From positions 24,738,001 through 24,802,000 of the forward strand of contig OZ287748.1 of the NCBI GenBank assembly GCA_965649765.1: a stretch of DNA of 64,000 nucleotides, in the 5' to 3' direction. The translations under genes were made by a program, and so were the position numbers. The DNA comes from Bispira polyomma. Taxonomy: Eukaryota. Shown piece after piece: positions 1 through 64,000 of this stretch (position 1 is its first letter; every line of letters starts with the position of its first letter). Below the pieces are notes generated by a model that did no database searches, was not told the origin of the DNA, and saw only the letters and a list, made by a program, of their open reading frames with translations.

Positions 1-8
1 AAACATAC

Positions 9-59
9 AGGTTCAGAATCAGCGGATCTTTTGGCAGGACCACTAGATTCCATAGTCAT
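9..59 (-). CDS. Probable first coding exon (MTMESSGPAKRSADSEP) of an unidentified gene that continues left of the window
   Basis: On the - strand: acceptor tttaatgcag (exon from 98), an in-frame TAG upstream of the ATG at 59, 17 open codons, then donor gtatgt after position 9. Too short to assign a product. Confidence 0.4.
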
Positions 60-1830
60 CACCAACTAGTCATCTCTGGCAGAATAAACAAAATACCTCT
101 GCATTAAACATAGTAAATACGAATCAACAAAACACAAACAAATTCACCAACAGTTTTGGAATAAAATATTTTGGGGAAATATCTAGTTTTTGTTTGTTTT
201 TTCGCTAAAACTTGTTAACGAAAAACCGAAATTGTCATATTTGTTTACATGGCCACATAAAATAGAAATATTTTCTTTTGAAAACATCCATTGAATTAAT
301 TTTAACAGTTTGTGGCTTGAGAACTCTTCTTACTACTACTCACCTCCATGTACACATTGCAGATCAAGTGAATCTTCTTGAAAAATGTTGTGTAATGATG
401 TGACAATGTTTTTACATCAATGTTTCACTTCCTGTTTTAAACATATAAATAACACAAAAGTATATATAAACACGTGTAATACAGAACAAACTCGGCATCA
501 AAAAACCTAATACCAGTCCAATCAACTTGGCTCTGATTTAACATTAATGAACCTGTCAACACTTACTTATAAATAACTTACATAAATTTTTATTCTATAG
601 TGAATTTAAATTATATCTTCTATCACAAAAGTACAAACAAAATTCATTCAATTATTATAAGACAATCTTTTTTTTTTCAAAGACTTCTTTACATAAGAAA
701 TATAGTCATGTTTGTATTTGTGCACTTTCTTTTGTGACTAAAACAATATATGACACATCATTCTTCAGCTATTGAACTAAATAAACATTTTCTCTTTCAT
801 CACACTTGTAACAATACAATGTGTTTTTATTTTTTGTATAAAATTTTATTTTTTTGCCAAGTCGGTAAAAAGTGTTCCGACTTGGTTAGACTAGTGCCGA
901 GATGGTTAGTGTATAATTTTCACTGGCCAGTGAATTTTACCAATTGATATTTTTGACAATATATGTAATTAATTCTTTGATTTGGAATTCATAAAGCAAT
1001 ATTATATGCATAATACAACATTTTACATTAACTAAATTCCACAAACTGGTTTATTTTGAGTGGCAAACTTCACGGTCTATAATTGCTGGCCGAACAGTAA
1101 GCACATGGCCGCAGACCAACCAAATCACGATCCATGGATTTAATCAATCAACAGAATATCTGTAGATTTAACACAAATATTATGTGCCCGTGCTAACGCC
1201 AACGATTTTATATTGGCGGCTATTTTTATTGTCTTTTTATTTGAACGGTTAGCTTCGCAGGAAATCAGTGCACTTCCATATCCTGTTTTGATGAATGTGA
1301 ACCGATTTTAGTAGAAATGTGATTGTTAGATGATGTTGTAAGCTGTAATCTGTCGTTGCATCTTTACTTATTGATGTTTTGGTTGCAGATGAGTTTGAGT
1401 GGAAAGTTTATGTAGTTTTTAATAACATTAAAGTTTTACAGGTAGTACTGCAATGATAATTTATATTTTTGGTTTAATATTGTTAAAAGGCAATTGTGGT
1501 CATGTTGATATGTCATTGGGTTCTTTAATTTATTTTGGTATTGCTAGCAGTGATATAGTGGTTAGAACTAATTACGTAAATTATTAATGTAGTATTTATT
1601 TGTATTTGTGCATATTCTTAATGAGGTTAAATTATTGTAGTGTTTTGTTTTGGTGATGTTCTGAGTCGGCGCCTGTAGCTGTATTGCTGCATGGTGTAAC
1701 TGCTGTACTACTTGGTGAGATTTGCCAATAAACAGTTTTAGTTAAGCCACTCTTCTCATTCTTTGGTTACCACTATGATCTCGTCAAGCCCAGAAAACTC
1801 ACATATCCCTGGTATGAAGTTGGGTTCGGC

Positions 1831-3775
1831 AATATGTGGACTTTTGTGAATATATCTACTGTATTTATATTAACTTTCATAAATCGATCTATAAATGTGG
1901 TGGTTATTTTGTAAAATACAGAACCATAAGTACACAGTTAATGCAGTATGCCGCAAACCCCATTGCACCGAAAACATGTCCACCCTTTAACACTAATAAT
2001 ATGGTATTGAAAACAAAATAACACTGAAAAAATGGACCAGTATATTGATAACAAATTCAAAAGCAATTTTTAGATTTTTTTTCATTCTTAGTCAGGGTGA
2101 ACAATTTGCTATGGAAGACAACTCTGTCCCTTAACATGAGTATGTCAGTTAATCAAAGCATTGTCGAGGACAGAAAACTCAGTTTAGCATTTTCCATTAA
2201 CTGCTCATTTAAGTATTGTTAAATGAAGCAATGGCTGGCTCTTGAAGTGAATTTTGACGTGTACGGACACAGATAGCTGGGAAAAGCACGGATCACGTTA
2301 GATAGTGGTTACTGAGAGGTGTATTTCAAAGAAGAGAACATATAAGGATCTATATTTAACACTCAGGGACCCGTTTACTGATCTGCCATATCGCAGGTGT
2401 CTTTCCACACCAATGGGCCGTTCGTCTGCTTGTTCCAAGCCATGTTTACCAACTCACACCTCGTAAATAACGCCAAGAACGGCCATACAGCTGGTGAACA
2501 TGGCTCGTAGGTTGAAAGCTCCCAGAGTACTCCCAATCTGTGGCCTTGACCCAAAACACTGGCAAAATGACGGCAATATGTGGACTTTTGTGAATATATC
2601 TATTAGTGAGTGGAATTGGTCTGTATTTTGCAGGTCCATTAATTGCTTAATTGTCCGACCGCTGATCGACCTGTAAACGATTATTCACATAAGTATATAT
2701 TTTTTTACTGTTTAGTTAACCATCCTGCCATCCCGGGCTGAATATATTGTGATCCAGTAAAAATTTGGTGAAATTCAAACGTTCGACATTTAGTATCAAC
2801 CGCTAACCTATATGACTTCCGGTAACCAATGGGAGTAAACAAAAACAAATATAAAAGTGACAAAAATTGCTTTATTTGACTTAAAAACTATCTTAAATCA
2901 AATGAAAACGTTCAAATATATATTAGTTGAAGTTCAGAACTTTGCTATGTTTTTGGTTTGTAATAATCAATTTTCTGATGATCTTTACCGATCGACGTCT
3001 TCAGTTCAATAGACCAACGATTGCTTAGATGTTCGTCGAATCGTCCACTCACTAATATCTACTGTATTTATATTAACTTTCATAAATCGATCTATAAATG
3101 TGGTAGTTATTTTGTAAAATACAGAACCATAAGTACACAGTTAATGCAGTATGCCGCAAACCCCATTGCACCGAAAAATGTCCACCCTTTAACACTAATA
3201 ATATGGTATTGAAAACAAAATAACACTGAAAAAATGGACCAGTATATTGATAACAAATTCAAAAGCAATTTTTAGATTTTTTTTCATTCTTAGTCAGGGC
3301 GAACAATTTGCTATGGAAGACAACTCTGTCCCTTAACACGAGTATGTCAGTTAATCAAAGCATTGTCGAGGACAGAAAACTCAGTTTAGCATTTTCCATT
3401 AACTGCTCATTTAAGTTTTGTTAAATGAAGCAATGGCTGGCTCTTGAAGTGAATTTTGACGTGTACGGACACAGATAGCTGGGAAAAGCACGGATCATGG
3501 TCGTGGTTACTGAGAGGTGTATTTCAAAGAAGAGAATATATAAGGATCTATATTTAACGCTCAGGGACCCGTGTACGGATCTGCCATATCGCAGAGGTGT
3601 ATTTCCACACCAATGGGCCGTTCGTCTGCTTGTTCCAAGTCTATGTTTACCAACTTACACCTCATAAATAACGACAAGAACGGCCATACACCTGGTGGAC
3701 AGGGCTTGTAGGTTGAAAGCTCCCAGAGTACTCCCAATCTGTGGCCTTGACCCAAAACACTGGCAAAATGGCGGC
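1831..3775. repeat. Tandem duplication of a 744-bp unit (1831-2574; 2575-3775 with a MITE inserted)
   Basis: Near-identical long stretches by eye (e.g. 1855-2570 vs 3060-3770). Both copies begin aatatgtggacttttgtgaatatatcta after a shared cggc microhomology. Confidence 0.95.
2604..3054. mobile_element. Non-autonomous hAT-like DNA transposon (MITE)
   Basis: TIR tagtgagtgga...tccactcacta, flanked by atatctat/atatctac (8-bp TSD, 1 mismatch). The empty site atatctac is visible in the other duplicate copy near 1852-1859. Confidence 0.85.
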
Positions 3776-6700
3776 CAGTAAGGAAATTTGCTTGGCGTTT
3801 TATTATGACAGAGATTTTTATCACATATTATCCACATAAATCATTCAAAAAATTTAATTAAATACAGGCGGTTAAACTTTTTCTTCATATTTACTACTTT
3901 CATACATTATAAATACTAACACCACGTAGACATAGAGAAATTCACGCCTTGTGTGTTTACAAACCCTCGAACGCTCACTGTTGGTAATTACGAGCTTACC
4001 GGTCGTAATTACATACTCACGAGGTTGGTCGAACGTATCATCAATATTGGTAAAGCATTATTACATTGCACACAATACGGCGATCATTTGTTTCTAATAT
4101 TAAAAAGTGACAAGATTACAAGTAAAGCAAGACATACCATGTTGTTTTAAATGCGCCAAATTGTAAAGCGCGGCACTACAATAAGAGACCCGGCAGTTCA
4201 CTTTGTCATGAAGTTCGTGCTTTAAAAACAAAGTGTAATGGGCGATAATACGTTTAACATGTTGAATTTTTTACATCAACTGAAGGAAATACATGCTACA
4301 CACATTTGAAGAAACGTTAAAAATATTAAAAGACTAATACCTAACTATATGTTTTAGATATTTGTAATATCTATTTGCTAATATGGCACAAACTGACAAG
4401 CGGAATGAGGAAAGTCAAACCACAGAAAATGGCGAGAAGACTCTCATTACCCGTTTCAACATTACCGTAATCAGTTGAAACAAAGCCCAGCGTGACGAAT
4501 GAAACGGGCGTCCAAGGTTAAAACAACACATATTGTTCGTTGTACAACCACATGATCAGACAACAGCCAATATATGAATTTATCTTAAAATATTTGTTGT
4601 CAACTTAATATGAGACACTGCACGTTCATTTTGTTCATAAAAAAATGAAAGGATGAAAAGCATTATTTAATATGGTTATTAAATAATGAAACTGTATATC
4701 TAATTGAGCCAATTAGTCGACTATAATATCTTATTTATATTTTTAAGTTCACAGAATTGGTGCCAGGTTGTATGTCAAAGGACAGAGTGTTGTGGTGTTA
4801 GATTAAAACAATGGTACATATGCTGTCAGGCTATATAAGTGGTTATATTACGTACATGCACTGCATTATGGCACTTTGAAACATATTTAAGATATGTATC
4901 AAAAACATACATTTTTCTCAAAGGGAAGATAAAATTATTATGCTATATAATAAATACACCAGTTGACCAAGAACTAATGAATTTTGTCTTTCTGGAGAGT
5001 GTTTAATGCTGGTTTGACATATGAGAAAACATAAATATTTCTGGCATTCTATATGAGCCAACTGGGTTTCTTCTCCATTTTAAAAAATGTTATTAAAATA
5101 TTATGCTGATTTCTTTTAAATCGTTTAGAAAAAGTAGGTTGCAATGTTGCAGGAATACATACATATACGACTACATGTGTGTACTGTTATAATCAAACAT
5201 CTCTGAAAGAGAGTGCATGTATATACACTTGACAAGTAAATAATTCAATCCAGCAACACAAGGGGATAAACAAACATCTATCTTGTGTGGCTATCAGTAT
5301 AATTGAAACTGTCAAGGTACTTGGATTCTAAAACATTTCTAAACAACTAAATATTGCTTATTGTTAAATGTAATGTGGTTGGTTACCAAAAATGCACCGA
5401 TCAGCCAGTGGCTAAAAGTACAATTATTGACTGCTACGGTTTGGGTGTCCTCCACCAATGAAGCTGGCCATTGTTTATAGTAAAATCTAATGTTACAGTC
5501 CCACCACGGAGGCTGACTTTTCAACCAAAGTAAAGAAACTGACAAAAACTCTGCCAAACATCTCAACCATTCTGCACAAAATAGGGTTTCAAGGGTCAAG
5601 TGAAGGGGAAAGCTATTTTTTGGTGACGTATGTATATACAGAGGCAGAGTTTGCATGAAGGTTGACGAGAGCTAGCATGGGCTACACGGCTGTTGGTAAT
5701 TCTAAGCGAACAGAATGATATTTGCAAAATATAAGCTGTTTGTGACAGTCCTCATATTGGCCTGACCTCTGGTGCATATATTCCAGTATGGCCCAGACAA
5801 ACAGCTTAAGTATATTCTGTTCATTATACTGAAGCATAGGTGATATGGCCTGCTGCAGTTATATGGGCCCCCGACTCTCGGGCCATATCGGGTTTTATGT
5901 TGTGTCACATGATTGCATTTTAACCAATGTGATCCCTAGACTCGTCGCCAAGGTATAATAAGTTATAATATGGCACCTTTGTAACATATAATATATATAA
6001 AATTTTATCCGGTGTTAAAAACATGCAAAATAATGCACATTATGATACTTAAAACATATTTGATTAATAATAAAAAATTGTTTAGAATTACCAACCTACA
6101 GAATTGCTGACGTCCATGTATGAAAAGTGAGGGTGGACTTAATTATGGGTTTGTCACAGGTTATTTATAGTTATCCAAAGTTTGAAAACTGGGATAAACT
6201 GGGATTTGGAAACACAATTGTATTTTGAAATTGAAGTGTCCAGGTTAACTATCGATTGGTAGTGCCATAATGATTACTGGAAGAAAACACCCTTGGACAA
6301 GATGTGAACACACCATTGCATACTAATGACGACAAATTATGTCATGTGGTTTGACTATATCCCTTCTCATCTATCATCTAATCAGAGAAAAGGTGCTTTT
6401 GATGATAAAATATAAATTTGATGCAATGTATGAATGCTCCAAATTAGATAATAAAAAGCCAAACTATAAAAATTAATAAAATAAATTGTTTGAAATTACC
6501 TTAGTTTTTACGGAGCATCACGGGATAGCTTGGGTGGAACGAGTTTTCATTGGCCAACACTTTAATCATTCTATAGATTTATTTTGAGCTGTATCAATAT
6601 TTTAAGGTATTTTGAGGTCAAGGCCATATTTATTTTTTCCAAACAGGAAGTTTCGAAATGTCAATTTCTCAATCAACAAATAACAGAATGAAATACCAAA

Positions 6701-7398
6701 ACAGATCAAAATAACAAATACATCCAGATGAACGGATAGTTTAAAACTTTATATCCACTGTATTTTAGTGTATGATGCTGTTATTTACCTTTGACAAGGG
6801 AGTAAATTAAGCTTGCTGTATAATTTTGCTTCGTTTACACTGTCATGGTAGACACTGAAACAGTTCCATTTGTTTTGGATGAGAAAACAAGGTACCTCAT
6901 TTAGACGCAAAGTTGTTATTATTTTAAAATTTTTATGATTTTAGTCAAAAATATGGACAAATAAACTTTTTTGTTGTTTTGCTTGTATCCTATTTGTGAC
7001 CAGTTTACTGATTATGATCAATGCATGAATGTTAATTTCTTCGTAGTGGTTATATTCCAGGAAATATTTCCTGGTATTCAACGGAAATGCTGTATGCCGG
7101 GAAGTAATTAATTAATAAACCTACATCGGGAAGGACATCAGGAAGCCTTGTTATTTATGTTTTTCATTTAATTGGTTTTGTTATTGTTTATTATTATGTA
7201 ACTCAGTTTGCGAAAAAATATTATTAAGTCTGCGGAAGATTAAAAATGTATAGATAGAAGCTAATAATTGTTAGCGCTTACTGCCGAGTCAAAGGTCCGA
7301 GACAGTTAAATATTCTTTTTTGGAAATTGGTGCTTTAGGGTTCTCCCAACGATGATAGATTGCTCATATACACGTGCTTCACTTCCACGATCAATATC

Positions 7399-7613
7399 AC
7401 ACGGGCGTTCACAATACCGGTCAGGTCACAATACCGTCCGTTGCCGTTTTAAAGACTTTACTGATGGAAATTAATTCTGAAAACACATGCTACTTCATGT
7501 CTATTAATTAATGTACAGAATACTTGATTTTATTTAAATTAAATCTACATTTTAAGCATTCAAATATGCATCGAACGGTATTGTGACCTGATCGGTATTG
7601 TGACCGCCCGTGT
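7399..7613. mobile_element. MITE with ~45-bp terminal inverted repeats
   Basis: acacgggcgttcacaataccggtcaggtcacaataccgt ... acggtattgtgacctgatcggtattgtgaccgcccgtgt. TSD not clear. Confidence 0.8.
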
Positions 7614-7899
7614 CATAATAGAATTAACAGAACTTCACAGAAGTCCCTGAAAATAGATATATTTATCTTGTCTTCAATAAAAAAATATTGTTAAGTACTA
7701 AAACAACACTATATATTCCTTATATATAGTGTTACCCGATATACGTTTCCCGTAGTAATTTCCCGACATGCAACATTTTCGTTCGATTCCGAAAAATATT
7801 CCCCGAGATACAACCTTGCCGTAAGTTCTTTCTTCTTCTTTCTTTTCTTCGTTTTTTCTTATAAGAAAGATTGACTCTTTACTTAGGTTACTGCCGAAC

Positions 7900-8355
7900 T
7901 ACATGCAACTCGCTGCCACGGAAAGTCGCTACCATTAAATCGCTACCACTATTTGCCAAAGTTTAAGTTATGGAATTGTTAAATAATATATCCATCACGT
8001 AACTGAAGAAAGCGGCTTTATTTTATAAAACGTAACTGTCCGGATATATACTGGCCAGTGATTGCTCCATTGAACAATATTTAAATTAGCAGTTCACGAA
8101 AACTGATAAAAGTGACTTCTTCATTAAACTATTTAAATAAGCAGTTCACAGAAACTGACGAAAGTGGCTTTATTTTATCAAACGGAAGCGTTTATTAAAT
8201 ACCCCAGCAAATAGCAGAACCCCGTCCTCATTAACATAATATATCTATCACGTAACTACCCCGATATATACTGGCCAATAATTGGTAATTAAGGTGGCTA
8301 GCGAGTCAATGGTAGCGAGTTGATATTAGCGAGTTCCTGTGGCAGCAATTTGCTT
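7900..8355. mobile_element. Degenerate inverted-repeat element with repeated cgctacc/ggtagcg subterminal motifs and internal direct repeats
   Basis: ctcgctgccacggaaagtcgctacc at left mirrors ggtagcgagt...gagttcctgtggcagc at right. Internal repeats of agcagttcac(g/a)gaaactga. Confidence 0.55.
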
Positions 8356-8363
8356 ATATCCCT

Positions 8364-9038
8364 TACTGTCTTGCGAGCCATTATCGGCAGCGTTTGCTTG
8401 TATTTTGAAAACGAAACCTTGAAAATTATACAATTGGGTATATCAATGAATGAGTGTTTGAGATATATTATGGTATTATTTGTTTGAAGTTATTTCCTGG
8501 ATAAAGACAATATTTTACTGTAAAATATTTGTTTATCGTTCACTTTTCCCGTTTGTAAACAATAGACATTATCGTCAATGGAAATGACAGGGCACGTGTG
8601 TATAAGTGATAATAAAGGAAGTTTATGCAAATTAGGTCGGCTATCATCAAAGAGAGCACCGGAAAGTACTGACTTCCATATAAGGAAATATACTTGTCTT
8701 CGGCAAATGACTCAGGGAAAAGCGCCAACGATGTGCTACATACTGTTGTATTAACAACAAAAATGACAGACCATGTATATAAGCTACTTATTAGTTCTAT
8801 TTTAATTTTATTTATTATGGTATATGTATGCATATTTTATGAAATAGTTTAGCATTCCTTTAAAAGTTGTCTTTATGGTAATATATTGATATATCGCCAA
8901 GTGTGTACGTGACACACTTCGGTTCTTTTCTTCATTAATTTCCGTTTGTCTTTGGTTCAAAACATGACCTTAACACTAAAAGTAGACTTCTGTGATGCCG
9001 ATAATGTCTTCTTGCCGATAATACCTCGCAAGGCAGTA
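8364..9038. mobile_element. MITE with ~26-bp imperfect TIRs
   Basis: tactgtcttgcgagccattatcggca ... tgccgataatacctcgcaaggcagta. Confidence 0.7.
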
Positions 9039-9154
9039 TAGCCTTGTGTCTCATAAGTTCATATTTTTAACCTTCTCTTTGTAGGCATATTTTGCCTTTT
9101 AAAGACATACCTAGTTAAGAAATGAAGTTATATTTTATTCAAGACAAGTTTAGA

Positions 9155-9385
9155 TACTGGTCAGGCAGTGAATTTCGCCACTTGACGGTTTTTGACACTG
9201 TATGGCAGTAATTTCGTGATTTGAAATTCATAGAGCAATAGTTTATGCATGATACAAGTTGTATTATACAACATTTTACATTCATTCAATTCCAGAAAAA
9301 CGGTTTATAAACTGGTTTATTTCGGGTGGCGAAAGTCGCTAGAGGGTGGCAAAATTACTGGCCGACCAGTATTGTTTTGCTCTGT
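9155..9385 (+). repeat. Dispersed repeat family (other copies ~920-1110 and ~55745-55960)
   Basis: Shared motifs in the same order: actgg(c/t)cag, ttt(t)gaca, ttcat..agcaat, atgcat.atacaa, a(c)tggtttatt, gctg(g/a)cc.a.cagta. Confidence 0.6.
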
Positions 9386-9577
9386 GGTTAAATACGGCGA
9401 TATTTTTCCGGGTATAAAAAATATCAATTATTAAAACAATGTGATCCATTTTATTATCTTCATATTAAATGAATAAAGCAATTAACAGAACTTCATGGAA
9501 CTCCCCGAAAATAGCAATTATTAAAATATGGTAACATATATTTTTGTGTTTTTGTCAAATACTCTTATAATAAAGAT

Positions 9578-9833
9578 GGGGGCCGCAGTGGCCTAGTGGT
9601 TAGCAAGCATTGCGCTTCACAATCACTGGTCTCTCACCTCTGGGATCGGCTGGCGTGGGTTCGACTTCCGTCGATGCCTATGTGGAAAAGGTGGTAGTTC
9701 CTTACTGTGGGCCGCTGGTTTCAGTGCAGAACTTTGATCAACTGTATGCAGTGTTTCCTCCAGCGTTTCCAACTACCCCCCCCAATATAACCTAAACAGG
9801 AACTAGAGTGGACGTTAAATATCTCAATTCAAT
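9578..9833 (+). mobile_element. Full-length tRNA-derived SINE
   Basis: Pol III A box (tggcctagtgg), B box (ggttcgacttcc), (caatt)n tail, and a perfect 15-bp TSD tcttataataaagat (9563-9577 / 9834-9848). Other copies at 20306 and ~49295. Confidence 0.92.
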
Positions 9834-10788
9834 TCTTATAATAAAGATACATAGAACTGCCGCAAATAGGTACCGTGTACACATCGTGAATTATGCATTT
9901 GCTGATTTCCACGTATATAGCCGATTATTTTGCCATGCAAATAATGCCTCGCAAAGTGTATGTAACAAATTGGTAATGTGTCGAGTGACAGACGTGGGAC
10001 ATTTGCGATAAATGTCAGGTCCTAGATGTAAAATGTTTATGTGGATGTTGTAGGTCCTTAAGTATTACTAGCAGTGTAATAGAAGTAAGCACTGACTGCC
10101 AGGAAATTTAACTGTCCTGTAAATTTAATTGTTAGGCTATGTGCCGTTTCGAAACTAGTCGCCGATTTTAATCGGCACCCCATTTCAAAACCCAGCCACA
10201 GTGATTACTTGGTGTGGCCGTTTTGACACTTATTGGGATTGATTCGGAGTAAGCAGATTAACTTATGACTTTAAGATAACATTGCTGTAGTTTCAGAAAG
10301 TCATTTGCATGGAACCAAAAAACTAAGTAAACCACATTAAATTGCCACACACTCTTTGGGCTGGTTCTATTAAAGTACATATCTTAAATTAAGTAACTTT
10401 AGCATATAGCAAATAGTACCTAAGAGTGTGTGGCATTTGTTTATTAACATATTTAATGTATTGGATGACATGTCAGTGAATTCATTTTAATTTAGGAAGT
10501 TATATAATACAAATTATATTTCCCTTTGCTAAGTCTGTGTTCACGATAAGAACATATTGCGTAATTTGATTGATATAATTAAACTATAGTCTTAATAGAA
10601 GTGATGTCACACTGTTAAAAATACATGACCAATCACCTATGTGGAAAGCAAAAGCACCTTTTGTTTATAAACAAAAACTTCACTAGGTGTAAATACGAAT
10701 GATTTCTCCAACAAAAACAAGAACCATTTTATTGTGCTTTTACAGTTATATTATTTTGCATGCATGTCATTACTATTCATGCAGATTT

Positions 10789-11448
10789 ATGCTAGAAACT
10801 GAGGATGAAACAACATTACAAGGAGAAAATGAACATGTTTCCAACACTCGTCCCTCAAGTGAAACATTTACAAGCGCAGGGGAATTGGAAGTACCGGATT
10901 GGCAAACAGACCAGGAAGAAACCGCATTTAATGTCTCTTCAGAAACTACAGAGCTGAACTTTTCCGAGAGGGAATTACATGATAAAGTTGACAATTTAAA
11001 TTGTGCAATTACATCAGGTGATCTGGGTGTTTTAAGGCAGTTTATCGAGGGTAATGAACAGAACATTGTTAAAATTGCAGTGACATCAACCAGCAATCAC
11101 AGCGAGAGTCCTATTACACATGCTTGTACCCTGGGACTTATAAATGTCCTTGAGCTTTTTGCGCATCACAAGCTTCTGTTTAATATTGGTGATAAGGAGG
11201 GGTTTTATCCCATCCATCGTGCCACCTATAATGGTCATGTAGCGGTGGTGAAGTACCTGGCAGATCAATTTGGCAACGATGGTTTGGACAAGAAGACTCG
11301 CAGTGGCTTCTCTGCTTTACATATAGCTGCCAGTGTTGGTAATGGAGATATAGTGAAACTATTGGTTAAACAGGTGACACATATTGACCAAAAGTGTGAA
11401 GAAGGATGGACTGCCCTGCATATAGGAGCACAGGGAGGCTATCTACAG
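10789..11448 (+). CDS. Ankyrin-repeat protein, coding exon 1 (acidic N-terminus plus first ANK repeats)
   Basis: Acceptor tgcag at 10784, ATG at 10789, motifs YPIHRAT/SALHIAA/TALHIGA, donor CAG|gtaaaa (phase 0). The true start could lie in an upstream exon. Confidence 0.85.
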
Positions 11449-12480
11449 GTAAAATAATTCTCACATAGGATCAGGAACAAGATGATATGTAGGGCCATCA
11501 CAACCCTAAAATTATGTTTCAATTAGTCAATCATGATAATCGTGTCAATGCTAAATAGTCACTAATATATTGTAATTGACTGAGTTGACTGACTAATAAA
11601 ATATATTCTATTCGCTAATATATTCTATTCTATATATAATAAAAAGAAACGCTTATTGTATTTAAATTTTTATATGATTTTGTTATATATTGCAAAGCTA
11701 GCAATCTAGTTGTGATTATTAGTTTAATATATTTGCATTCAAATGCTATTTTACAAGTCAACTAGCAGTCAAGAACCACCTACGTAGTCAAGTATGACTA
11801 GTCGATTTGTCACAATGTCGCTAGTAATAGGTTACGATTTCATTTGCTTGCTGACTGAGAATAAATATAAGAACTGTATTTTTAAAATTTAGATAACTAA
11901 ATTAATGAATGCGTACTGTGTACATGTCATGTAAGGACGATCACAAAGAGTTAAAGAGTCTACTTCTAAAAGTTTGTATTTTGCTGGCAAGCAACTACAT
12001 GTACACTACATCTGTCCACAAAATGTATGGCACATTTAAACTTCTGAAATTTTTAATTTTGTCTGTGACACTGGGGGTCTTCACAAAAAGGGGTTAAGTC
12101 TGAGACAAAAACAACAGGCTCAAATCTGTAAAATGTAAACATTCACATAGTTTACATATTTCTAGGTTATTTTAAATCATAAAAACAATATGTGAATAAC
12201 ACTTTATTTGACAATTTTTTGCCTTAGACTTGAGACAAAAGTCTCAGACTTGATACAAAATATTGACTTAATACCTCTTTTTAATACAGGCCCAGGTGGA
12301 CAGTTTGTTTAAAACATTTTTAATCCATTATTCACAGTAAATATTTGGTTGTGCTTACATTTTTGTGTAAACAAATTTCATTGGCTAAACAAACTATAAA
12401 TTAGATTATAATGCAATCTGATTGGTTTAAACTAAGAAAATTATAGTCTACTATTATAGTATTATATCTCTATTCTTCAG

Positions 12481-13329
12481 GTAGTTCAAATCTTACTAGA
12501 ACATTCAGCTGCTGTGGACTTGGTCAACAAAGAAAATAATACTGCTTTATATCTGGCGGTTGAACATTGCCACACTGAAGTGGCCGAGGAGCTCATACGT
12601 GGCGGTGCTTCATGTAATCATCAGAATGACAGTGGCGTGTCTCCGCTCTATATGGCCATTCAGGCCAAAAATAACATCATCGCCAAAATGCTGCTAGAAA
12701 GTGGTGCCAATGTCAATATTCAGGACAAGTTAGGATGGTCACCGTTACACAAAGCGACACATATGAATGATGAAGAGCTGGTGTTTATGCTCTTGGATAA
12801 CGAGGCCAGTACTAATATACAGAATACCAAAGGAGTGACAAGTTTGCATCTCGCCATCACCAACAGCAACAACATCTGTGCGCAACTTCTTCTGTTACAA
12901 GGAGCTGATTGTAACTTGAGAGACAACTATGGCATATCACCGTTTCATGCTGCGGTGAAGTCTTCCAGTCTACAGCTGGTCAATATGATGATACGGCAAG
13001 GAGCAAACCTCGACTCGTATAATAACGACAAGTCCACTGCATTGTACGTGGCCTGCCACAAGTCAGACACTGATATGATCGCCACGTTACTATGTGCGGG
13101 CGCTGCAGTGAACGAAGGTCGAGAAGATGGTTGGAGCCCTCTACATGTGGCTGTGCAAAACGATGTGGAAGCGGCGATTGGGATGTTGATATACGCCAAT
13201 GCAGATCCCAATAAGATGGATAAACTCGGCCTCACACCTCTAGCCATGGCTGCTAGGAAGAAGTCAATGAATATCTTAAAGAGGATAGTAGTCAGTCCAA
13301 AGTGTGCTACACCTGAAGCTGTCTTTAGG
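12481..13329 (+). CDS. Ankyrin-repeat protein, exon 2 (8 ANK repeats)
   Basis: cttcag acceptor, 33-aa periodic G-x-(T/S)-(P/A)-L-(H/Y)-x-A motifs, donor AGG|gtgagt, 849 nt in frame. Confidence 0.95.
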
Positions 13330-14144
13330 GTGAGTTAATCAACTACACAGTAACACAGATTGTCATAACCTTGTCCAACATCATAAACTTGTCCAATTTT
13401 TTTGGCCTTTTAAAACATTTTTTAAACTTTAGCCACTATAAAAGATCCTTAAAAGACAGATTTACTTCATTTCAAACAATATTTACTGAACAATTTCAAG
13501 GATTTTAAATTTTGACTGAAATTTAATTGGCCAATAAATAGGATTTAAACCCACATTGAGAGGCCAGTGATTATAAAGCAAACGGTTTTAAGTTCTAACC
13601 ACTGGGCCACTATGGTCTCTTTCTGTAACTAAAACCCAGTATATGTTGAGTTTCTGTTAACTAGAAACAGGTATCAATTAGATATACCGCTGAACCCCAT
13701 TAAGTTGAACCCCAAGGGACCCCAAAATGTTTCTACTTAAGCAGGATTTCCACAAGCAGGGTCAATTTTAGAAGAAAACTTCTTTGTGAAAAGACCATTT
13801 GTTTGCCTCCAAATGACAGTAAAATTGAGTCAACAGAGTTCTGGTTAAAGTCAAGTAGAAACTAAAACCAATTCCTTAAAACAAGGTGAAGCTGGTAAAC
13901 TCTCTACAGTTATCACATTCTCAAATCTTACAAGCTAGTCTGGTGCATGTAATTGACAAAAACATGTATTTTAATAATACAAATGAAATCTACACTTTAC
14001 TTTGAAAAATACTTACACACAAATATTTTTGTATACATGTTACTCTTCAGTTAGTTAAATAATAAGTTTCGTCTTTTTTTATAAGCATATTTTATGTAAC
14101 TCTAAGAAAAGAGGAGAAATGTTGTCTCTATGCAAGGAATGTTG

Positions 14145-16393
14145 TCTTGAGAGTACTTCCTTTATTAAGTCACCTGCCAATTCTGTAGCCAAACTTTATG
14201 AACAATACATACATGACTTGGGTGATGTACTAGATAAGCATGCACCACTTGTATCCAGAATGTCAAAGAAAGATTCTGTGCCAGGCGTCAGGCGCCAATA
14301 TGAAAGAACTTGGCGAAGGGCCAAGAATCCATTAAATAGAAGTCGACTACGTCGCCAGATTGCCCGGTGCAATGTACTTGTTAATGAGGATAAGTCGGTC
14401 TATTACAGCAAACTTATCTCTGACAACAGTCACAACTCCAGGAAGCTGTGGCACGAACTGCGCAAGACCCTTAATATGGATACCAATGTGGCACTCCCGT
14501 CCCATGATTCTGATAAATCACTAGCTGATAAGTTTGCTTCCTTTTTTTCGGACAAAATTAAGAGAATTAGAGATACTTTTGTTGTCTCTGGAACTAAAAT
14601 TGATGTTCATCCTCTTTCTGATCCCCCAGAAATTACTGCCTTTACCAGAGTCTCTGAAGATGATGTTAGTAAAATAATAAGTAACTCGCCTACAAAATCC
14701 TGCATGTTGGATCCATGGCCAACATCTCTTATTAAAGAATGTAGTGATATATTACTACCATCCATTACAAAACTTGTAAACTGCTCACTTACGGAGGGAC
14801 ATGTACCTGATGGTTTTAAAACAGCTATGGTTACTCCTCTTATTAAGAAGGCTTCTCTTTCAGTTGATGACCTGAAGAATTATCGCCCTGTATCTGGTCT
14901 TAGTTTCATATCAAAACTGGTTGAACGCGTGGCTGCTAGGCAACTGTTAGATCACATCTTTGTCCACGACTTAGACAACCCATACCAGTCTGCATATAAA
15001 ACTGGTCATTCGACTGAGACAGCTCTTCTGTCTATAAAAAATGAAGTTCACCTATCTTTGTCAAGAGGGGAACCTACTGCCCTGGTATTGCTCGACCTCT
15101 CTGCTGCCTTTGACACCATTGATCATTCCACGCTTCTCAGTTGTCTTCAGACTTGGTTTGGAGTTACGGGCTCTGTTCTTAAATGGTTCACTTTCTACTT
15201 AACTGATCGTTATCAGTCGATAAAAATTGGCTCTACTCTGTCCGATCTTTGTAAACTCTTGTTTGGTGTTCCTCAAGGTTCTGTTTTGGGCCCTCTGTTG
15301 TTCTCATTATACACTGCTCCTGTCAGATTGGTTATTGGCAAATACACAGGAATAAAGTTTCATTTTTATGCAGATGATACCCAAATTTATGTGCACCTAT
15401 CCTATAAAAACACATCTACTGCCTTTGAACAGTTGAACAGGTGCCTTGACGATGTGAAAGAGTGGATGTCAACTGGTAAACTCAAACTTAATCCCGACAA
15501 GACTGAGTTCATAATGTTTGGCTCAAAACAACAGAGGGATAAGTTGAAAGCATTGTTTCCAGTTGACATCCTGGGTATTCCTTTCAGTCCAGCTGATTCT
15601 GTCAAGAAACTGGGTGTATGGTTTGACTCTGACTTTTCTTTCTCTAAACATGTTCAGAGTGTCTGCAAAAGCTGTTTTATGCAACTCCGTGACTTTAGAC
15701 GTGTCAGACGGTTTCTCACTTGTGATGCTTCTATACTTGTGGCCAATGCTTTTGTCAGTAGTAGACTGGATTACTGCAATTCACTTTTCAGGAGTCTCTC
15801 AAAGTTTAATTTACGCAAATTACAATGCATTCAAAATAGTGCAGCTAGAATTGTGTCAAACACCAGTCGATACACTAGTATAACTCCTGTTCTTAAGAAA
15901 TTGCATTGGCTCCCTGTTGAACAGCGTTCAGTGTTTAAGACAGCTACACTTGTTTATAAGTTTCTCCACACTGGGTTTCCAAAGTATTTTGCCCCATATC
16001 TTTCCACTTACCGTAGTTCCTACAATACCAGACGTAGTCAGAGTGGTAGTAATTTCCTTGTTGTTCCAAAGTTTCACCCATCTACTCAAAAGTCGGTTAA
16101 ACAGTTTGGTCACAGCTTTGCTTTTGATGCTCCCATTGTTTGGAATGGTCTTCCTGATGTGATTCGTGCTTCCCCCTCACTAGCCTGTTTTAGAAAGAAG
16201 CTTAAAACTCACTTGTACACTAAAGCATATCCACCTTAGTCTCAATCATCCCCCGGCGCGCTCTATGTTGCTGACCCTTTTTCTGTGCCTTGATTTTGGA
16301 AATTGGATAACTGTCTTTTGTGTTGATGCGCCTTAGAGTCCCCTTTGTTAAGGGGAGATTAAGCGCAATAAAAGTCTAATTACAATTACAATT
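14145..16393 (+). mobile_element. 5'-truncated L2-clade non-LTR retrotransposon with an uninterrupted reverse transcriptase ORF (to 16239)
   Basis: Motifs NYRPVS, LDLSAAFDTIDH, GVPQGSVLGP, YADDTQ, RLDYCNSL, LHWLP. No endonuclease domain. 3' tail aataaaagtctaattacaattacaatt. Flanks tatgcaaggaa(a)tgttg on both sides. Confidence 0.95.
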
Positions 16394-16829
16394 TATGCAA
16401 GGAAATGTTGACTTTACTATATAGAAGTAGTTATATTTTCTATGTTTTCTATGTTATATGAATTTTAAAAAAATAAAATAGAGTTTAAAAAAGCACCAGT
16501 CGGATGTTTGTAACACTGTTTTTACGAAAGTTAAAATTTTGTACATTTACTTGCCAATTTCATCAAATAAGCAGAGACTTTGTTGCCCATTTGATGAAAT
16601 GTGCAAGTGAATTGGCCATTTCACGAAATGGGCAGTTTTCTTGCCCATTTCACGAAATTGGCAATTTCATCGATTGGGTGTAACATTTTTGTGTAATTGT
16701 AGTTGTAAACTTTGGTGAAAGCCTGAATCGTTCTGCTGCATTATGTAATTTGTATTTAAAAGCCCTGGAACTGTGAAGGATTACCAGTATATTCTTGGTA
16801 AAGACAAATTCTCCTTAATAATGTCCCAG

Positions 16830-16905
16830 GGCCCGTATTCACGAAGGGACTTCGCCAAGTCTTTTAAGGCTGAGACTTGGCTAAATCCCTTTGTCAATGT
16901 GGGCC
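16830..16905. mobile_element. Tiny palindromic Harbinger-like MITE
   Basis: cag|ggcccgtattcacgaaggga...tccctttgtcaatgtgggcc|cag with 3-bp CAG TSD. Related ends at ~12072-12295, 25504-25745, ~44677, ~45260-45465 and ~48568-48668. Confidence 0.65.
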
Positions 16906-17111
16906 CAGATTGCATAGTTAGGAGGTCCAATTTGGTATTTGAAATTCTACCAGGAGAAAAATTCTACTGGCAAAAACTCCACTTGGACTTTTTACCAAGT
17001 TAAACTTTTAAACTTTATTGAACTGATATACTTCAGTTCCAGTCAAATGAGTTTATTTTCAAATATTTGTGTTGTACTCATTCTCAATGGGTTTTCCCAT
17101 GTCTTTTGTAG

Positions 17112-17219
17112 GTATCAAAGCTAGGGGATCCAGCTTTGTTAGAGAAGCTTCGGAGTTGTGGGATTAGTCTGATTAAAGAAGACAGTGATGGTACTACGAG
17201 TGTCCATATGGCTGCTGCA
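17112..17219 (+). CDS. Ankyrin-repeat protein, exon 3 (VSKLGDPALLEKL...TSVHMAAA)
   Basis: ttgtag acceptor, gtaagt donor, 108 nt, continues the ANK pattern in frame. Confidence 0.88.
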
Positions 17220-17250
17220 GTAAGTAATCCTGTTAGTACATTAGAATCTA

Positions 17251-17597
17251 TATTCTAACATGACATATCTGTGTCTGTGATTCTGATTGGCCGACAGCCT
17301 CGGTAAAAATATCCGTATACTTATGAATGGAAATAGAATAATGTCACCTGAAACATACTGAATGCCCAATTAATATAGTTCTTTTAATAACGCAATTTTG
17401 CAGTAAAGCAGCTTGAATCCGAAATAATAATTTAATTTGTCATGTTAGAATAGGAATAATCTATGACAAAGCTCAGTATACGGTAATTTGTGCCACTCTT
17501 GGAGCGTAGAAACACTCAGGCTTCGCCTTCGTCTTACTATGCTTCCAATCTTCGTAAAAATTACCGTATACCGAGCTTTGTCATGGGTTATTCCTAT
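17251..17597. repeat. Double inverted-repeat (foldback) element, probably a non-autonomous transposon
   Basis: IR1: tattctaacatgaca (17251) / tgtcatgttagaata (17438). IR2: ~40 bp, 17450-17489 / 17558-17597, around a gcttcgcc loop. Confidence 0.7.
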
Positions 17598-17749
17598 ATT
17601 ATCCGAACATATTAGGAGGGCCCAATATTGTTTAGATAAGAAAAGCTTTATAAAATAGAAGAGGCTTTTATTTCTAAAACTGGGGAGAGTTGAAATGTCT
17701 TCATCAAATCGAATATATTCTGATAACAGCTGTTTGGATGATAGAGGTA

Positions 17750-17918
17750 CAGTATAACCTCTATTATCTGACTATTTAATTTTATGTACTCAATTTCATT
17801 CTCGCAAACTTTTTTTTGCTATTGTTTTATACTAAAATACCCTTTCTATTTTATGGAGCTTTTATTATCCAAACAAATTCTCACTCTCTCAATATTGTCA
17901 GATAATAGAGTTCTACTG
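17750..17918. mobile_element. pogo/Tc1-mariner-type MITE
   Basis: ta|cagtataacctctattatctgac ... gtcagataatagagttctactg|ta, TA TSD. Confidence 0.75.
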
Positions 17919-18577
17919 TACTACTGTATGTTAGAGTTTGTTACTGTGAGTGTTCGACAACACAACAAAACATCTGGGAGACAAATAACCTACACTGAAA
18001 TGAAGTATTGATTGAGGCCCCACAGTGCTCACTCTTTAAAGATAGGGAACAGTTGGTGAGATTCCAAAATAATTTCACCCTAGCCGATTTAAGATACAAC
18101 TGTTATCTATTGATTATACAATCTTATAGACTTATACATGTACATTGTATTTACAGCAGAAACTGAATTATCTAATCTCACTTTGATGAGCTCATTTCTT
18201 CTCTTCCAAATGTATGTTTTTCCTCTGTGATGCACTAAAATCTGGCTTTTCTTTGATGGATGTCATTTATTCTTAACAACACTATTAAAGTATATTTGTG
18301 GTTAAAGTATATTTATTGTTATAATTTTATTTGTGTGCTGACCAAGATTTTGTTCAGACTGTTAAAAGGTTTGTAAGGTGGAAGAGTCACTTTAGTATAA
18401 AATATTAAATAAACATAAATTTTGAGTGAAAACGAATAGGTACATTTGAATACTCGGATAATAGAAGATCACATAACAGAGGTTTTACTGTATTACAAGC
18501 AAATTCCTACTAGCCTCAAATTTTATTAAAGGTAATTTTTCAGGTTTTACAATATCTGTTTTTGTTCACATTTTCAG

Positions 18578-18741
18578 TCAGGCTCAGTGGAGGCTTTGGA
18601 TGCACTGCTAGCCAGCAATTGTAAAGTGAACCTTCAGGACAAGGCAGGCAATACCCCACTTCACCTTGCCTGCGCTCAAGGTCACACCCGTATTGTACAT
18701 GCCCTTCTCAACATGGACGCTCAGATCAATATACCCAACAG
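18578..18741 (+). CDS. Ankyrin-repeat protein, exon 4 (SGSVEALDALL...GNTPLHLACAQGH...)
   Basis: tttcag acceptor, AG|gtgact donor (phase 2), canonical GNTPLHLA motif. Confidence 0.92.
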
Positions 18742-19337
18742 GTGACTAAAGCACTTCCAATACTTTATGTCTTCTTGTGTTTTCTTTTCCAGCATCTATA
18801 GTTTGCAAAACATTTTCCCCAGTCTGTAGTTTGCAAAACAATTTTCAGGGTCTGTTCTGTATTTTCTTGTTTTCTATTTGTTCCTAATCTTCGCTTTACC
18901 AGACCTCCTTTAATCATGATGCCCTTAATACATGTTTAGATTACATCACGTCAACAATATACTTTTCTATTTGTTTTGTAACCTCCTCTAAATATCCTGT
19001 GATCATGCCCTCCCAAAATGTCAAGATAATAGAAGTTCAGATAATACATGTTTTGCAGTATTTTATACTTTATTATGTTTTGTAATTTCGCTTTCATTAA
19101 ACATCGTTTGACCATGCCCTGGCAGCATGTTTAGGAAATAGAAGTAATACACGAACAATATTTTATTCCTTTCCATTTGTTTTGTAACCTCCCGAGGTGT
19201 TTAGATAATAGAAATTTTACAATATTTTATTATTTTCGGTGGTTTTTCCCCTTTACTTCCTCTTTACCAAATCTCCTTTAACCGTTCCCTCCTATGTGAT
19301 GGTCAGATAATCAATGTTCCTTGTTTTCTTACTATAG

Positions 19338-19485
19338 GGGTGGAGAGCGCTGTTTACACCTGGCAGCCAGTCAAGGACATCTGGAGGTCATCAATGTGCT
19401 CCTCTCCAAGGCTGTTGTACTTAATGTCAAGGACAGTAGTGGTGTCACACCTCTACTGGCAGCCATTAGGGCCAGGCATATACAG
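19338..19485 (+). CDS. Ankyrin-repeat protein, exon 5
   Basis: tatag acceptor, phase 2 matches exon 4, CLHLAASQGH and GVTPLLAAI motifs, donor CAG|gtaagc. Confidence 0.92.
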
Positions 19486-20097
19486 GTAAGCATGTCGTTT
19501 TTGTGGATGGGCATGTCATCATTGAAAGATGTTATATTTATGCTGATTCCAATGCTACAAAAATGTCCCAATTAATGTGATGAAAGCTATGTAAAATCTG
19601 ATTGAGTATTTGAGCTCTTCACTGCAAGCTATATTAAAAGGAATAGTGATACTCGCTTAAAACCAAATCTTATATTTGAGATTGTATTTAATTGTATATA
19701 TATTTTTATTGATGCGAGGCATCTTCCATTGTGCAACAGCCAAATCAAATCAACCAATCATGTGTTCCGCAACATATCCTGGGTTGTCGTCAGTAGGTAA
19801 AAGCATGTTTACATCTTGCTCAAGGATGATGTTAGCCCACCAATGAACCTTGCAACCATCAGACCAACTCCCTAACCATTGGGCCATGGGAAACCACAAG
19901 ATTATGCATGGGTTCAAGTATACGACTTGTTTTATGTGGCAGGTGCTGGTTAAAATTTGATTGTGAAAAACAATATTAGCTGATTACCTGTATATGCAAC
20001 CTTTGTACTCTTAGCTAAAGGCAAACTCGAGGAAACAAATAGTTTAAAACTTGCCGCAAACAATCTAGTTTTTAATTCCTTGTCTAATTTCATTATA

Positions 20098-20271
20098 CAG
20101 TTAAACCCTCTTTAAGTAGAACCTCATGGGACCAGAATAATCATTTCTACTTAAGCACGATTTTCATTTAAGAGGGTATATTTAGGAAAAAAGACCATAC
20201 TGGGACCACCAACTTACTTTAACATAAAGGGAAATCTACTCAATAGAGTTCTACTTAAAGGGTTTTGACTG
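20098..20271. mobile_element. pogo/Tc1-mariner-type MITE
   Basis: ta|cagttaaaccctctttaagtagaac ... gttctacttaaagggttttgactg|ta. Degenerate relatives at ~13686-13860 and ~42450-42552. Confidence 0.78.
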
Positions 20272-20305
20272 TATCAATTAACAATACACTGATACACACC
20301 ACTCC

Positions 20306-21292
20306 GGGGCCGCGGTGGCCTAGTGGTTAGCAAGCATTGCGCTTCACAATCACTGGTCTCTCACCTCTGAATTTGGCTGGCATGGGTTCGACTCCCGTCG
20401 ATGCCTATATGGGAAAGGTGGTAGTTCCTTATTGTGGGGTTGAAAAAAATCATGATTTTTTTTATCTAAATCAATTTTTTTGATTTATTTGATTTTTTTT
20501 ATGCAATTATGTGTTGTAGTGAAAAACCTACTATTTTTTTATGTTTATTATGAATATTGTTCGAATACATAAACAACAACAAATAACTTTATACAAGCAG
20601 CTGATAATAATGATAGTTTAAAATGAACTTAAAAATAGCTTAATGACCATTTTAATTATTTCCTATAATACATTATATACTCCACTAGTAACACTAATCA
20701 TTCTTTTAGACAGGATTAATATGCTTGGCCATTGAGCTGGGGTGTTTTTATAAAAGCTATTTGATCACCTAGTTTATTGTATAAAAAATTCTGGCTGAGG
20801 TTGTGCTCTGGTAGAATTAAATGACAAGAAGGGTGACATCCACCACAAAAAGGGTTCTGTAATAATTGTTCAAGGGCATTACTATTGAGTCTAACACAAA
20901 GAGTTGATAGTTTATAAAGGGATTACTAATGAGTCAAACATAAACAGATGATACTTTATGTAGGGATTACCACTATTAACTGAAATGTCAATTATTAAGA
21001 AAGGAAATGTTTTTCTTAGAAAATTAAAATCACTGAAAAAAAAAAGATGTTTTTAAAAAAATCAAAAAAAATCAAAAGTCCTTGATTTATTTGATTTTTT
21101 TTGAGTAAAAAAAATCAATGATTTAAATCAATTGATTTAAATCAAACAACCCTGATTGTGAGCCGCTGGTTTCAGTGCAGAACCTTGAATAACTGTATGC
21201 AGTGTTTCCTCCAGCGTTTCCAACTACCCGTCCAAATATAACCTAAACAGGTACTAGAGTGGACGTTAAATATCCCAATTAAAAACAAAAAG
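20306..21292 (+). mobile_element. tRNA-derived SINE (same family as 9578), split by a nested MITE
   Basis: The 5' half (20306-20436) and 3' half (21155-21292) are collinear with the 9578 copy. 13-bp TSD tacacaccactcc at 20293-20305 / 21293-21305. Confidence 0.92.
20437..21154. mobile_element. hAT-like MITE nested in the SINE
   Basis: Ends gggttgaaaaaaatc... and ...aaatcaaacaaccctg, with many gattt/aaatc subterminal motifs. Target attgtg(gg/ag) duplicated. Confidence 0.85.
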
Positions 21293-21345
21293 TACACACC
21301 ACTCCTGTGGTTTTACTCTAAATGTATTCCTTGTGCTTATTATAG

Positions 21346-21444
21346 ACTGCTGATAAGTTGCTCAAGTGTGGGGCTAAGGTGAATATTTCTACCTATGGGG
21401 ATGTTTACCCAGTACACGCAGCTGCTGAGGGAGGGCTGACACAG
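21346..21444 (+). CDS. Ankyrin-repeat protein, exon 6
   Basis: 99-nt (one ANK repeat) phase 0-0 exon TADKLLKCGAKVN...YPVHAAAEGG, flanked by tatag / gtgaga. Confidence 0.9.
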
Positions 21445-21996
21445 GTGAGACTGGGGTTATACACAAACAATTGATGTTCGCTGAGTGAGTTTGTTTTTAC
21501 AAGGACTCTAGCTTTTAAAATAGATTTTGTGAAAATATTGCTCAATGCAGTGTTCAAAATTTACCAAATATTTTATAAAGCCACATCTCTAAATAATATT
21601 AGTACACATTTAAGTTTTTCTTTTATCTATACAAACATTCTCATACCGCCTAGTAGTGGGTAAATTGTTTAATAATATCACCAATATTTATTGTTTGGGC
21701 TTTTGCGTGCCGATATCGATGTGTAATACAAACACATTGATGTCATAATTGATAGCTATTAATAATATTTTAAAGTTAATACCTTATAAATAATAAACCA
21801 TTTTAGATCCGTGTTACTTGTAAACATATTTATCGGGGGGAATATTTTTCATTTGAAGGTAAGTTCCAGTTCTCATGCTATACCTAATGCTATCGGCCGA
21901 TATTAAAGTAATTTTGCCTTTGATATTAATCTAAACCAACATTGAACCATTACCGCCCAGTGAATATTTTATGTTCGCCTTGATTTGTTTTGGCAG

Positions 21997-22121
21997 TTGT
22001 TCCCTTTACTGGTGTCACGAGGTGCAGATGTGAATAAGAAAGGCACCTTTGATAACACCTGTTTGCACCTGTCAGCCAAAGAAGGCCACCTGGATTCTGT
22101 TCTGGAACTTGTTCTCAATTT
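21997..22121 (+). CDS. Ankyrin-repeat protein, exon 7
   Basis: ggcag acceptor, LLVSRGADVN...NTCLHLSAKEGH, gtaagt donor (phase 2). Confidence 0.9.
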
Positions 22122-22711
22122 GTAAGTATAAACCTCAAGTTCATCAGTATCAATCTATTTACCCTAAACTCCCTTGTAATAGCCCATGGGCTTTAAGGTT
22201 AAACTTAAGGAAATGTAGGGGATGGGCTCTAAGAGAATGTGTTTTTTTTTTCATTCAAAATTTTAACAGTATTTATAGAAAACTAGGGGTGGGCTCTTAT
22301 GAAAGCATGGGCTATTACGAGGGAGTTTGGGGCTAATTAGTTTGTAAACCTAGAACTTGTTCTAAATTCATGGATGAAATTGGGACAGTGAAAATTTATG
22401 TTTAATTTACAGGGTTCATCAAAGATAATATTATAACTTTTCAAGGGAAATTAAAAAAAAAAAAAAATTTTGTGGACATAAATAATTCCCTAATGATATG
22501 TTTTCATCCTTTTCTACACATTTCTAACTGATCATTAAAGTTAAAACAGCACAACTCCTGAATTTCACCCATTTGTACACTCAGTGTTGCCATTCTTGCT
22601 GATCGAACAGCCCCTCCTGGTTATGTGAACCATAATGTGATCATCCGAACGTAATCGGTGTCTCCATGTGGGTTTGTATGATCAGTATTCTGCTGTATTT
22701 TATATGTGTAG

Positions 22712-22820
22712 TGGAGCAGAAGTCAATGCAGAGAATGTCCTGGGGAAGAAAGCTCTTCATTTTGCCGCAGATGAGGGTCACATGGGTATTGTACAGGCCT
22801 TGCTGGAGGCAGGAACTAAG
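22712..22820 (+). CDS. Ankyrin-repeat protein, exon 8
   Basis: tgtag acceptor, phase matches, GAEVNAENVLGKKALHFAADEGH, donor AAG|gtaagt. Confidence 0.9.
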
Positions 22821-23350
22821 GTAAGTTAACATCCATCTCATTGCAATAGCCTAGTGGGTAAATCGTTGACATCAAGGGGAAACAAACAAAAACTGCCCAG
22901 CATTCAAAACAAAACAATATGCCTATACTGAACAGGAAGTGAAAACCGCAAAATTATTTACATGTTAATTTAAGTTAAAGTGCCTTTAAAGTTGGCAAAC
23001 AGTCGACACTCTAAAAATGTGATTTTATTTTCCTTCAGTTACTTGTAATAGCAAAATGCAGCAGAATGTGGAAGTAGCCTATGGGGTGTGTTTTAGTGAC
23101 TCCCGCTATCTCTAACCTATTACTGGAAAAATTTCCTACAGTTCCTGTCAATAGTTTATTTTTGGGGTTTAAAGGGTTATGCACTGCTCAAAGGTAAAAT
23201 ATGTTTAATTCACAACATCCATATGTACATGGTACACATCAGCCTCTGTGTCCAAGAGCCCAAATATTAAATATTGTTGATATCGCTATATATTTGTCTA
23301 CCTCCTGATGATATACACAACCGCTATATTAAAAACCCCTCATTTTGCAG

Positions 23351-24580
23351 ATAAATTTGTTAGGCGATGACGAAAGTCCATTGTACGAGCTGGCTCGCCA
23401 CAAAGATATCTGGGACATATTAAAACTGTGGACAAGCGGCTCTCCCAATGGCGCTAAAGCCTACACCAGCCAAAAACTGCAGACTTCTGGCTCCAATAGA
23501 GTGTCCAGTCACAGCTTCAATGTACCCGACCAGGGCATTGTGTCTCTGATGTGGACTCTTGGCGCCGGGGCAGGACATAGCTCCAGAAGCAGAACCCAGT
23601 GTGAGTCTCAGTTAAGTCGCTCAAATACCTATGGTGGGGCTCGCCCTAGGACATCAGGATCTAGGTCAGGTCAAATGATTCCACCACAACCTACCGCACC
23701 ACCTGCCATCATTCCAGCCAGCAGCGAGCCCCCTCCGTATTCCAGAGTGGCCAGGTCTAGGAGCTTGGGGCGTAGTCCCAATAGATCTGGATCCAGTGAA
23801 AGCTCACAAACGTCTGCTCCGCAGCCACAGAGCTCTCACAGACCTAGCCGGTTACTTCCCGAGTCGCCATCATTCCTTGGTTCCCTTCTCCACGCCGGTC
23901 CCGCCCAGCCACGCAGCCATTCTCCTAGCCCCCAGAGACACGGCGTAGAGAGTATGCAAAATGAGAGACGTGGCTCTGCGGCATCGGTTAGTCCCAACCG
24001 AGGACACCAGACGGCCAGAGCCACCCTCAGTGCCCCAGGGTCTGTATCTCCGCACCAGAGCCCCTCCCCAGTATTGGACGCGAACCTAATGTGTATCCAG
24101 AACTCTTTCGGTTACAGAACCAGTCTGTCCGGTCGTCCACCGCCACAGGTTGCCATGGTAACTAGCCAAGCGAGGACGTCCAGTAATCCTAGTTCTCCAC
24201 CCGCTGCCAGTCAGGTGGTGAATTCATCGCGTCAGTCGCCAGAGCAACAACAACAACAATCCTGCTCCACCAATCAGAACAGCATACAGATGGAACTTCC
24301 AGGAACACCAGAAATCCGCCGTAGCAGCCACCCGGGCGTGTTGACCTTGTACTTTGACTGTAACAACAGTAGCCCCGTGGCGATGAGTCCTACCAGTAGA
24401 AGTGCCAACCCTTCGCCGGGATACCTCAACTGCACCCCAGTCACCTCCCCAAGACAGCCAAACCTCAGCCCATCGCGCATTCCTGCTCAGCACAGTAGTC
24501 AGTCACCACCCTCAATAACTGGGTCAAGGTCAAGGGCACAAGCGGAGGCATTTACTTTTGGCAAGGAAACAACTTGCTAG
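23351..24580 (+). CDS. Ankyrin-repeat protein, terminal exon 9: last ANK half-repeat plus ~380-aa Ser/Pro/Gln-rich disordered tail
   Basis: ttgcag acceptor, 1230-nt GC-rich open frame ending ...GKETTC-TAG. Joined CDS is 3492 nt with consistent phases. Confidence 0.9.
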   Translation: MNLLGDDESPLYELARHKDIWDILKLWTSGSPNGAKAYTSQKLQTSGSNRVSSHSFNVPDQGIVSLMWTLGAGAGHSSRSRTQCESQLSRSNTYGGARPRTSGSRSGQMIPPQPTAPPAIIPASSEPPPYSRVARSRSLGRSPNRSGSSESSQTSAPQPQSSHRPSRLLPESPSFLGSLLHAGPAQPRSHSPSPQRHGVESMQNERRGSAASVSPNRGHQTARATLSAPGSVSPHQSPSPVLDANLMCIQNSFGYRTSLSGRPPPQVAMVTSQARTSSNPSSPPAASQVVNSSRQSPEQQQQQSCSTNQNSIQMELPGTPEIRRSSHPGVLTLYFDCNNSSPVAMSPTSRSANPSPGYLNCTPVTSPRQPNLSPSRIPAQHSSQSPPSITGSRSRAQAEAFTFGKETTC

Positions 24581-24710
24581 ATAGAAGCTGATTAATTGAT
24601 TTAAAAAATCCTCAATAACTGGGCCAAGGTCAAGGACTCTGGCTGAGGCATTTATATTTGCTAAAGAAACAAGCTGTTAGAAAAATAATATTGGTTGATT
24701 AAATAAATGC
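24510..24710 (+). repeat. 100-bp tandem duplication spanning the ankyrin gene stop codon
   Basis: ctcaataactggg...tag at 24511-24580 is repeated, diverged, at 24611-24680. Confidence 0.85.
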
Positions 24711-25503
24711 TTTCTTTCCTACTCAATGTTTTAAAGATACGTTAAAATGAGATTGCAGCTGATACAGTGGCTTCCCAGAGGCCATCCACCAAAAACTGTT
24801 TCAAGAACTATGGTTACCGGTTAAAAACATTTGTTTCGTTTTACTCATACCCATTGTGCCTATTAAGAGGAACTGTAATAAACCTAAATAAAAGATTTAT
24901 GTTTTCACTGAAAAATTGTCTTCATGGAACTATTTCTTTTATAATGTGGTACTTTAATATTTCAAATCACAGAAAAGGCCACAAATGTAAAAAAAGTCTC
25001 TTACAGACTTACAAAGTAAAGTACACGTGTAGAGACTGAGTAATTATTTAGTGAACCTTCTGTACTTCATTAAAATAGAAGTCTCTGTATACATCGTCTG
25101 TTGGCAACCAATTTTTACCAATATTTAGTATTACAAAAGTTATATCTTATCATTAAATATGTTCCGAGATTTTGCTGTCACTAAACCAAGATAGCAAATT
25201 GAGTTTGGTGGACAACATTGAGTCAGTTCAGTTGGTTATTTTTAATGGTGTTAAACTGTTAATGGATGATTGTTGTAAATTTAATTACATGTTATAATTA
25301 TTATGTTCAGTATTAATGCTGTTCCAGTGGTTTATCTGTGTTAAAACCTTGCTGTCTTTTTTTGTGAGGGCCTGTAAAATAACTTTTGTAGTATTCTGTG
25401 CTGTTTTTTGTTTTTGTACAGGATATACTGTTGTAGAGAGGATGCATATATCTCATTTGGAGATCAGAATCTCCCTTAAACAGGAGTTTATATATAATGT
25501 CTG

Positions 25504-25745
25504 GGCCCGTATTCTCGAACGTATACTCAGCTTAAACTCATACTCAGCTCAAATATAGGCCATGTGAAAATCCCTGTACATAGAAATAACCTATACTTGT
25601 GACCATTCATTTTAATAGAGCTTTCAACTCTAAATTGAAATATGAAGTCAAATTTTAGATATGTTTACTCTATTTAGAGTTATAGAGAATAAAGATTTGA
25701 GTTGAGTATGAGTTTGAGCTGAGTATACGTTCGAGAATACCAGTC
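25504..25745. mobile_element. Harbinger-like MITE with ~46-bp inverted arms
   Basis: gtattctcgaacgtatactcagcttaaactcatactc ... gagtatgagtttgagctgagtatacgttcgagaatac. Confidence 0.8.
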
Positions 25746-27474
25746 CAGATGTAGTTGTGTTGTGATCGAGATAAATATGTGCCTAATACTGTTCTTTCAT
25801 TTTGAAGTTATTCCAATTACAAGTTATAAATTACTATCTTCCTTTTTTTACATGTGACAAAGTTATGAAAGCCATTTCTAAATGTACTTTTAAAAGCAGT
25901 TATTAATATCCATGGATCTTTTTTTTTAGTTATGGATGGTTTTTACCTGACACCTTATTGAAGAAGACAATTTTTGTACCCCGCAGCCATTAATGTCTAT
26001 CGGGTGGTATCGTTCTCCATTTAGGGCATCTTTATTCACCTGACTAGATCTCGGGAAAAACTACATGCCACAGGAAAATTTAATTTTGGTAAACCAATAT
26101 TCATTTTGGAGGTACAGTTGCACAGGGTCATAGTCAAGTCACACTGCAACCTACGACTTTGGCGCTATGACCCTGTCCTTAAAAAAATGTTGTCTACACT
26201 ATAGCTAAGTAAGTGATTGTCACCGGGAGTTTATATTTGGTTGAAATAGTCATGACGACAGATTTTCACGGACATATATTATTTTAAAATTTGATCTTGA
26301 AGAAATGACAGTGACATAAAAATCTTTGCATGAGTTATATGTTAGCAATTTTTGTCATAGGAATTTCGTATTTGATATAAATTCTTCTCAAGGAATGTAT
26401 ATGTAGAATGTCATAGGTTTATATCAGTTTAACCTTTGACCTTGGAAGTTAGGATTTTGACCTTGAACATCTTGTGTGCACCATCTGATCCTATTTTTAT
26501 TTTGTTCAAATCTGTGTTTTCAAGGAGATAGTGATGGTGGTGGGGTAGGAAACATGTTGTAAGTTGTCTTTCAGTACTTTTGTGTGCTTTTATATAAGGC
26601 ATTACAGTATTTTTAACGAGTTAAGTGTACAATTGTCAGATTTGGTTTTTTTAATGCTTTTTTTGTGACTTTATGTGGACAGAACAGAAAGTAACCTTCT
26701 TTATAAATGTTCTCTATATACGTATTGTGTTTGTCGGTTACTGAGTGACCTTACAAATATGTACTATCACTTACTATTTAAATGCTGCCTAGGCATTATC
26801 ATGCAATGCATTACCTGTATTTAACTTTTTAATAGTAATATCTACTATATACAAAACTTATGGGGTGGTTAAATTATGTTTCAGATATAATAGATACTAT
26901 TACTATATATATAATATATATATAAACATGTAAACAACCACATATTCAAGATGTGAAAATAGTATTGTCTCAATTAAAAATTCCAGTGATTATATGTTTA
27001 TTGTATATAGAATATAAACCATAAGTGTATATATAACATAAAACCAATATATATCGTCTGTTTACTGATGTTAATCCAGTATTTACTATGATCTACATGT
27101 TTTATATACTTTTTCATAGTTTTTTTTTTTTATAAAGTAGATAATAATGTACTGTTTATACATTATTGTACTGTTTGTACATGAATGTGTGTATTATCTT
27201 TTGTTTATGTTTGAAAGAGGTGGTCATTACACAGAGGTTTCAATGTATAGGCCTAAATATATGTGTAGTATAATGGAAATGGAAATTGTAGCTTGAACAA
27301 AAACTTCACCAATTTACACTCAGGAAAGAAATCACTGAAACTTATTTTTCCATTAATGACCTTTCTTTTTACTTTAGAAAGAAATACAGATTATAATTTC
27401 TCACCCAGCAATTACATTATAATGTTGATCCTCATTGATCTAAAATATTTCAAATTTATAAATTCCCTGAGAAA

Positions 27475-27938
27475 AGACATGGTCTGTATTGAGAGGTGGC
27501 TCCTTCTCAGAGGTTGTAGACATGGTCCTTATTGAGAGGTGGCCCTTTCTCAGAGGTTGTAGACATGGTCTGTATTAAGAGGTGGCCCCATCTCAGAGGT
27601 TTTAAACATAGTCTGTATTGCGAGGTGGCCCCTTCTCAGAGGTTGTAAACAGGGTCTGTATTGAGAGGTGGCTCCTTCTCAGAGGTTGTAGACATGGTCT
27701 GTATTGAGAGGTGACCCCTTCTCACAGGTTGTAGACATGGTCTGTATTGAGAGGTGGCTCCTTCTCAGAGGTTGTAAACATGGTCTGTATTGAGAGGTGA
27801 CCCCTTCTTAGAGGTTGTAAACATGGTCTGTATTCAGAGGTGGCCCAATCTCAGAAGGTTGTAAACATGGTCTGTATTGAGAGGTGGCCCCATCTCAGAG
27901 GTTGTAGACATGGTCTGTATTGAAAGCTGGCTCCATCT
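27475..27938. repeat. Minisatellite, 43-bp unit, ~11 copies
   Basis: Consensus agacatggtctgtattgagaggtggctccttctcagaggttgt, period 43, no unique spacers. Confidence 0.97.
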
Positions 27939-30900
27939 ATCCTCCATACATGAAATGTATTAACATGTATTTACGTCATTAACAATCTACCTCTTGAGAG
28001 ATTAGTGTGTGTTGTTTGGACTATTTAAGAAAAAAAATATTCCTTTATTCTAAGGTTGTGGTTGTCACCATTTCAATTTTTGCTGATTCGGTTAAATTTT
28101 TCTCCTCATTTCAAACCATATTCTTATCATTTTAAGGCCATAGCAGTTTAGCTTGAAAATATGACCCTGTACATTCAGTCATTGTGTCACTTTTCTTAAA
28201 TGCCCATACAAGTTGAGTTTATTTATCTTTTCTATGAGGTTAAAGAACTTGCAGATACAATATCAAATAATCCACAAATTTGGGGTTATTTGATTCCGCA
28301 TTTAAATATGTGTATCACAATATTATATTAAAAATTTAAATAAGGTGAATGTTGTTTTATGGTCAAAAGTCTCGGAAATGGTGTCCAGATTTTTTTGAGT
28401 TATTATTTTGTAGAGTGTTATTAAAACAAGTTATTAGTTCCATTTCTTTTAAAAGTAGATTTTTTTTCTTTCTTATTTTTAAGATTGTGCCATTACCCCC
28501 GAGGTGTTTTGATCTTTGTGTAAATATTGTGAGATCGTGTGGCAAAACTTTGTGAAATCTCAATTTGTGTGTGTATTAAGTTACGCCTAACTATGTTTTT
28601 GTTGAGAAGGTACCTGTGAGTGTTAAATTAATAGTTTATAACCTGTATTGTTTCCGACATTACTCTCTTTAAAATGCCGTAGAATATTTCTCAAAGACAG
28701 AATCTGAAAAAAAAAAGATTAATATTTGTTGCAAAATAGTTATTTTAAAGAAATTTTAAAGAAAAATGGAGTTCTTCAGATTCAGACTCTATTGGATGCT
28801 CTTTACATGAAAAAAAATGGTCAGCACCACTTTATCTGTTGTTTGTATGTACTGGTTTTTTTTTTGTTTTGTTTTTTACCTTAAGATGCTTATTGATATG
28901 GTATTGATTCAATGACTTCTCATTCACAATACAACCTCTATTATCCAGATATGTAATAGTCTGCACCTTTTTTTTGTACTGCCCAAATCTTGATTTCGCC
29001 CATCCTTACTATATCATTGTTTTCCAGGCAAAACAATCCCTTACAGATACAGACGCTTGGAATGGTGGAAAAATAAATGCAAGTTCCAATATGTAATTTT
29101 CATAAAATATAGTCAGGTGGTCATACAAAATAAGTTTAAAATGTTAGAATATTTTAAAAGTAAAATAAATAATTTTAAAACAATACTCTTCATTTCTTGT
29201 GAATTGGCTGGTAGTAAGTGTGTCTATTGGGATGTAGGCTCTGGGGATTACATCTGAGATATTTAACTGTTTACAAGAATATTTTTTCATCATAATGGAC
29301 AGTCCCCTTTGTGATACATTTTTGGCTATTATTCGGTTATATGCACACAGAACTTCTCTTCTTGGACATTTGGATTATAATCGAGGTTGTACTGTGAAAA
29401 GGAGGAGTTTTACTCAAAGGTTTGTCACATCAGAATATCAAAGTATTAGGATCGATCATTTACATTTTATATCCATATGTGTTATAAATTTTTTTTTTGT
29501 ATAAGTAATATACATGTTTCATTTATTCAAGTTATTCACGTGTGTCAGTGCTATATTTTTACTTTTACTCGCACATGTATTTTAGTCCAACAAGAAATGT
29601 CTCATGTTAATGAATCTTGATGTCAAGTTTTGGTTTTTTATCTTTTTCTTTCATATGTTTGCGTGTTTTTTTACATGTACAGTATTTCCTATTCGGTGGA
29701 TGTGATATATATAGATATAGGTATATATAGTACTCCAAAGGTTGCTTGAAACCCCAGCTTGAATAATGTATCTTAGTATTGTACTGTGTTAAATATTAAT
29801 ATTAAACCAATAATACATCTTTATGTCAGACACATATAATATATATATATATATAAGAATATAAGCTCCATATAAAAAAGGTACATACAGTTGAACCTCT
29901 AAAATCTGAAGTTGTTGGGGGAGAAAAATTTATATCAATAGCCAGTAATTGGTAAACAAGGAATACGTTTTAAATAATGAAGTTAAAACGTAAAATAATT
30001 CAAGGTGGTAAGCCACATATAGGAAATATTTAGTAGAAACTGATGGTCCGTGCACCATTCGAATAGTAAATTTGAAAAACAATTATTTGGTTAGTTACGT
30101 GGACCTTATATATTGCTGGTTACACAGATCTTATCATACAAAAGCCAGGCAATCAGGGCTTCTTTATATCAGAAAATGTTAATCATTTAAAAAAAAATTT
30201 AAAGTTGTGTAAACTGTTCTATCATTTAGTACCTTCAATTTGATTGAAATAACATATATGTACTTAATTTATGATTTGTCTTTACATTCTACTGAATATT
30301 CAGCGAAAAGTGTGACCAAGTATTCGAATAGTAATTTATATATTCATTTTTAGCCTTAAATGTAATAGCGATATGAAGTTTTATCAAACCTGCTTCACTT
30401 TGCACAATTGGGGTGTGAGTAGCTGAGTTTCTGGTATGAGTGTGTTGTGCCATTGTTAGAGTCACTTGTAGTTCTTGTTCTATACATATTTACATAGCTG
30501 CTAAATATTATTTATTTTTAACTTTATTTATTTATAGCTGCTGCGTATTAGTATTTATTCAATACAGAGTGTGAAGTGCTTCAGTGTGACATTTATGTAT
30601 AGTTAGCTGCTGCTGATTGTAACTTTATTACATACAATTTTACAAACTATTTTATGTTTTATGGTGGCCACTTTTGAAATTTTTTTTGTGTAACACTACA
30701 AGCTATGATGTTGTTTACTTTGTATATAAGTGGCTATAAAATTGTGAATGATCGCAAGATCGAGACATTGAAGGAAAAATTGGTTATGCCACTATTGGGG
30801 ATATACCGTAGAAACTAAATTAAATATGTCTGTAACATAACCGTTAGTGATTCTAATCAGTATTTATCTTTCTTTTTTTAATTTAAAAACTAACCTTTAA

Positions 30901-32045
30901 TTTAATTTACTGTTGTTATTGATGTTGTGGTTGTGAAAAAGCTACAAGTTTCTGTGACGAGTTTTGTCAGATTTCTATTTTTGTAAAACGGTTGTTGTAT
31001 GGAATAGATTGTGTAATATGCATTGCTCAGAATTAATGTGTCTTTTCTTGTTGTATGTTGGCCTGTTTCTCTGAGGCTGGCCTTTCTTTAATAGTAGCTA
31101 TATTTTGCGCAGTTTCATGGAAGATCCCATTTTGTCTCCTACACTTTTGTGTCTCCGTGCAAGAAAAATGATGGTCCTGGATTCACGAAACAATAATATT
31201 TCAAGTTTTTTTTTCTTACATTTCTAGGAAGTTAGATCAAAGGGTGATTGCATGGACATTCCTAACTCTAGCGTAAGCTGTATGTGACTTCTTTTTAGAT
31301 TTTACATAAACAAAGGCTATATAGCTAAGATGTATGCTGGTTTTAAAACCAGTAAAATGAGGAGACATTTTCCAAACTTGCAATCTAAGTAAATACTTAG
31401 CAAAGTATAGATTTTGTAAATACTGATTTTGGAGAAAACTTACTGTAAAAGTGAAAAAACCTTCCCAAAGTTTTTAGCTCCTGCATAGCGTGGATAACTT
31501 TTATGGGACTAAAGTACAGTCTATTACAATAGTGAACATCCCCTCTATATTAAGACTGGGTTCCATGGCTATTCACTATCTAGATTGTAGTGTCCTAAAA
31601 TTCCTTACTGTATCTCTACACACCCCTCAATTAACATAGTGAATTGCTTTTGCACACAAAACTTCTGGAAGTGTGTGATAAATAAAAACACTGGTGGAAG
31701 TTACATGCTAAAATTTAATTATTTTTTGATCTCACATTGTTATGACCTGTTTGATGTAATCTGTGTATTTTAGTTGTACCTGTTCGTTTCTCCCAAGATT
31801 TGATGTAAACTATATTGTAAACTATTGTATTTTAGTACCATAAAAGTTCTGCACATTATGTATGAGCTAAAAGGTAAAGAACTCATAGCCCAGACCAGAC
31901 AAACACAGCAACTTTATGCATATAAATTTTGATTTTTCTGACTGATTTTATTTATTACTGAACATTTCTAAAGCACTTTCACTATTGAAAGCTCTAAGTG
32001 CTGTACAATGAAAAGAATATATACAAGATTGGTACGAAATATTAG

Positions 32046-32200
32046 GTCCTCAGTGGCCGCCGAGTGGTTAGCAAGATTGGCAACTAACCACAGGCTGTCA
32101 CCTCTGGGTGGGTTCGCCTACCACAAGTGACAAATGCTGTGGGCCTGTCCCAATATGACCCTGGCTGTTGAAACCCTCAACTTTGACTTTGGTATGACTT
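32046..32200 (+). mobile_element. Second tRNA-derived SINE family copy
   Basis: A-box-like tggcc(gcc)gagtggttag, B-box-like gggttcg, body ...ccaatatgaccctggctgttga..., (actttg)n tail. Confidence 0.65.
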
Positions 32201-33166
32201 TGGTATGAAATATATTAAAATATATAAAAACGGGAATTAGTGTTAATGCTATATAAGAATGTATAGTGCTTTTTTCTTATAAAGCACACTTGTAGAGTAT
32301 TCTCTTCAGATCTGCAGTGTACACATATTCCTTGTACAGTACAATATGAAGACTATGGACTATGTTTTTGGTATAGGTTAAAGGTAAAACTAGTTTTAGT
32401 CATTTAAATTACGATCAGACCATTGGTTACAGGTTTACCCTGGTCAGTGACTTTGGACAATGAATAATATATGGGAGAGAAATGATTTATTTACATCAGC
32501 TGACTTATGTTGGCTATCAAATGATTTACAGATAGTAAAGATTACATTTTATAGTTAAAGCTACATTGTATACAGGTCTGCTAGACCATATGTCATAAAT
32601 ACCTTCTAGTGTGTAGATCTACACCAAAGCAGCACAGAAGTTTTTCAGGTTGACTATTGGTTTTGTTTTTCTGGTTTAAATACAGTACTGTAACAGTGGA
32701 CAGTATTTTTACATTTTTGTTGGCACTGTTGAACCTAAAATAAATCTTAATTCTGTAGAAAAAAAGTTGTATATATATATATATGGGTTGGCCCAGCCTT
32801 GGTAATAGTTGTGTCTCTCAACATTCCACAAATTTATGGACCCTCTATATTCAAGGGAATGTTCATAATTTTGATAAAATGTTTTTCCAATTCTTTAGAG
32901 AATTACATTTAAAATGCCTGTGCCAAGATTTAGGAAAGATGTAAAACTCGTAAATAATCTCAAAATAAAAATTCTCAAAATATATATTCTCAAAATATAT
33001 CCAGGTGGATCTTTGTGCGCGTGAAATCCATCTTAAATTTGACTACATATTTAGTCTCTGTTAAAATTAGTTTTTATTTCCTATTATAAAGTCAGTCTAT
33101 ATATAGTTATTTGTGTTTAAGCAGGAGTTTGAATGTAAGACCGTAAATAAATATGGTTGTCTTATA

Positions 33167-33262
33167 TAAACAGGTCATTACCATAAACCAGTAAAATTAT
33201 TTCCTGGTGAAAATAAACAGGTCATTACCATAAACAGGTAAAATTATTTCCTGGTGAAAATA
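33167..33262. repeat. ~47-bp tandem duplication
   Basis: ataaacaggtcattaccataaac.(a/g)gtaaaattatttcctggtgaaaat occurs twice. Confidence 0.85.
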
Positions 33263-34849
33263 TTCAATTAAACCGCGCATTGTACAGAAACATGTTAGAT
33301 TTGAGTAAGACAGAGTGATTTTGTGTTTCTTTTTGTACTACAGAACTTTTCGATAAATAGTTTATATCTATGCCAAAATGTACTGGCTTTTACCCACATT
33401 GTCACTTTTGAGAACTGATGTTAAATGTTTTTTAAAAAAACACTGATGTTAAATTTACACTTGTTTTCGTGAGACAAATCGATGAAATAGCTAGATACAA
33501 GTCAGTATAAAAATAATGAAGTAATCTAGGTTTTCCTATTGAATCTTAATTAATCAACAGCTACAGGAGTGAGCATACAAAATAATAGTTCATTAAATGA
33601 CGGTAATTTCAAAAAGGGAAGTACACTGTAAATGAATTGTTTGCTTCCTGTGGGAAATAGATATCCCTTGTGGGTTATTGTCTCTTGAAAATACAAAATT
33701 GCAGAAAAATAAATGTATTAAAGTAGGAAATGAGTTTTTAACACTTACTTGTAAACAGTGAAGGTCTAGATGACGTCCCAATGAATTCAATTTAGAATAA
33801 ATGAATCTGTGATACTTGTCAGAAATTGTACAACCTTTCAGTTTAGGTTGCATCCAATCAATTCACAAATTGTTATTTTATGCTGTGTCTCTAAACACTA
33901 ATGTAAATGAAATAGTGTAAGTTATTTTATGTTTTTTATATTGTACTGCGTATCATCTTTTTGAAATATAGGCACCAAATTGAAACAATAGACCCATACA
34001 TGAATATGTGCTTTCGTAGTAAATGAACTAAAATACACGTATTGGGAAGTGATGTTGCAAATTTCACATGACAAAACTCTATATATATTTGATATTTATT
34101 CGTCTTAATATGTTTTTCTTTATCTGTTGTTAGTGTCTTACTTAATGTGTGTTTATTACATTTTGTGAAGTCAATAAAAGACCTGGGTATTATATCTGCC
34201 TATTTTTTTTTCCTTGCCAAACAAAAAAAATGTTCTATTTATGGTATCCTGAGTTAAAATATGGAGGGACTTAGTGACCTTTGCTTATAGTTGGCGCCTT
34301 CAGTGATGACCTTGCTTTTTACCCACTCAATGTCTTTGCTCATTCGTCTGCCACTGTGACCTAGTGGTTAGGAACCCATAAGACATAAGGGTTTTTTATC
34401 TCATTTAGAGGCGACCAGGTGCAGTACACCAGATAACCATTTCAAATGCTGTCCCCTGTGTTATTGGATCCTATTCCCAGTGGCATGTTAAAGAAACTTG
34501 AGAACATGAATATAAATGATCATTCTGCTGGTTGGACTATGGTGGACAGTTAAGAAAAGGTGGATTAGCTCTATACAGAACAGATAATGGTAGATGAATG
34601 TGCGGAGTATAATTGTGAATACAATACAACAGTGAAATTGTAGACATTGTCCCCCCCCCCCCCCCACAAACATACACACAGACACGCCTTGTAGGATGGG
34701 CGATTGGGCAGAGAGATGTCTTTCTATTCAGACTAGGGAAACTTGCCACTGGTGGTAAGTAAATGCACCAGTAAAGAGACCACTAGTCTGTCACATTTAC
34801 ATGATCCTATTGCTTTATACTAAAATACATCATCTAGTTTATGAATTTA

Positions 34850-35040
34850 GGGTTTACATCACTATTAACAACTTGGGGCAAATCACAACAGCCAGATTCA
34901 ATGGTGGAAGAAACCAGGGCAGAACCACCAACCTACGGCACAGTACCTGATAAACATTCCCACATGAAGGAACAAATGGGATTCGAGGCCAATGATTGTT
35001 AAGCAGGTTCTTCTAACCACTTCCAGCCACTGTAGCCCCT
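34850..35040 (-). mobile_element. Degenerate tRNA-derived SINE, MetaSINE-like (other copies ~49525-49880 +, ~60445-60662 -; fragments ~13540-13620, ~60915-60990)
   Basis: Reverse complement reads ggggctacagtggc...gtggttag...tgtgggaatgtttatcaggtac...ggtttcttccaccattgaatctggc...gttgttaatagtgatgtaaacc. Family assignment is from memory of molluscan SINEs. Confidence 0.6.
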
Positions 35041-36446
35041 CTTCTATTTTATAAACCTTTTATTATCAAAACAAAACTTTTCTCTCTCAAAATTTTCGGA
35101 TAATAGATGTAATGTATAGTCCCAGTTGTGCGACATTATGATCTGACCTCTTTTCTTAACTTTTGGTGGCATGACCCTGACCTTCACAATCTGGTCTTGA
35201 TTACGTCTCCAAAACTATTTCACTGAAAGTTGAAAATATAGCCTCTGAGACATGTTAATGTGAGATATCCTAGTCTGACTTTATTTTGACCGTGATGACT
35301 CCCACTAAAAATTACCCCAATCAAAAATTCACAATCTACATCAACTTAGGATCCTACCTTTGATAGCCGTGCCAGGAAAACTAGCCGAACTTGTGATTGG
35401 ATTAAAATTGAGGATATCATTAATGTCATGAATTGTATAGTAATTAAAGTTCAAAGTTCAATAAGCTTATGCTTACAATATGCCTTTTTAAAATACAATG
35501 CAATGTTTTTCATAACTATTCCTAAAGGATATTTGTTAGTTTTAATAATGATTTTTGCGTCAATGATGTCATCTTAAGTTCGAGGAATACTTGCCGCATG
35601 CTTTCCATCCAGAGCTCAAACAGATAAAGTTCTTAAGGGCAGCCAACTCTTTAGGCTCCAGCTTATGGATGTTTTCATACTAACCAAAATGTAGCCTCCT
35701 CAGCAACCAGGGTTGGACCGGTAGGATCTTCTCTGTTTTCTAACATGCCTCTTTCTCAAGTAGTTGCAGATAGCACAACATTGCTTCTCTGGTTAATATG
35801 ATTAAACTGCATGAAGCCCTGCAGCAATGCAACATGAAGAGCTGACTATATATTTATTGTGATATGAACACATTGACGACTGAATTATGAATGAGCCAAT
35901 GTTTTAAACTGCATGCTTTTGTATACTAGTTACTGCACTTGCCCCAGTCGTAGACCAACTTTCTACCTCCGAGGAATAACCTTTTATTGCCATTTATTGC
36001 CATACTACTACCTTGTATACCCTTATCTCAGTCGTGTCATATAAGTCAATTACTGAAATTCGCCCTCCCTTACCTTATATCACCATCTCTACACCGTTTC
36101 ATAACTGAAGAAATACCTTGCAAACTGCCTCGATGCTGAGGCCTTAACATTTCAGAGCTCATTTGCTTATTTCCAGACAATATGGCAGCACAATGATGGA
36201 AGGTAAGTAACCTTTTACAACCTTCTACTGCCTTCTAGAATACCAGCAATGTGTGACATGGGCATTAGGAACACAGAGGGGCTACTGGATACAGGCAGCT
36301 TCTTATTTACTGAGCACATTTTGACTGCCTTGTTTATTGGTATCTCCCTGCAACCTGTTCACCAAAGCTTAGTCCAGGTTTACATTGGAGTTTGTTGGGA
36401 AATTGTGCAGAGTGTACTGAGAGAAATCTTTAACGTTAATTGGATG

Positions 36447-36680
36447 TCTGTGCCAGACAGAACAGGTCAGTTTACTGAGTACAATATGACTTCTGTGCCA
36501 GACAGAACAGGTCAATTTACTGAGTAAATTATGACTTATGTTCTAGACAGAACATGTAATTTTACTGTGTACATTATGACTTTTGTGCCAGATAGAACAG
36601 GTTAATTTACTCAGTACATTATGACTTCTCTGCCAACCTGGACAGGACAATTGACAGAACATGTCAATTTTCTGAGTGCT
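36447..36680. repeat. Minisatellite, 45-bp unit, ~5 decaying copies
   Basis: tctgtgccagacagaacaggtca(g/a)tttactgagtaca(a/t)tatgact at 36447, 36492, 36537, 36582, 36627. Confidence 0.9.
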
Positions 36681-36744
36681 GGACTGAATAGATTAATTTA
36701 TTGAGTACATGGACAAATAAATTTAGTGAGCACATTTTTTCACA

Positions 36745-37495
36745 CTCCTTTCCTACTACTCTCCTTGGTAATAGTACTGTTCCTGCTGACAGTGCGAAGA
36801 ACCTAGGAGTAACTTTTGACTTCTTCAAAAAACATGTCTTGAATATCTGTCATTCCTGCTTCTGCAACATCCGTGATTTTCACAGGATTTGACGGCATTT
36901 AACCCAAGTAAATGCCATTACAGTGGCAAATGCCCTGGTATCAAATCGACTAGATTACTGTAAATCACTACTATATGGAATTGGACAGGGCCAAATAAAC
37001 AAGCTACAGAAAATTCAAAACAACCTGTGCAGAATAGTAAGCCATGCTGGCCCTTGCACTCACACAACTCCCCTGCTTAAACAATTAAATCGACTACCTA
37101 TTGAGTTTTGTATTAAATTTAAGGTAATTGTCCTCATTTTTAAGACAGTCCATGTACAACAACCTGGAATTATCATCTATGCTGTCTCTCAGCAATCTCA
37201 GCAGAGGCAATCGTCTCTCCACCTCTGGTTTCCTACCCAAAAAATCAGCTGGTTAAAAATCATTCTTAGTTGCAGCACCTGCACAAGCATCACAGGTTTC
37301 AGAAAAAAAAGCTCAAAACACATCTCTATCAGCTCGCTTTCCCACCGTATCATTCATCTGATGGTCACGACTGAATCTCTGATCACGAACCTTTTCCCGT
37401 CTACCGGACTATGCTCCTGCACACTTACCAGGAAATGCGCCACAGAGGATGCCTGGTCATCGATTGTGGTGGTATAGTAGTCAAAACATTAACAT
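36745..37495 (+). mobile_element. Decayed L2-clade LINE 3' fragment
   Basis: Translates SAKNLGVTFD, ANALVSNRLDYCKSLL, LQKIQNNLCRIV with stops and frameshifts. Confidence 0.85.
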
Positions 37496-37587
37496 TAAGG
37501 CCTTCCTTGGTTTCGCGGTGACTCCCTTTGTGAGGAATATTTCATAAGTAGAATTCTAATATGTCATTGTAGTGACCTGGTGGGTAA

Positions 37588-38295
37588 GCCTAAGCTTCCT
37601 TTCAGCATGTTTTTCTCGGTCGACGTTGGCCGATCCCCTCCCCCCATTATACAATACTACCAAGTGCTTCCTTTCAGTAGATTTGCATCAGATTCGATCC
37701 GACGTCGGCCAACGTCTGTTTGGCCAACAGTTTTTATCTGTCAGGAAGCCAAAAAATCGGGAGGACTGTCCGATTTTGAAGCAAAAGTGGACAAATAAAC
37801 TGTCTATAGGTATAGTTTTCATCCAATAAATACTCAATATTCGTCGGATGTTAAAGTTAAAAATGGCATGAGAAAGCTTATTTTATTGTGATTACTGTGT
37901 TTTTTTCCTCACCAAAATCCGTTTAGAAACGGCTCAGATATTTAAGCTTATAGAAGGGTACCCCATTTAACTTCCCCTTCTACAGTGAATAATACGTCAC
38001 AGTGTCGTCATAATGACGTCATGTTTGTAGCTACGTCACAGCTAACGCATTAGGAAATAAAAATGGATACCCTTTTTAAACTGTATATATCTCAGTCGTT
38101 TCTAAACTAATTTTTAGGGAAAAAAAGCACACTAATCACAATAAAACTGGCTTTCTCCTGCCATTTTCACCCTCCACATCAGACGAATTTTAAGTAGATA
38201 TCTGATGAAAGGAAGCGCCACATCGGCCGACGTCGGATCGGATCGGGCACCTTCAAATCGGCCGACGTCGGAATGTGCTGAAAGGAAGCGTAGGC
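37588..38295. mobile_element. PIF/Harbinger-type MITE with a long internal foldback
   Basis: taa|gcctaagcttcctttcagca ... tgctgaaaggaagcgtaggc|taa (TAA TSD). Internal ~150-bp inverted arms at ~37817-37968 / ~38060-38210. Confidence 0.88.
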
Positions 38296-40900
38296 TAACA
38301 AATGTAAATTTTCTCTAGCCCTTGTATTTATTGTCCCCTATACCTATCATGTATGAACTCATTATGAATACATCATTAATGTATTTAAAAGCCTTTCAAA
38401 AATCTATAATTCCCTTAATATATTTAAAAGAAATTTGTAACAAATATAGTAACACACTGGCTTTGGAACAAAAAGGACTTTGGTTGGTATACTTAAGTAT
38501 GAAGTTAGAATAACGGGGTTCATCAGTACCTTAATCAAATGTATTGTATAAAAGGCTATTTGGGACATTTACACTACAGGCCATAACTTAATCAACTTAA
38601 CATCACTTCACTTTAAACCTTAAACACAATTGTTATTTCACGTTGTACTTACTTTAGGGTGACCTTAAATTATACTATAAGGACATCCTTAATTATTCCC
38701 TTGTTTTAAAAATTGTGGTAAAACAAATCATGTTAAGGTCACCTCAAAGCTTAAAGCTTTTCTTGGGGGTTAACACAAACTCAAGTTAATGTTAACTTAC
38801 TGAATTATTCCATTGTTTTCAAAATTGGGGTAAAACAAATCATGGTAACCTTAACTTCATGGTTCATGCTTCAGCATCACCTCAAAGCTAAAGGTTTTTA
38901 AGGGGTAAACAAAACTCAAGTTGAGTGTAACTTAAAATTGTTCTTAAAGTAATTAAATTTTAAAGTTTGGGCCTTAAAAAATACCCGAGGCCAATGTAAA
39001 TTGTAAAAATATGTAGTGTCTGTTAATAGTATTTGTTTAAAAAACATATTGTAGTAACTTGGATGTGTACATAATAAATAGATTAGCGATATTGTAACTA
39101 AATATCTCTATCCCGCATTACTGTGTGTCTTTGTGACATTGGGGGTCTATCGCTCTTTACCTGGAACTGTTGTAGCTGTTGCCGCAGGGCCACGACGCTT
39201 TAATTCTAGGTCTACCTTAAAAATGATTCATTTTTTCAAAAACCTTTCTGGTTAATGATTGTATCCATGCCTGTTTTTGGGGTTTTTAACCCCTGTTGGC
39301 AATGGTCACCCTCTCATTGGCTGACCCCTATTTCTCCCAAAATTTGCTTGGCCATGCCTTCATTTTACAAAAGCTTAGACAAGGGGACACCATAACAGTC
39401 TAGCGCCTATACAAAAATTTTTCCACCCAATTTGGTTCCCACCACTGGACGCAGTCCCAGACTGCGTTTATCATACGCTAGCCCTGAAGCTGTCAGTTTC
39501 AGGTAGCAGCCACAGAGATACCAGCGTGTGTGATGCCACTCTCATTTTCGCCTCTGGGGAGCCTCACGTGACGTGTGTGCTTGTGGGACAGGCCACAATT
39601 TATACTTTAGTAGAAGGCTAAAACTTGTGCATGATTACTTCTTCAAAAAAAAAAATTACAAATTATGTGGTTTTAAAAATAATCTACTGCAACTTTGTGA
39701 AAAAAGGTAAATAAAGATCATATTGTTCCAAAAAAATCAAACCTATATTGGAATTGATAACAAATCATGTTCATAATAGTTTCAAATTAATTCAAAATCA
39801 GTTTCCGTTTCTGAGAAATGGATCATAATTTAAAAGGGCCGCCAAAATTTAGAAAATTTGCAAACTTTACACCATTTCCACCCTGTAACCTCAACATTAG
39901 TCATTTAACCTGAACGTCATGAATGGTTTCCGGCTTTACTAAAGCAACCACCATATCACTTTGGGTTCCAGTTGAGGGTTTAATGTGATGATCACATGGT
40001 CCGTGGTTCAACTCTCATTATTTTGATGTCAGATGCCAACTAGTGCTAATACTATTGGTGTACATTTCATAACCTTACCAGTCTAGTACTTCATATCAAA
40101 ACCACTCCCCTCCAACTACAACCTTCTTGCAACCCCACAAGTCATTTTGCGATGTAGCCCTATGGCCCATTCTTATCATGTCTATTCTTCTAAAGAAAAA
40201 TGTCTGTTTTTATTTTACGAACCTTCTATTGTCCGAAGAATATCTCTCCCAACATGATCAGATAATAGAGGTTATACTGTACTCCTTATGTTGTAGTGTC
40301 TTGAATACACATATTAACCCTTTCATCATTGATGGTGCAGTGTCCTTTATGCCATGCTCACATATCGTCGGTAAGGTATGGTAGACAACATCGGTATGGT
40401 ATGGTAGACAACGTTGTTACAACAAAAATAATTGCTAAAAAAGATATATTATTATTATTAGACGGTACCACAGGGTAGAAGCAGATACTGCAACTTGTCT
40501 TTGTCTCTATTAATTTATCCGTTCCATCTAGGGGAAATATACTCTCTGTGCAGATAAGTTTTACACAAAGAAATAGACGGAAACAGACAATTACTGGGAT
40601 GAAAGACTGACATTACTGATAGGGAAATACTCTGAGATACATGTAGTTGTAAACGGGCTTACAGCAGTGGTACAGAAATACTCAGAAAAAGTGTAAAATG
40701 GGCAGACACGGGCAGAAACTGGATGAAAGAGTTACAGTATTATGATACAGCAATACACGGAAACGGGTGGAAGGATTTTCTGCCTTGGTGAGGCGCAAGT
40801 TTTAACCCTACCCTAAGTTTTGGGTAGGAAGCGCATTATGCCATTAAAAGTAAAGTTGGGGTGTTAATATTGGTGGAAAAACAACATTTTAACCAATTAT

Positions 40901-41085
40901 ATACCATTCTAAATCCTTATTTTATTTCTTCCAAAACCAAAAATAAATGTACAATGAACAAGAAAAAACACAACATTCTTTTTAAAGTACCCCATACCAT
41001 TCTAAATCATTATTTTATTTCTGCCAAAAGCCCCCAAAAATGTAAAATAAACAAGAAAAAAAAAACACACCATTCTTTTTAAAGT
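40901..41085. repeat. ~94-bp tandem duplication
   Basis: ataccattctaaatc.ttattttatttct.ccaaaa...aacaagaaaaaa...cattctttttaaagta occurs twice. Confidence 0.8.
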
Positions 41086-41818
41086 ATAGTTCATATGTAC
41101 ATAGCTGCATCATACTAGTACAGCACACCAGTGCAGGTCACCAGTATGTCAGATACAAACTCCTTCTATTTTTCTTGTTTTAGTGTTAAACAATAACTTC
41201 TTATACCAAAACAAAGTTTAATAACTATTTCACCTTTGTTCTCAGTAATAACCCTTTTGACCCCTACGTTTTTGGAAGACATTTGTCAATCCTTGTACGT
41301 ATGTCTGTCGACAAGCATTCGACACCCTAAAAGTATTCTTATATTTTCCTTTAGTTCCTTGCAATAGAAAATTGTACAGCAGAATCCCCCATAAAATATA
41401 TATAATATATCTGAGGCCGTTATTGAAAGCTTGTGTGTGTCTCAGTGACTCCAGCCATCTGTAACTCATTACTACCTTCGGTTCCCAGTGTTAGTTTTCT
41501 CTTGGGATTGAAAGTGTTAAATTTTGATACCACACAAGCGTATATTTGTCCTGCAGTAAACATCTAAGTTTGTTAAATGTTGTATAAGCAGTCCATCAAA
41601 AACCGCTGACCATCCCATTTTTTGGCCGTGTACACTGGTATATTCACTGTACAACAAAGAAATATATTATAAGGAGCCATTGCATGACATATTAGTGATC
41701 TGTATTTGTATTCTCTACTGGTATGATGCATGCACATACCTCTGAACAGTTTTTATTTAAATAATTTTCTACAGTCCACTGCTTAGGGTACTTCATCCTC
41801 AACAGGTTGGATGTCATC

Positions 41819-42191
41819 CTACCCCTCTAATGCATTTGGCAGAGGCCTGTTCAAGTGTACAAACACACAGGTCTTAGTCTTGCAGTCTGCATGCCAGGTA
41901 CCAGTCTTTAATGTGATTGGGATACAGGCTGTCCTCGTACAAATAGCCACACCCCAACCATTAGGACTACAGTTGCAGATGTTGCAGTCGTTGGCCTTGC
42001 AGAAGGGTTTCCCAGGGTACACTTTGCAATGAGCCACGTCATCGATGACAGCGTGCTCCGGACAGGGAGACACAAACTCACACTCAAAAGTGAATTCGTT
42101 GAACACCCAGCAACCTTTGGGAATGGGGTCTCCACATTTACTGCTTGTACATCTGATTTTTTCTTTGGAACAGCGACACTCATTGCATTTC
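41819..42191 (-). CDS. Secreted Cys-rich protein, terminal exon 6: Cys repeat plus pacifastin-like domain
   Basis: ttcag acceptor, phase 2. CKVYPGKPFCKANDCNICNCSPNGWGVAICTRTAC fits the pacifastin pattern C-x9-12-CNxCxC-x2-3-G-x3-6-CT-x3-C, apart from an extra Cys and a slightly longer first spacer. TAG at 41819; AATAAA at 41757-41752. Confidence 0.85.
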
Positions 42192-43629
42192 CTGAATGAA
42201 TACATATAGGCATTTATTATACCCAGTTAGGTCATAGTAACCATCTGTGGTGGTTTTTTAAGTACTAAACCATGACAGATCGAACTCAAACAGATCAATT
42301 AAATTACAGAAAAATTTAACTTTTTATGTCCATGTATTAAATATATGTTGATCGTTATTTTAATCAGTTCCACCGTTGAAATGTAAATTAAAACCTGTGT
42401 GCCAGTACGGGTACTTCAGTTGAAACGCAATGGAAAAGGAGAAGTAACTCTACTTAAGCAGGATTTTGCCTTAACCATTTTATTGGAAAAATCTGGTGTC
42501 AACCTAAAAATAAATTAACTTGACAGAGTTTCACTGAAAGGGCTTTGACAGTCTAATTATATGGATAATATTAAATACAACTTTCCCATCTTAAGTTTCC
42601 ATTTGTTTGTGGAGTGAGTGCACAACATTCGAAATTTAAATTGATAAGAAAATCAAATGTATTGGCTTTGTTGTTGTGTACATTTAAAATGTCGCTGATA
42701 CTTAAACAAAATCGATTTAACTAAAGGTTATAAATCAGCTATATATAGATATTTGATTTTTGTACAAAGACCTTTGCAGTTTCAGAATAGCTTAAAACAA
42801 TAGATTTTGCACTTTCAAAATGCGAAGCAATAAATAATAGAAAACAAAGATGGCATTTCCATAAAAGTCTGTAAATAGATTTTCCTGAAACTCTATTTGA
42901 AGATAGTTTGTTGTTCTCATTTTTAACCAAAACAATGACTCACAATAATATGCTTTTTTATGTGCAAATGTTTTTGTATATTTAAAAACCATTAATGCAA
43001 ATGAAAGTTCTTTTACATTACTGAAATGATATCAAAACTTTTTTAGTGTTAGTTCCAAAAACAAATGTTTATGGAACGTACAGTGTGGGTGAATGTGAGT
43101 GTTTTGGTCTTTTACGTACATACTGTAACCATTTTTTTAAACGCTTCTAAAATTCATTGAACGGGGCACAGCCATGTTGGATTTTTTGAACGTATCAATA
43201 TATAACACTAAGCTTAACACTAAACTCTAATGCTGTCATACAAACTAGTTTTAATATGGTCATTCCCTCTCCAGAGAATCGTAGAATCTAACCCATTTAT
43301 TGATAACATACAGCTTTTTTATTCAGGGAAACTACATTTGAGTTTTGACATAATTTGATTTAGTTCTAAAATGTTACCATTTCTGTTTTTGTCCTGTTGT
43401 GTACAATACTGAATCCACAGATCAGAACCCATGACTAATGAGTACAATTCAAACTACAATGGTAAAGTAAAAACTCTTTTAAGTCTACCCTGTTAAGTGG
43501 AAATCCTGCTTAAGTAGAGGGAATAGATCACGGATAAATAGTTCTGTCAGTAGCTACAAAAATAGTTCACAGTAAGTTGAAAAATATCTTATTATTTGCT
43601 TTAAAATATACTGTTGTCAGTCTTTCTAA

Positions 43630-43752
43630 TAGAAATAAAGTACACGAGCTTGTACTTTATTGGCGAATAAAGGACAACCTTCTGCCATAAAGTCCACCAT
43701 AAGTCAGTCCATTCTTCGCCAATAAAGTACTCGCCCTTGAACTTTATTTCTA
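43630..43752. repeat. Palindromic (hairpin) element
   Basis: tagaaataaagtac...gtactttattggcgaa / ttcgccaataaagtac...aactttatttcta. Confidence 0.7.
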
Positions 43753-43967
43753 CAAGAGTCTGTAGCATGGATCAAACACTTTAAACATTCTTTATATTAT
43801 GCTGGTTCTGGTCAGTTTAAAGCACTTTCATTGTTTCTAAGCTAACTCTCCCTAGTTAACCCGACTTGAGTTTTCACCACCTGTATACCAGATAATGGTA
43901 GAATAAAAGTACAATACAGTACAATTATAACAATGCAATCCAAAATAAAGCTTAAAACACAACCTAC

Positions 43968-44150
43968 TTGCATGTAAATTCTCCATCACAGCAAGACGTA
44001 GTCTCAGGACATGGGTGGACAAACTCACATCGCTGCAATTTCTCGTTAAACATGTAACAGTGGTCGGTGTAGATGTTGCTGATGTCTATTTCGTTACGAC
44101 AAACGGTGATTAGAGGCAATGGACTTGGACAGGGACTGACATAGTAACAC
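43968..44150 (-). CDS. Secreted Cys-rich protein, exon 5 (absent from the ORF track)
   Basis: gacag / gtaggt, 183 nt, phase 2-2. CYYVSPCP...HCYMFNEKLQRCEFVHPCPETTSCCDGEFTC repeats motifs of the neighbouring exons. Confidence 0.85.
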
Positions 44151-44918
44151 CTGTCAGATCAAATATTTTGGCCGGTAAATTTTGTTTAAATAATTTATCA
44201 GACAGTACATATGTACACATGCCAAAAATAGCCGCAACTTAAATATATATTGATTACAAAAGATAATAAAAATAAGTATTTAGAACAAGAACTTATATCT
44301 AAAACATATATATTTAATTCATCTGATTCTTTCTTCACTAAAATTGATCAATTTGGAAGATGTATCTTTTCAGACATCTATAAATTTACCTGTACAAGAT
44401 ATAAATTTAACAAAATCTCAAACCAGTCTAGGATATTGTATTTGAAAAGTTCATGTGTAAATGTCTTAAACCCCGTTTTGACAATAACTGAGAGGTTTGT
44501 GTTAGTTATTGTTAAATACAGATGTAGTAATATATAGCTAGAAGCTCACTGTTTCCTTTTTAAAAATATGTTTTGGAGAAAATGCTTATACATGTAACAT
44601 GTACAGTATATAATGTTTACAGTAACCATAGTAAATCTTAAGTGCTCATAGCTCACTATTGTGTACCACAGTACCTGGGCCCAAATTTCACAAAGATCAT
44701 CCAACTCAACTCCACTGTAGGCTCTGGGAAAGTTCTTGTACATGGGAATAACCTATACTTGTAACCATTAATTTTAACCGAGATTTCAGTGCTTACTTAA
44801 TGTAACTCTTTAAGTCAAAGATATTGAGACCGCAGCTGTGTGTCTCAGTCAAACTTAGTATTTTTCGATAATGCATCCACTGTATTGTAATTCCTCAAAT
44901 GAAATACAAAGAACCCAC

Positions 44919-45233
44919 CTGTCAATCACACCATCATACTTTCTCCTGACCAGACAGCCAGACCGGGAGGGATCCGGGCATCTATCTGCACCACTGCAGA
45001 ACCTCTTCCCATAAGCACATTCACATTTCTTGCACATCTTGCAGCTGCGGGTTCCAGGGGTCGCACAGGCACAACTCTCGTCCCCGATCTCAGGACAAGG
45101 CCACACGTAGCGACATTCACCTTTGACATTGGTCCAACAACCTTTATCCCGATATCTCCAGATCTGCTCACCACATTTGTTAGGGTCACCCTGACAGAGT
45201 TCATTATTCTTCTCACATCTACATTTCACACAC
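44919..45233 (-). CDS. Secreted Cys-rich protein, exon 4
   Basis: ttgcag / gtgggt, 315 nt, phase 2-2. CVKCRC...GCW...CRYVWPCP...CKMCKKCEC...GCL. Confidence 0.88.
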
Positions 45234-45677
45234 CTGCAAACATAGGACATTGTACAGTAGGGCACCATATTCTGGAAATAATCTCAAGTTCAAACTCAAG
45301 ACTCAACTTAATTGAAGGCTGTATGGAAGTCCATTAATGTAAAAATAACCTTTACTTGCATATGCATTCAGATTTCACTCATCTTCACTCCACCCAGAGC
45401 TCGGGAGACCTGAAATGTACATTTGATTCTGAGTTGAGCTTGAAAGTTTAGGGGAATATGGCTACAGAAGCTCTATTATCTGACTTTCTGTTATCAATTA
45501 ATTATACAGAACGATTCTAGAATTCACTGGATACAAAACGGACATGTTGTATTTTGGTGATTCAAAATTCTTTTTTTGGGGGAGAAATACTTTAGTAAAC
45601 AATAAACTGTTTCCTGGGGTAAAAGATAAAATATTTGGCCCATTAAATATCAAGGTTGATGAATAATAATAGAATTA

Positions 45678-45969
45678 GCCTACACTTCTATTTAACATGT
45701 TTTTCTCGGCCTATGTTTTTTCGGCTATTACACAATTCTACCAAGTGCTTCCTTTCAGCATATTTGCAACAGATAAGATCAGGGGTTGGCCGACATCTGT
45801 TGGGTTAACAGATTTTGTCTCTCAGGGAGGGAAAAAATCGGGAGGACTGTCAGATTTTTGAATAAAATATTAACAAAAAAAAAAAAAATTATTTTATTTT
45901 ATTTTATTTTACATAGAACATATCCAATGAAAGGAATCGCGTTAGAATGTTCTAAAAGGAAGTGTAGGC
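45678..45969. mobile_element. Internally deleted relative of the 37588 Harbinger MITE
   Basis: tta|gcctacacttc ... ggaagtgtaggc|tta. Shares ccaagtgcttcctttcag and aaaaaatcgggaggactgtc with the 37588 copy. Confidence 0.82.
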
Positions 45970-46121
45970 TTAGGGATGGGTCCCTCATATTTCTTTAAGA
46001 TTTAGTGATTCGGCAGTTTTTCTCTAAACAGTGTTTATACAAACACTAGAATCCAACATGACTGTGCTCTGTCCAGTAAATTCTAGAATCGTTCCACAAA
46101 TGAAACCCGAAGTGGTCGAAC

Positions 46122-46392
46122 CTGTTACAGTAAAAAGTGGGCCAGACAAAAGGTCCCGTCATTGGATTGCAGGTATTGGCTGAGAAGGTGTCGAGACAGG
46201 GATAGAAAAAGATACACATCTCTCTACTTGGACACATCCTCCAGCAGCCACTGACCTCCATCTTAATCACACTAGGCTTTACATACATATTAGGACAACC
46301 TTCTTTACTACAACCTCTAGGCTTGCCCTTCTTACAGGCACATTCTCGACATTCCTGACATCCCTCCGTCGCACATTTGTCTATGCAAATAC
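46122..46392 (-). CDS. Secreted Cys-rich protein, exon 3
   Basis: ttcctcag acceptor, phase 1. ICIDKCATEGCQECRECAC...GCWRMCPSREMCIFFYPC. The donor AG|gttcga is weak but restores CNRCVKCRC with exon 4. Confidence 0.8.
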
Positions 46393-47299
46393 CTGAGGAA
46401 AAGAGATAGATAGAGATTGCTCACTAGTACTCAGTATAATTCATTTTTATTTTCGGTGTAAGTGGATATTTTGATGAGGCAGTAAACTTTTTAGCTATTT
46501 AGTTATTGAACTTAGATAGTGAAAATTAAATCTTAGTGAAAATTTAAATTTAATCCTTTAACTAGATATTGACCAAAAATAAAAATTAAATTAAGTCCTA
46601 TGAGTGTCTTAAAGATTGTTAATTAGTGAAATGTATCTTATAGCTTCAATTTTAACTTACACAGTATTTTATTGTGAAGCATTTGTATTGCACCAGGATG
46701 GCATGTATGAATCCTGTAAGGCACTTATTCTTTGATAGCAGAGCATGATCAGTAGGCATTAGTGTGTGTCTCCTGGTCTACCTTTTGCACAAGGATGTTA
46801 TCTGTACTCAAACAAATATTGCAGGCATTCACAAATAAACTAAAACACACAACTCGTTGGTTACAACTGGACTCTGATCATGACCTTTTTCCTTCTATCG
46901 GATTATTCGTTTGGATCATAATTAGGAAGGGCACTACGGACAGGATGTCTGATCATCGATTGTGGCGCTATAGCAGTTTAAACATCAACAGTAACTATCA
47001 TGGCAGGGGCGTCAATCTAAAGAACTTCTGATCAACCGACCAACTTTCTAACCACTATGCCACTGGACACCACAATACCGAGAACTTTAGAGTAGTAATC
47101 CAGGTCTTTGTAGGGGAGGGGATTGTGCAATACAAGTAAAAGCTTAGTAAATCTTAGGGAACCAGTTATTCTGACTTGTATAATACATGGATAAACTATT
47201 TTTAACATAACAGTTTAATAATATAGTTAAACCCTTACTGTCTCCTGGTATTGTTTGATCTTTTAAATTTTGAATTCTGCTTAGATTTGGTTTAATTAG

Positions 47300-47860
47300 A
47301 ATTTGTCTTAATCCGGACAAAACAGAATTTCTTTGGCTCTAGTAAACAATGAACTGAATTATCAAGTCTCTTTCTAATGCACATCCTGGGAAATATATTA
47401 GTTATGTTTGGGGCAAATTTTTCTTTCAGCAAACATGTCACTTCTGTCTGTAAATCCTGTTTTGTCATTCTGAGAGATCTAAGACAAGTGAAATGCTATT
47501 TGTCTCGGAATACAACTTATTACTGGCCACTGCACTTGTAAGCAGTCACATTGACTATTGTTACTCATTTCTAATTAGTTTGTTTGCCAAGGATAGCAGA
47601 ATAGCTTGTATAATTACTCATACCCCAAGGTATTCCCACATATCTTCCGGTTAAATTTTGATGTGTGTTCAAAACTGCCACATTGGTCCACAAGTTCTCA
47701 ATACAGGCCTCCCAAAATAACCCAGCCTATATCTCACTTCTTACTCTCAGCAAGTCAATTCTTGCTGTGGTAATCCGAACAAATTATTCCTCTATGTTTC
47801 TACCTTTGATTGCGGCATACACAAATCAAAAGTCTAGTTCATTAGTTTCACCATAACAGT
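47300..47860 (+). mobile_element. Highly decayed L2-clade LINE fragment
   Basis: Collinear with 15485-16100 (cttaatccggacaaaacagaatt, ttctttcagcaaacatgtc, FKTATLVHKF). Confidence 0.75.
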
Positions 47861-48023
47861 GCCAGAGGTATATTAAAAGTGTGTCAGTCCCAGGAGCACT
47901 GTCTCCTAGGTATTTAGATGGAACACTTCTCTTCACTCATAGGTTGCTTCTTGGTGGTACAATAAAAATTCAGATAAAAAAATGTGGGATTAGCCCACTG
48001 AATGATTGATAGGAGAAACTCTA

Positions 48024-48331
48024 CTCCTGTATTAGGATATTCTTTTAGTGCAGCCTTTGTTTTGATAAGGCAGTATGCTAAAACAATAAAAATCTTTTAT
48101 ATAAAATACTGTATTATTCCCAGCTTACATTCTCTCTCCGTAATACACTTTCCCATATGCCAGGTGGGTTTAATCTCCAGTATTAGGATATTCTTATAGT
48201 GCAGCCTTTGTTTTGATAAGGCAGTAATGCAATAACACAATACAAATGTTATATATAAAATACTGTATAATTCCCAGCTTACATTCTCTCTGTGCGATAC
48301 ACTTTCCCATATGCCAGATAGGTTTAGTCTC
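48024..48331. repeat. ~152-bp tandem duplication covering the 3' end and donor site of the TIL exon
   Basis: ctcc(t/a)gtattaggatattc...cccagcttacattctctc...actttcccatatgccag occurs twice. Confidence 0.9.
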
Positions 48332-48511
48332 AGGACACTGGCACCTCGGTACACAATGCAAGGGCTTCTTATTGGAGGGATTCTGATCCTTGGCAGGTCG
48401 GGTACAGGTGCGGGTGTAGGGCAAGCCACACTTCGTAAAAATCTGACCCCCAGGACAATAGCAGCTCTCTGGCTTGGCAACACACTTTACCCTAAAGTTG
48501 GAGTCACAGCT
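48283..48511 (-). CDS. Secreted Cys-rich protein, exon 2 (TIL, trypsin-inhibitor-like domain)
   Basis: cttcag / gtaagc, 229 nt, phase 0-1. CPGGQIFTKCGLPYTRTC...HCVPRCQCPETKPIWHMGKCIAQREC. Confidence 0.88.
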
Positions 48512-49294
48512 CTGAAGAAGAAAAAGTTACAGGAATTGTCATAAGCTTAAAACTGACCAGACTAATATGGGGCAGTATCCACAAAAGGGCTAGACTTAGA
48601 CTAAATCTAGTTACTTTTGTGCTAGATTTAGGACAATATCTAGACTTTTTTTCTGTATTTCATGGGGCCAAAAGCAGGCATTAGAGAGACATTCCTCCAT
48701 TCATTTTGTGTCAAAAAATAAATAATTTCTGTAAAAAATTAAGACAACTGCATACATCTTAATTTAAATTTTTTTGGGCTTACACCATTTCAATATTAAA
48801 ACTGTAACCAGTCCACAAGCCAAATTTCAAAGCCAAAGATTTTAATCAAGGTCAAGCCCCTATTGAAGGTCACATGGTTGTGATTGTTCATATTGTGAGT
48901 ACCATGACCTCTCAGTTTTGTCAGACTTTTGCCAGAGTTCCTGCTACTGCTCTACTGCTGTCCATAGGAAGCTCCACATAATACAAACCATTTGAAAGTT
49001 CCATAACTGTAATTATCACCCAACCCTTTGTTATATTCCATCACAGTGGTCAGCTTTACACCAAGCAACATATCAATGTTAAAAACTTTTGTTACATTAC
49101 AACACACTTATAGTCACATATCTATTAAAAAATTAAAATAATTAAAGATTAAAAATTTAAAAACTGTCGATACATTGCAACACATTTAAAGTCACATAAA
49201 CATTATTAAAAAAAATAATAGATATTCTAAAATCACTGTGAATACTGAGCTGTTACAATGCGCTACAAGTACAACAAGTTTTAAGCTCTACCCA

Positions 49295-49492
49295 CCTCCA
49301 GGCGGCGTGAGTTCGACTCCCGTCGATCATTTGTGGAAAAGGTGGTAGTTCCTTACTGCAGGCTGCTGGTTTCAGTGCAGAACCTTGATTAACTGTATAC
49401 AATGTTTCCTCCAGCGTTTCCAACTACCAGTCCCAATATAATCTAAACAGGTACTAGAGTGGACGTTAAATATCCCAATTCAAATTCAAATT
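49295..49492 (+). mobile_element. 5'-truncated copy of the 9578 SINE family
   Basis: gttcgactcccgtcgat...tgtggaaaaggtggtagttccttact...gagtggacgttaaatatcccaattcaaatt. Confidence 0.9.
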
Positions 49493-50182
49493 CTCAGTTT
49501 CTCAGTTGCTTTCTCATACCCATGGTAGCCTAGTGGTGGCCTTAAAATCACTGGCCTCTTACCAATGTGGGTTAGAATCCTATTTACTCTTAGGTGTGGG
49601 AACATTTGTCAGTTAAGAGTGCTTCAACACTGGTTTCCTCCACCTAGACTTAGCACTTTTGTGAGTACCGCCCTAGATGCGTAAGCATAAGCACACACAC
49701 ATGTTTAAGAACAGACAACAGACAATGCGGTGGACTTCTTCCCTTTTGTCATCTTATATTTCTCCCCAGTCTGCATCTGGAAGTCATCAGTTTACAATGC
49801 TTCAGTACTGGTTTCTTCCACCATTGAATCTGGCCATTGCCATATGATCTAAGCTGTTGAAAGCGAGGTAAAACCCAACTAAATTGTAAAATTTCAAAAT
49901 TTGAGTAAAAAGGGTATTTTAACTGTTAAATTATATCTTATATTGATTGGTAAATTGTGCCATAGCTTTAATGCTGCAACAGAGAAGGGATCAGATCCAA
50001 TCCGTTGACTGGTGGTTCTGGATTCTTTTTCCTCTAGCATGCGGGAAGACGGCAATGAGGCAATATACGGGGCTGACAACAGTTGACAGTTGACTGTCTA
50101 TGTAGTGACATTGCCACTGGATGGGTTCCATTTTATATACCAAGAGTATAAATAATAAATAAATACCAATAATATTGATTAC

Positions 50183-50359
50183 CTGGTATTCATTAGCTGG
50201 GCAGTAGCATCCACATTTGGGAAGAGGAAACAAGGGATAATCTCCACAGATTTTGGGAGTGACAGGAGGACATCTGTGCTCCAGTGGTTTCTGACACTTG
50301 GAACTAACTTGTAACACTACACAACCCAAAAAAACTCCAACTACTCCGACAAACTGCAT
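50183..50359 (-). CDS. Secreted Cys-rich protein, exon 1 (signal peptide plus start of a TIL-like domain)
   Basis: aagATG start, hydrophobic MQFVGVVGVFLGCVVLQVSS, then C-rich KCQKPLEHRC...CGCYCPANEYQ, donor CAG|gtaatc. The six exons join to 1548 nt in frame. Confidence 0.85.
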
Positions 50360-52337
50360 CTTCTCTGTTGAATGAGAAAATCTTCTCTGAGTCTGTGGAA
50401 ATTTGCAAGCGAGGTTGTAGGTTAGAACTCTCAAGATAGTCGCTGTATAAGTGACGATTTTATCCCTAAGAAAATTTCACCACTCAACAATTGTTTTGAG
50501 AATTTTGCTGGGAAATTTTAAATTTTCATTAATCTTTCAACTAAAATTTGTTAAAACTTTTTTAATTTCCATTGGGAATTAATAATTTTCACTATCCAAG
50601 CTCATTTGGGTGAAAAAGCTAAACATTAATTCCTCGTGTAAATTTTCATGTATACAGTGGTTATATTTAATTGCATGTGTTTTGCTCTAGTTTTTCTCTT
50701 CTTCTTTTGTCTGAGATGAAATATTGTACCAGTGCCACACATGTACTGTGACGTAATAGATTTTTTAATCTCCACTTTTGATCGCCATTGTCTATAGATA
50801 ATTGATGCACGTGCAAATTTCAGTACTTGTTAGAGTATGTACCGAGACAAATGTTCGGGTGTAAAGAGTTGAAATTACGCCTATGTTTAAATAGTCCCTG
50901 TGGTATTTCAAAATTGTTTCTAGCCCATTGTTACCCCAGGGGTGACTGAAATTGAATTTGATCAATCTAACTAGTTCTATAGCTGGGGTTACAGAAACAT
51001 ATGCTGCACAAAAATGGGGTAATCTTCAATTGACATCAACTGGTAACTCTCGTTATAATTAAAAAGTCTATTGTTTTATGTTTAGTTTTATTAAAGCCCA
51101 TGTCCATTAATTAAGAACAGTCTATTTTAATGAAAATGTATAAATCTTTGAGATTTACTCTAACACTTATACTAAAGAACAGGAGGCGGTCATCTAATAT
51201 CGAAGGGGGTTCCTTAAAATCATTTTTCTATTATCCCTAGGGTAATCTAAAGTTGCTTTTCAAATTCTTTTGGGTAACGTAAATGGGGTGGTAATTTAAA
51301 AATGATTCACCAGGACAAAAGGTAATACACTTTGGACAAAATGAAAAATTTATAATTCAGTAGATTTGTACACTTATTGTTTGATAAAGAGCACAGCACA
51401 TTAGTGTCCATTAGCACATCTAAACAATATACATGTAAACAAAACATTATATCAAGCTCATGTTGATGCAGCAGTCAACAGATTTTGTAAAATATTAGTA
51501 CAGATCGGAAGAGCTTCACAGTCGGGAAGGATGGGCCACATAATAAATTATATCTTAAATTTAACCACATATTTGAGTTTCTTAATGGAAGCTCTATTAA
51601 CTATAAAAAAAATGAATGTCTTGGTTATGTACATTCATGTTGAAGCCTGTAATGTACAGGTGCTATGTGAGATTAAAAGCTAGAGCTTCAGTTTTAAGAC
51701 CGTCATTTTTTAAATTTTTTATTTTATTGTTTTTAGGTTGTTGAACATAGCATAATACATACATGCAAGTGTGGCATATACATACATAAGATGCACATCA
51801 TCCCCCCGAAAAACTCGATTATAAACAAAAATATAAATCACTTAGATAATATGCATAACTTGCTGCCATTTCCTTGATTATAATTGCTTTTACATAATTA
51901 TACAAAATACTGTAAAAGACCATATAATTTTAATACGATGCCAGAGTAAAGCTACATTATAGAGAAGTACTCTTTAGATAAACTAAATTTCCATTGAATT
52001 TCTTGTTCATTTTATTTTTCTCTCTGTGAAATGTCATTTGAAAGAAGAGTTGAAGATAAAAAAAAATAATATTATTATTATTTGTAAATGAATTGTATTC
52101 CTAGTAAGAGAAAGAAACAACAATTTCTGTAGAAATCACATTTATTTTGGTATTAATAAAAATTGCAAATGGTATGCTAGAATCTCTTGTTGTTAGGAGA
52201 GTTATTGTTGTTTTTGACATACCTACAATACACTACTGTGTTTTAATAATTTGACTATATTTTGTAAGGCCTTGTGCACCGAATAAGCAACTTTCAAAAT
52301 ATGAATCAAATGACAAGACAAATCAGGAGAGAAAAAC

Positions 52338-52772
52338 TTTGATCTCCCCAGGTTGGTATTAAACCAGGTACTTCGTATTCGTAAGCAACTCTGTTTCCCA
52401 AAATTTATTTACTTGAATTTTCTGTCAATAAATATGTATTTCTGTGTGTCATGTTAGATAGTTTTTGTTGGATACATTTTAACACAAAATAGTTTATAAG
52501 ACTCCATACCAACCTAAGTTATTAACACAAATTTCTGTATTCGAATTCAAATTTATACTGATTTATCTAGCTTTGTTGGGTATTCAAAGCACTAATTTTT
52601 AAAATTTAGGCTTAAGGATGATCATTTAATCTTCTCAAGGTTCTTTAAGCCAAGGGAGCCCAATTACCGACATTTAAGTGGTTTTATCTGAGCCACCATG
52701 TATATGCCTGAATTTGATCTCCCCAGGTTGGTATTGAACCAGGTACTTTGTATTCTTAAGCAACTGTTTCCC
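52338..52772. repeat. ~60-bp direct repeat pair (52338-52400, 52713-52772)
   Basis: tttgatctccccaggttggtatt(a/g)aaccaggtactt(c/t)gtattc(g/t)taagcaact..gtttccca. Confidence 0.8.
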
Positions 52773-55700
52773 ACCAGTCCATATTGGCCCATTAACAGTG
52801 TCCTAGTTAACCATGCCTTGAGGATGTTTTTAATAAAAACAAACCCAGACATTATATAAAAATCACAAACAAGTATATGTACGTCTTTACTTAAATATCT
52901 TAACGAACTTTATTTTGTTTTACAAAAACTATAAAATTTCTTATACCATTCAAAATAAAAAAAACCCTTGTACATCATTAAGTTTACATAATGTAGTGTC
53001 ACTTGGTGTTTAAAGTCTCTAAAACACACACCACAGACTACTATTAAGACTACTAAGACTGACATTTCTAAATATTGGGATAAAAATATTGATTCTTCTT
53101 ATAGTAAAATTTTACTGTATATGCAAATACTACATGCATACTATAACCAAAAAATATATATTCAAATTATAGATTGGTGTCTGCAAAGGGAACAAATATA
53201 GTACCATTTTAGTATACACCCCCAAAAAGAGTTAACAAGTGCTCCATTGACTCTCTCAAATCTACACATATATATTACACATATACATAAAACCTTGGGG
53301 TTATTTACCCAACCTTTGTGCACACTTCATGTCATGCATATAGAATTGTCACAATGTATGTTTATAAAATAGCCTGTCTGAATGGAAACCAGACACCGGC
53401 CTGACATATTTATTTCAACCCCTTTCTACTGTTTGCACCAACACTTATATTTGTGAATGTTTTTACTTCTATATAGTGCTACAATCTATGGCCAGGCATC
53501 ATCTGTGAGTACACTGAATACATATTTATTAACTCAAAATCATACCCCCTTTTCGTACCTCACTCTCTTTCATTAGGTTACCAAAGTAGTAGTAGTGCCA
53601 TGTGAGCTTCAGTGTTATCACTGTGGAATGTGATCATTGATCACGCTATGTTTTATACTATGTCTCATAACTATATATCGACTGTTATCAGATTTTAACG
53701 TATACATATGTGTACTGGTGTAGACCTTGCATTAAGTCAAGCAAGGAGTAATGGTTGTCATGGAAACCATATACAAATTTTACTCTTGTCTTAGTTTTTT
53801 ATATCACTCTTATCAACTGCTAAATTGCTTGGGTGAATAGATGGGCAGGTGCCCACATCCAACTGGGACAGAGTAAACATACCAGTCCCAAGGGGCCCTT
53901 ATGTAGTTTTAGTAAAGTTCATTATAATTAAGAAGTGTTATGTATTGTCATATTATATTATATTATGCACTATTAAAATATGTTTAGATAATAATAATAA
54001 ACTTAGATACTTCGCATCTCACAGTGTTCATTACTGACTACACCACCTTGGCTTTTGGACTGCTCTGTGAGCACATTGAATGCACACGGCAGAAGTTGCT
54101 AAATACTCTTTGGAAATAGTGCAAAATCTATTAGGTTAACTAAATTAATAGTTATGGAAGTTATATTTTGTTTCACCACCCTTCAATAAACAAAGGACAC
54201 TTCTGATTGATGAAGGGAGGGGTCATATTAATGCTATTAGACCGGAATACATCCTCAATCTAATTACACACTACTCCCTTGGTCAAATGTTGTCATATGA
54301 CTTGACAAAAAGGGACATAAAATGAAGTAATATTGGGAACGTTTGACACATGTACCATTTGGAATAAATACAGTATATCAAATAAGTTTATTGTGTAAAA
54401 TTTCAGCGTTTTTAGGGATAAAGCTATTGTAGCTATTTGTGTGTCAATCAATGGGAGTTTATCTTGATAATATATCTTACTGAAGAGTGATATGAACTGA
54501 CGTTTACAGGTGGCAGTATATACAGTATATATGTGTTTTGGTAGGTTTAAACTTTAAATAGTTCTAGTATCACCGAATGTATTATCACAACCTTTTCCCT
54601 GCCATTTAATTGTGTTTAGTGTAAACTGTATCTTCAACATATCTTTGTTTACAAACAACAACACATTTGTTTAGTATTGCTATAATTTTTCAAGAAATAT
54701 GAAACATTTTTGGTGTGGTCATAATACCTGCATGGTTGGTATGATGAGATACATCTATAACTAGACTGGTAGTATTGTAAAGACAAACCTGTATAATAGG
54801 ACCACCTAAGGACCAACCAAAGCCCAAATCTTTATATTGGGTGCTATTTTAATGGTCGACTACACAAAACCACACTGCAGGGGACAACACGTCCCGGCAC
54901 GACAGTACTATTCACACCAACCACGACACAGCACTAGTTAATCTATATAAAAAATTAATCCTTACGTTTGCTGTATATGGATATTGCACAATATATGCAA
55001 TGACATGTTTTTTTACATTTTTATCCAAGTACAATTGCCGTGCCATGTAGTGTAGTGAGGTGTAAGGTCGTGTCAGAAGCATGTCTTTATAATCTATATA
55101 TGATTTTCAGTTTGTAAAGCCCTTTAATACAGGGATTGGAATAAAGCACACCTGAGCTTTGAAAGGTTAAAAAGGCTCTATGTGGTTTCTTTTAAGCAGT
55201 GGTGGGTTTTTAAAGACATTCTTACAAGCATTCATTTGGCTACTTAGGAACATGAAGTATACATGGTTGCATCCCAACTGTAGCGACCAGGTACAGACAA
55301 ATACATAGTGGCTCAGATGATTACATAACATGGCAGTCCATTGTCATTGGGTCCTATCCTCAGTGACAGGCTACAGAACCTTGGGAACATTGATAAATAA
55401 TCATTTCCAAGCATCTCTCTTCAGTCAGGGTACTGCCTCACTAGAAATTTATATAAAGCATATATTTTTGTCATTGCCATTTGAAAAATGTCATTAAATA
55501 GAATAATGCCATTTTTAAAATATTATTAAAGTCAATAATGCCATTTTAAAAATGCCATTAAATTGAATAAACTACTATGTTTTGGTATTATTTTTACAGA
55601 TTGACCTCTTATCTAATGGTTGATATAACTTTCATGTTTTTGCTTTTTGCCGATAACGAATATATCAGTGATGATAGTTAATTGATCCTTGTTGGATGTT

Positions 55701-58050
55701 GGCAGTCAAAAAAGTTTAATTGTCACTTTGAATACGAATTAAAGGTACTGGTCAGCCAGTAAATGTTACTGGTCAGTCAATTTTGTCAATTGACGTTTTT
55801 TGACAATATACAGCATTAATTTCATGAAATTTCATTCATCAAGCAATGGTTTATGCATTATACAACAGTTTACATTAAAAAAATTCCATACAATTTTCTT
55901 ATAAACAGGTTTAATTCGGGTTGCAATTAAATGGCTGACCAGTAGATAAATGCTCTGAGTTTAAATTTGAATACAATATAATGATTATATGGGCATATAC
56001 ATTGACTTGGAGGGTCAGATTTATAATTAAGTATTTAAACAACAGAAGAGTTCAGCCAGTTGGGTTTTTTCATTTGCAAGAGAATCAGCATAATATGTAA
56101 ACACAGGTCATTAACATCTGCACCTCATAATTCTCAATTTGTTGATGACAAATACCAAATAAATATTTATGAAAAACAGCTTAATTTGCTTTCGTTAAAT
56201 TCCCTCACTCCTACAAATAATAGTAAATATAATAATTATAATAATATATCTAGTAAGAAAAGTAAACAGGCTTTGTCAAATTTGTACCCGTCTTTCAACT
56301 CAAAAGATTTGAAACTTTATCATGCAGATATAAAATTTGAGACCAAAATCCTGTGAAATCTAATTTTATGCCAGTGTGGAAGGGACATAATGAGATAATT
56401 TGGTGACATATTAGATGTCTATCGGGGAGTTTATAATGTAATGTCAGTAACTATGCTCATAATGAACTGAATAACGTTTTACAGAGCAGTGATGTGTAGC
56501 AAATAAAGGGGTCTGGATAGTGTTGATTAATGAGAACTGATTAGGTGGAAAGTTTTAACAACATTGGCAGTTTTCTTGACAGCATTTTGAACCAGACAAG
56601 TAATTATAACTTAGTCAAACATTGTATATGATAACAATAGGTTATCACAGAATACAGTTGGACAGTTAATTATGATTATATAGAGATTGTGGTTTAAAAT
56701 GCAAGTGTTTCTTTTCAGTCAAATATAATATGTTGACACTTCTGTACACCATGTAATACAAGTGTGTTCCAAAATCAAAGCTTCTGTGATGTACAGGGTA
56801 GACTCTTCTCTTCCACCTCTGCAGTTGGGCTTCAATTCTTGGCCACAACATGTACAAAACGAAGTTCAATGCCGGTGGCTTGCAGTGCACAGTACCTCGA
56901 CCAATGTGATAAAGTTATAGTAGACTTGCTGAAAGTCTGTGGTTTGCACTGCAAAATACCTTAACCAGCTACCCTGTACTGCTTTTTTCCACGAATATAG
57001 TGCCTGTTGTGGTATAACATGCCAACAAATCTCATACTTATATTTAGTTAATAGCCGTTAATTGCATTCCAAGTTAGCTTGTCAACAACTCTTTATAACT
57101 CTTGATAACTTGGCACAACTAATGGAAGTTGGTGAAAAATACTAACAGCTCGTGATCGTTATTAAACAACTCCTTATAACTCCTAATAAATTGGGTAAAC
57201 AACTCATGCAGATATTTCCAGAGCCAATCTGAGTCACACAGACTTGATCAATAGTCTGTCAAGAGTCGTGCAGGTTTGATTAAGAGTCTGTCAAGAGTCA
57301 TTAAGAGCTATTCCGAGTCTCACAGTCACAAGCTGATTAGGAGTTCACCGAGAGTACACTCGATTTAACACGACAAGCTTCTTCCAAGGAGCTTGTCTAC
57401 AGACGATTCAGAGCTAACAAGAAATATTTCAAATAGCACAACTCCTGACAAGGTCCTGTTAGCTCCAAGAATCTCTGTAAGAGCTTCGGATAACTCCAAT
57501 TTGATTGGTTTAGCTCGGAGCTTCTATTGGTGTGTATGGGCATAACTTCTTGAACCTCTGTGTAACTCTTGGAAACTACTCTTTGGAAATTGTACATCAC
57601 TTGTGCCTAGCTCCAAGTGACTCTGGAATTGCTACAAGGTTACCCATTTAAGAAGTTTCCAGATTCAACCAAGAGCTATAATTCTCAGTAACTCTGTCTG
57701 TTTTCGGCAACTCCAGCTTTAAACTTGTGACAGTATTAGACACACTTTAGCTGTTGAAAGCAACATCAAACTAAATTAAAATCTAAATCTAGGAAATGAT
57801 TGTCTTACAATAAAGCTTTGGTCATTATCAAAAGGTAGTTGACACTATGGATTCTATTAGAGATACTTTGCTATTTAAATAATCTCTTATGAAAATGGCT
57901 CCTAACCTTAATAAACCTTCTTCACAACCAACTATTTCTGAGATATTGATTCAAACAAGTGAATATAAAGAATTTACCAGATTTTATGGGATAAATACAC
58001 AGTGACAAATGTAACATTTATTTGATTCTCTTTCAGCAGCTTCAGGTGAG

Positions 58051-58123
58051 ATGAACAAGTTACGTGACTCAGTTCTGTCTGTTAGGGTGATGGTTTGTGG
58101 CAGTCCAGGGGTGGGGAAGTCAG
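58051..58123 (+). CDS. Ras-family small GTPase (RERG/RASL11/RASL12-like), exon 1 with P-loop
   Basis: MNKLRDSVLSVRVMVCGSPGVGKS, donor G|gtatac. The upstream tttcagcag acceptor means a further 5' exon exists. Confidence 0.88.
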
Positions 58124-58195
58124 GTATACTCTTGATAGAAATTAACAAAGGTGCACAGTGTGACTAGCACATAAAAAGTCAAGTGTAATAAATAG

Positions 58196-58300
58196 ATAAT
58201 AATAATAATAATGCATTTTTAATGCGCTTTATTGATGCCAGGCATCTTCTAAAGCGCAACAGCAGAATCAGTGATCCAATCGTAAAGTCCATGGGCATAG
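58196..58300 (-). mobile_element. LINE (L2-type) 3' tail remnant; related copy ~19690-19790
   Basis: Reverse complement gcgctttagaagatgcctggcatcaataaagcgcattaaaaatgca(tta)n. Confidence 0.55.
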
Positions 58301-59036
58301 CAAGGTCGTAAGGGTAGGGGGGTTAACAGCTGGTTGATCAACAAGCAACCAGATTGAGTATTAACCCACCCCAGTTGTAAAAAAATGTTTACAGAAGAAG
58401 TATGTTTATTTGTCCTTATTTATTTGTTCAACCAAAAAATATGGATTAACCAAACTGATATCTTCCGATTGTTTTAAATGATTTCTAAAATGACAAGATG
58501 TGTTAATTTTGTTCATGTGGGCTACTGCATAAATTTATATATATGGCATTTAATATATATGTATATGTAATTTACGTTTTATTTATTTATTTTTTTTTTT
58601 TTTGTTTAGTATGTCTGAAAAAACTCAATATTATCATTTTATTACTGAGTAAAAGTGTTTTTGTTTTAATTAACATATTTTGTGTGAAATGCTTTTATAT
58701 CTTTGTGGCACAATAGCATACATCATTATTTTTAGTTGAAATGTTTATAATAAAGGTAAATGGAGCAATTCGTGATCTACATAAAAAATAATTTTAAACA
58801 GCTACAATATAGGAGGACGTTATGGTTTTCGAGAACAATTGTCAAACGATATAACAAGGTTCTCCTATGTGTCAATGTACTGTGCAATTTTGGCAGCTGT
58901 ACACATGTATTGTCATGCTAAATATAAATGTTAAATACTAATGAAAACACAAAACTGCCTACAAATTAATATTGAACATGTTGAATGTATGAGGTGCACT
59001 GTACACCAGTTTTAATAGTGATGCATTTTATTTCAG

Positions 59037-59093
59037 CTATTGTAGTGCGATACCTCACAAAGAGGTTTATTGGAGAATACCATTCTGGTGCAG
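59037..59093 (+). CDS. Ras-like GTPase, exon 2 (AIVVRYLTKRFIGEYHSGA)
   Basis: tttcag / gtaaaa, phase 1-1. VR(F/Y)LTKRFIGEY is the RERG/RASL11/RASL12 signature. Confidence 0.92.
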
Positions 59094-60300
59094 GTAAAAT
59101 TATTTCTATTTGGAAGGGCGGGTGAGGGGAGGGGGGGGTTAAAGATACACACAGCTGTGTCATACCAATATAGGTGCATCACCAAATTTTGTGTCCCTCA
59201 TAATGTACTCACAATGGTACCAAATCTACCAAAGTTTAGGATTATCAGCTTTGATTACCAAATATTTCAAACCATAGCTACTTGCGTATTTGTTTGTAGT
59301 GTTCACACATAACAGTATGTATACCAGTAGGAATGGCGTATACAGCAAAAGTCATACAGGGAGGATTTTTTTCCGGACTGACTATACACAATTAAATGGA
59401 AGTATCTGTATACTGCAGGACAAATAAGCTTGTTTGGCATTAAAATTACTTTTTTTAATACTGAGAATAAATTTGTGAAAGAATAATAAACATCTGTTGA
59501 AAAAGTAGAAAATTATTACTTAAAGATTAAAACAAGAAAAACGAAAGTATCTTATATTCGACATACTGGTAATCCTAAATTATATTCCTTATTGCTATGA
59601 TGCAGTCCTCTACGTCTAAACAATACTTACTTTTCTATGTATTAAAGTTATTTACCGAATACCTTTTCAACCAGTTCTTGGTTTGTTTATTGATGAAAGA
59701 AAAAAAAACATTTAGAAATTTTCCAAACCAGTTGTTGGTAAGTTTATTGATTAAACCAAAAACCATTTAGAAATCTTAAAATGCCAGTTGTATGTTTCAG
59801 AATTAATTTGAAAATTTTGGATCAATGAAAAAAAAAAAAAATAATTCCAAGATTTAAGTTGAATTTTATCTTTTAGAGCCATTAAATGCAACACATATTT
59901 TGTTCTTGATTGTGTTCTGTTATTGTATAGATATATTGAAATAAAAATATATGACGGTAAACAATGGGTAGGACATACAACATCTTTTATTATATAAGTC
60001 CGGTTCTGCTAGTCGATACTGAAGCTAGATGTTAGTTCATTTATGGTAACACCACAGATTGTTTCTTGCATTAACTCATTAACTTTCATTTTAAGTTTTT
60101 CATACTTCTAATTTCTTCCATACCTGGTTGTAGCTTGGTTTTTATAAAACAACTGGTTAAAGAAAATCAAAAGCAACTTTAGTACTACTATGTATTTATA
60201 ATAAACTACCCAGTTTGTACTGTTTATATTATTTTGTCACACATTTTCTAAATATACACCACTTAGGTAGCTTTACTATTTGTTAACTGTGTTACTCTAG

Positions 60301-60374
60301 ATGAAAAGTATGTGTCTTTAGTGTTGCTTGATGAAGAAAGTGTACAACTTCATGTCATCGACACTTCATCTACA
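60301..60374 (+). CDS. Ras-like GTPase, exon 3 (DEKYVSLVLLDEESVQLHVIDTSST)
   Basis: ctctag / gtaagt, phase 1-0; beta2-beta3 strands ending in the DT of G3. Confidence 0.85.
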
Positions 60375-61240
60375 GTAAGTGAACTGTATCTAGGCGGATC
60401 CAAGATTTTGTAAAGGGAAATTGGTTGGAATATATTTCAATTTTTTGGGGGTTTTGTTGATTTAACCAGGCTGGGTTATATCACAAGAGCCAAATAGTGA
60501 TAAAAGAAACCATTGCTGAAGCACTGCAAACCACCGACCTATGGTAAGTACCTGACAAACCTTCCTACAGAAAGGAAGAAACAGGATTCAAATCCACATT
60601 GGTGAGAGGCCAGTGATGGCAAAGCAGGTGCATTTATGGTCCACAAGTACAATGTAACCCCCTGGATCTGCCTATACTGTATGCCGACCTCCAGACAACA
60701 ATTAATACATTGCCCAAATGCTGTAGTGGTCTTTTGAGAAGTTCGTGTTCAACAGCCAGCTTACTCCTCATCCATGTAACACCTTAGCAGTTTCACCTAA
60801 AAAAAAATCGTCCACCTCTCACTTTGTGTGAAACAAGAGCATGTTCTGTATCATTTAAAGTCCTAGCACTTTCTGAAGGGAGTAATATTCCTGCCATTAT
60901 CTGTACTGAAATTTTCCATATGAAGGCACAAGTAGGATTAGAACCCACATTGGTGAGAGACCAGTGAGCTTTGAATCACTAGGCTACTATTTTGTTTGAT
61001 TTTGATTAGGATGTGCAACACAGAGAATTTAAAAGATAGCCTGCAATGATAATTTTCTTTATTTTTTTTTGATATTATTCTATGTATTCTTTTAAAACTC
61101 ATATATAGAGTGCAATAAATAAGTAAACAGGAATCTAATGGAGTACAATGCTATTTAAAATCCACGAATAATTTTTCTTCACTCATTCCACAAATACCTG
61201 CTATAAATGTCAATAAAATATGCTATCCTAAGCTATCAAT

Positions 61241-62054
61241 TTGGGTAATACATATATAAGCAGTGTTAAGCCAATTTATTTACCACAAAAAAAGGTTATT
61301 AGAATAATGCATAATGTTGGCTACAAAGAACATACCAATGGTTTATTTTATAATAGTCGTATAATTAAATTTTTTGATCTAGTAAAATTTAAAACAGCTT
61401 GTACTTTGTTCAAAGCAAAAAATAATTTGTTACCTAATAATATTCAAGTGTTATTTAATTTCGAGTCCACAGTTGACTACAACTTGAGGTGTAAAAATCA
61501 AATTAAAAATAAATATTGTAGAACAACCAAGAAAGCAATATGTGTTTCGATAATAGGTATCAAAATTTGGAATAATCTGGATAATGTTGTTATTTCTTCA
61601 AAGAATCTATGTCAATTTAAAAAGTTGTTAAAAAAAGATATTTTTGATATGTATAAAGTTCAATTGGATTAATCAGTATAAAAGTATATAGTAAATCAAT
61701 CATTTAATTTTTTAAAAGGGTAATAAAAAATCTGTGGTTTCTTTTATGAAAGTGTAAAATGTAAATATGTAATATATGTTAGAAGTTCTAGTTTGTGTAA
61801 TTTTGTGTTTGGTAAATAAGGGGTTAATTTTTATAAGTTTTTTCAACTTCTTTTAACCCCTTTTCAACTGTAAAATTAATTTAGTCAGGTTAACAAAATT
61901 AATTTAGTCAATTTAACAAAATTAATTTAGTCAAGTTACTAATATTCACTTAGTAACTTTTCTTCACTGTAAAATTAACTTGTATTTATGTTAACACACA
62001 CTATGCATGTACATTATGTATTACTGTTGAAATAAACCATCTATCTATCCGTCT
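61241..62054 (+). mobile_element. 5'-truncated non-LTR retrotransposon 3' end (CR1/L2 group, Crack-like)
   Basis: GNTY...QKKVIRIMHNVGYKEHTNGLF...GIKIWNNL...FKKLLK is a typical post-RT C-terminus. AT-rich 3' UTR, AATAAA, (ctat)n tail. Confidence 0.8.
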
Positions 62055-62086
62055 ATTTTTTATCAATTTCATTTCATTTGCTTTAG

Positions 62087-62584
62087 GAAGAAAAAGATCT
62101 ACAGTGGGCTGATGCTTTTATTCTTGTGTATAGTGTCTGTGACAGAGCCTCCTTTTACACAGCCTTAAGGCAAATAAAACATATCCAGGACTGCAGATCT
62201 CCGGAATATGTCCCAATCCTTCTCCTTGGAAACAAGTCTGACCTAGAACATTACCAAGCAGTCACGTGCCGTGAAGTAGAAAACATCACCATCCAACATG
62301 GCTGCCAGTTTGCTCACGTGTCAGCAGCTGAACGTCACTGTTACATCACAGAAGCAATCAATGGTTTACTAAGAGAGGCAAAGAGTTATGTGCAGCAGAG
62401 ACAACTGACCAGGAAACACAGGAGGAAAAACTCACAGACTTTGAGAACTGTTTCCAAAGCTCTGGCCTTTGTATTTGGAATGAACTCAAACTCTAGAACG
62501 AACTCAACAGATGAGCCACTTACCATCCCAACTACTAATGAAAGTTGTTCAGAACAAAGTAAAACGTGTTCTAATTTAGGTTGA
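62087..62584 (+). CDS. Ras-like GTPase, terminal exon 4
   Basis: ctttag acceptor. WADAFILVYSV, G4 GNKSDL, G5 VSAAE, polybasic RKHRRK, no CAAX. Joined CDS is 702 nt. Confidence 0.92.
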   Translation, partial: EEKDLQWADAFILVYSVCDRASFYTALRQIKHIQDCRSPEYVPILLLGNKSDLEHYQAVTCREVENITIQHGCQFAHVSAAERHCYITEAINGLLREAKSYVQQRQLTRKHRRKNSQTLRTVSKALAFVFGMNSNSRTNSTDEPLTIPTTNESCSEQSKTCSNLG

Positions 62585-63569
62585 ACAAATGTAAGTAATA
62601 CATTTGACTGTATAGAAAACTAGAAAGCCTCTCTGCATATACCTCCACCAGGTACCGCAGTTCCTAGAAAATAATCAGGTTTTCAAAAAACTTTTTTTTG
62701 GCTCATGTCCGAATTCTATACTAAGTTTGATCAAAAGCCATTCAGTAGTTTTTCCAAAACCCAACAGGATTTTTTTTCAATTTTCGACCCTGAGCAGCCT
62801 TTTAGGACGTATGCATTCCACCATAAATGATTGAGTTCTTCCTTAGCCATGCCCTAGCCATTTACCAAGTCTGGTCAATATAGGTGTAGCAGTTTTTCCA
62901 TCATCTTTTAACAAACAAACTAACAGACAGGAGTAAAACACATAACCTCCTGTAGGGGTAATTAGAGAGTGAAACAATTAAAACTAAAACTAGTTTGGAG
63001 AATACAAAATTTATCTTTCCATATAGCTGGCGGCCAGTGGGCTATCATTTGAAGGTTCTTAAGTAGATCATACACGAGGTGATTAGTAGATTCACCAACA
63101 GTTGCAGTATGCAGTGAGACTTTTGTGTTGTGCAACAGTCCTTAGCGGAAAATCGCCACGTGTGCAACCTACTTTACTGTAACCCAATACTGATATATTT
63201 TATTGTAGCTTTTAGAAGCAGGTTATAACTACAATTGATAGTTCCAATATATATATTTATATAAGGCCTAATTGACCTCATATGGGCCTAAATGGTTAAC
63301 ACTCTTGACTCTGTAACTTTAAAAGTATTGCTTCTAGGCAATTTTGGTGAAATAAGTTATTCAGCTACATTTTAATTTTATACAAACTGGTTAAGTTACA
63401 AAGGGTTAGCACTGTAGCTAAGTGAGTAATGGCTACTTTAAGCACTAGTCTAAATGACTAATTTGACTTTAAATATAAATCTAATGTTCCAATGTTAGTT
63501 TTATTAAGTAACTCACGAATTTACATGGTAAAAGCTGTAGCTCTGTAGCTGAGTTAGATACTTTGACTA

Positions 63570-64000
63570 ATTCGGTGTCCCTCAAAGTTCTGTCCTTGAG
63601 CCCATTTTGTTTTCACTGTACACCCCCCTTGCAAATGTAATATCCTCGCACCAAAATATCAGCTATCACTTCTATGCAGATGACACAGAGATCTACTGCT
63701 CCATCAGTATTGAAAATTGTTCCCAGGTCCTAGAATAGCTTTCTTGCTGCCTGACTTCGATTAAATCTTAGATAGGTAATCTAAAATTACTGAATTCCTA
63801 CTTATCGGCTCCAAACATCAAAAGGAAAAGATCCTTGACTTCTTTCCTACTACTCTCTTTGGTAATAGCACCGTTCCTGCTGACAATGCGAAGAACATAG
63901 GAGTCATTTTTGACTCTGACTTCTCCTTGTCTCCAATATCTGTCATTCCTGCTATTGCAACTCACTTCTATATGGAATTAAGCTGGGCCAAATAAAAAAG
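63570..64000 (+). mobile_element. Decayed L2-clade LINE RT fragment
   Basis: [39 protein letters not shown] with stops. Matches the 36750-36870 fragment. Confidence 0.88.

Follow-up and report, generated by a model that had tools for sequence, protein, structure and literature searches.

The window analysed here is a stretch of 64,000 nucleotides from Bispira polyomma, and it holds a gene of six minus-strand exons running from 50359 to 41819. The spliced coding sequence of 1548 nt has no internal stop and gives a product of 515 residues with 75 Cys, arranged in the order signal peptide, TIL-like domain, TIL domain, repeats 1 to 3 (R1 to R3), a half copy, R4 and R5; the mature protein has an even total of 74 Cys. 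The features are as follows, with the evidence in brackets.

50183..50359, minus strand: exon 1, with the ATG and the signal peptide, in which a degenerate TIL-like domain also begins; donor in phase 0 (sequence)
48283..48511, minus strand: exon 2, which completes the degenerate TIL-like domain and carries a TIL domain (Pfam TIL PF01826, splice junction)
46122..46392, minus strand: exon 3, with repeat 1 (46387-46196) followed by the opening Cys residues of repeat 2 (homologs P0002, P0003)
44919..45233, minus strand: exon 4, with the body of repeat 2 (ending at 45095) and, from 45073, the greater part of repeat 3
44148..44924, no strand: intron 4, 768 nt long; a direct repeat of 9 bp spans its two splice sites, at 44148-44156 and 44916-44924
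43968..44150, minus strand: exon 5, with the last part of repeat 3, a half copy with four Cys (44101-44009) and the beginning of repeat 4
41819..42191, minus strand: exon 6, with the body of repeat 4 (ending at 42062), a terminal pacifastin-like unit, a degenerate hairpin tail and the TAG stop
41924..42028, minus strand: pacifastin-like domain, the putative first half of a fifth repeat copy (Pfam PF05375, pattern fit)
41822..41923, minus strand: tail, a probable degenerate hairpin half in which Cys9 remains but Cys8 and Cys10 are lost (hairpin HMM against shuffles)
41752..41757, minus strand: candidate AATAAA polyadenylation signal, about 60 nt past the stop (sequence)

GT-AG introns, each in phase 2, lie at 46121-45234, 44918-44151 and 43967-42192, and we infer the join of exon 1 to exon 2 from phase alone. 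The signal peptide is hydrophobic and about 21 residues long, with its cleavage site placed by eye; in a 19-residue Kyte-Doolittle window the maximum of 2.0 falls at residue 1, and values beyond residue 30 do not exceed 0.83. Exon 1 as such has no Pfam match. The splice between exons 4 and 5 is confirmed by the homologs, since six of their ORFs (P0001, P0002, P0003, P0004, P0007 and P0010) read straight across the junction; intron 4 is missing in 6/6 homolog ORFs that span its site, and terminal inverted repeats were looked for at its ends and not found. P0001 is 86% identical to exon 4 over the exon, and exon 6 is matched by P0005, P0011, P0008 and P0012. A small exon near 45410-45357 was considered and rejected, the homologs showing no missing segment (x8, x12-13 spacing).

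The repeat unit can be written as C1 x5-13 C2 xx C3 xx C4 x C5 x6-7 C6 x4-7 C7 x7-16 C8[W/Y/F/L] x7-13 C9 x5 C10. A full unit has 10 Cys in two parts, and half copies have exactly 4. Four full copies and one half copy were all located on the minus strand where the initial annotation had placed them, the motifs given for copies 2 and 4 appearing only once the exons are spliced; its coordinates hold for the repeats, but exons 1 and 2, with the signal peptide and TIL domains, and the terminal pacifastin-like copy had been missed. As a test against chance, the unspliced six-frame translation of the window was compared with 100 shuffles. In it the hairpin-end motif Cx[FY][VFI]xPC occurs six times (five within the gene, one elsewhere), where the shuffles average 0.08 and never exceed 2; CxxCxxCxC occurs twice against a mean of 0.16, and by itself is weaker evidence because the shuffle maximum equals the observed 2. 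The proposal of a two-part module is borne out by the Cys counts between hairpins: 8 of the 17 intervals hold a single Cys, and the other nine hold 7 (six intervals), 8 (two) or 10 (one). Full units with a counted interval accordingly read 7+3 Cys in 6/9 cases, 8+3 in two and 10+3 in one. The C7-C8 spacing overlaps between full units (7-11, n=9) and half units (9-15, n=8). All 17 uncut first halves carry an extra Cys, 15 at -3 and two at -5, while four others are cut by an intron; Gly stands four residues before C2 in 12/17. Some units have odd Cys counts. The repeats are 23-50% identical to each other and have no DNA similarity.

The array is common to 11 homolog fragments, about nine of them independent; P0010 and P0011 were excluded from counts as near-duplicates of P0001 and P0005, and P0009 (E 9e-4) was dropped as an unrelated tandem repeat. 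The array is old and fixed, since 22/24 homolog units find their best match in the window unit at the same position. A lone hairpin occurs at three array positions: after R3 (six proteins), replacing R2 (P0003) and after R4 (P0006). A word-based homolog search among longer proteins confirmed 0/1 candidate for exon 4 and 0/1675 for A3, which is weak evidence.

A TIL domain typically has ten Cys; the exon 2 domain scores 25.8-26.4 bits with PF01826 (cut-off 24.5), but has 8/10 Cys, one Cys pair being missing, and the codon of its last Cys spans the phase 1 junction. The TIL-like copy upstream has no TIL match in Pfam. At the other end, the terminal domain has an extra Cys five residues ahead of pacifastin C2 and a loop C-T-R-T-A-C with Arg at P1. 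PF05375 gives 27.2 bits on exon 6 and 24.5 on the domain alone, against a cut-off of 27.9, and the best PDB match is 1kj0 (E 0.005). Among the homolog terminal units only P0012 passes, with 38.4 bits (Pfam Pacifastin_I) for a unit that also carries CxxCxxCxC; P0005 (19.2), P0011 (19.3) and P0008 (14.6) fall below. P1 is Asp in P0005/P0011 and Glu in P0012, and the P0008 loop has 6 residues. On this sequence basis the terminal domain reads as a degenerate fifth repeat copy. Its tail, scored with the hairpin HMM, beats 500/500 Cys-fixed shuffles, and for three homolog tails 0, 7 and 13 of 500 shuffles reach the score. C8 and C10 are both absent in 4/4 tails, and this paired loss may be one ancestral event.

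Pacifastin domains inhibit serine proteases and have disulfides 1-4, 2-6 and 3-5; VWC, too, has a 3-5 disulfide. The VWC disulfides 1-4, 2-8, 6-9 and 7-10 are described in PMC6270503. The strict pacifastin pattern is C-x9-12-C-N-x-C-x-C-x2-3-G-x3-6-C-T-x3-C (PMC2689174), and non-arthropod pacifastin-like domains with C1-C2 loops of 13-20 residues are found in multidomain proteins beside TIL and VWC (PMC13388995). P0012 fits the strict pattern and P0005 and P0008 do not; the window terminal unit, which shares with pacifastin the C-N-x-C-x-C, the Gly, the C-T-x3-C and a C1-C2 loop of 13 residues, fits only with the 13-20 loop of PMC13388995. None of the internal cores R1-R4 fits either the strict or the extended pattern. 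R4 comes with Asn, Thr and the 4-residue loop and lacks the Gly of the C4-C5 loop.

The resemblance of the first half to a VWC/pacifastin core, noted in the initial annotation, holds in register: judging from the sequence, the first half is of the pacifastin/VWC-subdomain-1 type plus one Cys. With the ‘Ancestral’ non-arthropod pacifastin-like class (PF05375; PMC13388995) it shares the six-Cys register, and the protein shares with that class a multidomain setting with TIL. It differs from pacifastin in a seventh Cys in strand 1, in the hairpin after each unit, and in internal copies that mostly lack the Asn, Thr and 4-residue loop. The unit is like VWC (PF00093; CV2 VWC1, collagen IIA, CCN) in its ten Cys, two subdomains, CxxCxC core, C-x4-6-C, tandem arrays and similar subdomain-2 spacing, and unlike it in the extra CxxC, the absence of CCxxC and a second subdomain that can occur alone. 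VWC scores reach at best 17 bits (P0012; cut-off 27.6), with 10.6 for R4 of the window and none for R1-R3. SVWC / Vago proteins likewise derive from VWC in invertebrates and have a changed set of Cys; SVWC is a single domain of eight Cys (PMC13115929), unlike the ten-Cys tandem repeat here, and Pfam SVWC has no match in the protein, repeats or homologs. The homology of internal to terminal first halves depends largely on Cys: 10, 22, 65 and 115 of 500 Cys-fixed shuffles reach the score (12, 23, 47 and 251 in the reverse direction), and hhalign gives a probability of 35%.

A full-length match to an existing domain was looked for in Pfam and found neither for exons 3-5 nor for single repeats or homologs; sub-threshold VWC, FnI_RECK or pacifastin matches fall on first halves. 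The initial annotation of an undescribed module is partly supported; it overstates the novelty of the first half. On balance we favour the view that the gene belongs to a small animal family with secreted, soluble, disulfide-rich products. In this view its repeat falls within the VWC/pacifastin fold group, as a variant with ten Cys and two subdomains, and does not amount to a domain of a new type.

The protein may act outside the cell, in defence or in association with the matrix, with its TIL and terminal pacifastin-like loops as serine protease inhibitors, a proposal to which we give slightly less than even weight. The loops would inhibit in the canonical way, as tight-binding substrates; the Arg at P1 would suggest trypsin-like targets, and R1-R4 would serve as a protease-resistant spacer or binding rod. 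The inhibitor hallmarks are patchy across copies: Asn follows pacifastin C2 in 7/21 cores, the reactive loop has 4 residues in 10/21, and Thr stands at P2 in 4/21. The fold could also serve a different function, an option with a lesser though still appreciable chance, in which the repeats would, like VWC domains, have BMP/TGF-beta-type ligands or matrix partners as their binding targets, or would cross-link mucus, tube, shell or egg-coat matrix, and the inhibitor-like ends are vestigial. The reactive loops of most copies are indeed non-canonical, with P1 not conserved. Mucin/VWF-type matrix proteins typically have TIL next to VWC-like modules; in the 515-residue product, however, neither a VWD domain nor a Pro/Thr/Ser region nor a cystine knot is seen. 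Cross-links are conceivable because some units have odd Cys counts, but the mature total is even. In CV2, VWC subdomain 1 is the part that binds BMP (PMC6270503, PMC10326224), which favours a ligand function; the present family looks lineage-restricted, unlike BMP modulators, and inhibitor-type folds at both ends also speak against it.

The second half is predicted, with VWC subdomain-2-like spacing, to be a beta-hairpin without the CC. That it lacks the VWC CC ending and can stand alone had been claimed before, and both points are upheld, CCxxC being present in 0/10 proteins and lone hairpins occupying the three positions given above. Its spacing matches the subdomain-2 bonds of CV2 VWC1, Cys43-Cys61, Cys50-Cys64 and Cys26-Cys60 (PMC6270503). 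Under the VWC/pacifastin-variant reading, C1 and C3-C7 would lie in the register of pacifastin C1-C6, in a small sheet of three strands where C1 is bonded to C5 and C4 to C6, and a C8-C10 bond would staple a hairpin equivalent to VWC subdomain 2. Of the VWC CC doublet a single Cys would remain, and C2 would be a Cys newly arisen in strand 1, so that the cluster C2/C3/C7/C9 would be rewired, which would account for a hairpin standing alone with 4 Cys. The pairings C2-C3 with C7-C9 and C3-C7 with C2-C9 seem equally plausible, neither reaching an even chance, and C2-C7 with C3-C9 is a poor third.

It is rather improbable that the hairpin half is instead a mini-domain of two disulfides in its own right, with no kinship to VWC subdomain 2, that alternates with a pacifastin-like unit, a new module in the sense of the initial annotation. 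Its lone occurrences, the missing CC, its own W/Y and F-V-x-P signature and its standing as the best-predicted part of the AF2 model favour such a domain, and no Pfam, NCBIfam, PDB-sequence, Atlas or fold match covers it; the Cys total of ten, the place behind a subdomain-1-like unit and the spacing, by contrast, all agree with VWC, and missing matches are weak evidence for a Cys-rich piece of 30 residues and a model of mean pLDDT 57. Matches were sparse in general: NCBIfam gave 0/9, the PDB sequence search with profiles gave none for A3 and one chance match for A4, the best ESM Atlas value was 0.81 for exon 4 with no usable match for P0002, and a JGI metagenome scan gave 58 pattern matches and 0 confirmed. 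The AF2 model places strand pairs at every hairpin, with pLDDT 40-60 in first halves and 68-82 at residues 91-150; a single-sequence model of exon 6 reached only 37.7. Foldseek and VIA-align found no fold match, an uninformative result from so mediocre a model. In the openly readable literature the string ‘CxxCxxCxC’ was found in no paper, and titles and abstract openings gave no description of this repeat.

Exons 4 and 5 are symmetric (phase 2-2), as had been noted, and multiples of three (315 and 183 nt); losing both would leave a stop-free product with 48 mature Cys. Skipping or duplication of these exons is nevertheless a very improbable source of the repeats and their variation, and as an origin it is largely refuted, because the introns interrupt repeats and 6/6 homologs spanning the site lack intron 4. 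The exon borders lie inside R2, R3 and R4 (that of exon 4 cuts R3 within the hairpin), in repeat register one codon separates introns 3 and 5, a single ORF of P0002 runs from R1 through the half copy, loss of one exon would leave an odd 57 (exon 4) or 65 (exon 5) Cys, and the low identity of the repeats, with DNA similarity absent, also speaks against it. Least credible of all is a metallothionein- or zinc-finger-like role for CxxCxxCxC as a metal-binding cluster in a chelating protein, which dense CxxC motifs and a single sub-threshold ZZ zinc-domain match (P0006, E 0.045) could suggest, but which sits badly with the even mature Cys count, with the same motif in the pacifastin-passing P0012, and with the oxidising compartment that the signal peptide, TIL and pacifastin neighbours imply.

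Lineage-specific Cys-rich repeats are common in invertebrate secreted proteins, so the surprise of finding another is modest. A bolder and rather unlikely reading would have the four-Cys hairpin fold autonomously as an uncatalogued domain, with one chain catching the VWC-to-pacifastin transition: a rewired disulfide would uncouple the subdomains and make the hairpin mobile, and the last copy would shed its hairpin and gain a working inhibitor loop. The repeat family is uncatalogued and merits a profile of its own. Its natural series of full unit, lone hairpin and pacifastin-like end would serve to test the fold kinship of VWC and pacifastin together with disulfide rewiring, and a two-disulfide hairpin of about 30 residues would make a small, stable scaffold.

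All five cysteine motifs reported in the initial annotation were confirmed in place on the minus strand, and they fall within a six-exon GT-AG gene model.

Exons of the repeat gene
50359-50183, minus strand, exon 1
48511-48283, minus strand, exon 2
46392-46122, minus strand, exon 3
45233-44919, minus strand, exon 4
44150-43968, minus strand, exon 5
42191-41819, minus strand, exon 6

The five introns have phases 0, 1, 2, 2 and 2 in order, and the 1548-nt coding sequence, free of internal stops, translates to 515 residues, 75 of them Cys. The window DNA is of animal type, intron-rich and about 35% GC. Before splicing, it holds six occurrences of the hairpin-end motif against at most two across 100 shuffles; CxxCxxCxC occurs twice, equal to the shuffle maximum. 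We infer the joining of exons 1 and 2 to exon 3 because the splice phase fits and the last TIL Cys codon arises at the junction. Exon 3 carries at least four variant sites (46139-46292) in contigs from all three DNA runs; those listed, two synonymous changes and two replacements, are either alleles or paralogs. At 48020-48340, some 160 bp are duplicated in tandem, giving a second copy of the 3' end of exon 2 (the TIL end) with its donor, and extending the exon to the second donor would traverse stop codons. Intron 1 contains an interspersed repeat of very high copy number (49322-49915; summed contig depth about 1e6 versus 30-40 in unique bins), probably a SINE.

Hydrophobicity is confined to the N-terminus and no later stretch is hydrophobic, which makes a secreted, soluble protein probable; the signal peptide cleavage site was placed by eye. 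Exon 2 encodes a TIL domain with eight Cys that exceeds the Pfam cut-off, and exon 6 a pacifastin-like domain slightly below it (27.2 vs 27.9), while a Pfam scan of exons 3-5 returned zero matches even at E up to 10.

The cysteine repeat is real, uncatalogued and, it seems, lineage-restricted; in the literature searches no paper contained the motif string CxxCxxCxC, and none of those listed dealt with the repeat. Its division into two parts, as originally proposed, is borne out by half units at three array positions: behind R3, in place of R2 in the homolog fragment P0003, and behind R4 in P0006. A canonical unit has ten Cys (C1-C10) and a half unit four; across 17 intervals between successive hairpins, the Cys count was one in eight, seven in six, eight in two and ten in one. 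The further claim of an undescribed module goes too far for the first half, which lies in pacifastin register; the whole would act as a VWC/pacifastin-type disulfide module.

As described in PMC2689174, pacifastins follow C-x9-12-C-N-x-C-x-C-x2-3-G-x3-6-C-T-x3-C with bonds 1-4, 2-6 and 3-5, and it is with this register that C1 and C3-C7 of the repeat line up. Unlike pacifastin, all 17 uncut repeat cores have an additional Cys, with Gly at -4 from it in 12. P0012 bridges the two: its terminal unit has CxxCxxCxC, matches the strict pacifastin pattern and passes Pfam at 38.4 bits, and weak matches to VWC and FnI_RECK fall on its R4. Against the pacifastin link count the modest likeness beyond Cys between internal and terminal first halves (scores reached by 10-251 of 500 Cys-fixed shuffles; 35% in hhalign) and the patchy inhibitor hallmarks among cores (Asn in 7/21, the four-residue loop in 10/21, Thr in 4/21).

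VWC membership fails for the repeat, which lacks the CC doublet and scores under the Pfam cut-off; CCxxC is found in none of the ten repeat proteins. The bonds reported for CV2 VWC1 subdomain 2 in PMC6270503 (Cys43-Cys61, Cys50-Cys64, Cys26-Cys60) imply spacings of x6 and x9 plus the doublet, whereas the second half of the repeat has x7-16, x7-13 and a single Cys. In an AF2 model built from an alignment of 10 rows, every hairpin is predicted to form a strand pair; pLDDT averages 57, with 68-82 for residues 91-150 and 34-60 earlier, and fold searches with the model gave no matches. By score, the tails that follow the terminal unit are degenerate hairpins (matched by 0, 0, 7 and 13 of 500 shuffles with Cys held fixed), which makes the terminal pacifastin-like domain a fifth repeat copy. 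All four tails lack C8 and C10 and keep C9, a joint loss that suggests a C8-C10 bond like VWC 7-10 and may have been one single event.

A profile of the five copies, searched against 1.84 billion representatives, gave nine matches at E up to 0.001, eight of them true relatives; the repeat of P0009 is unrelated to the array, and it was excluded. P0010 and P0011 were added as cluster members and P0012 through a word search. These homologs are ENA or Logan gene calls whose ends run into introns, and word-based searches among longer proteins found no full-length annotated relative. Contigs of equal size (P0001 with P0011, P0010 with P0005) support one gene with exons 4-6, and those of P0002 and P0003, likewise equal, suggest tandem paralogs. 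A 319-nt contig from DNA runs with the same organism label aligns without gaps to 41870-42188 and differs from it at 53 letters, a pattern to be expected of a paralog. The array is old and fixed in order, since 22 of 24 homolog units match best the window unit at the same position (one does otherwise, one has no counterpart) and the window repeats are only 23-50% identical among themselves. P0004 has three extra Cys and, at about residues 110-155, a charged low-complexity insert ahead of R3, basic then acidic.

The phase 2-2 symmetry of exons 4 and 5, raised earlier as allowing in-frame skipping, is real but incidental, with borders running inside R2, R3 and R4; single skips would leave 57 or 65 mature Cys and the double skip 48. 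Intron 4 is missing from all six homolog ORFs spanning the site, including P0001 (86% identity). Copies of a 9-bp direct repeat overlie its two splice sites (44148-44924 with both copies), spaced by exactly the intron length, which suggests recent gain by insertion; the other four introns share just 1-5 bases. The gain is a lead only, as repeats of at least 5 bp also bound 26% of conserved Drosophila introns in the account of PMC3296678 and the ends of intron 4 showed no terminal inverted repeats. Intron 3 (45234-46121), read through by P0002, P0003 and P0004 and the starting point of P0001 and P0010, seems lineage-specific too.

Elsewhere in the window, on the plus strand, lie a multi-exon ankyrin-repeat gene (10693-24577) with a long Ser/Pro-rich ORF without Pfam match (23333-24577), a 726-residue reverse transcriptase ORF between ankyrin exons (14059-16236; RVT_1, E 1e-30), and a Ras-family GTPase exon (62087-62581; E 4e-14), which we take to be RERG-like. 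Fragments at 36893-37474 and 61232-61669, without Pfam matches, were judged by eye to be of non-LTR elements.

According to PMC13388995, pacifastin-like domains from outside the arthropods whose first loop has 13-20 residues often sit within multidomain extracellular proteins alongside TIL and VWC. The P1 rule given there (second position of the C5-C6 loop) yields Arg in the window terminal unit, pointing to putative trypsin-like targets, and Asp, Glu or no residue in the homologs. The main rival reading is that the repeats bind ligand or matrix in the VWC manner described in PMC10326224; the repeat differs from SVWC, a single domain of eight Cys in PMC13115929. We favour, by inference, a defence or matrix-associated protease-inhibitor protein, in which the repeats would serve as a rigid spacer.

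What the first reader, a model, noticed from the sequence alone, without database searches (positions are those of the whole stretch)
41819..50359. Secreted ~515-aa mosaic protein: 2x TIL-like + unrecognised Cys repeats + pacifastin-like domain
Seen: six GT-AG exons (50359-50183, 48511-48283, 46392-46122, 45233-44919, 44150-43968, 42191-41819) join in frame to a signal-peptide protein that is extremely Cys-rich. The ORF track shows it only as fragments. Known: TIL (MEROPS I8) and pacifastin (I19) are separate canonical serine-protease-inhibitor folds; pacifastins are characterised mainly in arthropods, where they regulate prophenoloxidase and digestive proteases. Inference: a multi-headed inhibitor or extracellular-matrix (mucus, shell, adhesive or immune) protein with a domain combination I do not recognise, in a probable mollusc. 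Best candidate for a new system in this window.
Basis: partly seen in the sequence, partly recalled or inferred. Interest (0 to 1): 0.85.

Follow-up and report, generated by a model that had tools for sequence, protein, structure and literature searches.

The report
Secreted TIL plus pacifastin-repeat protein family
This is a real, conserved gene of a marine invertebrate (probably a segmented worm) for a secreted cysteine-rich protein built from two worn-down protease-inhibitor domains and six repeats of a pacifastin-like unit, most likely an extracellular protease inhibitor whose last repeat does the work; it is a new arrangement of known parts rather than a new system.

Summary
The six-exon, 515-aa, 75-Cys gene is real. 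All five junctions are conserved or bridged by single exons in paralogs and a second species, and dN/dS is 0.29 (tandem paralog) and about 0.07 (ortholog). No RNA run exists to confirm splicing. The 'unrecognised repeats' are not a separate element: the C-terminal three-quarters is six copies of one ~60-aa unit, a pacifastin-like Cys core plus a GCW..CxFxxPCP beta-hairpin. Only repeat 6 is a convincing pacifastin (P1 Arg; Pfam 27.2, cut-off 27.9; Foldseek top hits pacifastins, E≥0.28). Both TIL domains lack the Cys3/Cys5 pair, and TIL1 has lost its reactive loop. The gene belongs to a family of at least seven open copies plus broken ones, with relatives found only in two unnamed assemblies. 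It is not a kielin or SCO-spondin fragment. A 2026 paper (PMC13388995) already reports non-arthropod pacifastin domains in multidomain proteins, with TIL among their partners, so the pairing is not new; the core+hairpin repeat was not found described. Best reading: a secreted or matrix-bound inhibitor with a terminal head on a disulfide scaffold (0.45). An annelid host is likelier than a mollusc but unproven. Earlier scan notes cover only this same stretch.

The parts
50300..50359 (-). ATG and signal-peptide-like segment (aa 1-~20), exon 1
   Evidence: Hydropathy KD11 3.0, only hydrophobic stretch; upstream in-frame stop; same start in tandem paralogs. SignalP not available.
50183..50359 (-). 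Exon 1: signal peptide + first part of TIL1 (degenerate: lacks Cys3 and the Cys5-loop segment)
   Evidence: paralog first exons hit Pfam TIL, this one does not
48283..48511 (-). Exon 2: end of TIL1 and TIL2 (8-Cys TIL lacking Cys3/Cys5)
   Evidence: Pfam TIL 25.8 bits, above cut-off 24.5; alignment A5
46122..46392 (-). Exon 3: repeat 1 (pacifastin-like core 46387-46295, hairpin 46249-46193) and start of repeat 2
44919..45233 (-). Exon 4: rest of repeat 2 (hairpin 45142-45092), repeat 3 core (45073-44978) and start of its hairpin
   Evidence: fused with exon 5 in the ortholog
43968..44150 (-). Exon 5: end of hairpin 3, repeat 4 (core lost, one Cys left; hairpin 44062-44006), start of repeat 5
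   Evidence: the C4 paralog keeps a full core here
41819..42191 (-). Exon 6: repeat 5 core and hairpin (42115-42059), repeat 6, stop codon
41924..42028 (-). Repeat 6 core: near-canonical pacifastin domain (aa 447-481), Cys5-Cys6 loop at 41941-41924 with predicted P1 Arg478
   Evidence: Pfam 27.2 bits; 40.9 bits on an arthropod PLD profile vs Cys-fixed shuffle 95th percentile 19.5; PDB and Foldseek best hits are pacifastins; P1 position per PMC13388995
41852..41902 (-). Last hairpin, which has lost its first and last Cys together
   Evidence: alignment A2; the same double loss in P0003
41752..41757 (-). AATAAA polyadenylation-signal match
48079..48177 (-). 88%-identical copy of the exon 2 3' end and donor inside intron 2 (possible alternative donor; not part of the model)

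Best explanation
A secreted (possibly mucus- or matrix-bound) serine-protease inhibitor built on a disulfide-locked scaffold. SHOWN: gene structure, purifying selection, a secretion-type N-terminus, and the architecture SP-TIL-TIL-(pacifastin-like core + beta-hairpin)x6 with the core of repeat 4 lost. Repeat 6 alone has pacifastin-quality sequence and predicted fold. INFERRED: repeat 6 presents its Cys5-Cys6 loop to a protease as a canonical substrate-like inhibitor, with P1 Arg478 pointing to trypsin-like targets in this copy. The hairpin is closed by a disulfide between its first and last Cys, and its middle Cys staples it to the extra seventh Cys of a core, so repeats 1-5 form a stiff spacer or binding arm rather than five more heads. 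TIL1 is structural (loop deleted); TIL2 may or may not inhibit. The protein stays in one piece rather than being cut into peptides like insect pacifastin precursors. Paralogs vary the loop residues and so probably the target.
For: Pfam and profile scores: repeat 6 mean 31.7 bits vs Cys-fixed shuffles 11.6, repeats 2-4 at shuffle level. PDB sequence hits are all pacifastin inhibitors. The 13 best Foldseek rows are pacifastins, rmsd 1.8-2.7 A over 31-35 columns, on a model with pLDDT ~90 in that region. Loop TRTA keeps C2-N and C5-T. The 10 residues around that loop are among the most variable in the protein (top 1.6% of comparable windows; post hoc), with 5 non-synonymous and 0 synonymous changes vs the tandem paralog in a gene with dN/dS 0.29. 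P1 residues in paralogs (K, E, Q, R) match the 'ancestral' pacifastin set in PMC13388995. Dibasic pairs fall inside Cys-bounded modules, not in linkers.
Against: No activity, expression or tissue data. The Pfam score is under the cut-off and Foldseek E-values are 0.28 or worse. The closest ortholog has loop GDMA (P2 Gly, P1 Asp) and the tandem paralog GRGA, neither canonical. The C6-clade paralogs lack the repeat-6 core yet are conserved between species, so the family's job does not always need this head (those genes do keep 10-Cys TILs). The strict 4-residue loop is not an outlier (13% of windows as variable). Disulfide pairings are inferred from losses, not read from a structure.
Confidence: 0.45

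Rival explanations
1. Structural or adhesive extracellular protein (mucus, tube, cuticle, cocoon or egg coat). The TIL and pacifastin-derived folds serve as protease-resistant building blocks and binding surfaces, with no real inhibitory head.
For: Most loops are non-canonical. TIL1's loop is deleted. Internal repeats are more conserved than the 'heads' (exons 3-4 82-88% identical to the ortholog, exon 6 65%). The C6 clade lacks the repeat-6 core. PMC13388995 links non-arthropod pacifastin domains to matrix proteins.
Against: No low-complexity, Gly/Ser/Thr-rich, VWD or lectin segment; mature Cys count is even (74), so no spare Cys is needed for polymerisation; repeat 6 kept pacifastin signatures in most clades and varies at its loop.
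Confidence: 0.3
2. True multi-headed inhibitor: both TILs and most of the repeats each bind a protease.
For: Repeats 1 and 5 keep a 4-residue loop in most members and score slightly above Cys-fixed shuffles. Eight-Cys TILs can be active (BmSPI38/39, PMC10004685). The TIL2 pre-Cys6 segment is also variable (6% of windows).
Against: Repeats 2 and 3 have 5-7-residue loops and shuffle-level scores; repeat 4 has no core; TIL1 has no loop; the active 8-Cys silkworm TILs lack the 2-6 pair, not the loop-bracing 3-5 pair.
Confidence: 0.13
3. VWC-like growth-factor or ligand binder (chordin/kielin-like behaviour), using 10-Cys two-subdomain repeats to bind BMP/TGF-beta or similar ligands.
For: The repeat has 10 Cys in two subdomains, as VWC does (own knowledge); weak Pfam VWC hits in 4 of 11 last exons, best E 1.4e-4.
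Against: No VWC hit in any window exon; the second subdomain has a different Cys pattern; the family is lineage-restricted and turns over by duplication, unlike developmental BMP binders.
Confidence: 0.08
4. Fragment or mis-spliced piece of a larger known protein (SCO-spondin, kielin, mucin/VWF, hemolectin), or a chance join.
For: TIL followed by VWC-like modules is common in such proteins (own knowledge); no RNA evidence.
Against: Signal peptide with upstream stop, stop codon with AATAAA, identical compact layout in paralogs and a second species, no VWD/C8/TSP1 hits, no such protein among database hits.
Confidence: 0.03

Closest known systems
Pacifastin family (MEROPS I19, Pfam PF05375), 'ancestral' multidomain class of PMC13388995
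   Same: Non-arthropod, multidomain, apparently unprocessed; TIL is among the reported partner domains; repeat 6 has C2-N-x-C3-x-C4, the Gly hinge, C5-x-P1-P1'-x-C6 and a 13-residue C1-C2 span (their 13-20 class); paralog P1 residues K/E/Q fit their ancestral set.
   Different: Each core carries a seventh Cys and is followed by a 3-Cys hairpin, giving a 10-Cys repeat I did not find described in that paper; four of the five cores are eroded to or near shuffle-level scores; the C1-C2 span is 11 in most paralogs.
Arthropod pacifastin precursors (SGTI/SGCI, PMP-C, multi-PLD precursors such as P0002, P0004)
   Same: Best sequence and fold matches to repeat 6; tandem PLD-like units after a signal peptide.
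   Different: They match only the ~35-aa core; they are PLD-only with dibasic linkers that release peptides, whereas here the linkers are disulfide hairpins and two TILs lead.
TIL / Ascaris-type inhibitors (MEROPS I8, PF01826), incl. 8-Cys silkworm BmSPI38/39
   Same: Two N-terminal TIL-derived domains; TIL2 passes the Pfam cut-off.
   Different: Both lack the 3-5 pair (BmSPI38/39 lack 2-6); TIL1 has lost the reactive loop; fused to a pacifastin-repeat array.
VWC/TILa-containing proteins (kielin, SCO-spondin, VWF/mucin D assemblies)
   Same: TIL followed by modules whose first half resembles VWC subdomain 1.
   Different: No VWD, C8 or TSP1; small complete gene; second subdomain differs from VWC.

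Membership tests
Pacifastin I19 (repeat 6) | Six-Cys pattern C1-X9-12-C2-N-X-C3-X-C4-X2-3-G-X3-6-C5-T-X3-C6 (PMC2689174) | tested here: inconclusive
   Met from C2 to C6; C1-C2 span is 13 (fits the 13-20 'ancestral' class of PMC13388995, not 9-12) and holds an extra Cys.
Pacifastin I19 (repeat 6) | Pfam PF05375 gathering score 27.9 | tested here: not met
   27.2 bits, 27.5. The paralog at C1:43,041,780 passes with 31.1.
Pacifastin I19 (repeat 6) | Pacifastin three-strand fold | tested here: inconclusive
   Model pLDDT ~90 in this region; 13 best Foldseek rows are pacifastins, rmsd 1.8-2.7 A, best probability 0.75, but E 0.28 or worse; the wide VIA search gave nothing above Z 2.7.
Pacifastin I19 (repeat 6) | Disulfides 1-4, 2-6, 3-5 | not testable with these tools
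   Model coordinates are not returned.
Pacifastin I19 (repeat 6) | Canonical inhibition of serine proteases through the C5-C6 loop | not testable with these tools
   Needs an assay.
Pacifastin I19 (repeats 1-5) | PLD sequence signature beyond Cys spacing (C2-N, C5-T, 4-residue loop) | tested here: not met
   Repeats 2-4 score at Cys-fixed shuffle level and repeats 1 and 5 near its 95th percentile; loops of 5-7 residues in repeats 2-3; repeat 4 core absent in this gene.
TIL I8 | Pfam PF01826 gathering score 24.5 | tested here: met
   TIL2: 25.8 bits. TIL1 has no hit in exon 1 (domain split by an intron; joined search left out), but paralog first exons hit TIL.
TIL I8 | Ten Cys, pairs 1-7, 2-6, 3-5, 4-10, 8-9 (PMC10004685) | tested here: not met
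   Both domains lack Cys3 and Cys5 by alignment to 10-Cys paralogs.
TIL I8 | Reactive loop between Cys5 and Cys6 | tested here: not met
   Deleted in TIL1 (8-column gap); present but unbraced in TIL2. Activity not testable.
VWC domain / kielin-chordin | Pfam VWC match and 10-Cys two-subdomain pattern | tested here: not met
   No VWC hit in window exons; weak hits in 4 of 11 homologous last exons, best E 1.4e-4; the hairpin pattern differs from VWC subdomain 2 (pattern from own knowledge).
SCO-spondin / VWF / gel-forming mucin | VWD-C8-TIL assemblies, TSP1 or LDLa repeats, very large ORF | tested here: not met
   None found; gene is bounded at both ends and the same size in paralogs.

The most novel reading that the evidence does not exclude
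The ~60-aa unit (7-Cys pacifastin-like core stapled to a 3-Cys GCW..CxFxxPCP beta-hairpin) is a distinct, uncatalogued 10-Cys extracellular domain that parallels VWC. It defines a lineage-restricted family in which a rigid disulfide stalk carries swappable inhibitor heads (terminal pacifastin loop in some clades, intact TIL loops in others). It would be a worked example of an unprocessed, scaffolded pacifastin outside arthropods.
Probability: 0.4. Interest if true: 0.55.

Novelty: new variant of a known kind. Interest (0 to 1): 0.4.

Why it matters
PMC13388995 proposes, from computation only, that pacifastin domains began as parts of unprocessed multidomain extracellular proteins and were 'liberated' in arthropods. 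This family is a compact, expressible test case, with one near-canonical head, several eroded copies and paralogs whose loops differ. The core+hairpin repeat matched no Pfam family, solved structure or named protein, so it is a candidate new domain model and possibly a new stable disulfide scaffold. It does not open a new pathway or mechanism: lineage-specific mosaics of inhibitor domains are common in marine invertebrates.

Tried and rejected
All database searches were exon by exon, by reference, or used natural single exons of paralogs. The exons were concatenated only inside local scripts to count Cys, list motifs and map coordinates, never as a search query. RNA support: no RNA holder found; the three runs are DNA contigs and show no splice joints. 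AlphaFold of the 249-aa paralog exon (repeats 1-4) failed (pLDDT 48.7), so its Foldseek result means nothing. The wide VIA and Atlas fold searches were uninformative, and the Atlas feature searches were below the recognition level. Hits P0005 and P0010 are spurious Cys-rich matches. Slips: alignment A5 holds a one-codon placeholder row (L026:1-3), which I ignored; the first row of A1 includes ~40 intron-encoded residues. Rejected: fragment of SCO-spondin or kielin; missed Cys-rich exons in the introns (six-frame scan); 'annelid proven by linkers' (linkers occur in other phyla, PMC6400237).
Full report
1. Observation. They total 1548 nt and read open for 515 codons to TAG. The product has 75 Cys, one in the leader. 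The N-terminus is the only hydrophobic stretch; an in-frame stop lies 120 nt upstream and AATAAA 61 nt after the stop. A six-frame scan found no further Cys-rich exon in the introns. No RNA run holds the region, and the three public runs are DNA contigs without splice joints, so co-transcription is not shown directly.

Comparative evidence for the model is strong. An intact tandem paralog (C1:24,806,2xx-24,814,133) keeps all six exons and splice sites. An ortholog in ENA assembly ERZ22147071 keeps exons 2-6 and has exons 4 and 5 as one continuous exon. A distant paralog encodes the equivalent of exons 3-5 in one exon. The introns inside TIL1 (phase 0), at the last Cys of TIL2 (phase 1) and before the last exon (phase 2) sit at the same places in the distant paralogs checked. 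dN/dS is 0.29 against the tandem paralog and about 0.07 against the ortholog (dS near saturation), and 73/74 and 66/67 aligned Cys are kept. The ortholog lies on the same contig as the ortholog of the neighbouring Ras-like exon, in the same order and orientation.

2. What it is. Pfam finds one TIL (exon 2, 25.8 bits, cut-off 24.5) and one Pacifastin_I match just under cut-off (exon 6, 27.2 vs 27.9). Both lack Cys3 and Cys5, a disulfide pair in the TIL scheme (PMC10004685), and TIL1 has lost the segment that carries the reactive loop. The 'unrecognised Cys repeats' are homologous to the last exon (hhalign probability 99.1, E 1e-18). From aa 138 on, the protein is six copies of a ~55-65-aa unit: a pacifastin-like core with a seventh Cys, then a hairpin of the form G-C-W-x6-12-C-x-F-x-x-P-C-P. 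Repeat 4 has lost its core in this gene; the C4 paralog keeps it. Against a profile of 48 arthropod pacifastin domains, only repeat 6 is clearly above Cys-fixed shuffles (family mean 31.7 bits, this gene 40.9, shuffle 95th percentile 19.5). Repeats 1 and 5 are marginal and repeats 2-4 are at shuffle level. AlphaFold of exon 6 (pLDDT 77, ~90 over the core) gives two beta-hairpins flanking a three-strand unit. The 13 best Foldseek rows are pacifastin inhibitors, though none is below E 0.28, and the hairpin matched nothing. In the last hairpin the first and last Cys are lost together, here and in P0003; these losses may share one origin. That and the predicted strand register suggest those two Cys bond, leaving the middle Cys for the core's extra Cys (inference).

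Family and range. The genome (1.035 Gb, 75 contigs) holds this gene, an intact tandem copy and a broken third copy (lost splice sites, 64-nt deletion, stop; the deletion also stands in the public contigs). These lie in a ~26-29-kb unit repeated three times. There are two more genes at C1:43.03-43.05 Mb, one at C4:49.69, two or three at C6:16.37-16.40, and broken pieces on C3. Four groups pair one-to-one with ERZ22147071 sequences. An exhaustive phmmer search of 1.84 billion cluster representatives with exon 6 found whole-exon relatives only in ERZ22147071 and ERZ21818088, both unnamed; arthropod pacifastin precursors matched the 35-aa core only. Two word-indexed searches with large paralog exons added nothing outside that assembly; these see only proteins of similar length and spliced genes of unannotated genomes are poorly covered, so 'lineage-restricted' is provisional. 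Host: invertebrate mitochondrial code, erythrocruorin-linker genes, no haemocyanin hit. An annelid is likelier than a mollusc, and other scan notes say the same (unchecked). But linkers occur in other phyla and the mitochondrial genes lie on both strands, unusual for annelids. The phylum is open.

3. How it most likely works. I favour a secreted or matrix-bound serine-protease inhibitor whose working head is repeat 6 (0.45). By the numbering in PMC13388995, the loop C476-T-R-T-A-C481 puts Arg at P1, which implies trypsin-like targets. The surrounding ten residues are among the most variable in the protein (top 1.6% of comparable windows; 5 non-synonymous and 0 synonymous changes in the core six vs the paralog), as expected of a reactive site. 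This test was post hoc and the strict four-residue loop is not an outlier. Repeats 1-5 would form a disulfide-stiffened spacer or binding arm. Dibasic pairs lie inside modules, so release of peptides as in insects is unlikely. Against this, the ortholog's loop is GDMA, and the C6 clade has no repeat-6 core though it keeps 10-Cys TILs. A purely structural role in mucus, tube or coat is therefore a close rival (0.30). A fully multi-headed inhibitor (0.13), a VWC-like ligand binder (0.08) and a fragment of a larger protein (0.03) are less likely. Architecture and selection are shown; inhibition, disulfides, location and target are inferred.

4. Comparison with what is known. It works most like the 'ancestral' multidomain pacifastins of PMC13388995, which reports such domains in lophotrochozoans, annelids included, in unprocessed proteins with partners that include TIL. 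Its supplements held as text name no matching protein. As to membership, repeat 6 is borderline for I19 (pattern met from C2 to C6, Pfam cut-off narrowly missed, fold suggestive) and repeats 1-5 fail. TIL2 passes Pfam but neither TIL has the ten Cys. VWC, kielin and SCO-spondin tests fail. I therefore call it pacifastin- and TIL-derived and do not file the whole protein in either family.

5. Novelty and verdict. The pairing of TIL with pacifastin outside arthropods is already on record. What I did not find described is the 10-Cys core+hairpin repeat and this gene family. It is a new variant of a known kind, and a handy test case for the proposal that pacifastins started as scaffold-bound domains. 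Interest 0.40; most novel reading (a distinct new domain carrying swappable heads) probability 0.4, interest 0.55 if true.

Noticed in passing
window:48079-48177 vs 48233-48331: The 3' end of exon 2 with its GT donor is copied (88%) 154 nt into intron 2; it could be an alternative donor. It fits an earlier scan note on copied splice junctions in this genome.
   Followed up: partly
window:37000-63100 and G000:C1:24,802,001-24,853,600: A ~26-29-kb unit is tandemly repeated three times. It carries this gene and a Ras-family exon (window 62126-62584; second copy near C1:24,830,400). The third gene copy is a pseudogene.
   Followed up: yes
window:41783-41821: The stop codon is followed in frame by an 11-residue acidic tail like the C-termini of both tandem copies, so this copy probably lost that tail by a nonsense change.
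   Followed up: partly
window:10699-24580: Ankyrin-repeat gene on the + strand (10699-11457, 12514-13338, probably 23345-24580) with an open 706-aa LINE-type reverse transcriptase ORF at 14119-16239 between its pieces.
   Followed up: partly
window:43404-43895: Very high-copy element with inverted repeats (arms 43625-43684 / 43698-43757) in intron 5; contig depth thousands of times the flanks. Probably a MITE-like repeat.
   Followed up: no
G000:C75 (L045): Mitochondrial contig with cox1, cox2 and cox3 on one strand and rrnS, cob and three NADH-dehydrogenase membrane-subunit genes on the other; a long palindrome between cox2 and cox3. Unusual if the host is an annelid. A nuclear copy of mitochondrial DNA lies at C11:28.93 Mb.
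   Followed up: partly
G000:C3:14,252,000-14,277,000: Broken, rearranged pieces of exons 3, 4 and 6 on both strands, 60-78% identical to the window gene.
   Followed up: partly
G000:C8:34,955,166-34,955,249: A pacifastin match above the Pfam cut-off (32.8 bits) that did not appear in the exon searches for this family; possibly a separate pacifastin gene.
   Followed up: no
L034 (G000:C4:49,686,500-49,686,652): An exon that looks ShK-like by eye, with an EGF-like exon before it, 7 kb upstream of the C4 paralog; not tested.
   Followed up: no
L036 (G000:C6:16,373,298-16,375,123): Two different signal-peptide + TIL first exons 1.5 kb apart ahead of one C6 gene: alternative first exons or a separate small TIL gene.
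   Followed up: no
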